64,000 nt of DNA from Spirochaetia bacterium. Its GTDB lineage: Bacteria > Spirochaetota > Spirochaetia > SZUA-6 > Fen-1364. Both the position numbers and the translations under genes were made by a program. The number at the start of each line of letters is the position of its first letter. Position 1 is the first letter of the stretch. Below, piece after piece: positions 1 to 64,000 of the stretch. The notes under the pieces are model-generated. The model worked only from the letters and a program-made list of their open reading frames with translations. It did not search any database and had not been told where the DNA came from. Location of the stretch: NCBI GenBank assembly GCA_049519415.1, contig JBEKQU010000007.1:24061-88060 (forward strand), in the 5' to 3' direction.

Positions 1-191
1 TTGAGCCTTCTGCGGCCGTTCGACGGACGGCGCTCCGCCTCCTGCGGGTTCACCCCCTCTGCGCGGCCGACGCCCTGCAACTTGCCGCGGCGCTCGCCGC
101 AGCGCAAGGCGACCCCTCCACGCTCGCGTTCATCTCCGGCGACGCCCGCCTGTCGGCCGCCGCCGACATCGAGGGCTTCCCGGTCACGTGA
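1..191 (+). CDS. 3' end of a PIN-domain (VapC-like) protein; translated C-terminus ...ADALQLAAALAAAQGDPSTLAFISGDARLSAAADIEGFPVT then TGA at 189-191
   Basis: Frame-3 translation read directly from the sequence. The D-x-L-x-AA ... FIS-D-x-L C-terminal pattern is typical of PIN toxins. The 5' part lies outside the window. Confidence 0.45.
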   Translation, partial: EPSAAVRRTALRLLRVHPLCAADALQLAAALAAAQGDPSTLAFISGDARLSAAADIEGFPVT

Positions 192-664
192 GCCCCTGCG
201 GCCTGGCGGTGTTCTTCAACTAAGGAGAGGAACCGGGCCCGCCGGAATTATGGGCCGCTGTATCGCTCCTCGTGTCGCCGCAGCGCCCTCGATGACCCTG
301 GCGAGGGCCGTCTGCGGGACTTTGACGTGCTGGTGGAACGCGCTTTGACGCGAAACGCGGGCCGGGGAGGGCGTCGTCAGGCATTTCGGAAGAGCAAGGG
401 AAGCGAACCGGGTCCCGAGACGAGATGGCAGACGTTGCAGCAGGCTCCCATCGACCCAACTGTTTGCAGGAACTTACAGCAGCTTGTAGTGAGTTGCAGA
501 GAGCCTCGCGCCGACCCGGGTTGAGATCGCTTTCCTGAACCGTAGGTCGGATGTTCGAGTCATCTCTGGGGCAAACGCTTCTCGACTGGAAATTCGGACC
601 CTTCTCCACCTCCACAACGTACCGGCCCCCTGCGGCGGCGCCTCCAGCACAAGCTTTCCGTGGC

Positions 665-1786
665 TCATGGTTTGAGCGGCCTCGCGCAGCTCTCCCTCAC
701 CTTCAGCTCGGGCGAGAGTAGCACCCGCGTTACCAGCAGGCCGCGGTTTCGAATCCGGTTCAGCAGCTGCTTCCCCGCATGCTTTCCAAGGTCGAACGTG
801 GGGCTGTGGACGGTAGTGAGCGGCGGCGCCGAGTGGGATGACAGCGAGATGTCGTCGAAGCCGATCACGCTCAGCTCCTCGGGTACCTTTCGAACGCCCT
901 TCACGCCGGCCATGGCGCCGAGGGCCAGCGTGTCACTCGCGCAGAATACAGCGGTGATGTCGGGTGCTTTATCCATGAGCGTACGAATGCCTTCCGATCC
1001 GTCCTGGGAAGTCCAGCCGTCCAGCGGCACGACGAGCTTATCGTCAAATGGGATCCTGTTTTCCTGGAGCGCTCGAAGGTAGCCGTCGAACCTGTCCTGG
1101 GCCGCAAGGGAGGCGGCAGGGCCACGCAGGCATCCGATCCGCCGATGCCCCAGCCCGATGAGATACGCAATCGCCTTGTGCGCGCCGCTCCTGTTGTTCA
1201 CCGCAAGCGAATCGAATCTCTGGTCGATATCGTCGACGCTGGGGTTGATCAGGACACAGGGAAGACCGCGCTCGTGGATATCGCCGACAAGCGAGGTCGA
1301 GCTCGCCTCTGCCAGGAGCACGCCGTCCACTTTTCCCTCCAGCCCTGCAACGATCTCCCGGTTCTCCTTGTCGTCGTCGTCGAGATAGGAGAACAGGAGA
1401 TGCCGCCGGGACTCGCGCAGTGTGCCCTGGATCCCCTCCATGACCTTGTAATAGTAAAAGTCGTCCTGGATGCTGCGCACCGGCACGTGCTGCCTGCCCA
1501 CAAGGAAACCGATCGTGCCCGTTTCGCTAGCCGTTGCCCTGTCCAGCCGGGCGTCCGCCGCGACGTAGGTCCCGCTGCCGACGGATCGGGTGACTAAACC
1601 GTCGTTCGCCAGGCCCAGAATGGTGTTGCGTGCGGTGGCACGGCTCACTCCATACATGAGCGTGAGCTCCCGTTCCGAGGGAACCTTGTCTCCCGGCGCG
1701 AGCTTCCCCGTGCGAATCTGCTCTAAAATGAGATCCTTGAGCTGCTTCACCAAGCTTCTGTCCGGCCTTCGTACGAGTTGTTTCAT
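665..1786 (-). CDS. Transcriptional regulator with GntR-type HTH N-terminus fused to a LacI/periplasmic-binding-protein-like sugar-binding domain
   Basis: 373-aa ORF. The N-terminus (ERELTLMYGVSRATARNTILGLANDGLV) is a GntR-type wHTH and the remainder resembles a LacI-type ligand domain. It is divergent from the ABC operon. An AGGAAG RBS precedes the ATG at 1786. Confidence 0.8.
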   Translation of the reverse strand: MKQLVRRPDRSLVKQLKDLILEQIRTGKLAPGDKVPSERELTLMYGVSRATARNTILGLANDGLVTRSVGSGTYVAADARLDRATASETGTIGFLVGRQHVPVRSIQDDFYYYKVMEGIQGTLRESRRHLLFSYLDDDDKENREIVAGLEGKVDGVLLAEASSTSLVGDIHERGLPCVLINPSVDDIDQRFDSLAVNNRSGAHKAIAYLIGLGHRRIGCLRGPAASLAAQDRFDGYLRALQENRIPFDDKLVVPLDGWTSQDGSEGIRTLMDKAPDITAVFCASDTLALGAMAGVKGVRKVPEELSVIGFDDISLSSHSAPPLTTVHSPTFDLGKHAGKQLLNRIRNRGLLVTRVLLSPELKVRESCARPLKP

Positions 1787-1809
1787 CGATTCGCTTCCTG
1801 TGACTAATG

Positions 1810-1890
1810 GTTATATCCACTCTCTCGGCTTCTGTCAAACAATAATTGGTTATAATCACTTGACAGAAGTGGTATACTAATGTTTTAAAT
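1810..1890. promoter_or_regulatory. Divergent promoter region. Inverted repeat TCTGTCAA (1831-1838) / TTGACAGA (1860-1867), each half carrying a TTGACA -35 box. Minus-strand promoter TTGACA-17-TATAAC drives the regulator. Plus-strand promoter TTGACA-N18/19-TTTAAAT drives the SBP operon.
   Basis: Read directly in the 154-nt intergenic region between the regulator (minus) and the SBP gene (plus). Confidence 0.45.
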
Positions 1891-1940
1891 ATGGTCCCAG
1901 AGTGGACCGTCCATTTCAAGATCAGAGGAGGAGATGTACG

Positions 1941-3173
1941 ATGAGAAAGCTCACACTGCTGGTTCCGATACTCATGATTGCTCTCGCGATGTCAGTGTTC
2001 GCCGGCGGCGCAAAAGAACAAACCGCGCAGGGCCCGGCAACGGTCAGTCTTGGCTACTCTGGCGGTGTCTGGATCGAGAAATATTTCGACCAGGTCCTGG
2101 CCGGTCTCGCTCAATCCATGCCGAACCTCCAGGTGAAGAAGGTGGTGTACCCCACCTATGATGACCTCTTGAACGGCCTCCCCACCCAGGTCGCTGCCAA
2201 GACCAACCCGGACGTTCTGTACTGGACCAACGAGCAGCTTGCCGATTACGTGAACAACGGCGTGCTCGCCCCGCTGGACACGCTCGTTCCGCAGACGCAC
2301 ATCGATTTGGGCGCTTTCTACAAGGGCCTGGTGCAGGGGTGGTCGATGAACGGCAAGCTTTATGGGATTCCGTTCAACGGGCAGAACTCCGCCATGGTCG
2401 TCAACCTCGACCTGCTGAAGAAGGCGGGCATCGACGGGCTTCCGAAGACTATCCAGGAACTCGGGCAGGACGCGGCCCTCGTCACGAAGACAGGCGCCAC
2501 GGGGCTCGTGATCCTCGACAACCTGTTCCATCTCTCCCAGTACGTCTACGCTTTCGGTGGAGGGTGGGGCAACGGGAAGACCATCAACACGCCGCAGAAC
2601 GCCCAGGCGCTGCAGTTCCTGGTGGACATGTTCACAAAGGACAAGTCCGCGGCCACCGCCAAGCAGCTCGGTGCGGCCTGGGATGGTGAAGCATTCGCCA
2701 AGGGCACGGTTGGATTCTCCACCGGCGGGCCGTGGTACATCGGCTACATGCAGCAGGCCGGACCGGACGTCCACTACCAGCTCATGCCCATCCCTACGGC
2801 CAGTGGAGGCACGGCGATGGTGACCTACGGAGGCGGGCTGTCGGTGTTCGCGAACGTGAAGGACACGCGCAGCGCCATCCGCCTGATCGAATACCTCACG
2901 AACGAAGAGAACATGAAGCTCATGGCCACCAGCGGTCTGAAGTACCTGCCTGCGCGCACCGCAGACATGGACCTGTACGTCTCCCAGGTGCCGGAGTTCG
3001 CTCCGCTGAAGACCGCCTTCTTCACCGGCACGGCGCTGGACTACCCGCCGGCAATCAAGGAGTTCGGTGACGAGCTGATCAAGGGCTTCGAACAGATGGT
3101 GTTCCAGCCGGAAGGAGGGCTTACCCCGCAAGCTCTCCTTTCCACGCTTCAGCAGAAGTACGGCATAAAGTAG
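1941..3173 (+). CDS. ABC transporter substrate-binding protein (extracellular solute-binding family 1, sugar/oligosaccharide)
   Basis: Signal-peptide-like N-terminus MRKLTLLVPILMIALAMSVFAGGA. AGGAGG RBS 6 nt before the ATG at 1941. CUT1-type SBP architecture followed by two permeases. Confidence 0.85.
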   Translation: MRKLTLLVPILMIALAMSVFAGGAKEQTAQGPATVSLGYSGGVWIEKYFDQVLAGLAQSMPNLQVKKVVYPTYDDLLNGLPTQVAAKTNPDVLYWTNEQLADYVNNGVLAPLDTLVPQTHIDLGAFYKGLVQGWSMNGKLYGIPFNGQNSAMVVNLDLLKKAGIDGLPKTIQELGQDAALVTKTGATGLVILDNLFHLSQYVYAFGGGWGNGKTINTPQNAQALQFLVDMFTKDKSAATAKQLGAAWDGEAFAKGTVGFSTGGPWYIGYMQQAGPDVHYQLMPIPTASGGTAMVTYGGGLSVFANVKDTRSAIRLIEYLTNEENMKLMATSGLKYLPARTADMDLYVSQVPEFAPLKTAFFTGTALDYPPAIKEFGDELIKGFEQMVFQPEGGLTPQALLSTLQQKYGIK

Positions 3174-3179
3174 CGGCGG

Positions 3180-4130
3180 ATGCCCGCCGCTACCTCCTCG
3201 CCGCCAGGAGCGTCCACGCTCTCCCGGCGGCCGCGCCGGAGCCGCGCACGGCGCGGGGATACCGCCTCTGCGTACATGCTCCTTGCGCCCGCTCTCGCGC
3301 TGCTGGCCGTCTGGTTTCTTTATCCCATCGTCTCGTCGTTCCTCCTGAGCATGCAGGAGGTAAACGTCTTTCACTATTCGCAGCGCACGTGGGTGGGCCT
3401 TGCCAACTTCCAGCGGCTTCTCTTCGATCCTGTATTCCGGTCCACAATCCGCATCACGCTTACGTTCGTGCTCATCGTGGTGCCGGCCCAGACCGTGCTC
3501 GCGCTTTTTACCGCTGTACTCGTGCAGGGATTGCGCCGGCTCAGAACTTTCTACCGGACGGCGCTGTTCGTGCCCTATGTCACCTCCACCGTCGCTGTGA
3601 CCGCCGTGTTCATGGACCTGTTCACCGTCCACTCCGCGCTGCCGGTCTTCTTCAGCAGGCTGGGCCTTGCGGACGTGAGCTGGTTTGCCGACGTGCACCT
3701 GGCCCTTCCTTTCCTGGCGATGATCTACGTCTGGATGAACCTGGGATTGTACATGGTGATCTTCCTCTCCGGCCTGCAGACCGTGCCGGCAGAGCTGTAC
3801 GAGGCAGCGCGTGTGGACGGGGCAGGGGCGGTGCATGAACTTCTCTTCATCACAGTCCCATCCCTGCGCCCCTTCATGCTCTTCGTGGTCATTTCAGGAA
3901 TGATCGGCGCGTTTCAGATCTTCGACCAGGCCTACGTAGTCTCCGGCGGAACCGTAATGGGAGGGCCGGCAGGCGCCACGAGCACCATCGTGATCTTCAT
4001 TTTTGCGCAGGCCTTCCGCTACAACAAGCTCGGCTCCGCGAGCGCCGCGGCTGTCCTGTTCCTCGTTGTCGTGTCCCTGGCGACCCTCGTCATGCGTCGG
4101 ATCTTCCGGGAGGAAACGCGTGCCGCATAG
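3180..4130 (+). CDS. Sugar ABC transporter permease (MalF/UgpA-like)
   Basis: Multiple hydrophobic TM segments and a permease motif region (EAARVDGAG). The start is uncertain: either ATG 3180 or ATG 3273. Confidence 0.8.
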   Translation: MPAATSSPPGASTLSRRPRRSRARRGDTASAYMLLAPALALLAVWFLYPIVSSFLLSMQEVNVFHYSQRTWVGLANFQRLLFDPVFRSTIRITLTFVLIVVPAQTVLALFTAVLVQGLRRLRTFYRTALFVPYVTSTVAVTAVFMDLFTVHSALPVFFSRLGLADVSWFADVHLALPFLAMIYVWMNLGLYMVIFLSGLQTVPAELYEAARVDGAGAVHELLFITVPSLRPFMLFVVISGMIGAFQIFDQAYVVSGGTVMGGPAGATSTIVIFIFAQAFRYNKLGSASAAAVLFLVVVSLATLVMRRIFREETRAA

Positions 4131-4950
4131 ATTTCCCGGCGCGCGCGCGCCAGTCGTCGCCGTGCGATACGTCGTCGTCTCTCTCGTGGCCGGCGTTCTG
4201 CTCCTGCCGCTGCTGTACGCGCTGTACGCCTCCTTCGAGCTGCCCAAGGACTATGGCAAGTTCGTAGGCCTCGGGGCGCTCACCACATGGAATTACGGGC
4301 AGATGGTGACCCTCGTACCGCTTCTCCGGTGGTACCTCAACACCATCATAGTCACGGCCATCATCATGGCAGGCAACTTTCTGGTGAACACTCCGGCTGG
4401 CTTCGCCCTGGCCCGCCTGAACTTCAAGGGCAAGCGCGCCGTGTTCGTCCTTATCCTCTCCATCATGATGGTTCCGCTCCAAGCGTACCTCATCCCGCTG
4501 TATCTCTTTGTGGCGCAGCTTGGCTGGCTGAACACCTACGCTTCCCTCACGGTGCCGTTCATCGTCTACTGCTTCTTCATCTTCCTGATGCGGCAGTACT
4601 TCTCCACCCTCCCGCGTGAATACGACGACGCGGCCGAGGTGGATGGCCTTGGGAAGATCGGAACGTTCCTCACAATCGGGCTTCCGCTCTCTGGGCCGGC
4701 GCTGGTGACCCAGATGGTTTTGGGCTTCACCCTGACGTGGAACAGCTTCCTCATCCCGGTCACCATGACCACGGACAAGTCGATGTTCGTGCTCACCGTG
4801 GGCCTGAACACTCTCAAGTCCCAGTACTACGACTTCCCCACGGTGACGATGGCCGGGGTGATCCTTCTCAGCGTGCCGGTGATCGCCGTCTTCGTGCTGT
4901 TCCAGCGCTCCATTGTGCCCAGCCTTGCCTCCAGCGGTGTGAAGGGATGA
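4120..4950 (+). CDS. Sugar ABC transporter permease (MalG/UgpE-like)
   Basis: GTG start at 4120 with a GGGAGG RBS upstream. TM-rich, with an EAA-like loop (DDAAEVDGLG). Confidence 0.8.
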   Translation: MPHRFPGARAPVVAVRYVVVSLVAGVLLLPLLYALYASFELPKDYGKFVGLGALTTWNYGQMVTLVPLLRWYLNTIIVTAIIMAGNFLVNTPAGFALARLNFKGKRAVFVLILSIMMVPLQAYLIPLYLFVAQLGWLNTYASLTVPFIVYCFFIFLMRQYFSTLPREYDDAAEVDGLGKIGTFLTIGLPLSGPALVTQMVLGFTLTWNSFLIPVTMTTDKSMFVLTVGLNTLKSQYYDFPTVTMAGVILLSVPVIAVFVLFQRSIVPSLASSGVKG

Positions 4951-7097
4951 TGAAGAGAAGCCTTGGTTTGCCGCGGGGGGCGCGGCTCCACTTTACGGAG
5001 GACATTGGCGAAGGCATCGGCTTGGAGCTCCGGCTCGGTACGCGGGTGGTTGCCTGGTGCCCGCATCCCGTCTCCGCCCAACTCTTTGCGCAAGGCCGGC
5101 TGGAATGGCACCGTTCGGGCTACTCCCATTGTGCGCCGGTGACTAACGGGATTGTCGCGCGCGGGGATCTGCACCTCGCCTCTTCACGCCTATTCTTCAC
5201 GGACCGATATACGCTGGGGGACGATCACATCAATCTTGCCCGGCGCGTGGAAGTACGAGGGGATTCAGCGGACCACGGATTTTTGAGCGCGCTCGAGTGG
5301 AACCTGCCGGACGCGGGAACCGATGACCAGTGGTTTGCGCCGGGGATCTGGTACGGCATTAACGATCGCGTCCCCCCGTATGCAATCGGTGCTCCTGCGG
5401 CGCGGCGAGCGCAGGAGAACGTGGTCTTCCGGGAGGACAGGCTGACGCTGCCTTTTGCGCTGCATTACGACGAGGCGAAGCGCATTTCCTTTGCAGTCTC
5501 GCACCTTGCGGCCGGAGGAGAGACAGTTGCGGCTGATGACGACGATGCTCCTCTCATCGACGGCAGGCTGTGCTTCGGCTCCTTCGGCATGACCCACGGC
5601 GGTCGGACGTTCGCGTTCTGGTTCCCTGGTACGGAAGGGGAGACAAGCTATCCGCCCATGTGGACGCTGGGCCGCGGAAACAACCAGAAAGATTCTCCCG
5701 TGAATCCCTTTCAGGGCAAGAGCACAACAGCAGGAGCGCGAACCTGGAGCTATCGCTTCCATCCCCTTCAGGACGGCTTCCGCCAGAACTGCCTCCTTCG
5801 CGTAGATTGCCGGCGTGCCTCGCGCTTCTCCGCTGCGAGCGACGCGCAGTGGAAGCGCGTCTCTGCAGCGTACAGGCCGCGCGCGCTGCGCGTGGACCTT
5901 GACCGCGTGGAACGCGTCAGTATCGGCCTGCTTGCGGGCATGACGGTGCGCGCGGGGGAAGCGACAGGCATCCCCACGTGGGTGGACTGCTTCGGCGGTA
6001 CTACAGGCAAACTGCAGAACACATTCGGCATCGGGTTTGTATCGCGCAACCTCGAAGCGGCATTCCTCCTGCTGCAATACGGACGCCGTCTGGGAAACTC
6101 CGACTTCGTTGCCCGGGGAACCGAGATCCTTGATTTCTGGACCGCGTGCAGCGGCCTGGGGCTCTCCCATACGGAATACGATCCCGGCACCCGGGCTTGG
6201 GTGGATGCCATGGAAGGCGACACTTCTGGGGTGTTCCTGCGCGATCAGTCCGATTCCCGCCGTGCCTGCCTCCAGGCATTGCAGCTCGAGAACGAGCATG
6301 GTGTTTCGCATCCCGCATGGCTGCAGTGGGCAAAGAGCTATGGCGACTGGCTCCTGGCGCATGAGGGGCCCCAACCAGTTTTTCAACGAGCGTACACGCT
6401 GGACGGAGCACCGATTGGTTCCACTCCATCAGATTGCTCCCATGTGATTCCCTTTCTGCTCGCGCTCGATCAAGTGGCGGGCACGACGACCTACACGCGG
6501 CTCGCGCTGAAGACAGCGCAATTCCTTTGGGAGAGATTCCACGCCGCCCGCATCTTCGTTGGAGGAACTCTGGACAACCCCAACTGCACTGACAAGGAAG
6601 CCGCGGCGCTCGCCTTCGAAGCATACCTCGGCCTCTTCGAGGCTACCGGCGCCCGCCGCTGGCTACATGCGGCGGAAGAGGCGGCCAGGGCCTGCGAAAC
6701 CTGGATCTTCCAGTGGAATATTCCCATGCCGGCTGACGATCCCGCGCGTTTCTTTCCTGCTGGTCGGACCACTGTGGGATTCCAGCTCATCACAACAGGC
6801 TTCTCCGCGTTCGACGTCTACCTCACGCGGAACGTGGGCGAGTTTGCGCGGCTTGCCCGGTCCACGGGAGACAGTCACTACCGCGACGTGGCGAAGATCC
6901 TTCTTCACAACACCAAGTGCATGGTCCAGCTCGAAAACGAATACGGCTATGCGCGGCCGGGCATGCAGATCGAGCACTGGTCAACGGGGCGCGGCCGAGG
7001 TTTCGGGCTCAACTCTGGATGGCTTCCATGGGTGACTACGAGCCACCTGGTCTCCATCAGCGCAGCCAGCGCGGAACTCTCCTTGAATGATCGATAA
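4947..7097 (+). CDS. Large uncharacterised protein (about 716 aa), possibly an (alpha/alpha)6-barrel glycoside hydrolase/lyase-like enzyme
   Basis: ATG at 4947 overlaps the permease stop (ATGA coupling). No family confidently recognised. Trp/Tyr/acidic-rich segments suggest a carbohydrate-active enzyme. Sits at the end of the ABC operon. Confidence 0.45.
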   Translation: MMKRSLGLPRGARLHFTEDIGEGIGLELRLGTRVVAWCPHPVSAQLFAQGRLEWHRSGYSHCAPVTNGIVARGDLHLASSRLFFTDRYTLGDDHINLARRVEVRGDSADHGFLSALEWNLPDAGTDDQWFAPGIWYGINDRVPPYAIGAPAARRAQENVVFREDRLTLPFALHYDEAKRISFAVSHLAAGGETVAADDDDAPLIDGRLCFGSFGMTHGGRTFAFWFPGTEGETSYPPMWTLGRGNNQKDSPVNPFQGKSTTAGARTWSYRFHPLQDGFRQNCLLRVDCRRASRFSAASDAQWKRVSAAYRPRALRVDLDRVERVSIGLLAGMTVRAGEATGIPTWVDCFGGTTGKLQNTFGIGFVSRNLEAAFLLLQYGRRLGNSDFVARGTEILDFWTACSGLGLSHTEYDPGTRAWVDAMEGDTSGVFLRDQSDSRRACLQALQLENEHGVSHPAWLQWAKSYGDWLLAHEGPQPVFQRAYTLDGAPIGSTPSDCSHVIPFLLALDQVAGTTTYTRLALKTAQFLWERFHAARIFVGGTLDNPNCTDKEAAALAFEAYLGLFEATGARRWLHAAEEAARACETWIFQWNIPMPADDPARFFPAGRTTVGFQLITTGFSAFDVYLTRNVGEFARLARSTGDSHYRDVAKILLHNTKCMVQLENEYGYARPGMQIEHWSTGRGRGFGLNSGWLPWVTTSHLVSISAASAELSLNDR

Positions 7098-7327
7098 ATG
7101 ATAGACAAATCAATTCCTGTCGGCTGGGCGCCGGCAGGGTGAGCGTGCCAGCGCCGGACCCCAGGGTCCCCCGGCGGGCGTGAATGGAGTGCCAGTCGAG
7201 GCGCTTTGAGCCGCAGGAGTCCCCCGATAATGGGTCGCGCCGCTTGGCTATGCACCATGTTGATAGCTTTTCTTGCCGGGAGGGCATGGTCCCACCAGGG
7301 GGGCGGAGCAGGGGATAGGGCAGGGTT

Positions 7328-7468
7328 TCAGTTCAGGGAGCTGGGATCGAGTCCCGGCGGTGCTCTGCCTATCTTGATGAGATGGCGCAGGATCTTGGCA
7401 GCCTCAGAAGGATTGGTGATGACCGCGATGAGCTTCATCTCGGATCCACACCGAGGGCAGATTAAGGG
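7328..7468 (-). mobile_element. IS91-family-like transposase C-terminal remnant (CPRCGSEMKLIAVITNPSEAAKILRHLIKIGRAPPGLDP)
   Basis: The zinc-finger CPxCG followed by ...IL.HLG..PP tail is characteristic of IS91/IS801 transposase C-termini. Only about 45 aa are present and it is fused in frame to unrelated upstream sequence. Confidence 0.4.
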
Positions 7469-8247
7469 ATCGAGCTCGTAGACGTCCGCGGTCTCGGAGC
7501 CCGCATACAAGCTAAAAAATTCGCTGGCATACGTCATGAAGAGCACGTCTTGCTCGTGGGTCATGGTCTTCTTGTCATACTGGTCCGGCAGCGACGGCCA
7601 CGTGCCGGAGTCACCGAACTTCAGCTTTGCAAGGGCTGCCTTCTGCGCCGCCGTGAGGGACGCCGCAATTTTCCATACAGAGCGGCCCGGCCGAGGCTGA
7701 GCGTCCCGTCTATCGCGTAGATGTCCCCGACCCAGGAGGTGACGGCCGGCTGGGAAAGCTGCGTGGCGCCGGTCGGGAACGTCCCCTCCATGTTCTGCCG
7801 GAACGCCTTGATGAGCACCAGGCGCTTGTCGGCCACCTGAGTGTAGAGGGGCGCCTGCTCGGCGGCGAGTGATTTCATGAGCGCCTTCTGATCATCGTCC
7901 AGGACGGCGAGGACGTTGTTGCAGATGTTCGTGAGGAACATCGAGTTGTGACCTGCCTGGCGTGCGTCGATGTCGCGCATGTACTGGAAACCGAAATAGT
8001 CGGCCACCTTGCCGGGAGGCATGAAGGTGTCGGCGCCGAACGTGCCGGTCAGGAAGGCGAGGCCGGAAAAGGAATACGTGTCGAGCTGTGCTTTCCACGA
8101 CGCCGCCTGCTCGAGGGTGTAGGCCTGGGCCGGCCCTGGCCCGGGGCCGCCGCCTTGCCATCTGCTTCGTCCGCCGCAGCACCCTCGTGAACTCACGGCG
8201 CCGCTCGCGACACTTGCTGTTGTGCTCGCAGAAAGCTTCTCCTTCAC
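7469..8247 (-). pseudogene. Frameshifted gene for a hypothetical protein. A coherent segment DTYSFSGLAFLTGTFGADTFMPPGKVADYFGFQYMRDIDARQAGHNSMFL... continues in another frame as ...AAQKAALAKLKFGDSGTWPSLPDQYDKKTMTHEQDVLFMTYASEFF...
   Basis: The ORF 8247..7621 ends in a low-complexity tail (RRPSRRRRRQPLQS). Translation of the adjacent frame continues protein-like sequence without a stop, so a frameshift near 7640 is inferred. Confidence 0.35.
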
Positions 8248-8390
8248 GCAGTTCAGGGGAGCCCTCAGGCAACGCGCGAGGTGACAATTCTAAAAAGTGC
8301 ACATGGATGCTCTCTTTGTACCGCCATATTCCTGGCTTATGCTTTTAGAATAAACTGGCAACATTCAATGAAGGCAAAAGGAAGAAGGGC

Positions 8391-9482
8391 ATGATGACTG
8401 AGGAGGCGCAAGCCAGGCAGGAAGCCTTCTGGAATCGCGAGCCTGCAGACAGGCCGGTGTGGGGGGTGAGCATCGGCTTCTTTCTGAACGAGGCATACCC
8501 TCGGGCCATGGCAAAGATCCCCCAGGGCCTCGTTCACCCGGACGACATTCCAATTGCAGAGATCCTGAAAGACTGCGACGAAAGGTTTGCTCTTCATCAG
8601 GGCCTCGGGGACTTCCCCTGCACGTGCGGCCCATTCTCCGGCATCCCCTGGCTTGAAGCGATCGCCGGCTGCCCTGTCATGGCGTCGCCGAGCAGCCTCT
8701 GGGCTGAGCCATGCTGCAATGACATCGGGGCCTGGCGCCCGCCGGGACCTGCCCGGCAAAGCGCGTGGGGACGTAAGCTGCTCGAGCTGATGGCCGCGCT
8801 GGTCAAGCACGCGGAGGGACGCTACCAGATATCTCCGGCCCTCATGCGGGGGCCTCTTGACATCCTGGCTGCACTGCGCGGTTCTTCCGGGCTCGTCCTC
8901 GACATGATCGACCATCCCGAGCGCGTCAACGCCGCGCTCGAGCATGGCGTCGGGATCTGGCAGGAGATCGGCCAGGCGCAGCTTGCCCTGCTGCCGCCAT
9001 CCCCGCAGGGGTACTTTGCGCTGGACGGCGCTCTTCGATCGTGGGCGCCAGACAAGCTGGTGTGGCTCCAGGAGGACGCGATGGCGCTGCTTTCCCCGGA
9101 TCTCTACCGCAGGCAGGTCCTTCCGCTCGACCGGAGACTCTCCGACGATTTCCGCTGCGTCGCTTTCCACCTGCATGGGTCCGCATTATGGGCGATAGAC
9201 GATCTGGTCGAAGTGCCGGGCATCGACGTGCTGGAGCTGAACCTCGAGGACGCAATGTGCGACGTTGAAGGCACGTTCGCGGGATGGAAGAAGATCCAGC
9301 AGCGCAAGCCTCTGGTGGTGTGGCGAAAGTACGGGAACGACTTCGGTTCATGGCTTAAGCGGATCTACAACGAGCTGCGACCCGATGGATTAAACATCCA
9401 GGTCAGCGTGCGCAACCGGGCCGAGGCAGAGGAAGTCATGGATGCGTTTCGCTCAGGCGACAATCGCCAAGACGATAGATGA
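8391..9482 (+). CDS. URO-D / MtaA-CmuA superfamily protein, paralog 1
   Basis: N-terminal ...REPADRPVWG motif and the C-terminal TIM-barrel signature VAFHLHGSALWAIDDLVEVPGIDVLELNLE. The Cys of the H-x-C-G zinc motif is replaced (HLHG). Confidence 0.6.
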   Translation: MMTEEAQARQEAFWNREPADRPVWGVSIGFFLNEAYPRAMAKIPQGLVHPDDIPIAEILKDCDERFALHQGLGDFPCTCGPFSGIPWLEAIAGCPVMASPSSLWAEPCCNDIGAWRPPGPARQSAWGRKLLELMAALVKHAEGRYQISPALMRGPLDILAALRGSSGLVLDMIDHPERVNAALEHGVGIWQEIGQAQLALLPPSPQGYFALDGALRSWAPDKLVWLQEDAMALLSPDLYRRQVLPLDRRLSDDFRCVAFHLHGSALWAIDDLVEVPGIDVLELNLEDAMCDVEGTFAGWKKIQQRKPLVVWRKYGNDFGSWLKRIYNELRPDGLNIQVSVRNRAEAEEVMDAFRSGDNRQDDR

Positions 9483-10687
9483 ACAGCGCAAAAGAAGGCG
9501 CAAGAGAAGCGCATGAACAGGGGAGACCATTTTCTGAGGACTTCCGCCGGCTTCCGATGGCTGAAATGCGGGCGATTGTCGCCCGGTTCGAGCGGAGAGT
9601 CGCGGCGGCGCAGGAATCACGCCCCTCAAACAAAGAGGAGGTGAAGAAGGCCGTCCGCAGGCAGGGCGCGCTGAATTGCCCGGTCTGGCTGAACACGCTG
9701 TCCTATGACGCGATCGTTCGCTATGGCGATGATCTGGCGGACCTGTTGTGCGAGTATCCGGATGATCTGATCTTCGTGGAAGCGTACGAGCAGTCGATCG
9801 GCTATCAGGGGCAGCGAGTTGACGCCCCCTTGCATCCGGTCGAGCTCCTGATGCAAGAGTCCCAGTGGAGCGACGAATGGGGGACTCAGTGGGGGCACGC
9901 CTTGGGAGGCGTGGGTCCGCATCCAATGGATTTCCCGATCAAGGACTGGGCGCAGCTCGATGAATACCTTGAAAAGCATTTCGCGAACCCGTACGCGCCG
10001 GGACGGATGGACGCGGCTGCCGCAATTGTCAATCGGTTCAAGCCTTTGCGGTATTGCGTCGGGACGCTCCCGTTCTCGATCAAAGCGCGGCTGTTCAACC
10101 TCAGGGGAACGGAGAACGTGCTGATGGACCTGTCGCTGAACGAGGCGGAGCTGAGGCGGCTGGCGGAGGCCGTGTGCGAATATTCGCGTGCGATGGTTCG
10201 CAACTGGGCCGGGCTGGGCGTCGATGCCGTGTTCCCGATGGACGATTGGGGCACGCAGAACGCGCTTCTCATTTCACCCGCAATGTGGCGCAGCTTCTTC
10301 AAGCCCTACTATAAGGCGATTTTCGATGAAGCGCACCAGGCGGGCCTGGACGTCTTCTATCATAGCTGCGGCAATATCATGGAAATCATCGGCGACCTGA
10401 TCGACATCGGCGTTGACGTGCTTCACCCCCTGCAGCCGGGCCCCCTAGATCTTCGTGAAGTTGCACGCCGCTTCGGGGGGAAGGTCTCTTTCTGCGGAGC
10501 CATCGATGTCCAGCGCTTGCTGCCCTCGGCTGAGCCTTCAGAGATCAGGAAAGAGATCCGCAGGATCATCGACACACTAGGATCGCCATTCGGGAACAGC
10601 TTCATCCCGGCGCCGGCTAATGTGCTTGGACCGGATATTCCCTTTCAAAATCTAAGGGCCATGTTCGAAGCCTGCCACGCACGTTGA
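9479..10687 (+). CDS. URO-D / MtaA-CmuA superfamily methyltransferase-like protein, paralog 2
   Basis: DDWGTQNALLISPAMWR ... FYHSCGNIMEIIGDLIDIGVDVLHPLQP (H-x-C-G motif). Start overlaps the stop of paralog 1 (ATGA). Close paralog of 44002..45165. Confidence 0.8.
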   Translation: MNSAKEGAREAHEQGRPFSEDFRRLPMAEMRAIVARFERRVAAAQESRPSNKEEVKKAVRRQGALNCPVWLNTLSYDAIVRYGDDLADLLCEYPDDLIFVEAYEQSIGYQGQRVDAPLHPVELLMQESQWSDEWGTQWGHALGGVGPHPMDFPIKDWAQLDEYLEKHFANPYAPGRMDAAAAIVNRFKPLRYCVGTLPFSIKARLFNLRGTENVLMDLSLNEAELRRLAEAVCEYSRAMVRNWAGLGVDAVFPMDDWGTQNALLISPAMWRSFFKPYYKAIFDEAHQAGLDVFYHSCGNIMEIIGDLIDIGVDVLHPLQPGPLDLREVARRFGGKVSFCGAIDVQRLLPSAEPSEIRKEIRRIIDTLGSPFGNSFIPAPANVLGPDIPFQNLRAMFEACHAR

Positions 10688-10716
10688 TAAATCATGCGGC
10701 CAACTGGCAGGCGCGT

Positions 10717-11817
10717 TTATTGTTGAGCGAATTTGCTGATGGTTTTCTGAGCTTTCGCGGCGATGAAAGCCCCGAGAAGGGCGTTGCCGTAGCCGTGCGG
10801 ATGCACTCCGTCGCACGCAACCTGCGTGGGTACGTCCACTTTGAATAGATGCTGCAGGGGTGCCGTATCGATCAGGTGGACTTTTGTATCGCCTTTTTCG
10901 TTTGAGATGGATACAGTATGCGCCAGCTCTTTCGCATGCCAGCCGAGCGGCGGCACAATGCAGAATACCAGGGCATTCGGACATGCTGTACGCAGGGAAG
11001 CAAGCCATAGCAGATACGCGTCAGTGACGTCCAAATGCCTCAAGGTGCCGGCCTCTCTTATAAAATCGTTCGAACCCATCGCGCAGAATATATAATCGGG
11101 TTCGGGGAGCAATTTCGAGTCGATGAGCCGGGAATAGTCCCTGCAATAATGATCCCAGGTGTCCGTCAATGGAGGCATTTGAAGATGCGTGATTACCATG
11201 CCCTGGCCCCCGGTGCCAAGCTGGCCGTATTCGCAGCCCAACGCGGCGCAGACAAGCGGGAACCAGGTGGTACGGGCATTGTTATGCGCCAGATTGCCGT
11301 AGAAATGGGTGTCTTTGTCCAGGGCAAGCAACTCTGAATACACCCCTTCCGTGAAGGAATCCCCATAGCAGATCGCGGTCCTCGGACGTCTTGGAACGGA
11401 AATAAGAGAGGCGCCGTCGTTCACTTCGAAACCGGCTATTCGCAGGCTGTACAGCGATGAGTCCCAGCGTTCCCGGGAGAGCATCGCCGAGCGAAAATAC
11501 AGGTCAATCCGATGCTGTGCCGGCGGATCTTCTCCATGATACAAGGGGATCACATAGTGCTCTTCCGTTTTTGAGAGCTGCTCGGAAACAAACGGCCCAA
11601 AATCAACAGAGTATTCGACCATCGGCATTGCAGTCGAAGCACAGCCGATATTTCCAGCGCCGCCGATAATGATGCCGATGTCGGAGGCGTTTTTAAATAC
11701 AGCCTTGATGTACGCCCCGGGCATGTTTGCTTCTATTTTTGCGTCTGGTCCAATTCCCGTTTTTTTCCAGACATAGGGCGCGAGCAGAATGTCTTCGCTG
11801 TCGATAGTGATCCGCAT
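10717..11817 (-). CDS. SGNH/GDSL-family hydrolase (putative carbohydrate esterase) with an N-terminal extra domain
   Basis: GDS motif (AICYGDSFTEGV) and D-x-x-H motif (CDGVHPHGYG). ATG at 11815-11817 sits 17 nt downstream of the permease gene. Lower GC than the surroundings. Confidence 0.7.
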   Translation of the reverse strand: MRITIDSEDILLAPYVWKKTGIGPDAKIEANMPGAYIKAVFKNASDIGIIIGGAGNIGCASTAMPMVEYSVDFGPFVSEQLSKTEEHYVIPLYHGEDPPAQHRIDLYFRSAMLSRERWDSSLYSLRIAGFEVNDGASLISVPRRPRTAICYGDSFTEGVYSELLALDKDTHFYGNLAHNNARTTWFPLVCAALGCEYGQLGTGGQGMVITHLQMPPLTDTWDHYCRDYSRLIDSKLLPEPDYIFCAMGSNDFIREAGTLRHLDVTDAYLLWLASLRTACPNALVFCIVPPLGWHAKELAHTVSISNEKGDTKVHLIDTAPLQHLFKVDVPTQVACDGVHPHGYGNALLGAFIAAKAQKTISKFAQQ

Positions 11818-11834
11818 CGTCCGGCTCGCGGTCT

Positions 11835-12674
11835 TCAGGCTTTCAACCCCGTGGTGGCCATGCCCTCGACAATCTGACGCTGGAAGAAAAAGTAAAAGAT
11901 GATCTGAGGAATCAGCATCATGATGACCGCACGCATCATGGCGGCCAGGTCCTGTCCGTATTGCTGCTTGAAAAAAGAAGCCGCAAGGGGAATGGTGAAA
12001 TTCTTGATGCTGCTCAAGAGAATCGATGCCAGGGTCCACTCGTTCCAGGCCCAGAGAAAGTTGAAAATGATCAGCGTCGCGATGATGGGCGCGATCAGCG
12101 GCACAACAATAGTGATGAAGATTCTCAAGACGCCGCAGCCGTCGATGATCCCCGCTTCCTCCAACTCGAGCGGGACTCCCTTCATTGCGCCGACGAAAAC
12201 AAGGGTGTTGAAGGGAATGGAACCGGCGATGTAGGGGAAAGGAAGTCCATAGATGCTGTTGGTGCCGATGCCCAGCGGTTTGAGGGTCAAGGCAATGGTA
12301 TAGACAGGGTACAGGATGATGAAAAGCGGAACCGCGGCGCCCAACAGGAACACGTAATAGAAGAAATTGCCGAACCCTTCATGCCGATGGTGGAGACGCG
12401 CGATGGCAAAAGAGCTCGGGAGGTTGATAAAGAGACAGCCGAGCGTTGTGATCGTTGTCACAATGAGGCTGTTCTTGAACAGGTTGCCCATGTTGGATTT
12501 GAGAAATGTATCGATGTACAAGGCGAAATCAAGTTTGGCGGGCAGTCCGAGAGGCTCATTGTAGATCGTGGTGTTGTTCTTGAAGGACAGAATGAAGCCC
12601 CAGATGAAGGGAAAAAACATGACAACGCAGATCAGGATGGCCCCGATGTAGATGATGATTCGTTTTGATTTCAT
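11835..12674 (-). CDS. Sugar ABC transporter permease (MalG-like)
   Basis: 279 aa, TM-rich, with an EAA loop (LEEAGIIDGCG). Lower-GC gene. Confidence 0.8.
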   Translation of the reverse strand: MKSKRIIIYIGAILICVVMFFPFIWGFILSFKNNTTIYNEPLGLPAKLDFALYIDTFLKSNMGNLFKNSLIVTTITTLGCLFINLPSSFAIARLHHRHEGFGNFFYYVFLLGAAVPLFIILYPVYTIALTLKPLGIGTNSIYGLPFPYIAGSIPFNTLVFVGAMKGVPLELEEAGIIDGCGVLRIFITIVVPLIAPIIATLIIFNFLWAWNEWTLASILLSSIKNFTIPLAASFFKQQYGQDLAAMMRAVIMMLIPQIIFYFFFQRQIVEGMATTGLKA

Positions 12675-12683
12675 CGTGTCCTC

Positions 12684-13559
12684 CTAATCCTCAATTCTTC
12701 TCGCGGTAATCCTCAGCGTTCCCACTGAAAACACCATGAGAATCACAAACATGAGAAAAGCGATCGAGGATGCATAGCCGGCCTGCCGCGCCCAGACAAG
12801 CCGCTCATACATATACGAAGCCACCGTATGAGAGTAGTAATTCGGTCCACCGTTGGTGAGAATATACACGGTCTGCAAACTCTGAATCGCATTAAGAACG
12901 ATATAGATGGTCACTATTTTCAAGGTTTCCTTCAGCATCGGTATCGTGATGAACCTGGTGTTTTGCCATCCCGAAGCTCCATCCATCTGTGAAGCCTCGA
13001 AAAGCTCCCGGGGAATCATCCTGAGTCCGGCCATGAACAATACCGAATAGAAGCCGAGGGCTTTCCAGCTTTCGATGACCGTGACCGTGTAGGGAGTCAA
13101 ATACTTTCCCCCGATCCATTGGAAGGCAAGCGCATCGAGGTGAACGGATTTCAGCAGTATGTTGAGGATCCCGATTCCCGGATCCACAATGAAGAACCAG
13201 ATTTGGGTGGTCAATATTGTTGACAGAATGTAAGGCGTGAAGCACAAAAGCTTCACGACATCACTTCCGCGAAATTTCATATTGATGAACATTCCCAGCA
13301 GAAAGGAAAAGGGAATGATGAGGATGAGCTCGCCAATCGTGATGATTGCAGAATTGCTGAGAGCAATCCGAAGATGAGTGTCGGCAAACATGCTCAGGTA
13401 ATTAGCCAGGCCAACGAAACGCCCCGGCATGAAGGTGGGCTTGTTCTGGAAAGAGATGAGAAGCGAATAGAAGATGGGATACACCGTGTAGACGCCGAAA
13501 AAGATCAGGACGGGAGTAAAGAAGAGAAGTTTGATCCACCGTTTGCAGTACTTGAACAT
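12684..13559 (-). CDS. Sugar ABC transporter permease (MalF-like)
   Basis: 291 aa, TM-rich, with an EAA loop (FEASQMDGASGW). Confidence 0.8.
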   Translation of the reverse strand: MFKYCKRWIKLLFFTPVLIFFGVYTVYPIFYSLLISFQNKPTFMPGRFVGLANYLSMFADTHLRIALSNSAIITIGELILIIPFSFLLGMFINMKFRGSDVVKLLCFTPYILSTILTTQIWFFIVDPGIGILNILLKSVHLDALAFQWIGGKYLTPYTVTVIESWKALGFYSVLFMAGLRMIPRELFEASQMDGASGWQNTRFITIPMLKETLKIVTIYIVLNAIQSLQTVYILTNGGPNYYSHTVASYMYERLVWARQAGYASSIAFLMFVILMVFSVGTLRITARRIED

Positions 13560-13699
13560 GCTTCAGCCTCCTTGAGCCTCTCTGCAAAACATGCTGAATA
13601 CAAACCGAGATCGTGCGTGAACAAAAGTCCCTGCCGAACAATCTCCCCTGGAGGGCATCGTTCGACAGGGACACATGAGAACGGAATCTGCCGCCTGGC

Positions 13700-15034
13700 C
13701 TACTTGCTCTTGCGCAGGTCCGCCAGCTTGCCGTTCACGACATCGATGGCAGCATCGATCTTCGCAAGCTCTCCGGGGATATCCTTGGCAGTCATGCTTC
13801 CGTTCATGAGGCTGTTTTCGAGGTTTCCTCTGATTGTGCCCCAGCCCTCTGTCCAAAGATCCGCGTTGGTGTCCCAGATCCGGTAGGACGCATAGTCTGA
13901 ATTATACGATGCGATGATGCTATTGTCCTGGATCAAGGCAATCTGCTGTTTCATGATGGCGCCCAGCTTGGATGCATCAAACTTGACGTTGACAGGGAGG
14001 ATGGATCCAAGGCTCAACGCCAGCGGGAAGCCCTGTGCAGAGTAGCGGAACTTGTTGAAATCCACGATCGCTTTAAGCTTGTCAGGGTCGCTCGCCACGT
14101 TCGCGCCAACTCCAAAGCCATTGGGAACCGCCCTGACCTTGACGTTCTGCTTGTACGGGGACTTGGGGAATGTGACGCCCCAGTTGAAGACGTAGTTCTT
14201 CTCCAGGGGCTGCCCGATGATTTTTCCGAGCTGGTCAGAGGGAAGGGTGATGGCTGCCGCCTTGCCGGAGTTGAAGAGGCTGCAGGCCTGATCGAAGGAC
14301 ATGGTGGAGTTATTCTGCGGGAAGGCGCCCAGGGCGTACAATTCCGCCTCGGAATAGTAGGCCTGTTTGAAATCAGCATCCTGGGCCCTCAATGTATGAG
14401 TCTTGAACACCTGATCCGCCTGGTCCCAGATGCCCCAGAGAACCAGCCAGTGCTCGAAGCCCCACACCGCCCAACCCTCTTTCGAGCCGTAGGCGAGGGT
14501 GACAACGCCGTTCCTCTTGAACACGGGCACATCGGCCTTGAGCTCCTCATAGGTGGTGGGAATCTTCAATCCGTACTTGTCGAAGAGAGCCTTGTTCCAG
14601 ACCCAGCCCTGCACCTGGCTCTCCGAGGGGTATGCCGCGATCCTGCCGTCTGGAGTTGTGATTTCAGTCAGGGCGCCTTTTACAAACGTTGCCTTGAAAG
14701 CGGCATCGTAGTAAGGGGTGAGATCAAGCAAGGATTGCGAGTTCATCAGGTAGTCGACAAAATGCGCTCCGTTGTCCCAGAACAAGTCGGGCAGGCTGTT
14801 GGATTGGACAAGGATCGGCATCTTCACCGGCATATCCGCATGATCGATGACCTGGTAATCGAATTCAATGTTCGGATGCGCCTTCACATACGCGTCAATG
14901 GCAACGCCGACCTGATCGGTTTCCTTGGCAAAGGGGGTCTGATACGTGATCGTAACCTTGGCTTGGGCAAATGACGGTATGCCGACAACAAGCATGCACA
15001 TTGCTACAAGAAACAACAAACCCAGTTTCTTCAT
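13700..15034 (-). CDS. ABC transporter substrate-binding protein (extracellular solute-binding family 1)
   Basis: Signal peptide MKKLGLLFLVAMCMLVVGIPSFAQA. AGGAGG RBS precedes the ATG at 15034. Confidence 0.85.
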   Translation of the reverse strand: MKKLGLLFLVAMCMLVVGIPSFAQAKVTITYQTPFAKETDQVGVAIDAYVKAHPNIEFDYQVIDHADMPVKMPILVQSNSLPDLFWDNGAHFVDYLMNSQSLLDLTPYYDAAFKATFVKGALTEITTPDGRIAAYPSESQVQGWVWNKALFDKYGLKIPTTYEELKADVPVFKRNGVVTLAYGSKEGWAVWGFEHWLVLWGIWDQADQVFKTHTLRAQDADFKQAYYSEAELYALGAFPQNNSTMSFDQACSLFNSGKAAAITLPSDQLGKIIGQPLEKNYVFNWGVTFPKSPYKQNVKVRAVPNGFGVGANVASDPDKLKAIVDFNKFRYSAQGFPLALSLGSILPVNVKFDASKLGAIMKQQIALIQDNSIIASYNSDYASYRIWDTNADLWTEGWGTIRGNLENSLMNGSMTAKDIPGELAKIDAAIDVVNGKLADLRKSK

Positions 15035-15199
15035 CTGTGGATCCTCCTGTTCTGGATGCCTGGTCGTCTACGACGACCGCTTTAAAAAGGCGTGTTCTAT
15101 GGCAGGTTTTTGCTGGCCTCCCGCCATATATCGATCTCGAATCGTCCTCCTTCTTTACGGATAGGTTGCTTCCTCATCAACGTGAGGTCATTTTCACGA

Positions 15200-15246
15200 G
15201 GAGTTTAGGACTGACCGTGGCGGTTGTCAATTGTTAACAAATCCTG
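15200..15246 (-). promoter_or_regulatory. Putative sigma70 promoter, TTGACA-17-TAAACT on the minus strand, with an adjacent palindromic TTGTTAACAA element (minus-strand read TTGTTAACAATTGACAAC)
   Basis: Read directly. Located upstream of the minus-strand ABC operon. A near-identical 19-mer recurs at 39611-39629. Confidence 0.4.
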
Positions 15247-15305
15247 ACTCAATAGAATTGTCCCCTGCACGCAGCCTGTGGGCCACGAAGGGCCATTGGC
15301 GTCGA

Positions 15306-16379
15306 TCATCGCCTGGCGGCCAGCTTCTTTCTGAATCCTTCCCTCTCCAGCACTTCCGGATTCAAGATATTGGGCGGAAGCTCGCCTTTCGACACGGCAA
15401 GCATTCCCTCGATGATGGGCTTGATCGTGGCCCGGCCGGCCTGACGGGTGGATGCCAGCCAGTGCGGCGTGAGCATGACATTGTCGAGCGACAGCAGGGG
15501 ACTCGCCAATGGAAGCGGCTCCGTTTCGAACACGTCCAACCCGGCGCCGGCAATGCGGTGTTCGCGCAGGAATCGAACCAGGGCCTCTTCGTCCACCATC
15601 TCCCCGCGCGCGACATTGATGAAATACGCGGTGGGCTTCATGAGACCCAGCTCCCGCTCGCCGATGAGCCTCCGCGTGCGCGCGTCCAGGCGGCCATTAA
15701 GGCTCACGTAGTCGGATTCCCGGAGCAGTTGATCAAGGCTGCTCACCAGGGCCACGCCGAGCTCTTTCGCCTGTATGGGATCCGCATGCGGGGAATAGGA
15801 GATGATGCGCATGTGGAACGGCGCGATCAGTCGTGCCAGCTCGCGTCCTGTCTGGCCGAACCCTACGATGCCGAGGGTCTGACCGGGCAGGTCGTCGCCG
15901 ACCGCTTCTGCTTGGAGCGCCCAGCGATATTCGCGCACGATCCGTTCTTGCAAAAAGAAGCGCCGGGAAAGGGCGAGAATGAAGATCATGGCCGCGGAGG
16001 CAGTCGAATGCGTCAACCCATGGGGTGAGTTGAACACGACGACGTCGTTCTCCGTACATGCCCTCAGGTCGATCTTGTCGTAGCCGATCCCCGCGCGTCC
16101 TATCGCCACGAGGTTGGCTGATCCCCGCGTGAAGGCGGATGCCTTTACGTATGGACGGCAGACCACGATGCCGTTGGCAGAAGCGACATGCTGCGGCTGT
16201 ATCTCCATGGAATAGAGGCGGTCCTGATAGGTGGGATCGTTCGCCTTCGGCCGCTGGTCTTCCAGGAATCCGTAGCGGATATGCGGCGTCTGGTCAAGAA
16301 GGTCCCACGCGAGCTCGGTGTTGGGCCTGCCCGTTTCGTCGCTCTGATCGCCGGTGAATTTCAGCTCGAAGTGCTTCAC
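15306..16379 (-). CDS. D-isomer-specific 2-hydroxyacid dehydrogenase family, NAD-binding (glyoxylate/hydroxypyruvate or 2-ketogluconate reductase-like)
   Basis: GIVGFGQTGRELARL Rossmann motif and a catalytic R/E/H region. GTG start at 16377-16379 preceded by a GGAGAG RBS directly after the stop of the upstream enolase-superfamily gene. Confidence 0.8.
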   Translation of the reverse strand: MKHFELKFTGDQSDETGRPNTELAWDLLDQTPHIRYGFLEDQRPKANDPTYQDRLYSMEIQPQHVASANGIVVCRPYVKASAFTRGSANLVAIGRAGIGYDKIDLRACTENDVVVFNSPHGLTHSTASAAMIFILALSRRFFLQERIVREYRWALQAEAVGDDLPGQTLGIVGFGQTGRELARLIAPFHMRIISYSPHADPIQAKELGVALVSSLDQLLRESDYVSLNGRLDARTRRLIGERELGLMKPTAYFINVARGEMVDEEALVRFLREHRIAGAGLDVFETEPLPLASPLLSLDNVMLTPHWLASTRQAGRATIKPIIEGMLAVSKGELPPNILNPEVLEREGFRKKLAARR

Positions 16380-16392
16380 GCGGCGCTCTCCG

Positions 16393-17559
16393 TTACTGCT
16401 TCTTCCCACGGACACCGAACCGCTTCTCCCATCCCTCCTTGTTTGCATCGAAATACGCATCGGGGTCGTAGGGATGCTCGCGCACGACTTCCAGGTTCAG
16501 GTCCAGTCCCAGGCCCGGCTTGTCCGGGAGCGACAGGTGCCCGTTTTGCGGATCGATGTCGGGATGCCAGGTGACCAGGTCCCGGGTCCAGGCCACATTG
16601 AACGGATCGAAGTGCTCCTGGATCAGAAAGTTGGGCACGCAGGCCGCAAGCTGCAGGCAGATCGCGGTGGCGACCGGACCTCCGCTCTGGTGCGGAGCGA
16701 TCCACGCGCCGCTGGCGCGGGCTATCTGTGCTACCGCAAGCGTGTTCATGATCCCGCCAAGGCACATGGGCTCCGGCTGGAATATACCGACATGTCCGCC
16801 CTTGGCGAGGGTCATGAACTTTCCCACACGTTCGAATTGCTCCCCTGTTGCCACGGGGATGGGACAGCGGGCGGCGATCTCGTTGGTAAGCTCCTCGCGT
16901 TCGGCCGTGGTCGGCTCCTCCCACCAGTACAGATCCAGCGGGAAAAGCCTGTGGGCGACTCGCAGCGCCTCGGGAGGCGTGAATCTGCAATGCACGTCGA
17001 TGAGGATCTTGAAGTCGCGGCCGAACCGGTCGCGAATGGCCTTCAGGATATCGTATGCCACCTGCAGGTTATTCTCATCGATGGTGCCCGACGCGGTGCC
17101 GAAGGGATCGATCTTCAGCGCACGGAAGCCTTTTCCCGCCGCCTTCACCGCCATGTCCAGGAAGGCTTCCGGTGTGCGTTCGGCGCGATACCATCCGTTG
17201 GCGTAGGCGAGGATGCTGTCCCTGAGCCGCCCGCCCAGCAGTTGATGGATCGGCACGCCGAGGGACTTGCCGAGAATGTCCCAACAGGCCACCTCGATGC
17301 CCGCTGCCGCAAGGCGATGGATGTGCCCGCCGTCCTGGATCGGCTCCAGAACTGCTCGCAGCACCGCGTTCACCTGCCGGGGGTCCCTGCCGATGGCAAA
17401 ATGAGCCAGCTCGTGGATGGCGGCTTCTGTGGTCTTGATGAAGCCGTTCATGGTCGCCTCGCCGATCCCGTAGAGGCCATCGTCCGTATGCACCTTCACG
17501 AACAGCCAGTTCTTCCATTCGGCGCTGACCGTGAAGGTCTCGATCCGTTCGATTTTCAT
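16393..17559 (-). CDS. Enolase-superfamily sugar-acid dehydratase (D-mannonate / D-galactonate dehydratase family, MR/MLE-type)
   Basis: MKIERIETFTV... N-terminal capping domain and KIDPFG...IDVHCRF...WWEEP barrel motifs typical of the ManD/GalD subgroup. Confidence 0.8.
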   Translation of the reverse strand: MKIERIETFTVSAEWKNWLFVKVHTDDGLYGIGEATMNGFIKTTEAAIHELAHFAIGRDPRQVNAVLRAVLEPIQDGGHIHRLAAAGIEVACWDILGKSLGVPIHQLLGGRLRDSILAYANGWYRAERTPEAFLDMAVKAAGKGFRALKIDPFGTASGTIDENNLQVAYDILKAIRDRFGRDFKILIDVHCRFTPPEALRVAHRLFPLDLYWWEEPTTAEREELTNEIAARCPIPVATGEQFERVGKFMTLAKGGHVGIFQPEPMCLGGIMNTLAVAQIARASGAWIAPHQSGGPVATAICLQLAACVPNFLIQEHFDPFNVAWTRDLVTWHPDIDPQNGHLSLPDKPGLGLDLNLEVVREHPYDPDAYFDANKEGWEKRFGVRGKKQ

Positions 17560-18224
17560 CCGTTTTCCCCCTGTTTCCCGAAGACCCCGTCCAGGTCCTC
17601 TTCCCGCATCAAGAGGACCCGCGACGGAGCCGCCTCCACTCCTTCGAGCTTGAGGGGAAGGGCGACCAGCAGGTAGTCTCCCGGCGCCACACTCGTGAGG
17701 TCCAGCATCTCTATGATGAGGCCGCCCGCGCCGCAGAAGGCGACGTGATTGGTGTCGCTCATCTCTCCATAGGGCCCGATGGAGAAACCGTCAATGCCGA
17801 GCACTTCGACGCCCGAATGAATGAGAACATCGATGGCCTCGTCGAGGAATGAGATATAGTCGGCCCCGAGCACGCCGGTGTGCAGTCGCGCGGAGTTCGC
17901 CGTCCTGAACAACGCCCTGCGGACAGGGGAAAAGCCCATCTCATCCAGCTCGGCCCGGCCGATATGGCCGGGGCCCCGGTGCTCGAAGACCCTGCAGGGT
18001 CCCATGAGCTTCCCGAGCTCGACCGCGTCAATGGTTTGCCCGTTCCTGCGGAAGTGCAGCGGCGCGTCGATATGAGTGCCCGAATGGGCGATCATATCGA
18101 GGCGGGTGGCGACGGTCTCATTCCCTCCGGGCAGGGGCTGATGCGTGACGGTGAACGCGGGCCGCTGTCCTCCCGGCCAGATCGGCGTGCGCGGCGAAAC
18201 GCCGATGCTTACATCGAAAATCAT
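17556..18224 (-). CDS. Cyclase-family metal-dependent hydrolase (kynurenine formamidase-like fold)
   Basis: HSGTHIDAPLHF motif. 222 aa. Confidence 0.7.
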   Translation of the reverse strand: MIFDVSIGVSPRTPIWPGGQRPAFTVTHQPLPGGNETVATRLDMIAHSGTHIDAPLHFRRNGQTIDAVELGKLMGPCRVFEHRGPGHIGRAELDEMGFSPVRRALFRTANSARLHTGVLGADYISFLDEAIDVLIHSGVEVLGIDGFSIGPYGEMSDTNHVAFCGAGGLIIEMLDLTSVAPGDYLLVALPLKLEGVEAAPSRVLLMREEDLDGVFGKQGENG

Positions 18225-18422
18225 GATTCTTTTCCTATACTCTCACGAGCGAAAAGGGTCAACGGGAAGCTCCCAGGGGCACTCCATAGAAATGTCAAGG
18301 CGCATCGCCCCCATGACAATTCTATCGAGTGAACCTGTTCGGCTTTTTGACCGCCGCGTGCGCGATTTGCTACGCTGCGGTGTGCTTTTGGAATCAATAA
18401 GGAAATCGGGAGGCACAGGAAA

Positions 18423-18881
18423 ATGATCGTAGCGAAACTCGAACGCGCGGCGCAGCAGACGGCTCTCACCCCGAAATTCGAGAAGGCATATCGCTTCCTC
18501 CTGGATGCAAAGGGTCGCACCCTGGCTGAAGGGAAAATCGAGATTGATGGCGACAGGGTCTACGCCATGGTCCAATCCTACGAGACCCAGCCGGGCGGGG
18601 AGCCGAAGTTCGAAGCGCACCGGAGATACGCCGACATTCAGTACATTACCGGCGGGGAAGAGCTCATCGGCTGGGCCCCGCTGGAGAAGATGACCGTAAC
18701 GCAGGAATACGACCAGGCCAAGGATGTTGCCCTTGGAAAGGTTGCATCAGCGGATGTGACATCAGTGCGGCTTTTCGCGGGAGAGCTCGGGGTATTCTAC
18801 CCCAGCGATGCGCACGCTCCCAAGCAGGCAGTGGGGAAGCCGGGGAAGGTGCACAAGATCGTCGTCAAGGTGGCGATGTGA
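18423..18881 (+). CDS. YhcH/YjgK/YiaL family protein (DUF386, sugar anomerase-like)
   Basis: 152 aa. MIVAKLE...KFEKAYRFLLD...FEAHRRYADIQYI pattern typical of this family. GGGAGG RBS. Confidence 0.7.
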   Translation: MIVAKLERAAQQTALTPKFEKAYRFLLDAKGRTLAEGKIEIDGDRVYAMVQSYETQPGGEPKFEAHRRYADIQYITGGEELIGWAPLEKMTVTQEYDQAKDVALGKVASADVTSVRLFAGELGVFYPSDAHAPKQAVGKPGKVHKIVVKVAM

Positions 18882-19929
18882 CAGTTTCGTAAATAGCGCA
18901 CGCGTTTTCCATCGGGGTATCGATCTCGAAAAAGTGCGTGGGCGCGACCACGCAGCCGCTCCCTCCGGAAGCCCTGACGATCCGGGCGGTCTCCCTGCGC
19001 ACATCGTCGGGGTTTCCGTGGGCAAGAACGCTCTGGAGTCCGATCATCCCGTGGAAGGTTATATGCCTGCCGAAATCCCTGAACAAACCCTCGGCATCCA
19101 TTCCTTCGGCCTCCACCTGGACCGTTTGGTAAATATCGAGGCCCATGTCGATCCACAGCGGCATATGGCGGCGGTTGGAGCCGCAGGAATGCAGCATGAC
19201 TTTCGCGCCGTACCTATGCCCGAGCTCTATGAAGGCCTTGAGCTTCGGCGCAAAGACTGACTTCCAGGAGTCGAGGCTCATAAGGGGACCGGCTTGCGTC
19301 CCATAGTCGTCCCCTATCCAGAGAATGTCGATTTTTCCCTTTGCCGTCTTCAGGCCTCGTTCGGCGACCTCCAGGAGGATCTCCTGCCGCCGCTCCATGA
19401 GCGCCAGTCCCACTGGATCCTCTGTGGCGACATCCATAAGAACCTGCTCCATGCCCCTCGCGAAAGAGGTTCCATTGATGAGGTCCATCAAGCCAGGGTG
19501 CCCGAAGACAACCACGTACTCGTCGCGGACCTTGTCGCACTGACGCTCCAATTCGGAGAAATTGAATAGATCCGGCGAGGGCCAGGGATAGGAGCTCACC
19601 TCGTCCATCGTCTCGATGCGGGCGAAAGGCCTGTATTCGACTTCATCGTAGCTTCCGAATGAGTTGACGACGGGCCTGCGGCGCACGCCCCACATGTCGG
19701 TGAAGAACCCCTTTTCGTCCTTGGGATAGGGTTTTCTGAAATCAGCGTGCGAGAGGTGCCTGAAATCGATGTCGAGCTTTCTGAGGGCCTGCTCGTAGTC
19801 CGCAACGCCGAGATGGCTTGCTATGCGCTTGGGGACCTGCCCTTCCGCGATGAAATCCATGGGCAGCCTGTCGCAGGCCTCGTGCCTCAGCGCTGATTCA
19901 AACCGCGCGCGATGATTCATGGGGCTCAT
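18865..19929 (-). CDS. URO-D / MtaA-CmuA superfamily methyltransferase-like protein, paralog 3
   Basis: N-terminal MNHRARFESALRHEACDRLPMDF and IGDDYGTQAGPLMSL ... VMLHSCGSNRRHMPLWIDMGLDIYQTVQ (H-x-C-G motif). The ATG at 19927-19929 overlaps the upstream stop. The ORF track's 140-aa N-terminal extension is read-through. Confidence 0.75.
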   Translation of the reverse strand: MSPMNHRARFESALRHEACDRLPMDFIAEGQVPKRIASHLGVADYEQALRKLDIDFRHLSHADFRKPYPKDEKGFFTDMWGVRRRPVVNSFGSYDEVEYRPFARIETMDEVSSYPWPSPDLFNFSELERQCDKVRDEYVVVFGHPGLMDLINGTSFARGMEQVLMDVATEDPVGLALMERRQEILLEVAERGLKTAKGKIDILWIGDDYGTQAGPLMSLDSWKSVFAPKLKAFIELGHRYGAKVMLHSCGSNRRHMPLWIDMGLDIYQTVQVEAEGMDAEGLFRDFGRHITFHGMIGLQSVLAHGNPDDVRRETARIVRASGGSGCVVAPTHFFEIDTPMENACAIYETVTSPP

Positions 19930-20897
19930 GGGGAACGCGCAGCTCCGAACTCCGCGAACGCCTCGAGCATGCAGTCGATATTCTCCCTCTTGCCGCCCAG
20001 CCCGAGGATGTCGGTGGGAATGAGCCCGATCAGCCCGCCTCCCCTGTTTCCCAGGCACTCGACCAGTTCCTTCACTTCGCGGCGGATATCTTCCCTGGTG
20101 CCTGAAATGCCGGTGGTCTGATAGCTCACGGGACATGCGAAGCAAATCTTCCCCGAGAAGTCCTCTCCCAGCCGGCGGATCCCGTTGATATTCGGCTGGC
20201 CAAGATTGAGGATGTCGACCCCTATTTCGATGAAATCGGGGATGATGTCGTAGATGTAGCCGCAGCAGTGAAAATACAGGTCCAGTCCGAGGGAATGAGC
20301 CAGCTCCACCTGCTGCCGATAGCGCGGCTTGAAGATCTCCCGCCACAGGGCGGGGGAAATCAGGAGACTCTCCTGGGTCCCCCAGTCATCAGCCAGGTGC
20401 ACCGCGCTGAATCCCTGGGCCGCAATGAGGGTGAAGAGTTTTTCCTCGAAGCCGAAGACGACATCGGCCAAATTCTCGACCAGCTCGCGGTCCACGTAGA
20501 GATCCTCGATCAAAGCGGAGAAGCCGCGAAGGAAGGTCATGATCGTGAAGCCCGATAGGACGAGATTTGCCTTATAATACTTATCAGGGCCGTACTGGGC
20601 CCGGGCGGTCCTCAGGTCTTCGAATCGAGTCGGATCATTGGGGTCCGGGGCCTGGTAGCGCTTCAGATCCTCGCGGCAGGCGATGATCGGGAACTTGGGC
20701 TGCCCCATGGTGAGGTCGTTTTCGAGGTGAGTCCACTCGAAACCCCATTCGGAGTGCAGCCTGTCAGGGCCGGTGTAGTTTTTCACCACCTCGACGTTCA
20801 CGATGTCCGACGTGGCCAGGTCGTAGGGATTGGAGAGCGGGATGCGCTCGGGGTTCTCGAATCGAACCGCTTTCCTGACCAGGTCCTTGCCGCTCAT
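19926..20897 (-). CDS. URO-D / MtaA-CmuA superfamily methyltransferase-like protein, paralog 4
   Basis: ADDWGTQESLLISPALWR ... LYFHCCGYIYDIIPDFIEIGVDILNLGQP (H-C-C-G variant of the zinc motif). Confidence 0.8.
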   Translation of the reverse strand: MSGKDLVRKAVRFENPERIPLSNPYDLATSDIVNVEVVKNYTGPDRLHSEWGFEWTHLENDLTMGQPKFPIIACREDLKRYQAPDPNDPTRFEDLRTARAQYGPDKYYKANLVLSGFTIMTFLRGFSALIEDLYVDRELVENLADVVFGFEEKLFTLIAAQGFSAVHLADDWGTQESLLISPALWREIFKPRYRQQVELAHSLGLDLYFHCCGYIYDIIPDFIEIGVDILNLGQPNINGIRRLGEDFSGKICFACPVSYQTTGISGTREDIRREVKELVECLGNRGGGLIGLIPTDILGLGGKRENIDCMLEAFAEFGAARSP

Positions 20898-20900
20898 TTT

Positions 20901-22100
20901 TCACCGCCCCAAGAGCGCGGCGGTCTCCCTGGCCACCACTATTTCCTCATCAGTGGGCACGACCCAGACGGGGATCTTCGAATCCTTTGCGGAGATGGGA
21001 GCTTCCTTTTTTATGGTCCGCTTGTTGATCTCCTCATCCAGGATGATGCCGAACTCCTGGAGCCCTTCCAGCACGCGGCTTCGGATATAAGGGCTGGACT
21101 CCCCGGTCCCCGCGGCGAAGGTGATGACATCCACATGCCCGAGGATGAGCATCATGCTGCCCAGGTACTTGCGCACCTGGTATACGTACGTGTCGATGGC
21201 CAGGCGAGCCCGTTCGTGGCCCCGCTCCGCCGCTGTCTGGAGATCCCTCATGTCGAAGCCCATGCCGGAGATCGATGCGATTCCCGCCTGGCTCATCATC
21301 CTGTCCACGATCTCCTTTGGCGTCCCTTCGCCTTTGGACCAGAGGTAGGGAATGAGAAAACCGTCCATGTCCGAGCTTCTCACCGACATGGGAACGCCGG
21401 TATTCATTGTAAAGCCCGCTGTCCCGTCGATCGTTTTTCCTCCGCGGATGGCGACCACCGATGAGCTTCCCCCGAGGTGGAGCTGGACCGCATTGAACTC
21501 TCGGGCGTCCTTGCCGAGTATCTGCGCCATGCGGCCGTTCACGAAAAAATGGCTTGCCCCGTGTCCCATACTGCGCCGCACATCGTACTTCTGCGTCCAG
21601 TCCCAGGGGATCGGATAGATGCGCGCGTACTCGGGCCATCCCTGGAAAAAGAAGGTCTCGAAGAGGCCGATCAGCGGTTTGCCCGGCGCCGCCGTCCTGA
21701 AGGCCCGCACCGCGTCCACGACGAGCCGGTTGTGCATGGGGCAGATGTAGTCCGCGAACTCTTCCATGCCGGCGAGGACTTCGTCCGTCATTTCCCGGCA
21801 GCCCGTGATCCCCTTGGCGCAGACCGGCTTGAATCCCACCGCGTCCAGCGCGGCCAGGTCGCGGAGAGCTCCATCGGCTTTTTCCGTGAGCTTCCGCAGG
21901 GATACGTCAATGGCCTCCGAGGAGTTTCTCACGGGGAGGGTCTGTTCCTTTGATGCGCCGTCGCGGTTCGTCCAGGCCACGTGAGCGTCGGTTTCTCCGA
22001 CCCTCTCGACGAGGACCCTGGCAAGGGTGTTCTCCGAAGGCATCTCAATGAGCCTGCACTTCAGGGTGGAGCTTCCGACGTTGGCCACGAGTATCTTCAT
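20901..22100 (-). CDS. ackA: Acetate/propionate kinase family (acetate kinase)
   Basis: MKILVANVGSSTLKCRL N-terminus. AGGTGG RBS precedes the ATG at 22100. About 400 aa. Confidence 0.85.
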   Translation of the reverse strand: MKILVANVGSSTLKCRLIEMPSENTLARVLVERVGETDAHVAWTNRDGASKEQTLPVRNSSEAIDVSLRKLTEKADGALRDLAALDAVGFKPVCAKGITGCREMTDEVLAGMEEFADYICPMHNRLVVDAVRAFRTAAPGKPLIGLFETFFFQGWPEYARIYPIPWDWTQKYDVRRSMGHGASHFFVNGRMAQILGKDAREFNAVQLHLGGSSSVVAIRGGKTIDGTAGFTMNTGVPMSVRSSDMDGFLIPYLWSKGEGTPKEIVDRMMSQAGIASISGMGFDMRDLQTAAERGHERARLAIDTYVYQVRKYLGSMMLILGHVDVITFAAGTGESSPYIRSRVLEGLQEFGIILDEEINKRTIKKEAPISAKDSKIPVWVVPTDEEIVVARETAALLGR

Positions 22101-23113
22101 TTTTCCACCTGTGCGGCCGTGAAGGCGATGTTGATGAGGCACTCTTCCACCGTCGCGCCGCGGGAATGATCGGTAACAAGGCCCTGGATTCCCAGGAAGG
22201 TGGCGCCGGCAAGATGCCCGTTGCCCATGAGCATCATGCCCTTGCCCGCCATGTTGCCGCTCTGAAGGTCGGGCCAGATGAGGACATTCGCTTTTCCCGC
22301 CACTGCTGAGGGCCGTTTCACCTTTTTGGCCGCGACGTAGGGGGATATCGCGGCGTCGAGCTGGAACTCGCCGTCGATAAGGATGTCGGGTCTCCGCGTC
22401 CTGACCATGTCGAGGGCGCGCACCACCCGGTCGACTTCCTCATGCCGGGCCGAGCCAAGAGTGGAGAAGGAGAGCATTGCAACGCGCGGATTGTCGGGCA
22501 TGATGGTCTTCGCCTTGTCCGCCGCGAGAATCGCGATGTCGGCAAGCTCCTCCGAGCTGGGCCGGGGGAGAATCGTTCCGTCAGCGCAGGCGAAGACCAG
22601 ATTGTCCCCGAGCGGCGTTGAGGTGAAGAGGATGACGGCGAGGGCCGTCATCTTTGTGAACCCTTTCTTCATTCCCAAGATCCGGATGGCAGGCCGCGCG
22701 AGATCCGCCGTGGAATAGTGGACGCCCGAGCAGACCCCGTCGATCTCCCCCCGCTTATGGAGCATGCAGGAGAAGGCCGCTGGATCACGGACGATGCCTT
22801 CGATCTCCTTCCTGCTGAGCCCCTCCTTTGCGCGGAGCGCGGCGTACTCATCGACCATTGAATCCAATCCGCTGTATTTTTCAGGGTCGATGATCCTGAT
22901 TTCGCCCAACTCGCATCCCTCCCGGACCGCGATGGCGCGTATCGCGTCCCGGGAGCCGGTCAGGATGGGGTCCAGCCATCCCTGCCGGCGCACTTCAAGG
23001 GCCGCCGCGAGGTATCGCGCGTCGAACGGGGCGTCGGGTATGGCAATCTTCGCCTTGCTCGACGATGCCCGTTCGATGAGAAACCGGACGTAGGGATGCT
23101 CGAGGGCGCCCAT
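22097..23113 (-). CDS. pta: Phosphate acetyltransferase / phosphate butyryltransferase (short-form Pta)
   Basis: 338 aa, with the Pta/Ptb fold motifs (..MLSFST.GS...). Start overlaps the ackA-upstream arrangement (ATGA coupling). Confidence 0.8.
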   Translation of the reverse strand: MGALEHPYVRFLIERASSSKAKIAIPDAPFDARYLAAALEVRRQGWLDPILTGSRDAIRAIAVREGCELGEIRIIDPEKYSGLDSMVDEYAALRAKEGLSRKEIEGIVRDPAAFSCMLHKRGEIDGVCSGVHYSTADLARPAIRILGMKKGFTKMTALAVILFTSTPLGDNLVFACADGTILPRPSSEELADIAILAADKAKTIMPDNPRVAMLSFSTLGSARHEEVDRVVRALDMVRTRRPDILIDGEFQLDAAISPYVAAKKVKRPSAVAGKANVLIWPDLQSGNMAGKGMMLMGNGHLAGATFLGIQGLVTDHSRGATVEECLINIAFTAAQVEK

Positions 23114-23118
23114 CGCGC

Positions 23119-24354
23119 TTATGTGCCGGATACTGAGTCCACGAATCTCCTGAATTCGTCCACCGTGACGAGCCGCTTCTCCCGGATCGCCAGATCCTTG
23201 ACCATTTCGAGCACCTGTTCCTGCTTCTCCTTGTCCAGCGTGCGTCCGATCTCCCTGAGGAACCGCTCGATGCTGTAGGTGCCGCTCTTCTTGCCCAGCG
23301 CGAAGCGCCAGCCGGGCTGGCCGACGAGCTCGGGCTGAATGGAGGCGGCAATGAAGGGATCACCGGCTTTTGCCGCGTTCTCGAAGAACATGACCCCAAT
23401 GCCCGATTCCACTATGAAAACGTCGCGACCGACGATCGGCCGGTTGGGGGGAAGCGGATGGTCGTTGGTGAGCTTGCAGATGAATTTGCTCGTCTCCACG
23501 AATTTTTCCGTCTTGACGTGCGTTTCTACGCCATAGAGGCACTTGAGCGAGAGCACGACGTCCTCCAGCGGTGTGTTGCCCGCGCCCTCGCCGATGCCCG
23601 ATACCGCGACGTGCGCGACGTCGGCTCCCGCCGCGATGGCCGCGAGGGTGTTCGCCGCTCCAAGTCCGAAGTGCATGTGCATATGCGCCTCTATCGGGGT
23701 GGTCGGGAAGCGCTTCTTCACTTTCGTCACCATCTGGAAGACGGATTGCGGATGCACGCACCCGAAGGTGTCGGCCATGACAAAGGCGTCCATCTTGCCG
23801 CCCTGCCGAATTTCGTCAACGGTGTCCAGAAGGCTGTTGATCTCCGTGCGCGTGCCGTCAATGGTGAAGAAGGAGACGTACATGCCATACTCTTTCGCCG
23901 CTATGGTTGCCTCGATCGCCGCCTTCTTGACCCAATCCATGGTCTTGCCGTAGGCCCGTTCAACGAAGATCGGGTTGCAGGCTATCTCGAGCACGGCGCC
24001 TTTGCAGCCGGCCTTTTTCGCCATCTCGATGTCCGAGCGTATGCAGCGGCAGAAGGCGAAAATCTCCGGGCCGAGGTTGAGGTCGACGATCGCCTTCACG
24101 GCGTCGGCATCCCCCTGCGACACGGCCGGCATCCCCGCCTCGATCCTGTCCACCCCGAGCTCGGCCAGCTTCTTGGCGATCGCGACCTTGTCATCGCGGC
24201 TGAAGACGACGCCGGTCTGCTGCTCGCCCTCGCGGAGGGTGACGTCGTGTATCTTGACCTTGGGGTTGATCCTGAAGGGCTTCGTGACCTCCGGGTAGAA
24301 ATCCCACGGGCTCACGTACCACTGCTCTTTCCTGAACTTCGAATACTCGATCAT
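23119..24354 (-). CDS. DRE-TIM metallolyase (HMGL-like pyruvate carboxyltransferase domain; 4-hydroxy-2-oxoacid aldolase / homocitrate-synthase-like)
   Basis: IHDVTLREGEQ and H-x-H (AHMHMHFGLG) metal-binding motifs of the HMGL-like family. 411 aa. Confidence 0.7.
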   Translation of the reverse strand: MIEYSKFRKEQWYVSPWDFYPEVTKPFRINPKVKIHDVTLREGEQQTGVVFSRDDKVAIAKKLAELGVDRIEAGMPAVSQGDADAVKAIVDLNLGPEIFAFCRCIRSDIEMAKKAGCKGAVLEIACNPIFVERAYGKTMDWVKKAAIEATIAAKEYGMYVSFFTIDGTRTEINSLLDTVDEIRQGGKMDAFVMADTFGCVHPQSVFQMVTKVKKRFPTTPIEAHMHMHFGLGAANTLAAIAAGADVAHVAVSGIGEGAGNTPLEDVVLSLKCLYGVETHVKTEKFVETSKFICKLTNDHPLPPNRPIVGRDVFIVESGIGVMFFENAAKAGDPFIAASIQPELVGQPGWRFALGKKSGTYSIERFLREIGRTLDKEKQEQVLEMVKDLAIREKRLVTVDEFRRFVDSVSGT

Positions 24355-24457
24355 CTCCTCCTCCTTGCTTCGGTCCGGGAGCTCCGGCCGCGTTTTTTTC
24401 GCGTTCGGTATATCATCCGATCATGCCGATCCGCAACGCCAGGACTTCAAAACTCTT

Positions 24458-25948
24458 TTATTTTGTCACTCGTGGTGATGAAGCGCGGCGCGCCTGCCCG
24501 CCGCTCATGTAGACCGCTTTTCGATTGACAAAAAACTCCAGCCCTGAGACGTCATTCTCGGGAAGCCCGAAGCCGGATTCCTTCCAGCCGCCGAAGGGAA
24601 GGGACGGGTCCTTGATGCCGGTATTGATGTTCACGTGCGCCAGCCCTGCCTCGATGCCGTCGACGTAGGCGAGGGCCGCGGTGAGATCTCGGGTGAAAAT
24701 CGCGGAGGAAAGTCCGTACGATGAATCATTGGCAAGGCGCAGCGCATCCTCGAGGCTGGAGAAGGGAGTCACGGCCAGGACGGGGCCAAATACCTCCTCG
24801 CGGAAAAGTGACATCGCGGGGGTCACGTCAGCGAACAGGGTCGGGCGGATGAAGTAGCCGTCGGGCAGGTCCGCGGAGCCGCCGCCCGCTGCCTTCACGG
24901 TAAGGCGCCGTGCACCCTGGCTTTCCGCAAGAGCGATCGCCTCCATGATCCTTCCGTATTGGGCCGGCCCCGCAACGGGCCCCATGTCGGTTGATTCGTT
25001 CAGCGGGTCGCCCACCTTCATGGCATCGCAGCGAGCGCGGAGCGAATCGAGGAAACGATCGTAGACGGCGGCGTGCACGAGGATGCGGCTCGTCGATGTG
25101 CACCACTGGCCCGAGCAGGCAAAGCCCGCCACCATGGCCGCGGCGCCCGCCGCCTCCAGATCCGCGTCATCCATCACGATGAGCGCGTTCTTTCCGCCCA
25201 GCTCAAGCTGCGTGCGAACGAGGCGGGCGCCGGCTTTGCGCTGAATCGACCTGCCGACCTCCGTGGACCCCGTGAAGGTGATGGCCTTTACCCGTGGGTC
25301 CTCCACCAGAGCGTCTCCCAATGCCGCGCCCGACCCCGTCACGGAGTTGAAAACGCCGGGCGGGAACCCCGCCTGGAGGAAAAGCTCAGCCAGAAAGATG
25401 CCCGACCACGGGGTGAAGCTTGCAGGCTTGAAGACCACGGTATTGCCGGTAAGGAGGGCGGGGAGCGCCTTGCGGCAAACTACGTTCACGGGAAAATTCC
25501 AGGGGCATATCACTGCCGCGACGCCGAGCGCATGGTACTGAACCCAACCTGTCATGCCCCGGGTTCCCGTGGGCAGCGTATGGCCGAAAAAGCGCGAGAC
25601 CTGCTGCTGGTGATACGTACCCTCGGCCAGGGCGGAGCTCACCTCGGTGCTCGCTTCACGAAATGTCTTTCCGTTCTCCAGCGCAACAATCCGCGCGAGC
25701 TCCTCGCCGCGTATTGCCAGCAGCGCCAGAAACCGTCCCACCGCGTCTTGCCGGTCGCGCACCGGTGTTTCGCGCCATGCCGGGAAGGCGGCCTGCGCGG
25801 CGTCGACCGCAAAGGCAATGTCAGACGGATCGGATGCCTGAAACAGTCCGAGCACGGAGCCTTTGAGGGAAGGATTCTCGTCCTCGAACGTCCTCCCCGT
25901 CCGGCTCGCCGCCCAATTCCCTCCAATGAGGTTGCGATGAGTTTCCAC
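24458..25948 (-). CDS. NAD(P)-dependent aldehyde dehydrogenase
   Basis: NLIGGNW N-terminus, catalytic Cys region (GFACSGQWCTSTSR) and GGWKESGFG motif. 496 aa. Confidence 0.85.
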   Translation of the reverse strand: METHRNLIGGNWAASRTGRTFEDENPSLKGSVLGLFQASDPSDIAFAVDAAQAAFPAWRETPVRDRQDAVGRFLALLAIRGEELARIVALENGKTFREASTEVSSALAEGTYHQQQVSRFFGHTLPTGTRGMTGWVQYHALGVAAVICPWNFPVNVVCRKALPALLTGNTVVFKPASFTPWSGIFLAELFLQAGFPPGVFNSVTGSGAALGDALVEDPRVKAITFTGSTEVGRSIQRKAGARLVRTQLELGGKNALIVMDDADLEAAGAAAMVAGFACSGQWCTSTSRILVHAAVYDRFLDSLRARCDAMKVGDPLNESTDMGPVAGPAQYGRIMEAIALAESQGARRLTVKAAGGGSADLPDGYFIRPTLFADVTPAMSLFREEVFGPVLAVTPFSSLEDALRLANDSSYGLSSAIFTRDLTAALAYVDGIEAGLAHVNINTGIKDPSLPFGGWKESGFGLPENDVSGLEFFVNRKAVYMSGGQARRASSPRVTK

Positions 25949-25972
25949 TGTGCCGCCCTTCCTGATGACGCC

Positions 25973-26746
25973 TCACGAACTGTGGAGAAAGCACCCGCCC
26001 TGGGTCATCAGGACCACGCGGGTTGCGGGGGATACGCGTGCGCACTCGGCTACGAATGCCGCGGGATCTCCGCCATGCTGTATGAATGTCCAGAAGTGGC
26101 ACGGGATGACCACGGCAGCTCCCACGTCGCGCGTGAGGGCCGCCGCATCCCCGGCTCCCATGTTTCCGTAAGCGCCGTTGATGGCAGGGATGATCACCTG
26201 GGGTTTCAGCGACGCCACCTCAGCCATCCTGGCGGGACGGTACGCGGTATCTCCGGTGAAATAAACCCGTAGAAAGCCGAAGTCCAGAACAAATCCGACC
26301 GCGTCGGGGGCCAGATCCCCATGGTCGGCGTACACGGCGCGCACCGTGACAAACCCCAGCTCCGCCTCGCGCCCCTCCCGCACCTCGGTGATGCGTCCCT
26401 TGTTGATCCCCAGGCCAAGAAGCCTCCTGACGGTCTCCGCGGGCGCAACGAAATGCGCCCTGGTTTTCTTCGCGATAACGGGAATGGCGTCGATGTCAAG
26501 GTGATCCTCATGGTGATGGGTGAGGAGCACCGCATCGGCGCGAACCTCGGCGGGCGAGACGACTCCCGCCATGATGCGCTTGAAACCCGCGAGCCGCTCC
26601 ACGCTGTCCGTGAGGTAGGGGTCCACGTATGCGATTTTCCCGTCAGGGGTCTTGAAAACGAAACCCGCCTGACCCAGCCAGAAGATGCCGACGCTCCGCG
26701 CCGGCACCGAGAGGCGCTGAATGGATTTCGCGACGTCGGTGGTCAA
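25973..26746 (-). CDS. MBL-fold metallo-hydrolase (UlaG-like lactonase/hydrolase)
   Basis: HHHEDHLD (H-x-H-x-D-H) motif. 257 aa. Confidence 0.7.
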   Translation of the reverse strand: MTTDVAKSIQRLSVPARSVGIFWLGQAGFVFKTPDGKIAYVDPYLTDSVERLAGFKRIMAGVVSPAEVRADAVLLTHHHEDHLDIDAIPVIAKKTRAHFVAPAETVRRLLGLGINKGRITEVREGREAELGFVTVRAVYADHGDLAPDAVGFVLDFGFLRVYFTGDTAYRPARMAEVASLKPQVIIPAINGAYGNMGAGDAAALTRDVGAAVVIPCHFWTFIQHGGDPAAFVAECARVSPATRVVLMTQGGCFLHSS

Positions 26747-27417
26747 GAAACTTCTATCTCCTTCGGGTGGGTTTCCTGGTAGGTCTCAATAAGGTGGGCG
26801 TACGCGGTGTCCAAATGCTCCTGGAGGATGCTCGTGCATCTCTCGGCGTCTCGCCTGTGAAGTGCGTCCAGAAACTCCTTGTGCGTGGCATTGGCTACCC
26901 GAAAGTTTTCTATGGCAAACGCATTTCTCGAATAGATGAGAAACCAGATCTGCGTCTTGATGCTCTGCCACAGGGAAAGGAGACGGTTATGCCCGGAGAT
27001 TTTCACAAACTCCTCATGAAACCGCAGATCGAGATCCACCGCCTCGTGCAGCGAGAACTCGTGATTCATGCATTCATCAAGCGCTTCGATCCCCTCCTGG
27101 AGCCGCGCAAAATCGATGACCCGCGCTCTCTCCATGACATAGCGCAGGGCCAGCAGTTCGAGGGCCAGACGGAGGCTATGGACTTCCTCCACATCGTTCA
27201 CCGTCATGCTGACGACGGTGGCGCTGCGGTTGGGCTCCCGGACGATGAGCCCCTCGTGCTCAAGCTGGTTGAGCGCGTCGCGCACCGGACCGCGGCTGGT
27301 TTTCATCATGGCCGAGATCGCTTGTTCGAGTATCCTTTCCCCTGGCTTGATGTTGCCGGTGAGGATTTCCAGACGGAGTTTTCTCACGACCTCGTCGGCC
27401 AGAGAGCTCCTTTCCAC
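26743..27417 (-). CDS. GntR-family transcriptional regulator, FadR/FCD subfamily
   Basis: N-terminal wHTH (ERILEQAISAMMKTSRGPVRDALNQLEHEGLI) plus a C-terminal all-helical FCD domain. 224 aa. Translationally coupled within the long minus-strand operon. Confidence 0.8.
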   Translation of the reverse strand: MERSSLADEVVRKLRLEILTGNIKPGERILEQAISAMMKTSRGPVRDALNQLEHEGLIVREPNRSATVVSMTVNDVEEVHSLRLALELLALRYVMERARVIDFARLQEGIEALDECMNHEFSLHEAVDLDLRFHEEFVKISGHNRLLSLWQSIKTQIWFLIYSRNAFAIENFRVANATHKEFLDALHRRDAERCTSILQEHLDTAYAHLIETYQETHPKEIEVS

Positions 27418-27479
27418 TGGTGTGAGCAGGGACGGTTTTGCGCGGACTCTTATGGAGCTATTGATAATGCCCCCCTCTC

Positions 27480-28577
27480 TCAGCGTGCGGTTCCGCTTCG
27501 CTTTACGTCATCGCCCATAAAAAGCCCCTCGATGTCAAGCGAATAATCCTCCGCGAGGCCCCGCAGGCTGGTGAGCACGTCGGGAGGCAGGGACACGCCC
27601 TCTTTCAGCGCCCTTTCCCTGTTCTCCCACTCCCTCTCTCCCGGCAGATAGATGCGATCCGCGCCCCGCGCTTTCGGCGCGCCCCGTATTTCCAGGATCA
27701 ACTGGTCCATCCGGTTCCCGAACTCCTCCGCGGAAAGGAAGATGCCGACGTCGATTGCGATGAATGAGAGGGATTGGTTTACGGGCTCCCCCCCCATGAC
27801 CCAGCTCACCAAGCCCTTTCCGAAGGCGCCTCCTGCTAGAATACCGGTGAGGATCTCGATCATCAGGGCAATGCCGTATCCTTTGTGTCCCGCCATGGGC
27901 AGGAGGGCCCCGACCCGCGGATAGCCGCTGGGGTCCGTTGTGGGAAGACCCTCCTCGTCGATGAGCCAGCCCTCCGGAATTTTCTTGCCTGCGGCCTGCG
28001 CGGCATAGACCTTGCCGGCCGCGACGACGCTGGTGGCGATATCGAGAAAAACGGTTTTTTCATTTCGGGCCGGAGCCGCGTACGCTATCGGGTTGGTCCC
28101 CAGGACCGGGACCTTCGAGCCGGGCACGGCAACGCCCGCGTCCACGTTGCACATGCTGATGCCGAACATTTTCTCCCGCGCCGCCATATTCGCGTAATAA
28201 CCCGCGGCGCCGTAATGACCGCTATTCCTCACCGCGACGTATGCGATCCCGGTGCTCCGCGCCTTTTCAATGGCCTTGCGCATGGCAATGGCGGCGCTTA
28301 CCATGGGCATGGATCTGTGGCCGTCGAAGATCGCCCACGAAGGGCCTTCGGAGAGAAGCTCCGACGACGCGTGGAGGTCCATCTTTCCGTCGCGGAAGTT
28401 CTTCATGAGCGGCCGCAGCTGCTTGGTTCCATGGGTGTGAACGCCCCAGGTATCCGTTGTCACAAGGACATCGGCGGCAATCCTGGCGTCCCCCTCCGAC
28501 ATGCCGGCCTTTCTCATGGCCTGCACGCAGAATCCTTCAAGAGCGCTCACGCGCACTTTTGCATGGACATCTGCCAT
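27480..28577 (-). CDS. Ldh_2-family (malate/L-lactate dehydrogenase 2, YiaK / ureidoglycolate-dehydrogenase-like) NAD(P)H-dependent 2-keto-acid reductase
   Basis: 365 aa with family-typical GHKG and H-x-G motifs (GHKGYGIALMIEIL). Confidence 0.75.
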   Translation of the reverse strand: MADVHAKVRVSALEGFCVQAMRKAGMSEGDARIAADVLVTTDTWGVHTHGTKQLRPLMKNFRDGKMDLHASSELLSEGPSWAIFDGHRSMPMVSAAIAMRKAIEKARSTGIAYVAVRNSGHYGAAGYYANMAAREKMFGISMCNVDAGVAVPGSKVPVLGTNPIAYAAPARNEKTVFLDIATSVVAAGKVYAAQAAGKKIPEGWLIDEEGLPTTDPSGYPRVGALLPMAGHKGYGIALMIEILTGILAGGAFGKGLVSWVMGGEPVNQSLSFIAIDVGIFLSAEEFGNRMDQLILEIRGAPKARGADRIYLPGEREWENRERALKEGVSLPPDVLTSLRGLAEDYSLDIEGLFMGDDVKRSGTAR

Positions 28578-28717
28578 TCAAGCGGCTCCCCGCAGGATCA
28601 CAGGCGACACCATCGGACTTCCTCTCCAGCGCTCGGGAAAACGCGGCCCTCGTATCGCGATAAAAGCATACAATGAGTACGCCATCAACCCTACGAATGT
28701 CAAACGCGCTTATGGCG

Positions 28718-28745
28718 ACTCTTTAGAAATGACCCTTGCCCGGTA
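28718..28745. repeat. 26-nt motif, copy A: GACTCTTTAGAAATGACCCTTGCCCGG (minus-strand read CATTTCTAAAGAGT), 130 nt upstream of the first gene of the long minus-strand operon
   Basis: Near-identical to 48453..48480 (ACTCTTTAGAAATG then NCCCTNG..CCCGG). Both are followed 20-37 nt later, on the minus strand, by TTCGTAGG. Confidence 0.5.
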
Positions 28746-28800
28746 GAAGGGGATTGCATATCCTGACCGAACAGCCCAGGAATCACAAGGAGAAGAAATC

Positions 28801-29619
28801 ATGGCTCGCACGATTCTGGACATGTTCGATTTACACGGCCGTGTGGCGCTGGTGTCCGGCGGTGCGCAGGGAATGGGGCGCGCAATGGCCCTTGCCTTCG
28901 CCGAGGCAGGAGCGGACCTGGTGCTGCCTAGCCATTCCAATGTAGCAGGGGTTGAGGATACGGCTGAGCAGGCGCGAAAGCTCGGGAGGCGAGCGGTCGT
29001 CGTGCCGGGAGATATGACGGACGTGGGTCAGATCCGCTCCGTATTCAAGGCGCTGGACAGGGAGTTCGGCAGGATCGACATTCTCGGCGCTGTAGCGGGC
29101 CCCGGGTTCCGCGCCTCCGCGGAGGACATCGAGCTTGACAAGTTTCAGCAGGTCATATACGGGCTGACGACCGCCCGGTTCTGCTGCTGCCAGGAGGCGG
29201 GACGCCGAATGCTGAAGCAGGGCCGTGGAAGCATCATCAACATCGGGTCGCTGGCATCCGTCACGGCGCTGGGGCGCGGAAACTTCGCCTACAGCGTGGG
29301 CATGGGCGCCGTGGCGATGCTGACGCGAGAGCTGAGCACCGAATGGTGCAGCCGCGGGGTCCGGGTCAACGCCATCCTGCCGGGGCAGGTCACCAATCCC
29401 GGCCTCCAGGCATATTGGGCGGCCGACCCGGCGGTCAAGGAGACAATGCTGCGCGGTATTCCCATGGGAAGATTCGGCGCCCCCGACGACATCAAGGGAG
29501 TGGCGCTCCTTCTTGCCTCCGATGCCTCGGCCTGGATGACGGGAGCACTGATCCCCTTCGATGGGGGAAACCTCGCAATGAACGCCGGCGGTTCGGCCGG
29601 TCCGTACAAGGCGCCGTAG
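28801..29619 (+). CDS. SDR-family oxidoreductase (gluconate-5-dehydrogenase / KduD-like)
   Basis: GGAQGMG Rossmann motif and a Y-x-x-x-K catalytic region. 272 aa. AAGGAGAAG RBS. Confidence 0.8.
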   Translation: MARTILDMFDLHGRVALVSGGAQGMGRAMALAFAEAGADLVLPSHSNVAGVEDTAEQARKLGRRAVVVPGDMTDVGQIRSVFKALDREFGRIDILGAVAGPGFRASAEDIELDKFQQVIYGLTTARFCCCQEAGRRMLKQGRGSIINIGSLASVTALGRGNFAYSVGMGAVAMLTRELSTEWCSRGVRVNAILPGQVTNPGLQAYWAADPAVKETMLRGIPMGRFGAPDDIKGVALLLASDASAWMTGALIPFDGGNLAMNAGGSAGPYKAP

Positions 29620-29652
29620 TCCGCGCCGCGGCAGGGGAGGGAGGGTTTTTCG

Positions 29653-30657
29653 ATGACGGTGAAAAAGAGCGCGGCAATCGGCAAAGATCAGATGCTCGCG
29701 CTATATCGCACCATGCTCTTGATTCGCCGCACTGAAGAGCAACTGGTGAAGCTGTACGCGGCAGGGAAGATCTACGGCGGCGTGCACACGTACATTGGGG
29801 AAGAAGCCGTCGCTGCGGGGGTGTGCGCTCATCTCGGCAACAACGATGCCGTGTTCAGCACGCACCGCGGCCATGGCCACGCGCTTGCCAAAGGCATGGC
29901 CCCCCGAGAGCTGATAGCGGAGCTGCTGGGCCGCGCGACGGGCTGCTCCGGCGGTCGCGGGGGTAGCATGCACCTGTTCAAACCGGAGATAGGGTTCATG
30001 GGATCGAGCGGGATCGTCGGACCCTGCATCACGCTGGCAGCCGGAAGCGCGTATGCGGCAAAACTGCTTAAGGCTGACCGGGTCAGCGTGGCTTTCTTTG
30101 GCGATGGCGCGACCAACAATGGCGCATTCCACGAGGGGATCAACATGGCGGCTGCCTGGGGACTGCCGGTCCTTTTCGTGTGCGAGAACAACCTGTACGC
30201 TACCGAGGTCCCTTATGCGGCGGTCACGAAAAATCCCAACCCGGCGACACGCGCGGCGGCGTATGGCCTGCCGGGCCTCGCCGTTGACGGCAATGACGTG
30301 ATGGCCGTCTATCAGGCCGCTGGAGAAGCCGTGCGCAGGGCCAGATCCGGGGAAGGGCCGACCCTCCTGGAGTGCAAGACCTATCGAACGCGCGCCCACT
30401 CAGAAGGAATGCGTGACGCGGGCTACAGGACCCAGGAGGAGATCGCGGAATGGAAGGCTCGTGACCCGATCAAGGCATGGGGGGGAAAGCTTCTTGCGGG
30501 CGGGATTGCGGCCCAAGCGGAGCTGGATTCTATTGACGCGGAGCTGAAAGCGCTTGCGGAGGAAGCGGCGAGCTTTGCCCTGGCAAGCCCGATGCCCGAT
30601 CCCGCCACGGTCACCCAACACGTGTATGCGACAGAGCAGGCAGGCCAGAATGCGTGA
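29653..30657 (+). CDS. Thiamine-diphosphate-dependent 2-oxoacid dehydrogenase E1 alpha subunit (PDH / acetoin / BCKDH-type)
   Basis: TPP-binding region GDGATNNGAFHEGINMAAAWGLPVLFVCENN. 334 aa. Confidence 0.85.
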   Translation: MTVKKSAAIGKDQMLALYRTMLLIRRTEEQLVKLYAAGKIYGGVHTYIGEEAVAAGVCAHLGNNDAVFSTHRGHGHALAKGMAPRELIAELLGRATGCSGGRGGSMHLFKPEIGFMGSSGIVGPCITLAAGSAYAAKLLKADRVSVAFFGDGATNNGAFHEGINMAAAWGLPVLFVCENNLYATEVPYAAVTKNPNPATRAAAYGLPGLAVDGNDVMAVYQAAGEAVRRARSGEGPTLLECKTYRTRAHSEGMRDAGYRTQEEIAEWKARDPIKAWGGKLLAGGIAAQAELDSIDAELKALAEEAASFALASPMPDPATVTQHVYATEQAGQNA

Positions 30658-31627
30658 AATGACATTTATGGACGCCGCCCGCGAAGGGCTGGCGGAGGAG
30701 ATGGCGCGCGACCCGGCCATTTTCGTGGTCGGCGAAGGGATCGGCGTCCGCGGCGGCAATTTCAACACGACTGTCGGTCTGTACGACCTCTACGGTCCGG
30801 AGCGGCTGCGCGACACGCCGATCAGCGAGCGCGGATTCACGGGAATCTGCATAGGCGCCGCGGCGTCGGGAGCCCGCCCGGTGGTGGATTTCATGTTCAT
30901 TGATTTCCTCACCGATGCATTCGGGGACATGTTCAACCAGATGGCCAAGCTCCAGTGGATGAGCGGCGGCCGGCTGAAGATGCCCATCGTGGTGCGCGGT
31001 TGCGTTGGCGCTGCGCCTTCGAACGCGGCTCACCACTCGGGAAACTATTACCCGTTCTTCATGCATGTCCCCGGTTTCCGGGTTGTCATGCCCGCCACGC
31101 CGGCCGACGCAAAAGGACTGCTCAAGACCGCCATCCGCAGCGACGACCCCGTGCTCTTCCTGGAGCACAAGAACCTGCTTTCCCTCAAGGGCCCGGTGCC
31201 CGACGGCGAGCACCTGGTCCCCTTCGGGAAGGCATCCGTTTCCCGGGAAGGGAAGGACCTCACGGTAGTGGGTGTCGCGTTCATGGTGAAAAAGGCGTTG
31301 GAAGCGGCGGAGCTCCTGGCAAAGGAGGGGATCTCAGTGGAGGTGATCGACCCTCGCACCCTGGCTCCCCTGGACATCGACACCGTTCTGTCATCGGTGC
31401 GCAAGACCGGACGCCTCCTGGTGGTCGACGAGGACTTCGCGCCATGCGGCGTGGCTTCAGAGATCGCCATGCAGGTGATGGAGAAGGGGTTCGACGATCT
31501 GGACGCTCCCGTAAAACGGCTCAATGGGCTCTTCTGTCCCGCGCCCTACAGCCCGGCCCTGATGACCAACCTCATCCCCACAACCAGCGCCATCGTCCAG
31601 GCGCTGCGCGACCTTCTGGCCGAATGA
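30650..31627 (+). CDS. 2-oxoacid dehydrogenase E1 beta subunit (transketolase-like)
   Basis: MREMTFMDAAREGLAEEMARDPAIFVVGEGIG... Start overlaps the alpha-subunit stop by 8 nt. Confidence 0.85.
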   Translation: MREMTFMDAAREGLAEEMARDPAIFVVGEGIGVRGGNFNTTVGLYDLYGPERLRDTPISERGFTGICIGAAASGARPVVDFMFIDFLTDAFGDMFNQMAKLQWMSGGRLKMPIVVRGCVGAAPSNAAHHSGNYYPFFMHVPGFRVVMPATPADAKGLLKTAIRSDDPVLFLEHKNLLSLKGPVPDGEHLVPFGKASVSREGKDLTVVGVAFMVKKALEAAELLAKEGISVEVIDPRTLAPLDIDTVLSSVRKTGRLLVVDEDFAPCGVASEIAMQVMEKGFDDLDAPVKRLNGLFCPAPYSPALMTNLIPTTSAIVQALRDLLAE

Positions 31628-31641
31628 ATCGGGGGTAATCA

Positions 31642-32910
31642 ATGGCGTTCGAAGTGGTAATGCCCCGTCTGGGCTGGAACATGGAAGAGGGCGCCGTTGC
31701 GGGCTGGCGCAAGAAGGATGGCGATCCTGTCACCGCAGGGGAAATCCTCTTCGAGGTTGAAAGCGACAAGGCCGTCCAGGAGGTCGAGGCCATGGAGAGC
31801 GGGGTGCTGCGCATCCCGGCCGAATCCCCCCCGCTGGGCACGCAGGTGCCGGTCGGCACGCTGCTCGCATGGCTGGTGAAACCCGGGGAGCAATTGGCCT
31901 CCAGCGCTGCCAACGCGCCGCAAGGCCCTGTACCGATCATTGCGGCCCCTCCCGTACCCGTAAGCAGCCCTGCCGGGTCGCAACCGGGCGACGCGCCGCG
32001 CCCGCTGGCAGGGAAGCGCACACGCATCAGCCCCCGGGCCAAGCGGGCGGCCTTTGAGCTCGGCGTGGATTGGACGCCGCTTTCCGGCAGCGGGAGCTCC
32101 GGCCGAATCCTTGAACGGGACGTGCGGCAGGCAGCGGCTGCCGCCAAGCGCGCGCCGGCCCTTGCGGTGAGCGCTGTCCGGGTTCCCGAGGCAGTCCCCG
32201 TGCCCGGCACCGGCTCCCAGGAGGTGCTCCGGATCTCCTCCGTTCGGCGATTGACCGCGGAGCGGATGTCGGCCGGCGCCCACACCACGGCGCCTGTCAC
32301 GTTGACCACTGAAGCGGATGCAACGGACCTCGTGCGCCTCCGCGGCCGGCTCAAGGGCGAGAGCGCGCCCGCCGCGCCTTCCTATAACGATCTTCTCGCG
32401 AAGATTGCCGCGCACGCGCTTGTTGAACATCCCGAGCTCAACGCACGGTTCGAGGGGGATGCGATCGTCCGATCGGCATCCGTGAACATAGCGATCGCGG
32501 TCGACACAGACCGCGGACTGCTTGCCCCTGTCGTGCGCGACGTGCAAGCCAAGTCGCTGCGCCAGGTGGCGCGTGAGTCGGCAGAGTTGATCCGGCGTGC
32601 GCGGGCCGGCCAGGTACGCCCGGAAGAGCTGCGCGGCGGCACATTCACCATCACCAACCTCGGCATGTACGAGATTAATTCATTCACTCCCATCATCAAT
32701 CTGCCTGAATGCGCCATCCTGGGAGTGGGAAGGATCGTGGCGAAGCAGGTGGTGACGGATGCTGAAGCCGGGCAGGTTGCGATCCGCCGCATGGTCGTCC
32801 TGAGCCTCACCTTCGACCATCGCCTGGTGGATGGGGCGCCGGCGGCGCGTTTTCTGCAAGGGATCAAGCGATATGTCGAAGATCCGTATCTCTGGCTCGC
32901 AGGCATATGA
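31642..32910 (+). CDS. Dihydrolipoamide acyltransferase E2 (lipoyl domain, subunit-binding domain and catalytic domain)
   Basis: Lipoyl-lysine motif VESDKAV, PSBD (ISPRAKRAAFELGVD) and catalytic DHRLVDG. Confidence 0.85.
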   Translation: MAFEVVMPRLGWNMEEGAVAGWRKKDGDPVTAGEILFEVESDKAVQEVEAMESGVLRIPAESPPLGTQVPVGTLLAWLVKPGEQLASSAANAPQGPVPIIAAPPVPVSSPAGSQPGDAPRPLAGKRTRISPRAKRAAFELGVDWTPLSGSGSSGRILERDVRQAAAAAKRAPALAVSAVRVPEAVPVPGTGSQEVLRISSVRRLTAERMSAGAHTTAPVTLTTEADATDLVRLRGRLKGESAPAAPSYNDLLAKIAAHALVEHPELNARFEGDAIVRSASVNIAIAVDTDRGLLAPVVRDVQAKSLRQVARESAELIRRARAGQVRPEELRGGTFTITNLGMYEINSFTPIINLPECAILGVGRIVAKQVVTDAEAGQVAIRRMVVLSLTFDHRLVDGAPAARFLQGIKRYVEDPYLWLAGI

Positions 32911-32978
32911 CCCGCGCCGGCTGATACGGCAAAACGGGTGCGGGACATGTGCACTAAATCACGAAGGAGGGGGAATCA

Positions 32979-33764
32979 GTGAGATTCGCTCGAATACGCA
33001 CAAGCGATGGGAAAGCAGTGCACGCTGTTATCGAAGGCGGAAAAGCGCAGCCCATCGCGGGAGACATCTTCGGGAAGTGGAAAAGGGCGGGGAGAGCACT
33101 CCCGCTGCAAAAGGTGAAACTGCTCGCCCCAATTGTCCCGGTGGACCTGCTGTGCTTTGGCTCGAACTACAAGGCCCACGCCGAGGAGTCGGGGGGCGAT
33201 CTTCCCAAAGCGCCGATAGTGTTCCTCAAGGCCACGTCCTCTGTCACTGACACCGAAGCGCCCATCATCATTCCTCCGATCGCCCCTTCCCAGGTGGACT
33301 ACGAGGCGGAGCTGGCGGTGATCATCGGCGCCCGGGCGCGGAATGTCAGTCGTGAAGACGCGCTGAAATACGTTTTCGGCTACACCTGCGCCAACGATGT
33401 AAGCGCGCGCGACGCCCAGCACGCCGACAGCCAGTGGGCTCGGGGGAAATCCTTCGATACCTTCTGCCCGCTGGGGCCCTGGATCGAAACGGAGCTGAAT
33501 CCACGGAACCAGCGGATACAGGGCAGGCTCAACGGCCGCATCATGCAGGACGCCACCCTGTCGCTGCTGATTTTCGATGTGGCCTACCTTGTCAGCTACC
33601 TCTCGCAGGGCATGACGCTGCTTCCGGGGGCCGTGCTTCTCACCGGCACGCCCTCCGGCTGCGGTTTTGCCCAGAACCCCGCTGTGTATATGAAGCCGGG
33701 GGATGTGTTCGAAGTGGAAATCGACGGGATCGGAACACTCCGAAATCCTGTAGCAAGCGCATGA
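32979..33764 (+). CDS. Fumarylacetoacetate-hydrolase (FAH) family protein (2-keto-3-deoxy sugar-acid dehydratase/hydrolase or 2-keto-4-pentenoate hydratase type)
   Basis: 261 aa with the FAH-fold metal-binding motif region (YEAELAVIIG ... DVSARD). GTG start with an AGGAGGGGG RBS. Confidence 0.75.
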   Translation: MRFARIRTSDGKAVHAVIEGGKAQPIAGDIFGKWKRAGRALPLQKVKLLAPIVPVDLLCFGSNYKAHAEESGGDLPKAPIVFLKATSSVTDTEAPIIIPPIAPSQVDYEAELAVIIGARARNVSREDALKYVFGYTCANDVSARDAQHADSQWARGKSFDTFCPLGPWIETELNPRNQRIQGRLNGRIMQDATLSLLIFDVAYLVSYLSQGMTLLPGAVLLTGTPSGCGFAQNPAVYMKPGDVFEVEIDGIGTLRNPVASA

Positions 33765-33775
33765 AGGAGAAGATC

Positions 33776-34741
33776 ATGAAGGTAGCCATTACAGACTATG
33801 CTTTCGAAACGCTGGAAATCGAAAAATCGATTCTGGAACCGCTGGGATGCCGGATCGTCGATCAGAAATCGGGCAAAGACGTGGCAAAACTCATGGCGCT
33901 GGTGAAGGATGCAGACTACGTCATCACCCAGTTCGCTCCCGTCAACGCCGAGGTGATCGGCGCCATGCAGAAATGCAAGGTAATAGTGCGCTACGGCATT
34001 GGCGTGGACAATGTCAATCTTGAGGCGGCCGCGGCCCGCAAGATTCCCGTGTGCAATGTGCCCGACTTCTGCACGGACGAGGTTGCCGACCACGCGCTTG
34101 CCATGATCCTGGAAATGACCCGGAGGGTCGCTGAGAACGGGACAAAGGTGCGCTCGGGAGGGTGGGGTCTCGCTGTTGCTCTGGAGTCAATGAAGACGCT
34201 CAGGGACATGACCGTAGGCATCGTGGCCTTTGGCCGCATAGGCCGTGAGGTCGCGCTCCGGTTGAAGCCCTTCAAGTGCCGCATCCTGGTCACGGACCCC
34301 GTGGTGCCTGCTTCCCGCATCAGGGAGGAAGGGTTCACGCCTGTTTCCCTTGACGAGCTGCTGGCGCAGAGCGATCTGATCACGCTGCACTGCCCCAGCA
34401 CCGAACAGACCCGGTACATGATCAATGCTCAAAGAATTTCCCAGATGAAGCGCGGAGTGCTCCTGGTCAATGTTTCGCGCGGCACCCTCGTGAAGACCGA
34501 CGACCTCGTCGCCGCTCTGCAGAGCGGGACCATCGCCGCCGCGGCGATGGATGTCACGGATCCCGAGCCCATCAGCCCCGACAGCCCGCTGGTGAAGATG
34601 CCCAACGTCATGATCAACTCGCACGTCGCTTCGGCCAGCGTTGCCTCGGCGAAGAAGCTGAGAACGGACGCCGCGCAGACTGTTGCAATCGCTGTACGGG
34701 GCGGCACGCTTCCGAATATCGTGAATGGCGTCAGGGGCTAG
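33776..34741 (+). CDS. D-isomer-specific 2-hydroxyacid dehydrogenase
   Basis: MKVAITDYAF..., GIVAFGRIGREVALR Rossmann motif and catalytic H. AAGGAGA RBS before the ATG at 33776. Confidence 0.8.
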   Translation: MKVAITDYAFETLEIEKSILEPLGCRIVDQKSGKDVAKLMALVKDADYVITQFAPVNAEVIGAMQKCKVIVRYGIGVDNVNLEAAAARKIPVCNVPDFCTDEVADHALAMILEMTRRVAENGTKVRSGGWGLAVALESMKTLRDMTVGIVAFGRIGREVALRLKPFKCRILVTDPVVPASRIREEGFTPVSLDELLAQSDLITLHCPSTEQTRYMINAQRISQMKRGVLLVNVSRGTLVKTDDLVAALQSGTIAAAAMDVTDPEPISPDSPLVKMPNVMINSHVASASVASAKKLRTDAAQTVAIAVRGGTLPNIVNGVRG

Positions 34742-35808
34742 AGCGCGGGCTCCCGCCTTTTAGGCGCCTGAACTTCCACGAGCATTTTGATCTTCGTCTC
34801 GCTCTTCTCGTTCGCCGTCTTCATGGCGTTTATCGCGGCGTCAAAGGGGATCCGGTGGGTGATGAGCGGCTTCAGGCTCATCTTCCGCTGTGCCATGATT
34901 TCGATCACCTGTTCGGCAAGGCCGAACTCTCCCATGATGCCCTGCAACTGCACTTCCTTGAAAACCAGCGCATCGATGTTGAAGCCGTTCAGAGCTGTCT
35001 CGAAAAAGCCGATCAGGGCGATGATCCCCCGTTGCGCAACGACACTCAGACACTGGCTGACGGTCTGGATGTTTCCGGAGGTCTCCAGCACGGCATCAAC
35101 GCCCTTTCCCGCCGTATGCTTCTTCACGAAGCCGGCGAGATCTTCTTCGGTGACATTCACGACAGCATCCGCTCCCATGGCTTTGCCAACGGCAAGCTTG
35201 CTGGGCTTCCTGCCGCTCAGGAGAACCCTGCCGGCGCCCTTGCTCTTCACCAGGGCGAGCGCGGCAAGGCCGATGGGACCGGTGCCGACGATCAGCACGC
35301 TGGTGGAGGGGGTGATGCCGATCTTCTGCACGCCGGCAAGCGCGATGGAGGCAGGCTCTATGAGAGCGGCCTCGTCAAGGTCAATGGAATCAGGCAGCGC
35401 ATGCATGTGCCGTTCCGGTATGAGCATGTACTCTGCAAACGACCCGGGCCAGTGATTGACGGTCCCCAGGGACCTGCCATTTTGGCATTTGCCGAGCTCA
35501 CCCCTGAGGCAATACTCGCAGGTTCCGCAGGTGACGGCGGTGTCGGACACGACCCGGTCTCCCGGCGTGAAGCGTGTCACGCCCGAGCCGACCTGCTCCA
35601 CGATCCCCGACCATTCATGCCCTATGCGCACCGGGTAGGTGATCAGGCCTTCCCGGATCAGGCTCATGTTCCCGCTCAGAATGGCCAGGTCAGTGCCGCA
35701 GATTCCGGCCCAGGCCACGCGGGTGAGAACATCTCCCGGCCCTATGACGGGCTTGGGGGTTTCCACCATCCGGATGTTTCCCGGGGATTCGATGACGATC
35801 GCCTTCAT
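34738..35808 (-). CDS. Zinc-binding MDR alcohol dehydrogenase (sorbitol / L-idonate / threonine dehydrogenase family)
   Basis: GHEWSGIVEQVG zinc-site motif, structural zinc cysteines (CGTCEYC) and GTGPIGLAA Rossmann motif. Confidence 0.85.
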   Translation of the reverse strand: MKAIVIESPGNIRMVETPKPVIGPGDVLTRVAWAGICGTDLAILSGNMSLIREGLITYPVRIGHEWSGIVEQVGSGVTRFTPGDRVVSDTAVTCGTCEYCLRGELGKCQNGRSLGTVNHWPGSFAEYMLIPERHMHALPDSIDLDEAALIEPASIALAGVQKIGITPSTSVLIVGTGPIGLAALALVKSKGAGRVLLSGRKPSKLAVGKAMGADAVVNVTEEDLAGFVKKHTAGKGVDAVLETSGNIQTVSQCLSVVAQRGIIALIGFFETALNGFNIDALVFKEVQLQGIMGEFGLAEQVIEIMAQRKMSLKPLITHRIPFDAAINAMKTANEKSETKIKMLVEVQAPKRREPAL

Positions 35809-35825
35809 GTTCCCGCCCTATTTAC

Positions 35826-36638
35826 TCAGATTCCCGGCACGTATCCCTTGCCGTACCGGGCAGGCTCCTGGTCGCGGAAACCGCTGTTGAGGGAAAACCA
35901 CGCGGTTGTGCCGCCGTCGACGACGATGGTCTGACCGACGATGTACCGGGCAGCATCCGACGCAAGGAAAACAGCGACCTTTCCGATATCAGAGGGCTGT
36001 CCTTCGAAGCCCGCCGGTATCAACTTTCCCACCGCCTTCGCATCGAGATTGGCGATGAGCTTGTGATGGTTCTCCACCTCCGTGGGTCCAGGAGCAATGC
36101 CGTTGACCCGGATGCCCCGGGGCGCCAGCTCGATGGCGAGCGCCCTGGTGAAGGAAACCATGGCCCCCCGGGTCCCCGCGTACACCGTATGCTCGAGCCT
36201 GCCCCCGAAGGCGTGAATGGAGGAGATGTTGATGATGGCCGCGCCTTTGGCTGCCAGAAGCGCCGGCAGCAGCTCCTGGGTGAGAAAAAAAGGCGCTCTG
36301 ACGTTCACCGCGTAGAGTATCTCGAACTGTTCCGGCGTCACCGTCTCCAGGAGCCTGTTCATCGTGATGCCCGCGCTGTTCACCAGGACATCGATACCTC
36401 CGAGAAATGCCAGGGCCTCTTTCGCCAGCCCTCGCACATCCTCCAGGCGGGTGAAGTCTGCGCTGAATGCGGCTGCGTTTCCGCCGCTGGCGAGGATTTC
36501 ATCCACCGCCTTTTTCGCGCCCTCACCGCTATGGGAGTAGTGCAACGCAACCAAGGCCCCCGCCTTGGCGAACTCGAGCGCTATTCCCTTGCCGATGCCG
36601 GTGCCGGATCCCGTGACGAGAACGCGTTTCCCTTTCAT
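35826..36638 (-). CDS. SDR-family oxidoreductase (KduD / 2-deoxy-D-gluconate 3-dehydrogenase-like)
   Basis: VLVTGSGTGIGKGIA Rossmann motif. 270 aa. Confidence 0.8.
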   Translation of the reverse strand: MKGKRVLVTGSGTGIGKGIALEFAKAGALVALHYSHSGEGAKKAVDEILASGGNAAAFSADFTRLEDVRGLAKEALAFLGGIDVLVNSAGITMNRLLETVTPEQFEILYAVNVRAPFFLTQELLPALLAAKGAAIINISSIHAFGGRLEHTVYAGTRGAMVSFTRALAIELAPRGIRVNGIAPGPTEVENHHKLIANLDAKAVGKLIPAGFEGQPSDIGKVAVFLASDAARYIVGQTIVVDGGTTAWFSLNSGFRDQEPARYGKGYVPGI

Positions 36639-36645
36639 GACGCGC

Positions 36646-37683
36646 CTACCTTTGAACCCTTCCGGACGCGTCCCCGCCCATCAAGGCCTCGACTTCCCTG
36701 ACCGAAACCAGGTTGAAGTCGCCAACGATCGAGTGCTTGAGGCAGGAGGCTGCGGCCGCAAAGTCCACGCAGTGCTGCCCGTCAAACCCGGACAGCAAGC
36801 CATAGATGAGGCCGCCGGTGAACGAGTCGCCGCCGCCGACCCTGTCAACGACCGGATTCAGCTCGTATTTCCGGCTGAGGTAGTGCGCAGCGCCATCGTA
36901 GAGCAGCCCGGCCCAGCCGTTCACGGAGGCGGATACGCTCTCGCGCAGGGTGGTGGCGACGTGGGCGAAATGAAAACGCCGCGCAAGCTGCTCAGCCACC
37001 TGTTTGTACGACTCTCCCGCCAGCCTGCCGTGTGCCGCGTCGCTTCCCTCCGGCTTGATTCCGAAGACCTTTTCAGAGTCTTCCTCATTGCCGACGAGCA
37101 CGTCGACATACCGCATCAACCGCGACATGACACGGTTGGCCTCCTGAGGGCTCCAGAGCTTTGCGCGGTAATTCAGGTCGCAGCTTACGGTGAGCCCATG
37201 CTTTTTTGCCGCCGAAAGCCCGTCTTCCAGGACGCGCTGCACGTTCTCGCCGAGCGCCGGCGCGGTGCCGGAAAAGTGGAACCAATCCTTTCCCGAGCAG
37301 ATGGTCTCCCAGTCGTAGTCCTCCGGCTTCGACTCGCGAATCGCGCTGTGCGAGCGGTCGTAAATGATCTTCGAGGCTCGCTGCGCGGCGCCGGTCTCCA
37401 GGTAGAACAGGCCCAGCCTTTCGCCGCCCCGCGCAATGAAGTCCGTGTTCACCCGGAAACGGCTGAGGTAGTTGATGCATGCCTGGCCGATCTCGTTGTC
37501 CGGCACCTTTGAGACGGCATAGGCTTCCATCCCGAAGTTCACGAGCGACACGGCGGCGTTGGCTTCCGCGCCCGTATAGCGCGCCTCAAAATCGTCAGCC
37601 TGCACGAAACGCCCGACGCCCCGGGGGGCAAGTCTCAGGAGCAGCTCTCCGAAGGCGACGATTTTTTTCTTCTTCCCTTCCAT
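36646..37683 (-). CDS. kdgK: 2-dehydro-3-deoxygluconokinase (PfkB family), copy 1
   Basis: MEGKKKKIVAFGELLLRL N-terminus and C-terminal DRVGGGDSFTGG anion-hole motif. ATG at 37681-37683 overlaps the eda stop. The ORF track's 115-aa upstream extension is read-through. Confidence 0.85.
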   Translation of the reverse strand: MEGKKKKIVAFGELLLRLAPRGVGRFVQADDFEARYTGAEANAAVSLVNFGMEAYAVSKVPDNEIGQACINYLSRFRVNTDFIARGGERLGLFYLETGAAQRASKIIYDRSHSAIRESKPEDYDWETICSGKDWFHFSGTAPALGENVQRVLEDGLSAAKKHGLTVSCDLNYRAKLWSPQEANRVMSRLMRYVDVLVGNEEDSEKVFGIKPEGSDAAHGRLAGESYKQVAEQLARRFHFAHVATTLRESVSASVNGWAGLLYDGAAHYLSRKYELNPVVDRVGGGDSFTGGLIYGLLSGFDGQHCVDFAAAASCLKHSIVGDFNLVSVREVEALMGGDASGRVQR

Positions 37684-38339
37684 CACTGGCCCCTGCGCGC
37701 GTCGGCCACGATTTTGATGAAGTTTCGGGCGTTCTCCGTCATGACGTTGAACTGACGGTTCTTGAGCGCGGCGGGATCGACAAGCGCCTTCCCGACGCCC
37801 ACGGCCACCGCCCCGGCTTTTATGTACTCGGGGGCGGTCTTTGTATCGACGTTGCCCGTCACCAGCATCCGGATGTGCGGCAGCGGCCCCTTGAGGTCCT
37901 GAAAATAGCCCGGCGTGCCGAGCCGTCCCGGGAAGATCTTCACGACGTCGGCTCCCGCTTTCCACGCGGTGACGATCTCTGTGGGAGTGACGCACCCCGG
38001 CATGACCGCGGTGTCGTAGAGCTTGCACATGTCCACCATGTCGCGATCGAAGCAGGGCCCGACAACGAAGCTCGCGCCCGCCAGGATGGCCATGCGCGCG
38101 GTTGTCGCGTCCAGCACGGTGCCCGCGCCGATGAAAACCTCGTCGCCGAGCTGCCTGCTCGCCGCGGCCACGATCTCAAGCGCGCCGGGCACGGTCATGG
38201 TGATCTCCACCAATCGGACGCCGCCCTTGCCCATGGCACGGGCAACCTCGAGGAGGTCCGTCGGGTCGTCGACGCGTATCACGGCCACGACCCCTGTTTC
38301 CGCAAGCGTCCGCAGGACTAGCTGTTTTGCTGATGCCAT
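37683..38339 (-). CDS. eda: KDPG / KHG aldolase
   Basis: 218 aa with a typical Eda fold and a catalytic-lysine region (GADVVKIFPG). Confidence 0.85.
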   Translation of the reverse strand: MASAKQLVLRTLAETGVVAVIRVDDPTDLLEVARAMGKGGVRLVEITMTVPGALEIVAAASRQLGDEVFIGAGTVLDATTARMAILAGASFVVGPCFDRDMVDMCKLYDTAVMPGCVTPTEIVTAWKAGADVVKIFPGRLGTPGYFQDLKGPLPHIRMLVTGNVDTKTAPEYIKAGAVAVGVGKALVDPAALKNRQFNVMTENARNFIKIVADARRGQ

Positions 38340-38370
38340 CTCCGTTCCTCACTTCCTGAAGCGCGGTTTC

Positions 38371-39534
38371 TCACACCGCCAATTTATCGGTCCGCCGACC
38401 CGGGGAGGGAATCTCCTCAAAAGTCAATTCAGTGCCCTTGTAAAGAAAATGGAGGGAGCCGTCAAGCCATTCAGAAACCACGATTTTCTGGATGGGTTCA
38501 CGAATGATCGCACACCCGCTCCGCGGGCGAAACCGCCTGTGATTGTGATCGACCACCAGGTCCGGTCCGACCCTATGCTCCTGCTGCGTGCAGAATATCG
38601 ATCGAAGGTCTGTGCCGTCGACGATCGGCACATGATAGTCGGCGGGGCATGGGGTGCACGTCGCGAAAAGCGCGTTCAGCTTGTCGTCGAGGGGGCCTTG
38701 CATCATCGCGTTGACTCCCTCGAAGGTTGCCGCCGATGAGCCTCGCAGCTCGCTCTCCAGGAACCCCATCAACGGCTTCAGATCGAGCAGCACGGTCCTT
38801 GCCTGGGGAGGATTCAGCGCTCCCACATCGATTCCCAGTCTTTCGCAGGAGCGCGCGAAAGGCGTGCGCTGTTCATCGCCCGCGAGCTGCTCTTCGAGCG
38901 TGGGATGACGGTTTTCGCAGAGCACGAACCTTCTCGCGCAGCGAAGCGCCGCGGGAATTCCATGCCGATCTATCCAGATCCAGAGGAGGCGCATCGCGGC
39001 CGCGCTGGATTCTTCCGGCGCGGCCAGCCACAGGCTTCTGGAGGTCGCCTCATCGCGTATGCACAGAAGGCAGGCCGTGGGAAGCTCCGCGATGATCGAA
39101 CCCGACCGGATGGCCACCAGTGTCAGAACCTCGCCGAAACCCCTCCCTGAGCGGTTTGCCCGCGGCGTCATTATCCTGTTCCTGCTCAGCTTCCATAAAT
39201 CGCTCTCGATGAGCCATCGACGGAGGGTCTCATGGTCTATTACGATGCCGCTCTTTTCGAGCTCTTCCGCGAATTGTGTCGGCCCGAGGCCTGGGGCGTG
39301 TTTCCGGTATTTTCCCAGTATCTCTTCCTTGAATACATCAGGGAAGGCTCTGTTCGATGGCTTGCCCCTGTTGCCGTGGGCGAGACCCTGTTCACCTTCC
39401 TCGCGGAAGCGCTTCCAGATTCTTTTGACCTGTCGGGAGGAGAGCGCCAGGATCCTGCTTGCCTGGTCAAGCGTCAATGTGCGGTTGCTCACCCTGTTGA
39501 GCACCATGCACCTTCTGTTCTCATTCTCTCTCAC
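38371..39534 (-). CDS. ISNCY (IS1202-group)-like transposase, possibly degenerate
   Basis: N-terminal HTH region ...RRCMVLNRVSNRTLTLDQASRILALSSRQVKRIW..HGNRGKPSNRAF... aligns with ISNCY transposase N-termini. The segment expected to carry the first DDE Asp reads LVAIRSGS / CIRDEAT, so acidic residues may be substituted. Start ambiguous: GTG 39534 or ATG 39507 (the ORF track starts at TTG 39618). Confidence 0.55.
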   Translation of the reverse strand: MRENENRRCMVLNRVSNRTLTLDQASRILALSSRQVKRIWKRFREEGEQGLAHGNRGKPSNRAFPDVFKEEILGKYRKHAPGLGPTQFAEELEKSGIVIDHETLRRWLIESDLWKLSRNRIMTPRANRSGRGFGEVLTLVAIRSGSIIAELPTACLLCIRDEATSRSLWLAAPEESSAAAMRLLWIWIDRHGIPAALRCARRFVLCENRHPTLEEQLAGDEQRTPFARSCERLGIDVGALNPPQARTVLLDLKPLMGFLESELRGSSAATFEGVNAMMQGPLDDKLNALFATCTPCPADYHVPIVDGTDLRSIFCTQQEHRVGPDLVVDHNHRRFRPRSGCAIIREPIQKIVVSEWLDGSLHFLYKGTELTFEEIPSPGRRTDKLAV

Positions 39535-39559
39535 GGTGAAACCCCCTTTTCGCTTTTGG

Positions 39560-39630
39560 AGATTCTTCCGCTGAAGCCGTACTGTTTGCAGGATATATTG
39601 GCAACAGTTAGTTGTCAACTGTTAACAAAA
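39560..39630 (-). promoter_or_regulatory. Putative promoter TTGACA-N16-TATATC with an adjacent TTGTTAACA element (minus-strand read TTGTTAACAGTTGACAAC). Second copy of the 15228 motif.
   Basis: Read directly. The AT-rich region 39630-39729 follows. This is either the displaced native promoter of the eda-kdgK operon or the IS-end promoter. Confidence 0.35.
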
Positions 39631-39729
39631 TATTTTTTCTTGAGGACAATAAATGGGGTTTTCTATAATAATTCTTTATATAGTAAGAAATAAGATATAA
39701 AGAGACGGCTGCATGGGCAAAGCTTAAGG

Positions 39730-40773
39730 TCAGCGCTGGATTCTCCCCGATGCATCACCCCCCATCAAAGCAAGCACTTCATCGAATGTCACGAGGTTGA
39801 AATCCCCATGAATGGTGTGCTTCAGGCAGGAGGCCGCGGTGGCGAACTCGACGCTTTCCTGCAGGTCCTGGCCCGTGAGAAGTCCGTAGATAATGCCCGA
39901 TGAATAGGCATCCCCGCCGCCGATCCTGTCGACGATGTAGTCCATGTGGTACTTGCGGCTGGTGTAGAACCGTTTGCCGTCGTAAAGCATGCCTGACCAG
40001 TTGTTCGCGGTGGCGGACAGGCTCTCGCGCAGCGAGATGGAAACGTAGTCCAGGTGGAACCTCTCGTGGAGCTGGGCAGCCACGTCCTCATAGCCGCGCT
40101 CGCTGATCTTTCCCCCCTTGACGTCGCTTCCCCGCGCCGCTATCCCGAAGACCGTTTCCGCCTCTTCTTCATTGGTGAAAAGAATGTCAACGTATTCCAT
40201 CAAGCCGGACATGACCTCCCGGGCTTTCTCCGGGGACCAGAGCTTCCTGCGGAAATTCAGATCGCAGCTGATCGTCACGCCCTTCTTTTTCCCCGCGACG
40301 CACGCTTCCTTCGTGATGGCCGCGACGCTGTCCGCCAGTGCGGGAGTGATCCCCGTGAAGTGGAACCAGTGCTTGCCTTCGAAGACGGAGTTCCAGTCGA
40401 TGTCCCCGGAGCGCAGCTCCGTGATCGAGCTGCCCTTGCGGTTGTACAGGAACGTGGAGGGCCTCTGCGCCGCTCCGGTCTCCACGAAATAGATGCCCAG
40501 CCGATACCCGTTTTTCCTGACGTAGTCGAGGTTAAGCCCGAACTGGCGCACGTAGTTCAGGCAGGCCTGGCCGACCGCGTTGTCGGGGACGCTGGAGACC
40601 AGGAAGCTTTCGATCCCGAAAGCCTCCAGGGCGACACCGAGGTTCGCTTCGGCCCCGCTGTAGATGACATTGAACTCCCGCGCCTGCACGATGCGCTCGT
40701 GCTGCTTGGTCGACAGGCGCATCATGAGCTCGCCGAACAGAACGACCTTTTTATCCGATGCGATCTTCTTCAT
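39730..40773 (-). CDS. kdgK: 2-dehydro-3-deoxygluconokinase (PfkB family), copy 2
   Basis: 347 aa, collinear with copy 1 (DRIGGGDAYSSG, identical GDFNLV..EV.ALMGGDASGR.QR tail). Confidence 0.85.
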   Translation of the reverse strand: MKKIASDKKVVLFGELMMRLSTKQHERIVQAREFNVIYSGAEANLGVALEAFGIESFLVSSVPDNAVGQACLNYVRQFGLNLDYVRKNGYRLGIYFVETGAAQRPSTFLYNRKGSSITELRSGDIDWNSVFEGKHWFHFTGITPALADSVAAITKEACVAGKKKGVTISCDLNFRRKLWSPEKAREVMSGLMEYVDILFTNEEEAETVFGIAARGSDVKGGKISERGYEDVAAQLHERFHLDYVSISLRESLSATANNWSGMLYDGKRFYTSRKYHMDYIVDRIGGGDAYSSGIIYGLLTGQDLQESVEFATAASCLKHTIHGDFNLVTFDEVLALMGGDASGRIQR

Positions 40774-40782
40774 GGCATCACC

Positions 40783-41673
40783 CTATTTTCCCAGAAGCTG
40801 CTCGATGGCCTGCTTCTGCTGCACACCAACCGGCTCCAGGGGCGACATCGCCCTGCCTGAACCGCTTCCTAGGAGGGAGGCGGCATACTTGATACCCGAA
40901 AGCCAATTGGTCCCGCCCGTCACCAGCGGAGCGCGCATCCGCATCATCTCATCATGAATGCGCGCCGCGCCGGCCCAGTCTTTGCGCTCCGCGGCCTCGA
41001 ATGCCTGGATGAAAATCGCGGGGATGATGTTTCCGCAGCCCGGCACGAGGCCGGCGGCTCCCGCCCGCAGCTCCTCCAGCATGGTCACCTCGTCGCCCCC
41101 GAGCACGGAAATTCCGACCTCGCCCCCGCGGCGCACCAAGTCACGGAAGTATGCCATGTCCCCAGAGCTTTCCTTGCAATGCCGAAGCCACCCGCGCCTG
41201 CCCATCTCGCAGAGCGTGTCGACCGCGATGCTCGTCCCGGTGCACTGGGGAATGTTGTACGCGATCATCTCCATGTTCCCGCCCGCCTCCCGCGCTTCTC
41301 CAAAGAGCCGCAGGTGTTCTGACTCCGCGCGGGCGGCAAGGTAGAAGGTCTGCGTAACGACGAAATGGGAATAGCCGATGGCGCGGAGCGCTTTGACCTT
41401 CTCCCGGACCCGGCGGCTCGACGTGTCCATGACGCCGCCCAGAAGCGGCATCCGCCCTTTCACCTCATCGAAGGCGATTTCCGTCATTCGCTGCCATTGG
41501 TCGGAGGGGAGGAGGGGGCCTTCCCCGGCGCTTCCGCCCACAAAGAGGCCGTGCACGCCGGCTTCAGCAAGACGGCGGATCAGCCGGCGCAGGCCGGCTT
41601 CATCGACTTTTTCCTCCGCATCCAGGGGCGTGATGATGGGAACTACTACGCCGCGTAAAGTGCTTGTCTGCAT
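40783..41673 (-). CDS. DHDPS/NAL-family class I aldolase (2-keto-3-deoxy sugar-acid aldolase or N-acetylneuraminate-lyase-like)
   Basis: 296 aa with a YNIP motif region (IAYNIPQCTG) and a Schiff-base Lys context (CKESSGD). Confidence 0.75.
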   Translation of the reverse strand: MQTSTLRGVVVPIITPLDAEEKVDEAGLRRLIRRLAEAGVHGLFVGGSAGEGPLLPSDQWQRMTEIAFDEVKGRMPLLGGVMDTSSRRVREKVKALRAIGYSHFVVTQTFYLAARAESEHLRLFGEAREAGGNMEMIAYNIPQCTGTSIAVDTLCEMGRRGWLRHCKESSGDMAYFRDLVRRGGEVGISVLGGDEVTMLEELRAGAAGLVPGCGNIIPAIFIQAFEAAERKDWAGAARIHDEMMRMRAPLVTGGTNWLSGIKYAASLLGSGSGRAMSPLEPVGVQQKQAIEQLLGK

Positions 41674-41700
41674 TTCTGCTTCCTTTCCTTATTCACGCTG

Positions 41701-42846
41701 TCATAGTGCTAATGGGTAGCACCCTGCTCTGGCGACTTCATCGCACATGGCGACGATGTTCGCGGGCGGCACATCCGGCTGGATGCAGTGCACAGCGGCT
41801 GCCACGTAGCCGCCTCCGGGGGCAAGGTCGCGGATCCGGCGTCGGACCTCCCCGCGAACCTCCTCCGTCGTGCCGTACGGCATCACCCGCTGGGTATCGA
41901 TTGCGCCGCAGAAGGCGAGCCTTTTTCCGAACTCGCGCTTCAGACGCGCGGTGTCGGCCAGGTCCGGCGCGGACACTTGCACGGGGTTCAGCAGGTCCAC
42001 CCCGATATCCACCAGGTCGTCGATCAGGGCATAGACGTTGCCGCAGGAGTGGAAGAAGATCTTTGCCCTGGTGTTTTCCCTGATAGCGGCCAGCACCTCG
42101 GCCTGATGAGGCTTGATGAGCCGGCGATAGTCGGGCGGAGACATCAAGGTCGAGTCCTGCGTTCCCAGGTCGTCGCCCGTGATCACGACATCCACGTACG
42201 CGCCCGCCTGGCGAAAAAGCTCTCGAAGATAGGGAAGGGCGAGCTCCTTGATGCGGCCCAGCAATGCCAGAAAGAAATCCTGGTCGGCCGCAAGGTCCAT
42301 CAAGCACTCCGCCACTCCGCGCAGCATGTAGAGCTGCTCGAACAGGGTGGTGCCGGTCAGGAGCACGCTCGCGAAGCCGGCCTCCTGGATTGCCCGGCAG
42401 CGATCGGCAAGCCCGGCAAACCGTGACGCCGGCAGAAGGTCCGGCCACGGGTAGCGGTCCAGATCGTCCAGGGAGGCGTTTCGCAGCGGGGGATCGGTGA
42501 TCTCGAAGTACTGGGTGCCGGCGCGCTTCCGCCACGCGCAGCCCCAATCATCCACGATGCAGTCATCGGTGCTCCGCATGCCGTGGTGAGACAGAGCGGG
42601 GCCCGGCATGACGGGACGGCCGTCGGAGCCGAGCGTGCGCATGACCTCCTCATCCATCCATACGTACTGCAGGGGCTGGGAGAGCCAGCGGCATTCCCCG
42701 GCTTGAACGCCGAGATGCTCCTTGAGTTTCGGGTAGCCCGGGCCCAGCACGGTGGTGGCGCCGGATGTGCCGATGAACAGAGGCACCCGGTCAGGCTCCT
42801 CATGGTTCAAGGCCATCATGACGCGCTCCCTTGGGGACATGCTCAT
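41701..42846 (-). CDS. URO-D / MtaA-CmuA superfamily methyltransferase-like protein, paralog 5
   Basis: N-terminal MSMSPRERVMMALNHEEPDRVPLF and GDDLGTQDSTLMSP ... FFHSCGNVYALIDDLVDIGVDLLNPVQ. Confidence 0.8.
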   Translation of the reverse strand: MSMSPRERVMMALNHEEPDRVPLFIGTSGATTVLGPGYPKLKEHLGVQAGECRWLSQPLQYVWMDEEVMRTLGSDGRPVMPGPALSHHGMRSTDDCIVDDWGCAWRKRAGTQYFEITDPPLRNASLDDLDRYPWPDLLPASRFAGLADRCRAIQEAGFASVLLTGTTLFEQLYMLRGVAECLMDLAADQDFFLALLGRIKELALPYLRELFRQAGAYVDVVITGDDLGTQDSTLMSPPDYRRLIKPHQAEVLAAIRENTRAKIFFHSCGNVYALIDDLVDIGVDLLNPVQVSAPDLADTARLKREFGKRLAFCGAIDTQRVMPYGTTEEVRGEVRRRIRDLAPGGGYVAAAVHCIQPDVPPANIVAMCDEVARAGCYPLAL

Positions 42847-42876
42847 CCGTTCAGCCCTCCCCGCGACGCATCGGCA

Positions 42877-43992
42877 TCAGTAGGTCCCCCTCTGGAGGCC
42901 CTTTTCGACAAAGTGCCGATAGGTCTCGTACTTCACATTGCTGGACACGCTGTGGTCCACCTGCAGCACGTATCCGCTGCCTGCCATAGCGCCGGGAAGT
43001 TTTTTCTCCAGCTCGGCGTCGACCGCCGCGAGATCATTGGTTTCCAGCACCCGTTCGTCCATGCCGCCGATCAAAGCGATTCGCGCGCCGAAATCCCGCT
43101 TCAGTTTCAAAAGGTCCATGCCGGCCTTGGTCTCTATCGGCTGCAGGCAGTCGATCCCCGCCTCGATGAGGTGGGGAACGAGCGCTTCCACGAATCCATC
43201 GCAGTGCAGGACCACGGGCAGCTTCCTGCTGTGGGCGAAATCGAAAAGGCGCTTGTGCGCCGGAAACAGGATCTCCCGGTACATCAGCGGGGACATGAAG
43301 GGCGTGTTCTTGTATCCCAGGTCGTCCCACACCCACAGCCCGTCCGGCATCCCTTCGCGGGCAAAGAGAATTTCGAGGAGGCGGATGGTGATGTCGGCAT
43401 ACACGGCGGCCATCCGGCGCACCCACTCTCCGTCGGCAGCCATGCCCATGAGCAGGTATTCGTGGCCGCACATTGGCGACATCAGGTCGAAGGCGCCCAC
43501 CACGCCGCACGTCATGAACCGGCAATCGCGCGCGCATTTCGCGCGCAGCTGCCGGTAGCGATCGAAATCGATGCGCCGCTCGTAGGTCCGCTCGTCGAGC
43601 AGCCAGGGCTCGATGCTTTTTTCCCAACCCTCCCGATCCTTCACTGAAAAATCCACGTGCTCGGGCGCGCCGGAACCATTCTTCAGCCAGCGGAGAAGCG
43701 CTCCATTCCCATCACGCACCAGTTTCGCGCTGCTCGTCTCCTCTACGACGTCCTCAGCGGCGTCCACGTCGGCCACAAGGTTGATCGTTTTCCAGGACAT
43801 CGGGGTGATCTCGCCGCCGGTCCTCCTCACATCGAGCCCGAAATGATCGCTCACCATTTCCGGTTTTTCAAACCATCCCTGGTCGGCCCAGCCGCGGGCT
43901 GTTTCCTGCCAGAAAACCTCGAAAAGTCCCACGCGATCCACCGGCAGGTGGAGGAGGATCCGGGAAAAACGCTCCTTGCTCGTCAGCGGCAT
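42877..43992 (-). CDS. URO-D / MtaA-CmuA superfamily methyltransferase-like protein, paralog 6
   Basis: MPLTSKERFSRILLHLPVDRVGLF and WDDLGYKNTPFMSP ... VVLHCDGFVEALVPHLIEAGIDCLQPIE (H-C-D-G variant). Confidence 0.75.
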   Translation of the reverse strand: MPLTSKERFSRILLHLPVDRVGLFEVFWQETARGWADQGWFEKPEMVSDHFGLDVRRTGGEITPMSWKTINLVADVDAAEDVVEETSSAKLVRDGNGALLRWLKNGSGAPEHVDFSVKDREGWEKSIEPWLLDERTYERRIDFDRYRQLRAKCARDCRFMTCGVVGAFDLMSPMCGHEYLLMGMAADGEWVRRMAAVYADITIRLLEILFAREGMPDGLWVWDDLGYKNTPFMSPLMYREILFPAHKRLFDFAHSRKLPVVLHCDGFVEALVPHLIEAGIDCLQPIETKAGMDLLKLKRDFGARIALIGGMDERVLETNDLAAVDAELEKKLPGAMAGSGYVLQVDHSVSSNVKYETYRHFVEKGLQRGTY

Positions 43993-44001
43993 GCGATTCC
44001 C

Positions 44002-45165
44002 CTATGCCGCGTGGCAGGCTTCGAAGAGCGCGCGGAGGTTTTCCAGCGGGATCTCCGGAGTCATGATATTGGCGGGGGCAACGATGAGCGCGTTGCCGAA
44101 CGGAGCGCCGAGGGTTTCGATGGTCCGGCGGACCTCTTCCCGAATCTGTTCCGGCGTGTGGGTAGCCAGCCGCTGGTCGTCGATGCCGCCGAAGAAGGCC
44201 ACCTTCCCCCCGAACTGTCGGGCAACCTCTTTCTGGTCCATGGCTCCCGGCTGGATGGGGTCGAGCACGTCGACGCCCAGAGTGATCAGGTCGGGGACGA
44301 TCGCCATGACGTTTCCGCAGCTGTGAAACATCACGTCCATGCCGTGGCGATGGATTTCCTCGAATATCGTCCGGTAGTGTTCCGCGAAAAAGCTCCGCCA
44401 CATCTCCAGGGAAAGCATGAGAGAGGTCTGGGTGCCCCAATCATCGGTGAGATAGACGGAATCGGCTCCCATCTCCGCCCATCCGCGGATCACGTGCAGA
44501 AGAGAGCGTGCTATCGCATCGCCCAGTTTCCGAACCTCCCGCTCATTGGTGTAGAAATCCATGAGCAGGTTCTGCATTCCCCGCACCGCCTGCAGCCGCT
44601 CGAAGAGGGCCAGGTGAATGATCCCCCCACAGTATTTCGACTGACCGTGCGTCGTGAAAACAGGCCGTGCACCGTCAAGCCTGCCCGCTGCGCGGGGGTC
44701 GGGGATGCCATGCGCCAGATACTCGTCAAGCTGGGACCAATCCTTCAGGGGGTGATCCACGGGAGTCGCTCCGACCCCGCCGAACGCGTGGCCCCAGCGG
44801 GTGCCCCATTCATCAGCCCACTCGGCGGACTGCGTCAAAACTCGGAGGGGATCAATGCGGCCTCTGAGGTCGTGCGGCTGGTAGCCGATGCTGCTCTCGT
44901 AGGGCGCGGTCATGATCAGGTCGTCCGGATACTCGCAGAAAAGGTCTGCCAGCGCGTCTCCGTGACGGAGGACGATATCCAGGGACAGACGCTTTATGCG
45001 CACCGGGCAGCGCGGGGCGCCTTGTCTGCGGATGGCGCGGCGCACCATTTCCCTGGTCGGAGGGTACGAGAGCTGGGCATCGCTCACGCGCTTCTCGAAT
45101 CGGGCAACGATGTTCCCGACTTCCGAAAGGGGCAGCAGGCGAAAGTCCTCGCTTTCAGTCATCAC
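44002..45165 (-). CDS. URO-D / MtaA-CmuA superfamily methyltransferase-like protein, paralog 7
   Basis: TDDWGTQTSLMLSLEMWR ... VMFHSCGNVMAIVPDLITLGVDVLDPIQ. Close paralog of 9479..10687. Confidence 0.8.
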   Translation of the reverse strand: MMTESEDFRLLPLSEVGNIVARFEKRVSDAQLSYPPTREMVRRAIRRQGAPRCPVRIKRLSLDIVLRHGDALADLFCEYPDDLIMTAPYESSIGYQPHDLRGRIDPLRVLTQSAEWADEWGTRWGHAFGGVGATPVDHPLKDWSQLDEYLAHGIPDPRAAGRLDGARPVFTTHGQSKYCGGIIHLALFERLQAVRGMQNLLMDFYTNEREVRKLGDAIARSLLHVIRGWAEMGADSVYLTDDWGTQTSLMLSLEMWRSFFAEHYRTIFEEIHRHGMDVMFHSCGNVMAIVPDLITLGVDVLDPIQPGAMDQKEVARQFGGKVAFFGGIDDQRLATHTPEQIREEVRRTIETLGAPFGNALIVAPANIMTPEIPLENLRALFEACHAA

Positions 45166-45186
45166 ATTTCTCCTTGCTTGCGCGAT

Positions 45187-45969
45187 TTACCAGACTGTAT
45201 AGCCGCCGTCGATGGTGAGCACGCCTCCGGTCATGAAGGAGGAGGCGTCCGATGCCAGAAAGATGATGGCGCCCTTCAGCTCATCCAGCCGCCCATAACG
45301 TCCCATTGGGGTGTTGCGGAGGTTTCGCTCGTAGACCTCGGGGATCCTGGCGCTCGCCGCCGTCTGGTCGGTCATGATGTAGCCGGGCGCAAGGGCGTTC
45401 ACGCGAACGCCGGCTCCCGCCCATTCCGCGGCCATGCCGCGCGTCAGGTGGGCCACTCCGGCCTTTGCGACGCAGTAGGTGACGTTGTGGCGCGGGGTGA
45501 TGTTGCTGATGACAAAGGAGTTGATGGAAGCGATGTTGATGATGCTCCCCCTGCCCGCCTCCCTCATGCGCGCGGCCACCCTTTTGCCCACGTAGAACAT
45601 GCTGGAAAGGTTTGTGTCGATGATTTTTCTCCAGAGGTCATCTCCCACCTCCTCCAGCGGGCACCCTTCCGAGGGCATGGCCGCATTGTTGACCAGAACG
45701 TCGATCCTGCCGTACCGGGCGATGACCTCCGCGATGAAGGAGTCGATCTCCCCCGAGACAGTGACGTCGACCCGTGAGAAGAGCGCTTCCCTGCCCAGAA
45801 GGGAGAGCTCCGCGCGCGTCCGCTCACCCTCCTCCTTCAAGAGGTCGCAGAAGGCAATCGCGGCTCCGGCTTCCGCCAGCGCGAGCGCATGCTGCCGTCC
45901 AAGCCCCCGCGCTCCACCGGTCACGATGGCGACGCGGTCCTTCAGGCTGAACAAGTCCAGGGCGTTCAT
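45187..45969 (-). CDS. SDR-family oxidoreductase
   Basis: RVAIVTGGARGLG Rossmann motif and Y-x-x-x-K (YCVAKAG). Start at MNALDLF (ATG 45967-45969). Confidence 0.8.
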   Translation of the reverse strand: MNALDLFSLKDRVAIVTGGARGLGRQHALALAEAGAAIAFCDLLKEEGERTRAELSLLGREALFSRVDVTVSGEIDSFIAEVIARYGRIDVLVNNAAMPSEGCPLEEVGDDLWRKIIDTNLSSMFYVGKRVAARMREAGRGSIINIASINSFVISNITPRHNVTYCVAKAGVAHLTRGMAAEWAGAGVRVNALAPGYIMTDQTAASARIPEVYERNLRNTPMGRYGRLDELKGAIIFLASDASSFMTGGVLTIDGGYTVW

Positions 45970-45970
45970 C

Positions 45971-46651
45971 TCATTTCCCCGCCGAGGGCCAGGTGGTTTT
46001 CCCGAACGCACCCTCCCAATCCGTCATGAACCCCCGCATGCGCTTCTCCGTGTAAGGGTGTTCGAACAGCAAGGCCAGGTACTCGAACCGCAAGGTGCAG
46101 ATGTCGGTTCCCGCCACGGCGAACTGCCCGAATGATCTGGGGTAACGGCCGCAGGAAAGAATCTTTGTGGGGAAGCCGTAGTTATCGTAGATTTTCCGCA
46201 CCGGCGCCACAAGCTCCACTTCCTGGTCCAGGGCCTGGTCGAGCGGTCCGTTGAAGATGGCCACGATATCGGCTCCCGACTTTCCCGCGAGGTATGCCTG
46301 GGCAACCGAGGAAACGAGCGTCACCGCTATCCTGATGCCGCGGACTTCCTTCTTGAGCCGCAGCAGCGCCTGGATGCCCGCAATGCTCATGGGAAGCTTG
46401 ACGATGATCTTTTCTGAAAAACCGTGGAGCCACTGCGCCTGTGCGATGAGACTCTCCCTGTCTTCCCAGCCGATGGCTTGGCAGAGGACAGGCCCCGGCG
46501 ACGCATCGAGGACCTTCCCAAGAATCGCCGTGGGGTCGCGGCCGCCCCCTTTGGCGATCAGGGTCGGGTTTGTGGTGACTCCGTCCAGCACCCCCCATTC
46601 CGTTGCTTTTCCGATCTCCTGGGGGTCAGAGCTGTCGAGAAAAAGCTGCAT
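45971..46651 (-). CDS. Fructose-6-phosphate aldolase / transaldolase-family protein (FSA/TalC-like)
   Basis: MQLFLDSSDPQEI...GVTTNPTLIA N-terminus and C-terminal DWEGAFG, matching FSA. 226 aa. Confidence 0.75.
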   Translation of the reverse strand: MQLFLDSSDPQEIGKATEWGVLDGVTTNPTLIAKGGGRDPTAILGKVLDASPGPVLCQAIGWEDRESLIAQAQWLHGFSEKIIVKLPMSIAGIQALLRLKKEVRGIRIAVTLVSSVAQAYLAGKSGADIVAIFNGPLDQALDQEVELVAPVRKIYDNYGFPTKILSCGRYPRSFGQFAVAGTDICTLRFEYLALLFEHPYTEKRMRGFMTDWEGAFGKTTWPSAGK

Positions 46652-46666
46652 GGAATTTCCTCCTCT

Positions 46667-48391
46667 TCATGCAAACAGGTCTTCGGCAAGCTCACACAGG
46701 TGAGATTCTACGCGTGTGTGGTACTCGCGGTAAAACCCCTCGGCCAGGGTATAGAACATCTCCCTGTTGATGAATCGGCCCGACGCGTCGCGCCGACCGG
46801 GGAATGCGAAGAAGTACTGGCGGAAAACCTCGTGCGACGGCGAGGGGGACGGTTTTTCCAAGGATGCATATTCGGAAAGGCACTGGGCGGCAAGCGGTGA
46901 GCCGTTTTCCGCCTCGACCCGCGCATAGTCGAACGCGTCCGTCCACCAGCGAAGGAAGATATCGGGATAATAATCCCGGACCGCCTCCGCGAAGATGAAG
47001 TGCAGATGGGGAGAGATCTTATAATGCAGTTTTCCTTTTGTTGCGCGGCGTATGGCGCGGCGCGCGCCTCTGGAAAGGTCATCAGCGGAGTGGATGTCCA
47101 GCAGGGAGCCCGTTTCCTCGGCGATGTGGTACAGGGACTCCACCCGCGCCTGCAGCCCGGGGAATCCGTCCGCCAGCCTGTAGTCGAATCCTTTTTCAAC
47201 GCCGAAGTTCGGGGCGATATGCGTGACGGGCAGCCCGCGGCGGGCCAGCTCTCTGGCAACGAAGACCACTTCCTCTTCCTCGCTGATGCAGCTGGGGCCC
47301 GGGATCTCCGGAGGATGTTCGTCGAAGGAGAACTCCAGGTCGAAGGGGATTCCCTCACGCAGGGCTGAGATGCGCTGGACCAGCGCCGAAACAGATTCCA
47401 GGGAGCGCCAGTACTTTCCAACGCAACGGCCCACGATATCGCTGTCGAGCAGGTACCGGCGTGCTCCAATCTGGACCGGCTCCCGATGATACAAGAGGAT
47501 GTCGCGGCGTTCCTTTTCACCCGTTACCGTCTGGCCGAGGATCAGCTCCCCCTCGCCCCTGCGTCCCATTGATGAAAAAGAGAGAACGTCGGCAACGTCC
47601 ATGGTGAAGAAGGTGTAATAGCGGGCTGCCTCGACTACGCGCGCGGCATTCTGGAGACCGGTATCCGCGCGCTTCACCTGGATGTGGTCTGCGTCCGCTC
47701 CGTAGACAAGGGGCTTCCCGTGCCGGAGGGCCGCCAGCACTCCGGCAACCCATAGCCCTTCGAAGGTGCTTCCCGTGTAGCCGCTTTCAATCATGCCAAA
47801 GCCGCTGGCATAGTTGCGCACGGGTTCCCTGCCGCTTTTCAGGTCTTCGAGAAGATTGAGCTCGCGGACGGAGTTCTGAATGGCGTTTGCGGGAAACCCT
47901 GCGCGGTCCATTGCCGCGAATATTCCCGGCCATACCCGGGTGGTCAGACGCGTGCCGATCCCGAGCCGTGGAACCCGGCCGAGCGCTCGCGGTGCGTTTT
48001 TCGGTTTTAACAGGCGACAGAACCTGTCGATGATTCCGGCGTCCGTCGGATATGACGCAAGCATCCTGCCGCCTTCCAGCGAGGTCTTGAAGAACGGTTC
48101 ACCCAGCAACGACTCACTGTCAGGGTTCCCCGTCTGAATAAAGACCATCTGCCCGTCTTTCAACTCGGCGAGGAAATATGCCTGTGCCCCGCGTTTGACG
48201 ATCGAGCTCACCGCGGGTCCGCGATCCTCATGAATCCCGGGAGTGGTCCCGGAAAACGCGCTGTCGTGCGCCAAGGACCAGTCCTTCTGGCCCTCGATAA
48301 TGGCCCGGCGGGCTGCTCCCACGTCCCATGTCGCCGTGTCGAGCACGGCAGGGCTTATGGCGGGATTAATGTCGAGCTTCCCGAAAACCAT
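46667..48391 (-). CDS. Putative tagaturonate/fructuronate epimerase (UxaE-like). Tentative call.
   Basis: Segments LPVTHIAPNFGVEKG and IHSADDLS...LHYKISPHLHFIFAEA resemble the UxaE pattern (APNF... / FHSGSDK...HVKTAG..). GGAGGAG RBS precedes the ATG at 48391. The first 22 aa of the ORF track are read-through. Confidence 0.4.
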   Translation of the reverse strand: MVFGKLDINPAISPAVLDTATWDVGAARRAIIEGQKDWSLAHDSAFSGTTPGIHEDRGPAVSSIVKRGAQAYFLAELKDGQMVFIQTGNPDSESLLGEPFFKTSLEGGRMLASYPTDAGIIDRFCRLLKPKNAPRALGRVPRLGIGTRLTTRVWPGIFAAMDRAGFPANAIQNSVRELNLLEDLKSGREPVRNYASGFGMIESGYTGSTFEGLWVAGVLAALRHGKPLVYGADADHIQVKRADTGLQNAARVVEAARYYTFFTMDVADVLSFSSMGRRGEGELILGQTVTGEKERRDILLYHREPVQIGARRYLLDSDIVGRCVGKYWRSLESVSALVQRISALREGIPFDLEFSFDEHPPEIPGPSCISEEEEVVFVARELARRGLPVTHIAPNFGVEKGFDYRLADGFPGLQARVESLYHIAEETGSLLDIHSADDLSRGARRAIRRATKGKLHYKISPHLHFIFAEAVRDYYPDIFLRWWTDAFDYARVEAENGSPLAAQCLSEYASLEKPSPSPSHEVFRQYFFAFPGRRDASGRFINREMFYTLAEGFYREYHTRVESHLCELAEDLFA

Positions 48392-48452
48392 TTCTGCTCC
48401 TCCGGCACATCCTACGAACAAATGGCTCGCCCTGAGGAGCGGGCGGACCAGC

Positions 48453-48480
48453 AACACTCTTTAGAAATGTCCCTGTGGCC
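48453..48480. repeat. 26-nt motif, copy B: ACACTCTTTAGAAATGTCCCTGTGGCCCGG. Overlaps the TAA stop of the GH63-like gene and sits 69 nt upstream of the UxaE-like start.
   Basis: Compare 28718..28745. On the minus strand it is followed 37 nt later by TTCGTAGG and then the RBS. Confidence 0.5.
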
Positions 48481-50452
48481 CGGCTGCGCGAGGCCCTGGG
48501 GCTCTCCTGCCCGCGCTTTCAGGGCCGTGCTCTGTATCCTCCATGTACCCCGCCTCCATGAGGGAGATCAGTCCCAAAAGGCCGCTCCACGTGTAGAGCT
48601 TTTCGCTCTCCGTCTTGTCATCGCAGCCGATGCCCAGCTCCGCATTGTAGTTCTCATGCACGTGTCGCTTCTCGCGCCACTCTTTCAGAAGAAGATTTTT
48701 CGATTTCTCCGCCAGGTCCTGCTGTGCCTTCTTCATCCCGTACCTTCTCAGTCCGAGGTAGGTATGGAAATTCATCGGCGCCCAGATCCTGCCCCGCCAG
48801 TAGTACTGATCCTTGTAACCGGGATCATTTCGCGGGGAGCTGGGGAGGATCCATTCACCCCAGAATTCCTCTGGATTGTAAAAATGGTCGTTCACCATTC
48901 GCTCGGCCTGTTTTTTTGTTGCCACGCCGGCGAGCATCGGGTAAAAGTTCGAAGGCGAGATTCGATAGCTTGCCTTGCCCGTGTCGGTGTGCCGATTGAG
49001 GAAGATGCCGGTCTTTTCATCCCAGAGCGTCCTGAGGCTTTTCGCGCAAGATTCAGAACGAGCGCGGAGCTCAGCCGCCTCGGCTCCCTTTCCCAGGACA
49101 AGGGCGATCTCCGTCAGCGCATCACAATCCGCGATATAGAGGCTGGTATGGCCGACATCGGCCAGCTCCATCATGCCCTTTTCCTTGTTGAAGACAACGT
49201 CGTCCCACATGGTCGAATTGTCAATGCCCGATTCGCGGTCCGCGGAGAACTTGTCATTCACGCCGTTCAACTCGAAGTAATGGTCGTACACGACCTGAAT
49301 TGGGTTCGAACCCCACGCCAGGAGACCCTCCGCGATCATGCGTTTTTTCGCGCGCCATCGGTTCCAGTCCAGCAGGTCGGCGAACACTTCCTCCAGGAGC
49401 CATGCATCGCCGAATCGGTGGTAGAAATCCCGGATCATTGTCGAGCCCAGGGGGGGCGCCGACATGTACATTGTGCAGAAACCTATCCCTGTCGCCGCAA
49501 AGGGGACGAAACCCTCCGTGGTCTTTTCCTTGATCATCCCGATGATGTTGGCATAGGCCAGGTCCTTGTTGTCGAGTGACGCAAGGTAGGCATGGTAGAA
49601 GAGATCCTGCGCAGCGAGGTAGCCGCCGAAGTTCCGGTCAATGTCCCACGTTCTATTGATCGTGGTCAGCACCCGGTCTTTTTTCGGCTCGTAGAGCGTG
49701 GCCCAGGCAAGGCAGCTCTGCATTGCGTCATACACTTCGCGCAGGTCGCCGTATTTGTCCTTGCGGTCATTATGCTCCTGCTTTTTGCGGGCAATGACGG
49801 ATGTGATCTCCTGCACGCTCATTTTCCTGCCTGTCGATATCCCGATTTCTTCATCCAATCTCAGGGAGGCGTACGGCGTCTGGCATGCGACATAGGGGTC
49901 AGGCGTCCAGGCCTTGGTGGTGAACACCTTTACTTCTCGTTGGGGAAGCCTGGCCGTTATGACCTCCCCCTCGGCCGCAATGCTCCCCGCGCGATTCCAG
50001 AGGATTCCGCTCTCGATGACCAGGGTTGCGGGATACCTTTGGTTTCTGATCGGAGTGACCAGCACGACAAGCTCGTCCTTCACGGTGGCGGTTTGGACGT
50101 TGATTTCCATGGCGCGCCAGCAGAGCTTCAGTTCCGTGAAGCTTCCATCATACGCGTGAGCCAGCGGCGTTACCTCTTCGACGAGCTCTCCACCGCGATA
50201 CAATAGATTGGGATCGACAGGAGGCTGGTACCGCCCGATCAGGGTTTCCTTCAGGTATCTGCCGGCCGTATATTCTTTCAGGCAGATATTGAGCGCGAAA
50301 CCTTCAGGCATGAGCACGTGGGACAACACGCTTCGCACATTCCAGGTGTTCCAGCCTTTTGCCAGCCCTTCGAGCATGTCCCTGTATTCTTCCATAACGA
50401 GCATTCTCCCGCCAGAAACTGCAGTTTCCCTCAATGACAAGATGGATTTCAA
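48461..50452 (-). CDS. Glycoside hydrolase family 63-like six-hairpin enzyme (processing alpha-glucosidase / mannosylglycerate-hydrolase-like)
   Basis: 663 aa. The C-terminal (alpha/alpha)6 region carries YYWRGRIWAPMNFHTYLGL, resembling the GH63/GH37 W-R-G-P-I-W signature. N-terminal beta-domain. Lower GC than neighbouring genes. Confidence 0.5.
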   Translation of the reverse strand: MKSILSLRETAVSGGRMLVMEEYRDMLEGLAKGWNTWNVRSVLSHVLMPEGFALNICLKEYTAGRYLKETLIGRYQPPVDPNLLYRGGELVEEVTPLAHAYDGSFTELKLCWRAMEINVQTATVKDELVVLVTPIRNQRYPATLVIESGILWNRAGSIAAEGEVITARLPQREVKVFTTKAWTPDPYVACQTPYASLRLDEEIGISTGRKMSVQEITSVIARKKQEHNDRKDKYGDLREVYDAMQSCLAWATLYEPKKDRVLTTINRTWDIDRNFGGYLAAQDLFYHAYLASLDNKDLAYANIIGMIKEKTTEGFVPFAATGIGFCTMYMSAPPLGSTMIRDFYHRFGDAWLLEEVFADLLDWNRWRAKKRMIAEGLLAWGSNPIQVVYDHYFELNGVNDKFSADRESGIDNSTMWDDVVFNKEKGMMELADVGHTSLYIADCDALTEIALVLGKGAEAAELRARSESCAKSLRTLWDEKTGIFLNRHTDTGKASYRISPSNFYPMLAGVATKKQAERMVNDHFYNPEEFWGEWILPSSPRNDPGYKDQYYWRGRIWAPMNFHTYLGLRRYGMKKAQQDLAEKSKNLLLKEWREKRHVHENYNAELGIGCDDKTESEKLYTWSGLLGLISLMEAGYMEDTEHGPESAGRRAPGPRAAGPQGHF

Positions 50453-50510
50453 CCCGTTCGCGCTCCGGCAGCGCGGGGGCTCTCGGGTGTGGATGCGCGC
50501 GGGTGCGCCC

Positions 50511-50801
50511 TCAGAGTGAGACGTTGGAGCGGTTTATTTCATAGTGGCTCCAGACCTGCCGCGGCTTTCCCCCGTTGATCAGGATGAGCTGGGGCGTCTC
50601 ATGCGCGATGCCGTAGGTTTCCGCGACCCAATTGGACAGGTCGCGCTGCTCCCGCACATTGATCCAGTAGATGGGCAGCGCGGTCTTCATGGCTTTCACC
50701 TCCTGACTGGCGGAGGCGGATATCGGGCACGCGGTGGAATGCTTGAAGACCAGGCAGTCCTCGGGCAGCTTTTTTTCGCTCATCGGCACAATCGCGCTCA
50801 T
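50511..50801 (-). CDS. YtxJ-like monothiol thioredoxin-fold protein (DUF2847, bacillithiol-system-type)
   Basis: FKHSTACPIS motif (T-C-P-I-S active site of YtxJ). Start chosen at MSAIVPMSEKK. Confidence 0.6.
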   Translation of the reverse strand: MSAIVPMSEKKLPEDCLVFKHSTACPISASASQEVKAMKTALPIYWINVREQRDLSNWVAETYGIAHETPQLILINGGKPRQVWSHYEINRSNVSL

Positions 50802-50915
50802 GTCATATCCTCGGGGACTCACGATACCTTTCGATCCCGCGCACAGTCAAGCGTGGGGGCCTGATTTTTGATTGACGCGCGGCGCTCATTTATTTATCCT
50901 AGTCAAGGAATATCC

Positions 50916-51092
50916 ATGAAGCAGGTCACCATTCGCCTCGAGCTCCGCGTATCGGAGGAAATGAACGAGTTCCTCCAGATGGAAGCCCAGTCACGGAAGC
51001 TGAGCTTCGAGGGGCTCATGCTCATGTACATCGATGAGCGGATGAAGAAGGATCGGCAGGACAAGCTTCACGCGGGCCCGGGCCGGGCCTGA
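50916..51092 (+). CDS. Small ribbon-helix-helix-like protein (58 aa), candidate regulator or antitoxin-like
   Basis: [45 protein letters not shown] is a beta-strand then two helices, typical of a CopG/Arc fold. AAGGA RBS. Sits immediately upstream of the hut operon. Confidence 0.4.
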
Positions 51093-51199
51093 GCCCGCTT
51101 GCTCCCTTTGCCTTCTGCCGCGGCATTTTCCCCATCCTTTCACGTGAGCTCGCGCCCACGACGGTTTTCAGGTTATACTGTCAACGGGGGGAGGCGTGC

Positions 51200-52926
<1,727 letters not shown>

Positions 52927-52930
<4 letters not shown>

Positions 52931-53841
52931 GCCGGAAGCTCGTCGAGTGCGTGCCTAACTACAGCGAGGGCAGAAGAGAGCGGGTCATGGACGCCATTGT
53001 GGCGCCGTTCCGCGACAGGCCGGGCGTTCACCTGCTCGATCATCGCGCCGATCCCGACCACAACAGGCTCGTGGTGAGCCTCGTGGGCGAGCCGGAGCCG
53101 ATCCAGGAATCGCTTCTGGAATCAGCCCGGACCGCGGTCGACGCAATCGATCTCCGGGTCCATACCGGCGCTCATCCACGGATCGGGGCCGTGGATGTGA
53201 TACCGTTCGTCCCGGTCCGGGGCATCACGATGGACGAATGTGTTTCGCTGGCGCGCGGGTTCGCCGAACGCTATGCCCGGGCCACTGGAGTACCCGTGTA
53301 TCTCTACGAGCATGCGGCATTGCGGCCGGAGCGGCGGAAACTGGAAAATGTCAGAAGGGGGCAGTTCGAAGCCCTTGTCAGAGAGATCGCGAACCCCGAA
53401 AGGACACCGGACTTCGGGGCGCCCGTGATCCACCCCAGCGCCGGCGCAACGGCCATCGGCGCCCGGCCCTTCCTGATCGCCTTTAACATCAACCTGCAGA
53501 GCAGTGACATCAATGCGGCGCGTGACATCGCCAGAGCAATCCGCGCCTCCGGCGGCGGTCTCTCCCATGTCAAGGCCATGGGCATCGAGCTGGCCGAGCG
53601 CGGCATGGTGCAGGTGAGCATCAATGTCACGGAGTATCGCGTCAATCCCCTTCATGAGGTTCTTGAGAGGGCGCGCGCCGAGGCTTCGCGCAGGGGCATC
53701 CTGGTCGCGGAGACCGAGATCTACGGCCTGGTGCCGGCCGAGGCATTGGTCGCGACAGCGGAGCATGCCCTGCAGCTGGCAGGATTCAATGCATCCCAGG
53801 TGCTCGACCTGCGGCTGCTCGACTTGATGGAGAAGGCATAG
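52927..53841 (+). CDS. ftcD: Glutamate formimidoyltransferase (FtcD formiminotransferase domain as a stand-alone protein)
   Basis: [19 protein letters not shown]-terminus is canonical for the formiminotransferase domain. ATGA overlap with hutU. Confidence 0.85.
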
Positions 53842-53842
53842 G

Positions 53843-55135
53843 ATGCCTCTGGCGCTTTTCCGCAACGCCCGGATCGCCACGCCGGTGGACAGCGGTCACC
53901 CGGCAGCCGGGCCCGCCCAGGGGAGATTGGCGCGGTGGGACAGGGGCGCGCTTCTTTGCCGGGACGGCGGAATCGTTGCCGTGGGAGACGAGACCGGGGT
54001 GCTCGGCGCCTTGGACCCGGCAGCCAGGCGCGACGTGCGGATCGAAATCGACTGCGGCGGCAGGTGCATGATTCCGGGCTTTGTGGATCCTCACACGCAC
54101 CTTTGTTTTCTTTCGCCCCGGGAGCGTGAGTTTCTTTCCCGGCTGGACGGCGCGGACTATCTATCGATCCTTGAAAAGGGCGGGGGAATCCTCTCTTCCG
54201 TCGAATCGGTTCGATCCTGCTCAGAGGAAGAGCTATTCGGCGCCACACGGAACCGGGCGCTTTCCGCGCTTCATCTCGGGACGACGACCGTCGAGATCAA
54301 GAGCGGATACGGGCTTTCCCTGGAATCGGAGTTGAAGCAGCTGCGCGTCATTGCCAGGCTGGGTCGTGAGACCCCGATCTCCGTCGTTCCGACATTCATG
54401 GCCGCCCACGCGGTACCGCCGGAGTTTGCGGGCCGGGCGGAGGAATATGTCGAGTTCATTGCGGCGGAAATGCTGCCCCGGGTGGCGGCCTCGGGCATGG
54501 CACGGTTCTGCGATGTCTTCTGCGAGCAAGGGGCCTTCAGCCCCGAGCAGGCGCGCCGCATTCTGGAGGCCGCGCGCGCGGCAGGCCTTGGGCTCAAGCT
54601 GCATGCCGACGAGCTTCACGACATGAGCGCGGCCGGCCTAGCGGCCCAAATGGGCGCGATCTCCGCGGACCATCTTCTTGCAGCTTCGGACCGGGGCCTG
54701 CGCGCCATGGCGGAGGCAGGGGTGATCGCCGTGCTCCTCCCACTGACCGCGTTCAGCATGCGCAGGCCATATGCCCGGGCCCGCGCCATGATCGAGATGG
54801 GCCTTGCCGTCGCGATCGCCACGGACTGCAACCCGGGCTCCTCCTGCATCGAGTCCATGCCTTTCTGCTTTGGGATTTCCGTTGTGCAGATGGGAATGTC
54901 CGTGCCCGAGGCGCTCACCGCATCGACGCTGAACGCGGCATACGCCTTGGGAATCGGAGCCGCCGCCGGGAGCATCACGCCGGGCAAAAGCGCGGACTTC
55001 CTCCTTCTGGAGGGGGAGACTCCCGGAATCCTCGCCTTTAGAACCGGGGCCCCCGTTGTGACGGATGTGTACAAGGCCGGGAAAAGAGTGTGGCGTTCGG
55101 CTGCTGAGGAGGCCGCGCCTCGGGAGGTTCCGTGA
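53843..55135 (+). CDS. hutI: Imidazolonepropionase
   Basis: Amidohydrolase metal-binding motif IPGFVDPHTHL. 430 aa. Confidence 0.9.
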   Translation: MPLALFRNARIATPVDSGHPAAGPAQGRLARWDRGALLCRDGGIVAVGDETGVLGALDPAARRDVRIEIDCGGRCMIPGFVDPHTHLCFLSPREREFLSRLDGADYLSILEKGGGILSSVESVRSCSEEELFGATRNRALSALHLGTTTVEIKSGYGLSLESELKQLRVIARLGRETPISVVPTFMAAHAVPPEFAGRAEEYVEFIAAEMLPRVAASGMARFCDVFCEQGAFSPEQARRILEAARAAGLGLKLHADELHDMSAAGLAAQMGAISADHLLAASDRGLRAMAEAGVIAVLLPLTAFSMRRPYARARAMIEMGLAVAIATDCNPGSSCIESMPFCFGISVVQMGMSVPEALTASTLNAAYALGIGAAAGSITPGKSADFLLLEGETPGILAFRTGAPVVTDVYKAGKRVWRSAAEEAAPREVP

Positions 55136-55746
55136 AGCTCATCGAACGGTCCGTCGAAAGCTTGCTGGGGGAGCTTGCATCCGTTTCTCCGGCTCCCGGC
55201 GGAGGAAGCGCCGCGGCACTGGCCGGCGCCATGGCCGCGTCCCTGTGCTGCATGGTCTGCCGGGTCACGCTCGGCAAGAAGAGCCTGGCGGATTCGTGGC
55301 CGGAGATGAAGGAAGCGCTGGAGAACGCGGAGCTGCTCGGCGCAAGGCTTCGGCGGCTCGTTGACGAGGATGCCGACGCCTTCACGGCTGTCGTTGCCGC
55401 CCGGAAGCTGCCTCAAGAAGACGCCCAGGACGCGATCGTTCATTCCGCGCGCGTGCCGCTGGAAACGCTGGAGACGCTGGCGCGGTTGGCCGGGATCGTG
55501 GAGCGCGTTGCGCGCAAAGGAAATCCCTCCTGCGTCACCGACGCCGGCTCAGCCGGAGCGATGGTGCGGGCGGGCGCGCTCTCAGCCGCGTACAATGTGC
55601 GCGTGAATCTGCCCGACATCTCCGACGAGTCGCTCAGGCGTTCTATCGCGGCTGGCGCGCTCGCCGCGCTCGCCGCGGTGGAGGAGGCGGCAGGCGGGGT
55701 GGAGCACGCGCTCGAGCAAAGCCTGGGGAAATGGAGCACGGTATGA
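55132..55746 (+). CDS. Formimidoyltetrahydrofolate cyclodeaminase (FtcD cyclodeaminase domain as a stand-alone protein)
   Basis: 204 aa. MKLIERSVESLLGELASVSPAPGGGSAAALAGAMAASLCCMV is the typical cyclodeaminase N-terminus. GTGA overlap with hutI. Confidence 0.8.
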   Translation: MKLIERSVESLLGELASVSPAPGGGSAAALAGAMAASLCCMVCRVTLGKKSLADSWPEMKEALENAELLGARLRRLVDEDADAFTAVVAARKLPQEDAQDAIVHSARVPLETLETLARLAGIVERVARKGNPSCVTDAGSAGAMVRAGALSAAYNVRVNLPDISDESLRRSIAAGALAALAAVEEAAGGVEHALEQSLGKWSTV

Positions 55747-57272
55747 CGGAATGCGTGATCGGCGACGGTCCCCTCTCCATTGATGCCCTTGGGGCCATTG
55801 CGCGCGGAGGGGCGAAGGTGGAGCTTTCGCCCGGCGCGCGGCAGCGCGTCATCGATGCGCGGCGTCTTGTTGAAAAATGGGTGCGCGAGGGCCGGGCCGT
55901 CTACGGCGTAACCACCGGCTTCGGCGCCCTGTGCGACGTGGCCATCGCCCAGGAGCAGACCAGGCCGCTTCAGGAGAACATCCTCATGAGCCACGCGGCC
56001 GGCGTCGGGGATCCCTTTCCCGCCGACATCGTGCGCGCCATCATGGCGGTGCGCATCCAGGACCTGTCCAAGGGGCGGGCGGGGCTGCGGCTGCAGACCC
56101 TCCAGGCGCTCGTGGATCTGCTGAACTCGGGCGTTGTCCCGGTGGTGCCGGAGAAGGGTTCCGTCGGCGCGAGCGGCGACCTGGCGCCCATGGCCCACCT
56201 GGCGCTGGTGCTCATTGCAAAAGGTGATGCCTTCTATCGCGGCCAGAGGATGCCCGGCGGGGAGGCGCTCGCCGCCGCGGGCCTCTCGCCGGTCCACCTG
56301 GAAGCGGGCGAGGGGCTGGCGCTCATCAACGGCACGCAGGTCATGGCCGCGATCACGGCCCTTGCCGTGCTCGACGCGGAGCGTCTTGCGCGCACCGCGG
56401 ACATTGCCTGCTCCATCAGCCTTGAAGTGCTCATGGGCACCAACGTGCAGTTCGATCCCCGGATCCATCGCGCCCGTCCCCATCCCGGCCAGATTGCCGC
56501 GGCCGACAACATGTACCGCATCACCAGGGACAGCGCCATCATGTCGTCGCACAAGGAGTGCGGCAGGATCCAGGACGCCTACACCCTGCGCTGCTCCCCG
56601 CAGGTGCATGGGGCCAGCCGCGACGCGGCCAGCCACGTGAAGCGCGTGGTGGAGATCGAGCTGGATTCCGCCACCACCAACCCGCTCATCTTCCCCGAGA
56701 CCGGCGAGTTCCTTCTGGGGGGCAACTTCCACGGACAGCCGCTCGCTCTTGCAGCCGACTACCTCTGCATGGCCGCGGCCGAGCTGGCCAACATCTCGGA
56801 GCGCAGGATCGAGCGCCTGGTCAATCCGCAGCTCAGCGGACTTCCCGCTTTCCTCGTGAACGATTCGGGCCTGAACTCGGGGTTCATGATTGCCCAGTAC
56901 ACCGCCGCGGCCCTCGTGTCGGAAAACAAGGTCCTGGCTCATCCCGCCTGCGTGGACTCCATTCCCACGTCGGCGAACAAGGAGGACCATGTCAGCATGG
57001 GCGCCATATCGGCGCGCAAGTGCCGCAGCATCATCTCCAATGCGGAGGCGGTGATCGCAATCGAGCTTCTCTGCGGGTGCCAGGCCGTGGACCTCCTGAC
57101 AAAGGGAAGGCCGGGGCGCGGCACCGAGGCGGCGTACAAAACATGCCGGCATACAATTCCCGTTCTGGATCGCGATCGCGAGCTGCATCGGGATATCGAG
57201 GCCATGACCGCGCTGGTGAGGTCGGGCGACATCGTGCGCAGCGTGGAGGAAGCGGTCGGCGCGCTGGGCTAG
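55743..57272 (+). CDS. hutH: Histidine ammonia-lyase
   Basis: MIO-forming Ala-Ser-Gly triad (GSVGASGDLAPMAHLA). ATGA overlap with the upstream gene. Confidence 0.9.
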   Translation: MTECVIGDGPLSIDALGAIARGGAKVELSPGARQRVIDARRLVEKWVREGRAVYGVTTGFGALCDVAIAQEQTRPLQENILMSHAAGVGDPFPADIVRAIMAVRIQDLSKGRAGLRLQTLQALVDLLNSGVVPVVPEKGSVGASGDLAPMAHLALVLIAKGDAFYRGQRMPGGEALAAAGLSPVHLEAGEGLALINGTQVMAAITALAVLDAERLARTADIACSISLEVLMGTNVQFDPRIHRARPHPGQIAAADNMYRITRDSAIMSSHKECGRIQDAYTLRCSPQVHGASRDAASHVKRVVEIELDSATTNPLIFPETGEFLLGGNFHGQPLALAADYLCMAAAELANISERRIERLVNPQLSGLPAFLVNDSGLNSGFMIAQYTAAALVSENKVLAHPACVDSIPTSANKEDHVSMGAISARKCRSIISNAEAVIAIELLCGCQAVDLLTKGRPGRGTEAAYKTCRHTIPVLDRDRELHRDIEAMTALVRSGDIVRSVEEAVGALG

Positions 57273-57273
57273 C

Positions 57274-60200
57274 TCAGCGGCTCATGTATGTGACATACGC
57301 GGATTGCACCCTGTTGAAACGCTCCGTGAGAGCGGAGAGAAGCTGTTCCGCTGTCGCGCCGCTGCCCATCATGAGCCGGGCGAGGGCGCGCAGCTGCGCT
57401 GGGTCGCGGGGAAGGCTGTGCGTCTGCCTGTCCTCGTAGATCTGGAGGAAATGCTCGACCCGGCGCAGGAAAAGGTAATCGGCCGAGAGCTGCTCGACGA
57501 TGGGGAGGGGCAGGATTCCGGCATCGGCCAGCGCCCGAAGAGCGGGCAAGGTTCCGCCGCCGAGGAGCCGGGGGTGATCGTGCGCATGCACGAGCTGCAA
57601 GCCCTGCGCCAGGAACTCGACGTCGCGAAGCCCGCCCAGGCCCGTCTTGATGTCCGTCGGGTTGAGGATGCTGCGGGAAAGGGCGCGTATGGCTTGCCTG
57701 CGCAGCCGGTCGATGGTGGATGCAACCTCCCCCTGCGCGTGGGGCGCGAGGAGCAGATTGCGCACGGAATCGAGGAAAGCCTGGCCTACGGCTAGATTGC
57801 CGGCCACGGGACGCGCCTTCAGGAGCGCCTGCAGCTCCCACAGCGCCGCCCTGCGCGTGTAGTAGTCGGTGAGCGCTGAGAGCGTGAAGACAAGCTGCCC
57901 CGAGCTGCCATAGGGACGGAGGCGCAGGTCCACGCGGTATGCATAGCCCTCCGTGGTATGGGCGGAAAGATCGGCCCGGAGGGCTTCCATGATCCGCGTG
58001 GCCGGCTCCTCGGGATCGTGGTCCCCGTCCCCCGTGCACAGCCCCAGCAAATCGATGTCCGAGCTGTAATTCAGCTCCCTTCCGCCGAGCTTGCCAAAGG
58101 CGATCACGCAGAAGCCCAGCACCCGGCCCGCATTCTCCCTCCCGGAGCCGTCGTGCTCCTGGGACCGGATGCGCGCCAGTGCCGCGGCGATCACTCCGTC
58201 GGCCAGATCGGAGATTTCCTCCATGATCCGCTGCGTCGGCGTGCCCAGGCAGATGTCGCGCGCGCCGATGCGCAGGATCTCCCTTCGGCGGAACCGGCGC
58301 ACGAGATCTCTCCATTCGTCGCGCCCGGCTGTCCGAGCCGAGAGCGCGGCAAGCTCCTCGGCGATCTCCGCGCTGGTTCGCGGGGCGTGGATGACCTCCT
58401 GCCTGCCGATGGAATCCAGGAGGCGGGGATCGCGCACCAGCGTGTCGGCCAGGAACTGGCTCGCGGAGAATATGCTTAAGAGTATCTCCAGGCGCATGGG
58501 CTGGGAGAGCATCTGTGCCAGGTGCGCCTGGGGGTCGGGAAGCGCGTGGAGGAACCTCTCCCAGTTGTTGAGCGCCATGTCCGGGTCCGGCCTGCGCGCG
58601 AGCACGTCGCATGCCAGGATGGCCAGCCGGGCAAAAAGCATTCTCCGCTCCGCTTCCCCGCCGATACGGCGGAGGTTGTGCAGGGCCCGGGCCGGATCTG
58701 AGAATCCACGGTTCGCCAGCGCCTGATGCGCGAGTGTTTCAGGCACGGTGTCGGAGAGCACGAGGTCCGCCACGGTCACGACGGGCGCGCCGGGGATGCT
58801 GTCCCTGCCGAAGTGGCGCTCCACAAAGGCGCGAACGGCCGCCGTGTGCGCCTCGAAGTCCAGGTGCAGCTTCTGCGCGGGGGTGCTCTGCGGCTCCGCG
58901 CCATAACCCATGCGGCGCGCGAGGTGCAGGTACTCGTCGGAATCCAGCTTGGGCAGGACGAGATCCCGCGCCGATCCGCGCAGCATGCGCAGGCCATTGA
59001 TGAGCCTTCGAAAGAATCGGTAGGCGGTCACCAGCTCCGCGGCGTCCTCCCTCTCCACCACCCCGATGGAGGCCAGGGCCGCGAGCGCCTCGTGGATCCG
59101 GGGGGTGCGCAGCGCCGGTTCCGCCGCGCCGCGCAGCACCTGGAGGATCTGCACCGCGTACTCCAGGTCCACCAGCGCGCCGGGGCTGAACTTCGCGTTC
59201 AATCCCTGCGCCGTTTTTTCCTGGACCTGCCGGGCGCGCAGCTCCCGCAGCTCGGCCAGGTTGATGCTCTGCGCCGAGTAGACCATCTCGTCGCGCAGCC
59301 TCTCGATCTGGCCGCCGAAGGCGCCGTCTCCTCCCACGGCGCGCAGCCGGACCAATGACAGCCTCTCGTATGAATGCGCCGGGCCTCCGCGGGCATAGTA
59401 GGTGCAGAAGCTCTCCAGGCTGCACGCAAGGGGGCCCGCGGCGCCGTACGGCCGCAGCCGAAGATCGATGTGAAAGATCCCCTCCCGCTTGGCGTGCACC
59501 AGCCTCAGGATCTCGCGCACCATCCGGTCGAAGAACTCCGCGTTCTCTATGCGCTCGGGCCCGGCAGTGGACCCGCTGTCGCTGTAGGCGAACATGATCT
59601 CGATGTCTGACGCGTATCCCAGGGCCACTCCGCCCAGCTTTCCCAGTCCCACCACGGCGTAACGCACCGGCAGCCCCGCAACGGTGTGCGGCTCCCCGAA
59701 CCGGCGCGCAAGCGCGTCCCATGCATGCGCCGCGGCGGCATTTACCACGCACTCGGCGAGCGCCGTGAGACGCCGGCTCAGGAGGAGGAAATCGGATTCG
59801 AACGCATCCGCCTCAGTCGAACGGCGCGAGGTGAGGATGTGGTCCAGGTCGAAGAGGTAGATTTCCCTGTCCTTGAAATCGTTCAGGCGCCGCGCGAACT
59901 CTTCCGTGTCCCCGGCGCCCGCCAGGACCGCGGACAAGCGATCGGGAAGCAGCTCCAGCGGCTCTGAGAAATGCGCGCCGCCCATGTGCGGCGCGAGCAT
60001 GGGGAGCAGCTCCTCGTATTGCAGCCGCACGAAGTCCTCCCAGAGGAAGGTGCTCGCGCCGAGCAGCTGCGCGAGGTCGCGGAGCACGGCCTGGTCGGAG
60101 AGCATCTGCACCCACTTCCCCTGCCGGGGCATCATGAGCACGTCCTTCACGAGCTGCTCGAACCGCAAAAGCGCCGCGAGGGGATCGGGCGCGCTCCCCA

Positions 60201-61026
60201 GGAAGGAGGTGAACTGTTTGGTGAGCAGCACGGAAAGCTTGATCCGGTCTATGCGCGCGGGGTCCTCGATGCCTTGGCCGGCCGCGTCCACGAACTCAAA
60301 CTCGTCCTCGATCCTCCCCCCCTCGGTGCGGATGGTGACGCACTCTATGGACACCTCCTGGAGAGTGAGGGCGGTGGAGAAGGTGAAGAGGAAGAAGGGG
60401 GTATCCTGGGAGAGCACGCGCATGCGCGTATGGCCCTGCGCGGAGCCGCTCACCTCTATCTGTACGGGGTAGAGGACCGAGCCCGCGGAGATCGTGATCT
60501 CCCCAATGGCGCTTGCCGCCAGCTCGTTGACGATCTGCCGCGCCCGGGCCGGGGCCTCTCCGCCGCGCTCCATCAGGCCGAAGACCTGCTCCAGCCGTTC
60601 GCGCAGGCGCGTCGGCCACGAGTCGTCCCATTGACGCGCCGTGACGGTGCCGGTGAAATGGTCCACGATGCGCCTTCGTCTCAATCCGATATCCATCGGC
60701 GTGTCCGCGGAGGGGGGAGCCCAGGTGAAGATATCCCCGGCGTTGATGTCAAAGCCCAGGGAAGACAGGATCCCCACGATGGCGGAGAATGCGCCCGGAT
60801 GATCGAATGCAAGCACCGTGCACGTGAGCCCGCCACCCCGTTCCCGGCCGACCCGCAGCGTCACCGGGCATTCAGGGCCAAGGAGCGCAAGCCCTTCCAC
60901 GTGTGTCGCGATCTCTTCCTCCGAGAACCGCTGGAAGTACCGGGCATCGAGCCGCGTCAGGTGTTCCCTGACAAGGCGCGGGTCCATGTTCAAAAGAAGG
61001 GGGTTGTCGGGTTGGATTTCCGGCAT
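57274..61026 (-). CDS. GlnE-like double nucleotidyltransferase (glutamine-synthetase adenylyltransferase/deadenylylase type) with two N-terminal ACT-like domains
   Basis: 1250 aa. Two GlnE-type NT cores (GKLGGVALGYASDIEI...HIDLRLRPYGAAG and GKLGGRELNYSSDIDL...RVDLRLRPYGSSG). Two upstream ACT-like segments (TCTVLAFDHPGAFSAIVGILSSLGFDINAGDIFT and TRMRVLSQDTPFFLFTFSTALTLQEVSIECVTIRT). Confidence 0.7.
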   Translation of the reverse strand: MPEIQPDNPLLLNMDPRLVREHLTRLDARYFQRFSEEEIATHVEGLALLGPECPVTLRVGRERGGGLTCTVLAFDHPGAFSAIVGILSSLGFDINAGDIFTWAPPSADTPMDIGLRRRRIVDHFTGTVTARQWDDSWPTRLRERLEQVFGLMERGGEAPARARQIVNELAASAIGEITISAGSVLYPVQIEVSGSAQGHTRMRVLSQDTPFFLFTFSTALTLQEVSIECVTIRTEGGRIEDEFEFVDAAGQGIEDPARIDRIKLSVLLTKQFTSFLGSAPDPLAALLRFEQLVKDVLMMPRQGKWVQMLSDQAVLRDLAQLLGASTFLWEDFVRLQYEELLPMLAPHMGGAHFSEPLELLPDRLSAVLAGAGDTEEFARRLNDFKDREIYLFDLDHILTSRRSTEADAFESDFLLLSRRLTALAECVVNAAAAHAWDALARRFGEPHTVAGLPVRYAVVGLGKLGGVALGYASDIEIMFAYSDSGSTAGPERIENAEFFDRMVREILRLVHAKREGIFHIDLRLRPYGAAGPLACSLESFCTYYARGGPAHSYERLSLVRLRAVGGDGAFGGQIERLRDEMVYSAQSINLAELRELRARQVQEKTAQGLNAKFSPGALVDLEYAVQILQVLRGAAEPALRTPRIHEALAALASIGVVEREDAAELVTAYRFFRRLINGLRMLRGSARDLVLPKLDSDEYLHLARRMGYGAEPQSTPAQKLHLDFEAHTAAVRAFVERHFGRDSIPGAPVVTVADLVLSDTVPETLAHQALANRGFSDPARALHNLRRIGGEAERRMLFARLAILACDVLARRPDPDMALNNWERFLHALPDPQAHLAQMLSQPMRLEILLSIFSASQFLADTLVRDPRLLDSIGRQEVIHAPRTSAEIAEELAALSARTAGRDEWRDLVRRFRRREILRIGARDICLGTPTQRIMEEISDLADGVIAAALARIRSQEHDGSGRENAGRVLGFCVIAFGKLGGRELNYSSDIDLLGLCTGDGDHDPEEPATRIMEALRADLSAHTTEGYAYRVDLRLRPYGSSGQLVFTLSALTDYYTRRAALWELQALLKARPVAGNLAVGQAFLDSVRNLLLAPHAQGEVASTIDRLRRQAIRALSRSILNPTDIKTGLGGLRDVEFLAQGLQLVHAHDHPRLLGGGTLPALRALADAGILPLPIVEQLSADYLFLRRVEHFLQIYEDRQTHSLPRDPAQLRALARLMMGSGATAEQLLSALTERFNRVQSAYVTYMSR

Positions 61027-61029
61027 AGA

Positions 61030-61080
61030 AAACTCTAAAAAATGATAGCAGAAATGCAGCCGCCTGCCGGCGGCGGCTGC
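61030..61080 (-). terminator. Putative intrinsic terminator: 9-bp GC stem (GCAGCCGCC / GGCGGCTGC, 7-nt loop) followed on the minus strand by a T-rich tract (ATTTCTGCTATCATTTTTTAG)
   Basis: Read directly. Lies downstream of the minus-strand lipoprotein gene. Confidence 0.4.
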
Positions 61081-61119
61081 CTCCTTGCCCCGTGCCTCAC
61101 CATCCAGACGACATCGTTT

Positions 61120-62169
61120 TCACCGGTATGACTCGATCAGGAAATCATCGAAATCAGCGGAATAACCGGACATCGGCGTCTGTGTGTCGTCCACGATGTA
61201 ATTATAGAAGACCACAGCTCCGCCGGAGATCGGCGTTAGATCGGTAATGCTGACCGTACCGATTGTGGTTGTCCCCGTGGAGTTTTTTATCCGTGCCGTA
61301 ATTGTCGACCCGCTGGTTTCTATTTCGAAAATGTACCAGTTCCCTGGGGGCACCGAGTCAGTAACATCGTACATCGCTGGAATTGGCGAAGCAACGTCGT
61401 TTTCTCCATCCGTCCGGGCGAGTTTCAGGAAAAGGTGGTCGGTCTCACTATCAAATACCAAAGAAGTATAGTATCCCTCGTAGGTGATCTGTGTGTTTAT
61501 CTCGAGTCCGAGAAACTCTTTCGGCGATTCTGGATGGCCGCCCGTGTCGATAATTGCTTTCACTGAGACGCGCAATGGCTTCGCGTAGTCAACAGCACCC
61601 TTGTAGACTGCGCCCGCCCCTTGGCTTTGGCCCTCGATTGTTGTCGTAAAGACCGAGTGAACCTGATTGTTGTGGATTGTAATTTCGTCGGTACCAGACC
61701 CCATTGTCGTCCAGTCAGCGCCCAAATCCCTGCCGGTGGTATCCGCGCGGTTGAAGTTGTCTAGGAACACGGTCGTCCATGCCGGCGCAGGGGTTGGCTC
61801 CGTCACCGTCACCGCGCAGGTCGCGGTCTTGCCGCCATCCGCTGTTTCCACCGTGATTGTTGCGCTTCCCGCCGCCATCCCTGTTACCAGCCCTGAAGAG
61901 CTCACCGTGGCGCAATTTGCGGCGCTCGTTGACCATGTCACGGCCGCGTTGGTAGCGTTTGATGGCTCAACCGTCGCGGTCAGCTGCTGCGTACCTCCAA
62001 CATCAAGCGACGCGGTCGTCGGACTCACGCTCACCCCTGTTACCGCAACATTCACTGGAGTATCTACCGGGGGACATCCCGCCAACGTGAGAGCAATGAC
62101 AACAATCATGGGGAATACCATCCATGCACTTTTCAATGAAATTCTTTGTCGTTGGGTGTTTTCCATATT
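61120..62169 (-). CDS. Lipoprotein with a bacterial Ig-like (Big_2) domain and a C-terminal beta-rich domain
   Basis: Signal peptide with lipobox (MVFPMIVVIALTLAGC) and a Big_2-like segment (VTGVSVSPTTASLDVGGTQQLTATVEPSNATNAAVTWSTS). Visibly lower GC (about 50%). Start at MENTQ (62169) or upstream at 62199. Confidence 0.65.
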   Translation of the reverse strand, partial: NMENTQRQRISLKSAWMVFPMIVVIALTLAGCPPVDTPVNVAVTGVSVSPTTASLDVGGTQQLTATVEPSNATNAAVTWSTSAANCATVSSSGLVTGMAAGSATITVETADGGKTATCAVTVTEPTPAPAWTTVFLDNFNRADTTGRDLGADWTTMGSGTDEITIHNNQVHSVFTTTIEGQSQGAGAVYKGAVDYAKPLRVSVKAIIDTGGHPESPKEFLGLEINTQITYEGYYTSLVFDSETDHLFLKLARTDGENDVASPIPAMYDVTDSVPPGNWYIFEIETSGSTITARIKNSTGTTTIGTVSITDLTPISGGAVVFYNYIVDDTQTPMSGYSADFDDFLIESYR

Positions 62170-62235
62170 ACTACTTCCTCCTAGCCGGTGGTTTATCACA
62201 TTTTTTTATATCGTTGCTCACATTCACTATCCTGT

Positions 62236-62262
62236 CAAGGATTTTCATAAAGCAAATCCTTG
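62236..62262. promoter_or_regulatory. Perfect 9-bp inverted repeat CAAGGATTT-N9-AAATCCTTG in the divergent intergenic region. Downstream TTGACA-N18-ATGAAT is a candidate promoter for URO-D paralog 8.
   Basis: Read directly from the sequence. Confidence 0.35.
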
Positions 62263-62340
62263 GAGCCATGCCCCGGTTGCCGCCTGCCGGCAGTGTTGAC
62301 ACAATCGCTGACACGTGACATGAATCCCCGGGAGAGAAGT

Positions 62341-63405
62341 ATGCCGAAAGATTCAATGAGCCCAAGAGAGAGATGGCTCGCGGTCCTGACGCGAAAGTCC
62401 CCCGACAGGGTGCCCATGGATTACTGGGCAACGGAGGAGGCAACGCGCGGGCTGCTGAAGCATCTTGGCTGCGCCGATGAATTGGCCTTGTTCCACCGGC
62501 TGCACATCGACAAGCCGCTGACAGTCGGACCGCGCTACACCGGACCGGCGATTCCCGGCGATTCGGACGAGTTCGGCTGCCGCTACAGGGACGTGCGGTA
62601 CGGCACGGGGAGCTACCGGGAATGCGTCCATCACCCCCTGGCCGAATACGAAACCTTGGAGGATGTGAAGAAGGGGTATCGATGGCCCAGCCCGGACTGG
62701 TGGGACTACTCGGGCATCCCGGACCAGACGGCCGCGCGAAGCGGCTTTCCCGTGCAGGGCGGCGGCTCCGAGCCGTTCCTGATCTACAAGAACCTCCGCG
62801 GAGATGAGCGTGCGTTCATGGACCTCGTGGAAAAACCGGACATCGCCCATTGGTGCCTGGACAGGCTGTTCGATCTTGCATGCGAAAACTCCCGGCGCAT
62901 TTACGAGGCAATCCCCGGCAGGGTGACCCTCTCCTACGTGGCCGAGGACATGGGGTCCCAGGACGGCCTCATGTTCTCCCCAGCGCAGATCCGCCAATTC
63001 TTCATACCCCGGATGAAGCGGATCATCGACTTGGCGCACCAGGCCGGCGCGTTCGTGTTCCACCATAATGACGGAGGGGTGCGGCGCATCATCCCCGACA
63101 TGATAGAGGCGGGGATCGATGTGCTGAACCCGATACAGTGGCGGTGCGGGGGCATGGAGCGCGAAGGGCTGAAGAAGGATTTCGGGGACCGGCTCATTTT
63201 CCACGGCGCGGTGGACAATCAACGGACCCTGCCGTTCGGCACGGTGGATGATGTCCGGCAGGAGGTGCAGGACAACCTGCGGATCCTCGGCGCCGGAGGA
63301 GGCTATATCCTCGGGCCGTGCCACAACATCCAGGCCGTGAGCCCCCCGCAAAACATCGTGGCCCTGTACGAAACCGGCTATGCGCTAGGATACACGAGGG
63401 GATGA
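62341..63405 (+). CDS. URO-D / MtaA-CmuA superfamily protein, paralog 8
   Basis: MSPRERWLAVLTRKSPDRVPMDYW N-terminus and AEDMGSQDGLMFSP ... FVFHHNDGGVRRIIPDMIEAGIDVLNPIQ. The zinc-motif Cys is absent (HHNDG). Confidence 0.7.
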   Translation: MPKDSMSPRERWLAVLTRKSPDRVPMDYWATEEATRGLLKHLGCADELALFHRLHIDKPLTVGPRYTGPAIPGDSDEFGCRYRDVRYGTGSYRECVHHPLAEYETLEDVKKGYRWPSPDWWDYSGIPDQTAARSGFPVQGGGSEPFLIYKNLRGDERAFMDLVEKPDIAHWCLDRLFDLACENSRRIYEAIPGRVTLSYVAEDMGSQDGLMFSPAQIRQFFIPRMKRIIDLAHQAGAFVFHHNDGGVRRIIPDMIEAGIDVLNPIQWRCGGMEREGLKKDFGDRLIFHGAVDNQRTLPFGTVDDVRQEVQDNLRILGAGGGYILGPCHNIQAVSPPQNIVALYETGYALGYTRG

Positions 63406-63412
63406 GGAACAA

Positions 63413-64000
63413 GTGGCCGCCGGCATCGTCATTATAGGCGAGCCGCCGTTTGCCCGGGATGCATCCGGCCGGCTTTTGTCCCGGATCGCGACGGCATTCC
63501 CCAAGCATGATGCGCTCGTCACCCTCCCCGGCATGCATGTGACTCAGCGGCAGGCGTTCCTGGATTATCTTTCGCAGCGGCTGCGCGGGGAGGGCAGGCC
63601 GCCGCTGTCCCGGCAGGAGCAGGATGCGGAATGGCAGGATGCGGTGGACCTGATCGTGGAGAACGACGCCATCCACATCAGGCCGGATCCAGAGAACTTG
63701 CCCCTCGCGTTTCTCGCTGACGAGATGCTGCAGAGGCTCTTCCCCAAGCACACGATACGCTTCCTCGGGGTGCTCAACGCCACGGTGCGCGACGCCATCA
63801 GGCAGCGCGGCGAGCTGTGGAGGATCACACCCCTGCCCAAGACTCCTGAGGAGATGCGCGAGATGATCGAATCGGCGCGCGTCGGGATCGGCGGCCGGGA
63901 AATCTACTATTACAGCACGGTCACGGGCGTGCGCTACCTCACCTGCCAGAAGCTCGAAGAGATCGGCGGGTTGGACGACGAGTCGCTGCGCGGCCAGCTG
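63413..64000 (+). CDS. Hypothetical protein, 5' part (runs off the window end)
   Basis: GTG at 63413 after a GAGGA RBS. 196 codons with no stop to the window end and strong GC3 bias in this frame. No family recognised. Confidence 0.45.
   Translation, partial: MAAGIVIIGEPPFARDASGRLLSRIATAFPKHDALVTLPGMHVTQRQAFLDYLSQRLRGEGRPPLSRQEQDAEWQDAVDLIVENDAIHIRPDPENLPLAFLADEMLQRLFPKHTIRFLGVLNATVRDAIRQRGELWRITPLPKTPEEMREMIESARVGIGGREIYYYSTVTGVRYLTCQKLEEIGGLDDESLRGQL

Follow-up and report, generated by a model that had tools for sequence, protein, structure and literature searches.

The window analysed here, a 64-kb stretch of DNA from a Spirochaetia bacterium, contains three adjacent genes, U5, U6 and U7, whose products match the Pfam URO-D family (PF01208) above its gathering score (Table 1). 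As the first-pass annotation of this DNA had described, the three lie side by side in one orientation, as minus-strand ORFs separated by 9 and 30 nt; a Shine-Dalgarno-like sequence precedes each start. An alternative ATG at 45162 would give a 386-aa form of U7 that is 100% identical to a database protein (MAG: Spirochaetia bacterium). The PF01208 match is confined to the C-terminal two thirds of the profile, starting at profile positions 101, 141 and 159 in the three proteins, and a Pfam search found no other domain in any of them. Pairwise identities are 26% (U5/U6), 33% (U5/U7) and 26% (U6/U7), and the motifs are HSCG at residue 266 of U5, HCDG at 263 of U6 and HSCG at 281 of U7, in agreement with the mutual divergence and the motifs first reported for these paralogs.

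Table 1. URO-D-like genes of the window and the genes that accompany them
Feature	Position	Strand	Evidence and remarks
Weakly URO-D-like ORF	8391-9482		upstream of paralogue 1, 4-nt overlap with it
URO-D paralogue 1	9479-10687	+	53% identical to U7
URO-D paralogue 2	18868-19920	-	HSCG
URO-D paralogue 3	19929-20897	-	HCCG
Ldh_2	27480-28577	-	Pfam, NCBIfam; conserved companion block (27480-34741)
SDR	28801-29619	+	Pfam, NCBIfam; companion block
E1alpha	29653-30657	+	Pfam, NCBIfam; companion block
E1beta	30554-31627	+	Pfam, NCBIfam; companion block
E2	31642-32910	+	Pfam, NCBIfam; companion block
FAA hydrolase	32979-33755	+	tblastn; companion block
2-hydroxyacid dehydrogenase	~33773-34741	+	Pfam, NCBIfam; companion block
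Zn-ADH	34738-35808	-	Pfam, NCBIfam
SDR	35826-36638	-	Pfam, NCBIfam
KDG kinase copy 1	36646-37683	-	Pfam, NCBIfam
Eda	37683-38339	-	Pfam, NCBIfam
HTH protein akin to IS481 transposase N-termini	38371-39618	-	HTH_32, HTH_28, HTH_29, LZ_Tnp_IS481, all in residues 35-136
2-keto-3-deoxy-gluconate/galactonate kinase-like PfkB, copy 2	39730-40773	-	PF00294; NCBIfam KDG/KDGal kinase-type matches
DHDPS/NanA-family pyruvate aldolase-like	40783-41673	-	PF00701 E 1e-37
U5	41701-42846	-	381 aa, complete ORF; PF01208 E 3.7e-26
U6	42877-43992	-	371 aa, complete ORF; PF01208 E 2e-18
U7	44002-45165	-	387 aa, complete ORF; PF01208 E 3.7e-27
SDR oxidoreductase, gluconate 5-dehydrogenase/KduD-like	45187-45969	-	adh_short_C2 E 3e-60
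FSA/TalC-like class I aldolase (TAL_FSA)	45971-46651	-	PF00923 E 2e-26
UxaE-like, distant (tagaturonate/fructuronate epimerase family)	46667-48391	-	PF16257 E 2e-14, partial
GH63/MGH1-like glycoside hydrolase	48461-50452	-	PF22422 E 9e-39, with Trehalase and GH63 C-terminal matches; first gene of co-oriented run
URO-D paralogue 7	62260-63405	+	HNDG

The trio belongs to a tight 10-gene run that includes the GH63-like, UxaE-like, FSA and SDR genes, U7, U6 and U5, the DHDPS-like aldolase and a KDG kinase, with intergenic gaps of 1-30 nt from UxaE to PfkB. Pfam matches and coordinates bear out its earlier placement in one minus-strand run with the UxaE-like, FSA, SDR, DapA-like and second kdgK genes, and the best explanation is that U5, U6 and U7 are co-transcribed within a sugar-acid catabolic operon. 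The UxaE-like protein has no NCBIfam match, the FSA-like protein scores 150 bits against TIGR00875 (cut-off 246 bits), and the best NCBIfam matches of the adjacent SDR and of the FAA hydrolase (2,4-didehydro-3-deoxy-L-rhamnonate hydrolase in the latter case) fall under their cut-offs. No catalytic domain was detected by Pfam in the HTH protein.

With four further paralogues, the window holds seven clear URO-D genes. Most genomes are expected to hold the URO-D family as a single hemE copy, so that seven in 64 kb is far beyond chance. Paralogues 2 and 3 adjoin AckA and Pta.

Three old families in a shared neighbourhood

U5, U6 and U7 are full length relative to their own orthologues and keep every family-invariant residue (80, 145 and 63 positions, respectively, each protein being the reference row of its alignment), which rules out that they are pseudogenes, a possibility the first-pass annotation had raised against itself. 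Each query retrieved between 1098 and 4624 relatives at E<=1e-5 from a 90%-clustered collection, and an exhaustive search with U6 returned 6808 representative clusters at E<=1e-3. Each of the three belongs to an orthologue family of its own, found in Spirochaetota, Planctomycetota, Verrucomicrobiota, Chloroflexota and other phyla. The U5 family ranges from 57 to 99% identity across PVC phyla, and U6 is 73-78% identical to its orthologues in the four phyla just named and others. Recent duplication is excluded, as median identity within families (66% for U5, 77% for U6, 60% for U7) is far above that between them (26-32%) and each family occurs in several phyla. On sequence grounds, these are three ancient, intact paralogues. 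Within the UroD/MtaA/MetE TIM-barrel superfamily each stands for a subfamily of its own, widely conserved and as yet uncharacterised. The N-terminal ~150 residues of the U5 and U6 families are unalignable even profile-to-profile, and a family-specific N-terminal third would fit different ligands or partners.

Synteny comparison showed the neighbourhood to be conserved. Among 47 loci from other genomes, U6 lies next to U5 in 19, across phyla, and both are present in 26; in addition, a natural protein (P0466) has two domains of this URO-D-like kind fused in tandem. The adjacency and the fusion suggest complementary roles in one pathway, or a heteromer, rather than parallel isozymes. U7 orthologues are often unaccompanied by U5 or U6, and in three loci (L035, L048, L071) U7 replaces U5 in the same cluster.

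The usual neighbours in the 47 loci are FAA hydrolase, SDR, Ldh_2, 2-hydroxyacid dehydrogenase, E1/E2, KDG kinase, Eda and a GH36-like hydrolase, the last lying at most six genes from U6 in 10 of 45 loci. Families of the companion block also flank U6 orthologues in other phyla, the DHDPS-like aldolase recurs beside U5/U6 orthologues, and orthologues of KDG kinase copy 2, 75-84% identical, sit in the same clusters. The UxaE-FSA-SDR trio is syntenic in five loci (L001, L008, L041, L062, L141), and the HTH protein has homologues at the corresponding position in L001 and L141 and inside the cluster in L012 and L046. Other carbohydrate neighbours are GH141 and sugar ABC, MFS and RhaT transporters, and one locus (L079) has the order GH2-P450-U7. 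MR_MLE relatives are confined to 3 of 51 loci, and ILVD/EDD, UxuA and UxaA are not among the frequent neighbour families. The three subfamilies are constant members of a sugar-acid catabolic supercluster that is conserved and shared horizontally; its hosts are abundant uncultured Planctomycetota, Verrucomicrobiota, Chloroflexota, Spirochaetota, Lentisphaerota and Latescibacterota, presumably from peat, lake and sediment sites, as their record names suggest.

Corrinoid proteins (GDxHDIGKN, PF02310, PF02607) occur 0-2 genes from bona fide orthologues in four loci, out of ~73 with a U5, U6 or U7 orthologue. One has the order U6-U5-corrinoid protein-MTHFR-pterin-binding methyltransferase-FTHFS (L043); in another (L086), a DUF1638-MtaB-corrinoid protein module stands divergent to a U7 orthologue with 60 of the 63 family invariants; in the remaining two (L098, L104), the corrinoid protein sits between URO-D genes and a U7-like gene. 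Within the 64-kb window, Pfam, motif scan and BLAST found no corrinoid protein, pterin methyltransferase, MTHFR or MtaB, and no activase family is among its Pfam matches. Nor is there a corrinoid protein in several compact and apparently self-contained clusters, L142, L059 and L141 among them.

Fold and putative metal site

The AF2 model of U5 (pLDDT 90) has MtaA (4ay7) as its best PDB match (Foldseek E 1e-15, TM 0.64-0.71), followed by UroD and then MetE; that of U6 (pLDDT 78) best matches UroD and MtaA, and many UroD structures match the URO-D TIM-barrel fold of the models at TM ~0.6-0.7. The nearest solved relatives of the trio are MtaA and UroD at 14-18% identity (15-18% to MtaA, 11-17% to solved UroDs). 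A family profile matches MtaA at E 2e-7, and all sub-threshold NCBIfam matches place MtaA/CmuA/MtbA ahead of HemE, the MtaA/CmuA-type models (TIGR01463, NF040654, NF004889) giving 34-61 bits where the cut-offs are 235-400.

The zinc site of MtaA consists of His-x-Cys and a distal Cys. In HMMER alignments, 'fHsCGnv' of U5 and U7 aligns with 'lHiCGNV' of MtaA, and opposite MtaA 'aPGCG' and UroD 'GHG' stand H353/C354 in U5, H347 in U6 (within 'DHS') and N366 in U7. The putative ligands would be H266, C268 and H353/C354 in U5, H263, D265 and H347 (D346-H347) in U6, and H281, C283 and N366 in U7, all invariant within their families; across the seven window paralogues the putative site is H-x-(C/D) plus H, N or D. 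A putative metal site of three residues, conserved yet variable, would be common to the three proteins.

Possible function and relation to known systems

Our best guess, held tentatively and with somewhat less than even confidence, is that U5, U6 and U7 serve the corrinoid-linked removal of methyl groups from methylated sugars. They would be metal-dependent methyl-transfer components: neighbouring glycosidases would release methylated sugars or sugar acids, U5, U6 and U7 would strip O-methyl groups from these, and a corrinoid protein whose gene lies elsewhere in the genome would accept the methyl group. Neighbouring dehydrogenases would convert the demethylated carbon skeleton to a 2-keto-3-deoxy acid, which either KDG kinase would phosphorylate for cleavage by Eda or the DHDPS-like aldolase would cleave directly. 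The methyl-transfer chemistry, the methylated-sugar substrate, a corrinoid partner in this genome and a pairing of U6 with U5 are what we infer. In favour of this reading are the precedence of MtaA as structural match of U5, as family-profile match and among sub-threshold NCBIfam matches, the H-x-C of U5 and U7 at the MtaA zinc-site position, the corrinoid/C1 modules adjoining true orthologues in four loci, the GH63-like, GH36-like, GH2 and GH141 enzymes and sugar transporters nearby, and the resemblance of seven or eight paralogues in 64 kb to the substrate-specific methyltransferase sets of corrinoid systems. The UroD superfamily includes O-, S- and halide demethylases (PMC10418091).

Several observations count against methyl transfer. 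The window lacks corrinoid genes despite its seven paralogues, and few loci have a corrinoid protein; the His/Asp/His site of U6 and the third-position Asn of U7 are unlike the thiolate-rich zinc sites of MtaA and MetE; identity to MtaA is low; and the P450s beside U7 orthologues are generic CYP107/109-like proteins, whose 60 best PDB matches include nothing described as a sugar demethylase. To our knowledge, the known corrinoid-dependent O-demethylases act on aryl methyl ethers and none on alkyl (sugar) ones, and the literature searched held nothing linking corrinoids to methylated sugars. A more specific version, which we think unlikely in this much detail, is an oxygen-independent corrinoid system cleaving sugar methyl ethers in which metal-activated U6-U5 would be methyltransferase I and U7 an MtaA-like second methyltransferase, sharing a corrinoid protein at a separate C1 hub.

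A serious possibility, if on balance a doubtful one, is that the three are stand-alone metal-dependent sugar-acid enzymes that need no corrinoid: an aldonate dehydratase, a uronate or aldose-ketose isomerase, a lactonase or a lyase, the last eliminating methanol or water beta to the carboxylate. The neighbours read as an oxidative sugar route (SDRs, MBL-fold hydrolase, FAA hydrolase, DHDPS-like aldolase, KDG/KDGal kinases, Eda, Ldh_2, 2-hydroxyacid dehydrogenase), and such enzymes would fill its absent steps; known dehydratase families are rarely present. In one cluster without a corrinoid protein, as most are (L142: GH36/NPCBM, SDR, RhaT, DUF6786, SDR, 2-Hacid_dh, Ldh_2, PfkB, Eda, U7, E1alpha, E1beta, E2-E3), the U7 orthologue is the sole enzyme without an assigned role apart from DUF6786. 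The His/Asp/His and His/Cys/His sites resemble catalytic Lewis-acid sites, and the many invariant Arg, Trp, Asp and Glu residues of U6 would suit an anionic sugar. However, stand-alone enzymes leave the corrinoid proteins, MtaB, MTHFR, pterin methyltransferase and FTHFS of the four loci unexplained, and the missing steps belong to a pathway that is itself only inferred. We know of no UroD/MtaA/MetE superfamily member that dehydrates or isomerises sugars. As to known sugar-acid dehydratases (enolase superfamily, IlvD/EDD, UxuA, UxaA), U5, U6 and U7 show no homology to them, matching only PF01208 and, as best folds, UroD, MtaA and MetE.

The first-pass annotation had proposed distinct substrate specificities rather than a recent duplication. 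The age of the paralogues stands, given the identities within and between families; parallel isozymes of one reaction, each serving another sugar, we consider improbable. The unalignable N-terminal third, the differing ligand sets, the occurrence of U7 without U5 or U6 and its substitution for U5 would agree with isozymes, but the recurrent U6-U5 pairing in several phyla is typical of subunits or consecutive steps, and it and the tandem fusion point to complementary roles. UroD itself is a homodimer, which we also set against isozymes. That the three are genuine HemE, as PF01208 and their database label 'uroporphyrinogen decarboxylase' would have it, has a negligible probability: against the TIGR01464 hemE equivalog (cut-off 303 bits) U5 scores 24.4 and U7 33.7 bits and U6 has no match at E<=1e-3, the PF01208 match is partial, identity to solved UroDs is low, the RQ.GR element of the Arg-rich N-terminal substrate-binding motif of HemE, PxWxMRQAGR, was found by motif scan in none of the seven paralogues, and these copies sit in sugar operons with no haem-synthesis neighbours. 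The URO-D-like naming is correct at superfamily level only.

The trio shares with HemE/UROD (EC 4.1.1.37) the Pfam family, the fold (TM ~0.65-0.7) and, in U6, a 'DHS' opposite 'GHG'; it differs in the absent RQAGR motif and failed equivalog model, in a putative metal site that HemE lacks, and in its unrelated genomic context and multiple copies. Thousands of database proteins are auto-named 'uroporphyrinogen decarboxylase', a name that is wrong for these three subfamilies. The MtaA/MtbA/MtsA methylcobamide:coenzyme M methyltransferases are closest in TIM-barrel fold and profile, have the H-x-C motif at the same place, with His, Cys or Asn here at the distal Cys position, and have a parallel in the four loci where a corrinoid protein adjoins an orthologue, MtaB being present in one of them and a methyl-THF module in another. 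Unlike MtaA-type enzymes, to which identity and NCBIfam scores are low, U5, U6 and U7 carry an additional N-terminal insertion, rich in beta structure, with a D(D/E)WG motif. Their ligand sets are variable, with Asp or Asn in place of Cys, most have no corrinoid protein next to them, and their sugar-acid operons belong to bacteria that are non-methanogenic and mostly uncultured. They also fall under the 25% identity by which 'Mlp' is defined (PMC10418091). Locus L043, where URO-D genes accompany a corrinoid protein and a pterin methyltransferase, has a layout that would fit the MT I-corrinoid protein-MT II operon logic of the phenyl methyl ether O-demethylases (OdmB/VdmB, corrinoid methyltransferases of the UroD superfamily).

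The L-rhamnose/L-fucose diketo-hydrolase, De Ley-Doudoroff and UxaE-type hexuronate pathways have neighbour families in common with this operon; the shared families are SDR, lactonase-like MBL, FAA hydrolase, DHDPS-like aldolase, KDG/KDGal kinase, KDPG aldolase and UxaE-like proteins. Here, however, all neighbours fall under curated equivalog cut-offs, the operon lacks the canonical dehydratases, which are also rare in related clusters (3/51 loci), and the literature searched describes no version of the non- or semi-phosphorylative sugar-acid pathways with URO-D-like proteins. Stand-alone lyases or dehydratases would add a reaction class not previously known for the UroD/MetE fold; on either reading, candidate genes, partner genes and substrates are now defined.

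The cytochrome P450 sugar demethylases of marine Bacteroidota act on 6-O-methyl-D-galactose (PMC6292453, PMC9400963). If U5, U6 and U7 are corrinoid-linked sugar demethylases, they would likewise remove a sugar methyl ether in a polysaccharide-utilisation context and so enable normal catabolism, with an unrelated protein family and without the O2-dependent, formaldehyde-releasing P450 chemistry. This would give a testable answer for methylated-sugar degradation without oxygen and link polysaccharide breakdown to C1/folate metabolism and cobamide demand. In the more specific version, with U6-U5 as methyltransferase I, the system would be an anaerobic counterpart of the P450 enzymes, extending corrinoid O-demethylation from aromatic ethers to carbohydrates, and would explain how anaerobes of peat, sediment and gut handle 4-O-methyl-glucuronate, 2-O-methyl-fucose, 3-O-methyl-galactose or -rhamnose and similar sugars.

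Three co-oriented URO-D-like genes and their surroundings

The adjacent minus-strand genes U5, U6 and U7 are complete ORFs that match the Pfam URO-D family (PF01208) well above its gathering score; the matches cover two thirds of the profile only, at its C-terminal end. This confirms the first-pass annotation, which had placed three co-oriented URO-D-like paralogues at 41701-45165, and its reading of their motifs (HSCG, HCDG and HSCG) was also correct.

Coordinates in the window of the genes and regions discussed

Feature	Position	Strand	Remarks
GH63/MGH1-like hydrolase	48461-50452	-	in co-oriented run with U7-U6-U5
UxaE-like protein, distant	46667-48391	-	co-oriented run
FSA/TalC-like aldolase	45971-46651	-	co-oriented run
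SDR	45187-45969	-	co-oriented run, followed by U7, U6, U5
U7	44002-45165	-	complete ORF, 387 aa, or 386 aa from ATG at 45162; HSCG at 281
U6	42877-43992	-	complete ORF, 371 aa; HCDG at 263
U5	41701-42846	-	complete ORF, 381 aa; HSCG at 266
DHDPS/NanA-like aldolase	40783-41673	-	co-oriented run, after U5
KDG/KDGal-kinase-like PfkB	39730-40773	-	co-oriented run, after DHDPS/NanA-like aldolase
HTH protein	38371-39618	-	415 aa
FAA hydrolase	32979-33755	+	best NCBIfam match 2,4-didehydro-3-deoxy-L-rhamnonate hydrolase, under cut-off
E1alpha/E1beta/E2 set	29653-32910	+	complete
Paralogue 1	9479-10687	+	clear URO-D paralogue; 53% identity with U7
Paralogue 2	18868-19920	-	clear URO-D paralogue
Paralogue 3	19929-20897	-	clear URO-D paralogue
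Paralogue 7 (distinct from U7)	62260-63405	+	clear URO-D paralogue
ORF overlapping paralogue 1	8391-9482	+	363 aa
ORF	4737-7097	+	786 aa; no Pfam match
ORF	7621-8247	-	no Pfam match
ORF	15231-16028	+	no Pfam match
ORF	63413-64000	+	no Pfam match

Intergenic gaps measure 1-30 nt from the UxaE-like gene through PfkB, and a Shine-Dalgarno-like sequence precedes every U5, U6 and U7 start (3/3). Terminator-like sites show no excess between 39 and 51.2 kb (8 found versus 9.9 expected from shuffled sequence). Downstream of the operon lie genes for an HTH protein, Eda, a second KDG kinase, an SDR and a Zn-ADH; the opposite strand encodes a 2-hydroxyacid dehydrogenase, the FAA hydrolase, E2, E1beta, E1alpha and an SDR, then Ldh_2. 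A longer ORF (33434-34741) masks the FAA hydrolase gene with its 5' extension, and the true start of the 2-hydroxyacid dehydrogenase is probably near 33773. The E1/E2 set, of a 2-oxoacid or acetoin-type dehydrogenase, sits inside the sugar cluster and is kept beside U6 and U7 orthologues in other phyla, with a fused E1 in one locus (L048) and an E2-E3 fusion in another (L142).

The HTH protein had been read as an IS481-like transposase, but only N-terminal HTH/leucine-zipper models match (residues 35-136) and no DDE/rve domain was found in it. Its homologues occupy the equivalent position between kinase and aldolase genes in two loci from other genomes (L001, L141) and lie inside the cluster in two more (L012, L046); it may be a domesticated cluster regulator rather than a mobile element.

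Mutual identity of U5, U6 and U7 is 26-33% in pairwise comparison. There are 4624 U5 relatives at E<=1e-5, and the best 120 share 59-100% identity, those with a named source coming from Verrucomicrobiota, Lentisphaerae, Pirellulaceae, Thermoguttaceae and Phycisphaerae. The best 120 matches of U6 (73-93%) come from Spirochaetia, Thermoguttaceae, Anaerolineae, Caldilineales, Kiritimatiellia and others; those of U7 reach 58-100%, the 100% match being named 'MAG: Spirochaetia bacterium'. Median identity inside the families is 66% (U5), 77% (U6) and 60% (U7), versus 26-32% across them. Given these medians, the full length of all three proteins and the presence of every residue invariant in the respective family alignment, the sequences identify U5, U6 and U7 as ancient paralogues, neither recent duplicates nor pseudogenes, as the earlier annotation had held.

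The ORF that overlaps paralogue 1 by 4 nt has no match in Pfam or in a PDB sequence search. Its alignment with the U7 family is weak (hhalign probability 36%, E 4e-4) and puts 'FHLHG' at the place of 'FHSCG'; by sequence it may be an eighth, very divergent URO-D-like paralogue.

Elsewhere in the window, acetate kinase and phosphotransacetylase are followed directly downstream by paralogues 2 and 3 (18868-23113, minus strand); this strand encodes, further along, an HMGL-like lyase, an aldehyde dehydrogenase, an MBL-fold hydrolase and a GntR/FCD regulator; the region looks like a second URO-D-containing catabolic module. The four ORFs tabulated without Pfam matches have coding-like codon bias, and the longest, between a sugar ABC transporter and the paralogue 1 region, found no match in a PDB sequence search. 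GC content falls to 0.51-0.56 at 10001-14000, over the ABC sugar-transporter operon (11835-15034, minus strand), from about 0.61-0.63 elsewhere, and may mark a recent acquisition. Between the operon and paralogue 7 (51200-61026) are a complete histidine-utilisation set (urocanase, formiminotransferase, imidazolonepropionase-like amidohydrolase, cyclodeaminase, histidine ammonia-lyase) and a GlnE-like adenylyltransferase of 1250 aa, which appear unrelated to the URO-D genes.

Family identity and putative metal site

A function as uroporphyrinogen decarboxylase (HemE/UroD) was rejected: the hemE equivalog model scores 24-34 bits versus a cut-off of 303, and the RQ.GR motif was absent from all seven paralogues in a motif scan. 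All NCBIfam matches of U5, U6 and U7 are far under cut-off, with MtaA, CmuA and MtbA ranking over HemE. By sequence, the sole solved relatives are the methylcobamide:coenzyme M methyltransferase MtaA (4ay7) and a few UroDs, and even family profiles reach them only at E 1e-3 to 2e-7. AlphaFold models of U5 (pLDDT 90) and U6 (pLDDT 78) superpose on MtaA and UroD with TM 0.6-0.7 at 11-18% identity, MetE being more distant, and both contain an extra beta-rich N-terminal insertion. A D(D/E)WG motif is conserved in this region in U5, U7 and paralogue 1. Profile-profile comparison aligns the U5 and U6 families from residue ~150 to the end only; the N-terminal third is thus family-specific.

In HMMER alignments, the H-x-C of U5 and U7 falls on the 'HiCG' of MtaA, while H353/C354 of U5, H347 of U6 and N366 of U7 fall on its 'PGCG' and on the 'GHG' of UroD. 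The seven paralogues share the order DDxG, then H-x-(C/D), then H, N or D, and the putative metal-site residues are invariant inside each of the U5, U6 and U7 families. The zinc site of MtaA consists of His-x-Cys plus a distal Cys; the pattern in U5, U6 and U7 looks like a retained putative metal site with varied ligands.

Conserved neighbourhoods and corrinoid proteins

From a scan of species-representative genomes we took 51 loci, every one of MAG origin, that surround U6 orthologues and were each viewed over +/-10 kb; the two exact peptide patterns used for retrieval bias the sample to close U6 orthologues. The hosts are Spirochaetota, Planctomycetota, Verrucomicrobiota, Chloroflexota, Lentisphaerae, Latescibacterota, Gemmatimonadota and one alphaproteobacterium. 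All window proteins were compared by BLAST with six-frame ORFs of the loci, followed by clustering and Pfam annotation; gene calls are ORF-based, and in high-GC loci some ORFs are spurious and some genes missed. FAA hydrolase is among the most frequent neighbours (22/51 loci), and the KDG/KDGal kinase recurs at 75-84% identity. Also recurrent are SDRs, Ldh_2, 2-hydroxyacid dehydrogenase, E1/E2 of 2-oxoacid dehydrogenase, Eda, DHDPS-like aldolase, GH36/melibiase-like and MBL-fold hydrolases, DUF6786 and GntR/FCD regulators. Pfam-annotated contexts of contigs encoding relatives give the same picture, and the window holds nearly the entire set, scattered across 27-50 kb. Since these neighbours recur and the UxaE-FSA-SDR trio is found again elsewhere (L001, L008, L041, L062, L141), we regard U5, U6 and U7 as constant members of a supercluster for sugar-acid catabolism that is shared horizontally and whose end steps, 2-keto-3-deoxy-acid kinase and aldolases, are recognisable.

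A U5 orthologue lies directly beside U6 in 19 of the 47 U6-bearing loci and anywhere in the locus in 26; U7 shares the locus in five, and all three are present in two, as well as in L001, L007 and L062. In one homologue of 686 aa (P0466), two URO-D-like domains are naturally fused in tandem, both carrying an HSDG motif, suggesting that paralogue pairs act as a pseudo-dimer. Together, the conserved adjacency and this fusion suggest that U6 and U5 function as a pair. The first-pass interpretation is partly supported, its idea of three independent specificities being modified by the proposed pairing. A U7-like protein apparently fused to KDPG aldolase (P0356) was rejected as a Rosetta-stone case: the linker resembles intergenic read-through in a single Logan contig, leaving adjacency only.

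A motif scan and BLAST of all 141 loci together with the window, 1.62 Mb in total, gave seven corrinoid proteins. Each has a URO-D-like gene 0-2 genes away, and the 64-kb window contains none. Four adjoin orthologues of the U5, U6 or U7 families. The orders are U6-U5-corrinoid protein-MTHFR-pterin-binding methyltransferase-formate-THF ligase (L043); DUF1638-MtaB-corrinoid protein, divergent from U7-MFS-BNR protein (L086); two P450s, Amidohydro_2, URO-D, corrinoid protein, URO-D, U7-like and GMC oxidoreductase (L098); and Zn-ADH, corrinoid protein, U7-like and URO-D, with TAL/FSA, SDR and transketolase on the other strand (L104). These corrinoid-adjacent genes keep 57-63 of 63 U7 invariants and 78 of 80 U5 invariants, and the truncated U6 gene of L043 keeps 114 of the ~129 it covers; by these residues they are classed as true family members. 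In L086, a bog metagenome contig, the bacterial methanol methyltransferase MtaB (E 3e-158), corrinoid protein and DUF1638 (481-3281, minus strand) adjoin a TonB-type outer-membrane protein, an MFS transporter and a BNR/sialidase-like protein, which looks like a methanol methyltransferase system in a glycan-utilisation context.

Of about 73 loci with a U5, U6 or U7 orthologue, 69 are without a corrinoid protein within +/-10 kb, among them compact, apparently complete clusters (L142, L059, L141). No B12 family is among the 25 most frequent families in the U6 neighbour census (116, otherwise unlabelled). Among 82 genes that flank 26 U7 orthologues in metagenome contigs, a Pfam census gave proteins with B12-binding plus B12-binding_2 at three loci and P450s at two. 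C-terminal extensions of two long homologues (P0505, P0428) proved to be Pro/Lys-rich low-complexity tails, not hidden B12 domains. P450 adjacency, as in the order GH2-P450-U7 of L079, was downgraded to a weak hint of sugar demethylation, the best PDB matches being generic CYP107/109-like.

Candidate functions and known systems

Our leading reading, held tentatively, is corrinoid-linked methyl transfer on methylated sugars or sugar acids, a mechanism drawn only from synteny and motifs. U5, U6 and U7 would retain the chemistry of their nearest relatives, methyl transfer with a corrinoid protein, on methylated sugars or sugar acids that the accompanying glycosidases set free. The gene order of L043 suggests that a separate hub would code for the corrinoid protein, for the second methyltransferase and for the activase. 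MtaB activates methanol by zinc, and by analogy cleavage of an alkyl methyl ether via a metal-bound alkoxide leaving group is chemically conceivable.

The second main reading, in our view somewhat less likely than the first, is that the three are stand-alone metal-dependent enzymes filling steps the clusters visibly lack, such as an aldonate dehydratase, isomerase, lactonase, or a lyase eliminating water or methanol; known dehydratase families are rare in the U6 loci. More speculative is a hybrid: a methoxy sugar acid would lose methanol by elimination, and MtaB with a corrinoid protein, the combination seen in L086, would capture this methanol.

The UroD superfamily includes UroD, MetE, epoxyalkane:CoM transferase and corrinoid O-, S- and halide-methyltransferases (PMC10418091), and sugar demethylation is documented for O2-dependent P450s only (PMC6292453, PMC9400963). 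Our literature search returned no link of URO-D-like proteins with carbohydrate catabolism, or of corrinoids with methylated sugars. The U5, U6 and U7 proteins are widespread, consistently mis-annotated and directly testable. Because they pass no curated family cut-off and fall under the identity threshold that defines MtaA-like proteins, we rate them as novel subfamilies within a known superfamily, their metabolic context being both new and strongly conserved.

Follow-up and report, generated by a model that had tools for sequence, protein, structure and literature searches.

A GlnE-like double nucleotidyltransferase with an N-terminal GlnD-type ACT pair, from a Spirochaetia bacterium and its uncultured relatives

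The stretch of DNA analyzed here, a 64,000-nucleotide window from a Spirochaetia bacterium (GCA_049519415.1 JBEKQU010000007.1:24061-88060), carries on its minus strand a complete open reading frame (57274..61026, ATG to stop) for a GlnE-like protein of 1250 amino acids, in which two ACT-like domains precede two nucleotidyltransferase units, NT1 and NT2. This protein and its relatives are referred to below as ACT-GlnE. As originally predicted, the gene converges with a histidine-utilization (hut) operon; 1 bp lies between the end of the last gene of that operon, hutH (55731..57272, plus strand), and the glnE stop codon, and the same histidine-to-glutamate operon lies beside the gene in seven genomes, counting the window and six relatives. 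A terminator-like GC-rich hairpin (61056..61080, minus strand) in the gap that separates the upstream Big_2 gene from the glnE start codon suggests that glnE is transcribed on its own, the hairpin being a consensus match only, of which two were found and 2.1 were expected by chance. Further upstream, 5.2 kb away on the same strand and separated by ~5 kb of unrelated genes, is glnA, a gene for glutamine synthetase I (GS-I) with 53% identity to E. coli GlnA, and no riboswitch or other Rfam RNA family was found around either glnA or glnE. An identical protein has been called on JGI contig Ga0427963_0000538, and the same unbroken reading frame recurs on many independent contigs, which rules out gene fusion by mis-assembly; the ACT-GlnE fusion is real.

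The prediction of a 1250-residue, GlnE-type double nucleotidyltransferase holds for this reading frame. Pfam places PF03710 (330 bits, E 8.6e-99) on two stretches, residues 316-574 and 848-1085, and the helical domain PF08335 (147 bits) on two more, residues 594-736 and 1119-1243, one after each PF03710 match and both families far above their cut-offs, giving the tandem architecture of GlnE; NT1 alone is GlnE-type by PF03710 (E 1.5e-38). Identity to E. coli GlnE is 31% over ~800 amino acids, and the structures of that enzyme, 1v4a and 3k7d, are recovered from the PDB by sequence and by Foldseek alike. The NCBIfam equivalog cut-offs for GlnE are missed by all three models (PRK11072, 485.5 versus 487; PRK14109, 515.6 versus 625; PRK14108, 374 versus 724), with a PRK11072 shortfall of only 1.5 bits. 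The GlnD model TIGR01693 scores the whole protein at 87 bits versus a cut-off of 519, Pfam detects no HD domain (PF01966) in the 1250 residues, and the GlnD-type order of NT and HD domains is absent. About 420 residues had been thought to lie ahead of the GlnE cores, which overcounts the extension because residues ~280-445 are the helical front portion of the first GlnE unit; the extension beyond canonical GlnE is really ~270-300 residues.

In the extension, a linker of three short helices (residues 13-47; 60886..60990, minus strand) aligns with the linker before ACT1 in E. coli GlnD (654-690). The first ACT-like domain (ACT1, residues 55-154; 60565..60864, minus strand) has strands at 55-61, 67-74, 92-101, and 119-128, helices at 79-89 and 137-154, and a D75-x-P motif, and the second (ACT2, residues 189-276; 60199..60462, minus strand) has strands at 189-194, 200-207, 226-235, and 238-246, helices at 212-222 and 256-276, and a nearly invariant D208-T-P-x-F-L motif. 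Residues 17-264 are matched by TIGR01693 (positions 618-843 of 850, E 1.8e-11), and a profile of the module aligns with residues 652-869 of E. coli GlnD over 217 columns that cover both ACT domains (hhalign probability 95.3%, E 2.3e-8). The same query also picked up a true GlnD in Luminiphilus. Judged from these profiles, the N-terminal module of linker, ACT1, and ACT2 (~280 amino acids) is homologous to the C-terminus of GlnD, and the earlier description of the protein as a GlnD/GlnE hybrid is a fair one.

Structure prediction agrees, with an AF2 model of the module (pLDDT 88.5, pTM 0.89) that contains two beta-beta-alpha-beta-beta-alpha units. Foldseek matched the module to the ACT domains of L-GDH180, the regulatory domains of IlvA, and SerB2 (probability 0.9-1.0) and more weakly to the regulatory subunit of aspartokinase (0.63), while the single domains reached TM-scores of 0.66-0.76 against solved ACT domains, normalized to the target. 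The ACT fold on which the original prediction turned, a ferredoxin-like beta-alpha-beta-beta-alpha-beta arrangement, is thus present, and the two ACT-like segments it placed at the N-terminus are borne out by GlnD HMMs, hhalign, AF2, and Foldseek. The domain HMMs it proposed as a check gave a split result, with PF03710 and PF08335 matching and the Pfam ACT model PF01842 staying below its cut-off (17.4 to 21.7 bits versus 27, with a partial match at residues 70-96). The ACT question was settled by GlnD HMMs, hhalign, and structure prediction, the Pfam ACT model being insufficient by itself.

The amino acids bound by ACT domains are many and varied, and the domains can also serve oligomerization only. 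The D-x-P loop motifs of ACT-GlnE are conserved in both ACT domains among relatives and are compatible with ligand binding. A mainly structural pair, used for dimerization or for docking (for example to the GS dodecamer or PII) and sensing no small molecule, would fit the ACT-like dimerization modules of plant bHLH factors found among the Foldseek matches (9c7n and 9c7o), the AF2 model of residues 1-800, whose pTM of 0.85 suggests fixed packing against NT1, and the coexistence of PII and GlnD with the fusion in one deltaproteobacterial genome described below. Such a role is nevertheless quite improbable, as the loop residues typical of ligand-binding ACT domains are nearly invariant in both repeats and the module is homologous to a sensor module.

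Behind the putative sensor, NT1 spans residues 300-790 (58657..60129) and NT2 residues 790-1250 (57277..58659), both on the minus strand like the motifs that follow. NT1 contains the nucleotidyltransferase motif GKLGGVALGYASDIE (residues 462-476; 59599..59643) and HIDLRLRPYG (519-528; 59443..59472), and NT2 contains GKLGGRELNYSSDID (978-992; 58051..58095) and RVDLRLRPYG (1031-1040; 57907..57936). Both signatures had been predicted for both cores; (H/R)xDLRLRPYG occurs in each, but GxLGGxExxYxSDxD is found as such only in NT2, the NT1 version having alanine in place of glutamate and ending in D-I-E. Carboxylates of the Pol-beta type (G-x-G-G...D-x-[DE] plus the aspartate of D-x-R-L-R-P) occur in both units, at D474, E476, and D521 in NT1 and at D990, D992, and D1033 in NT2. 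The three NT1 residues are invariant among 54 relatives, and D521 would be the third catalytic carboxylate of that unit.

In E. coli GlnE an adenylyl-removing (AR) half is followed by an adenylyltransferase (AT) half, and in ACT-GlnE this order appears, from sequence comparison, to be reversed, as HMM scores, hhalign, motifs, and a neighbor-joining (NJ) tree indicate an AT-like NT1 and an AR-like NT2. The AT HMM gives the higher score for 93 of 102 NT1 domains and the AR HMM for 63 of 67 NT2 domains, with mean leans of 17 bits toward AT and 27 bits toward AR, respectively, gaps that are small compared with the 100-250 bits separating canonical AR and AT halves in leave-one-out controls; unlike canonical halves, both ACT-GlnE units score nearly equally on the two profiles. 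By hhalign, NT1 scores 453 against AT and 407 against AR, and NT2 scores 650 against AR and 559 against AT. The ELNYSSDID of the NT2 motif recurs, letter for letter, as the AR-half motif in GlnE of Sinorhizobium and Tistrella. With actinobacterial references left out, the NJ tree splits AR plus NT2 from AT plus NT1 in 188 of 200 bootstraps; with them included, the two actinobacterial halves group together and the four-way split is lost, NT2 still falling with proteobacterial AR halves. NT1 forms a long separate branch in these trees.

Other comparisons do not favor this assignment. The PRK11072 alignment is colinear and places NT1 on AR, which counts against an AT-like NT1, pairwise scores bring both units nearer the E. 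coli AR half, the three NCBIfam GlnE models give conflicting alignments, and Foldseek with the model of residues 1-800 does not separate AR from AT. Assignment by colinearity with E. coli was discarded as ambiguous, colinear and crossed BLAST alignments being equal (286 versus 172+117 bits). The canonical GlnE pattern of AR followed by AT, with clearly assignable halves, is not what ACT-GlnE displays.

Relatives were collected by an exhaustive search of representative sequences and clustered at 50% identity, and the ACT pair is kept in 139 of 139 newly found clusters among the best 150 matches. Two word-index homology searches gave no match longer than 570 amino acids, all of them short or frameshifted pieces with few taxon names. 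The relatives, labeled in databases simply as GlnE, come mostly from MAGs of Spirochaetota, Deltaproteobacteria, and other groups; the architecture, whose phylogenetic distribution had been raised as a question, is common in metagenomes and not singular to the present gene. The fusion is widespread in uncultured bacteria and apparently so far undescribed; among the papers searched, none combines GlnE with an ACT-domain phrase, which is no proof of absence. Three layouts occur (ACT2 here standing for the pair), namely ACT2-NT1-NT2 as in the present gene, NT2-ACT2-NT1, and stand-alone ACT2-NT1, the last encoded by complete genes of ~740 codons, and in all three the ACT pair stands immediately ahead of NT1 wherever both are present.

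The genomic context points to glutamine synthetase. The adenylylation tyrosine of the GS-I encoded near ACT-GlnE (LDKDIYDLPPEE) aligns with that of E. coli GlnA, and neighboring GS-I genes of relatives keep it; GS-I, modified at this tyrosine, is the predicted target. At least 10 relatives have glnA 5′ of the ACT-GlnE gene, with ~2-9 kb to the start of the latter, and one further relative (L022) has it downstream. In the window, the unrelated genes that separate glnA from the ACT-GlnE gene and the hairpin ahead of the latter count against the reading favored below. In a deltaproteobacterial genome (L038) glnA is directly adjacent, within a side-by-side group that also includes glnD and two PII genes. 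One stand-alone ACT2-NT1 gene is flanked by three GS genes, and some family members have no GS gene nearby. Taken together with the sensor-AT-AR reading, ACT-GlnE is predicted, with somewhat better than even confidence, to be a GlnE-family enzyme of a deep-branching subfamily that reversibly AMPylates GS.

A different substrate for the protein or for NT1, either PII, which would make it an HD-less analog of GlnD, or GS-III, would accord with the missed equivalog cut-offs, the long NT1 branch, the GS-III gene adjoining a stand-alone ACT2-NT1, and the members without a nearby GS gene. It is very unlikely in view of the clearly GlnE-type rather than GlnD-type character of both units, the recurrent linkage to GS-I genes that retain the target tyrosine, and the lack of any PII gene at distances up to 10 kb across 24 related loci. 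On the original question of whether glnD and PII genes are present, neither turned up across the window and those 24 loci, and both are present in the related genome L038. Because both coexist with the fusion in that genome, ACT-GlnE does not simply replace glnD and PII, and replacement as a general rule is ruled out.

In the textbook GS adenylylation cascade, GlnD acts as the glutamine sensor, PII as the relay, and GlnE as the executor. The reading favored here is that GS-I is AMPylated under direct control of the ACT pair, which would be an amino-acid sensor, probably for glutamine, that gates the adjacent AMPylating domain. The putative sensor module of linker helices, ACT1, and ACT2 is fused right before NT1, the unit with the invariant D-x-E...D triad. 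With abundant nitrogen, the ACT pair would bind an amino acid, glutamine being the likeliest, and in its ligand-bound state would switch on the neighboring AT-like NT1, which would AMPylate the tyrosine conserved in the GS-I encoded nearby and lower GS activity; when the ligand drops, the AR-like NT2 would take the AMP off again. In some lineages, input from PII and GlnD may still be superimposed on this control. A bolder version, in which ACT-ACT-NT1 is an autonomous glutamine-gated GS AMPylase, used alone (~740 amino acids) or joined to a removing domain at either end, and replaces the GlnD-PII relay in lineages such as these Spirochaetota of peat and soil, is put forward only tentatively and is rather doubtful.

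The glutamine response of GlnD requires its ACT domains. That the protein could sense glutamine directly, as originally suggested, is plausible. In canonical GlnE the AT half already confers a response to glutamine, with no ACT domain in the enzyme (bioRxiv 10.64898/2026.09.02.748916), so glutamine sensing would not be a new capability in ACT-GlnE and the ACT pair might sense something else. The same enzyme would then receive a second metabolic input, for instance from glutamate, some other amino acid, or a nucleotide, in keeping with Foldseek neighbors whose ligands are Ile/Val, Ser, or Thr/Lys or which come from glutamate dehydrogenase, with the classical D-x-P-G loop, whose glycine is not conserved in ACT1 and is missing from ACT2, and with the recurrent histidine-to-glutamate operon. 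That operon, however, is convergent with the gene and involves no co-transcription, and the nearest sequence relatives of the module are GlnD ACT pairs, known for their role in the glutamine response; a non-glutamine ligand is rated unlikely.

If glutamine gating by the ACT pair is correct, a GlnD sensor has been wired straight onto a GlnE catalytic unit, and the cascade is shortened in a widespread subfamily with three layouts, none of which separates the sensor from NT1 where both occur. ACT-GlnE would then offer a natural handle on the site and manner of GlnE control by glutamine or another signal, and on how AMP addition and removal are divided between the GlnE halves. Biochemistry, structural work, and the engineering of ammonium-excreting diazotrophs would have compact candidates in the ~740-residue single-unit forms. 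Should the module be a mere variation layered over PII control, the finding would amount to a useful refinement of annotation.

ACT-GlnE shares with E. coli GlnE (b3053; 1v4a, 3k7d) two tandem PF03710-PF08335 units with catalytic carboxylates, and differs from it in the added N-terminal GlnD-type ACT pair (~280 amino acids), the apparently reversed units, and the invariant D-x-E of NT1. With GlnD (NT-HD-ACT-ACT) it shares the linker and both ACT domains, the PF08335 helical domain, and the nitrogen-regulation theme, whereas it lacks HD, its NT units are GlnE-type, and its ACT pair is N-terminal to the NT unit instead of C-terminal. GlnD-like ACT domains also occur on or beside enzymes of carbon and nitrogen metabolism in eukaryotes: an N-terminal one gives glutamine activation to Chlamydomonas alpha-amylase 2 (AMA2; PMC11190351), and the plant ACR protein ACR11 acts on the GS/GOGAT cycle (PMC3173338). 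Their catalytic partners are unrelated, and the likeness to ACT-GlnE is one of logic rather than family membership. In Streptomyces coelicolor, GS adenylylation by GlnE is controlled without PII or GlnD, according to the citation of that work in bioRxiv 10.64898/2026.09.02.748916, and the ACT fusion might, by analogy, reach a similar autonomy. Positions 45-780 of the 1010-position actinobacterial GlnE model PRK14109 align from residue 270 of ACT-GlnE onward, leaving the ACT module without an actinobacterial counterpart.

The gene designated ACT-GlnE (57274..61026, minus strand) reads from ATG to stop as 1250 aa, and a JGI metagenome contig, Ga0427963_0000538 (89.7 kb, sample 3300038451), encodes the identical predicted protein. 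Pfam places two copies of PF03710 (E 8.6e-99) at aa 316-574 and 848-1085, each followed by PF08335 (aa 594-736 and 1119-1243), the first nucleotidyltransferase unit being NT1 and the second NT2. The motif GxLGGxExxYxSDxD had been claimed for both cores; it stands for NT2, where the pair GKLGGRELNYSSDID (aa 978) and RVDLRLRPYG (aa 1031) is exact, but not for NT1, where GKLGGVALGYASDIE (aa 462), accompanied by HIDLRLRPYG (aa 519), has Ala in place of Glu and ends in D-x-E. Judged by its conserved catalytic residues, NT1 is not a dead domain, because G462, K463, G465, D474, E476, D521, and R525/P526 do not vary across 54 sequences. Compared with E. coli GlnE, the protein is 31% identical over ∼800 aa by BLASTP, and as this alignment starts at query position 418, equivalent to E. 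coli 117, the extension beyond canonical GlnE comes to ∼270-300 aa rather than the ∼420 aa of the original prediction. Strict GlnE equivalog cut-offs are not reached, PRK11072 being missed by 1.5 bits. Identification as a GlnD, the PII uridylyltransferase with a C-terminal ACT pair, was ruled out by the lack of an HD domain.

The reading of this protein as a GlnE with two N-terminal ACT domains was right in substance, with agreement among GlnD models, BLASTP, profile alignment, and structure prediction. The Pfam ACT model is weaker evidence, as it stays below threshold at 17-22 bits against a gathering score of 27 and matches only aa 70-96. The first 280 aa alone match NCBIfam GlnD models in their last third, namely TIGR01693 at positions 618-843 of 850 (E 1.8e-11) and PRK05092 at positions 686-919 of 940, and aa 13-101 align with E. 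coli GlnD 654-742 by BLASTP. In hhalign, a profile built from 21 sequences of the N-terminal module matches residues 652-869 of E. coli GlnD across 217 columns (probability 95.3%, E 2.3e-8), covering the linker helices and both ACT domains. The AF2 model of aa 1-300 (pLDDT 88.5, pTM 0.89) is confident and opens with three short helices, after which come two beta-beta-alpha-beta-beta-alpha units (aa 55-154 and 189-276), and Foldseek matched it in the PDB to the ACT domains of Mycobacterium smegmatis L-GDH180 (E 2.8e-5), the regulatory domains of IlvA, and SerB2, with single plant ACT-like domains at TM-scores (normalised to target) of 0.66-0.76 and a weaker match to an aspartokinase regulatory subunit (prob 0.63). 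Profile and structure analysis therefore both find the ACT fold whose absence would have refuted the original reading, and the module is specifically GlnD-like. As a positive control, the 270-aa module query also retrieved an authentic GlnD encoded in a Luminiphilus MAG (L025:1182-3638), 40% identical to E. coli GlnD and the weakest genome match of the query.

ACT-GlnE is no one-off: it belongs to a large, as yet unnamed subfamily of GlnE that occurs in three domain layouts. An exhaustive phmmer search with aa 1-270 against 1.84 billion 50%-identity representatives returned 578 clusters at E≤1e-3, of which 273 reached E≤1e-10 and 65 reached E≤1e-30. Among the best 150 matches, 139 newly found proteins were classified by the query's own segments, and all 139 carry the module. 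The layout module-NT1-NT2 accounts for 51 clusters (1190-1380 aa) and module-NT1 for 38, at least 10 of which are 725-762 aa long and end exactly at the NT1 end; six have NT2-module(-NT1), confirmed by Pfam for P0122 and P0130, and 44 are fragments with the module only. The short module-NT1 genes P0047, P0143, and P0112 are complete and contig-internal, as is the permuted gene P0130. Whenever a protein of this census has both ACT pair and NT1, the pair immediately precedes NT1, and sensor and NT1 therefore form the conserved evolutionary unit. Most of the named relatives are Spirochaetota MAGs recovered from peat, fen, and soil, in which the module is 54-70% identical; others come from Deltaproteobacteria, unclassified Proteobacteria/Pseudomonadota, Chloroflexi, Actinomycetota, and a Rickettsiales-labelled MAG. 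Their source annotation is 'glutamate-ammonia-ligase adenylyltransferase' or 'hypothetical', and no paper pairing GlnE with ACT domains was found in the literature searched.

Gene calls are truncated in many of the database relatives located on contigs of 100 kb to 1.2 Mb, P0001, P0013, P0015, P0028, and P0030 among them, and end in frameshifted sequence rich in Arg, Ala, and Pro. Indels in long-read assemblies of high-GC DNA are the probable cause, and the full-length architecture is thereby hidden from word-index searches.

The E. coli enzyme has its adenylyl-removing half (AR) before its adenylyltransferase half (AT), but reading NT1 as AR by colinearity is unsupported, as colinear and crossed BLAST scores against E. 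coli GlnE are equal and three NCBIfam GlnE models disagree on the assignment. Nine canonical GlnE proteins (E. coli and eight from chromosomes filed in PLSDB) were cut at the E. coli boundary to build separate AR and AT profiles, which separated canonical halves by 100-250 bits in leave-one-out controls. The AT score exceeded AR in 93 of 102 NT1 domains (mean +17 bits) and AR exceeded AT in 63 of 67 NT2 domains (mean -27 bits), a weak but consistent signal. Profile-profile scores run the same way (NT1-AT 453 versus NT1-AR 407; NT2-AR 650 versus NT2-AT 559), and a neighbor-joining tree with proteobacterial references grouped AR with NT2 and AT with NT1 in 188 of 200 bootstraps and recovered the colinear grouping in only 2, although NT1 is a long branch, a caveat on its AT assignment. 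Sinorhizobium and Tistrella have the NT2 motif ELNYSSDID unchanged in their AR halves, and ALGYASDIE of NT1 resembles AT motifs. Foldseek does not tell AR from AT (1v4a, E 5.7e-19; 3k7d, E 7.7e-17). The four-way split is lost once actinobacterial references join the tree, with NT2 still beside proteobacterial AR halves. The order in ACT-GlnE is quite likely sensor-AT-AR, with the catalytic halves reversed relative to E. coli, and a reversed order probably characterizes the subfamily. On that reading, NT2-module-NT1 relatives would keep AR before AT, as canonical enzymes do, and carry the sensor between the two. In the tree that includes actinobacterial references, the two actinobacterial GlnE proteins (Tsukamurella, Nonomuraea) have AR and AT halves that group with each other and not with their proteobacterial counterparts, which could be an artefact of long branches or composition, or reflect gene conversion or an independent duplication.

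A type I glutamine synthetase (GS-I) gene, glnA, lies just outside the window (L001:3388-4812), 5.2 kb upstream of glnE on the same strand; its product shares 53% identity with E. coli GlnA and has LDKDIYDLPPEE aligned to the adenylylation loop of the E. coli enzyme, MDKNLYDLPPEE. Related loci with glnA 5′ of ACT-GlnE, ∼2-9 kb from the start of the latter, number at least 10, and in one further locus glnA is downstream. On a 4.7-Mb Deltaproteobacteria MAG contig (CP070692.1, L038:1-11698), ACT-GlnE directly follows glnA in a compact nitrogen cluster of sigma54 activator, amtB, PII, glnD, PII, amtB, glnA, and ACT-GlnE, so that one genome can hold the fusion together with GlnD and the signal protein PII; NCBI labels this gene 'partial' because a 100-N scaffold gap (11699-11798) cuts it. 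No PII or GlnD gene occurs in the window or within 10 kb at 24 related loci, a result that speaks for these neighbourhoods only. On a 228-kb metagenome contig (L042:5666-13340), a complete stand-alone ACT-ACT-NT1 of 742 aa has a GS-III gene on one side and, on the other, two GS-I genes that both keep the tyrosine at the adenylylation position. This gene linkage makes GS the probable substrate throughout the subfamily, with a different substrate as a less likely rival.

The difference from known GlnE is real and consists of an added predicted sensor, whose role is directly testable. Alongside the observed architecture, GlnD homology of the module, conserved catalytic residues, adjacency of sensor and NT1, and GS-gene linkage, a mechanism can be proposed in which glutamine or another amino acid would bind the ACT pair, the ligand-bound pair would gate the adjacent AT-like NT1, and NT2 would undo the modification. 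The response of GlnD itself to glutamine requires its ACT domains. In Chlamydomonas AMA2, a GlnD-like N-terminal ACT domain leads to glutamine activation (PMC11190351). In canonical GlnE, glutamine activates AMPylation via the AT half, and the role of PII in GlnE control differs among bacteria (bioRxiv 10.64898/2026.09.02.748916). Alternatively, the ACT pair may sense a different ligand, or its role may be purely structural or one of docking.

Between glnA and glnE (window 62260-63405, plus strand, and L001:5665-9174) are genes for a URO-D-family protein, an AP_endonuc_2 (xylose-isomerase-like TIM barrel) protein, and 649-aa and 148-aa proteins, both without a Pfam match; as far as seen, these have no tie to nitrogen control. 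Rfam detected no RNA element in the glnA/glnE locus, and no Shine-Dalgarno sequence is evident ahead of the glnE ATG. At 61000-62500 GC drops to 0.555-0.59, against ∼0.67 on either side; this low-GC island contains a minus-strand ORF (61120-62199) whose product carries a Big_2 bacterial Ig-like domain, and a terminator-like GC-rich hairpin (61056-61080) lies between this upstream gene and the glnE start. On the other side, glnE is convergent with a histidine-utilisation operon, as originally predicted, the stops of hutH and glnE lying 1 bp apart. The operon (51200-57272, plus strand) is of the formiminotransferase/cyclodeaminase type, with hutU (urocanase), formiminotransferase (FTCD_N/FTCD), hutI (imidazolonepropionase), cyclodeaminase (FTCD_C), and hutH (histidine ammonia-lyase), and the hutH-glnE convergence is kept in six Spirochaetota relatives.
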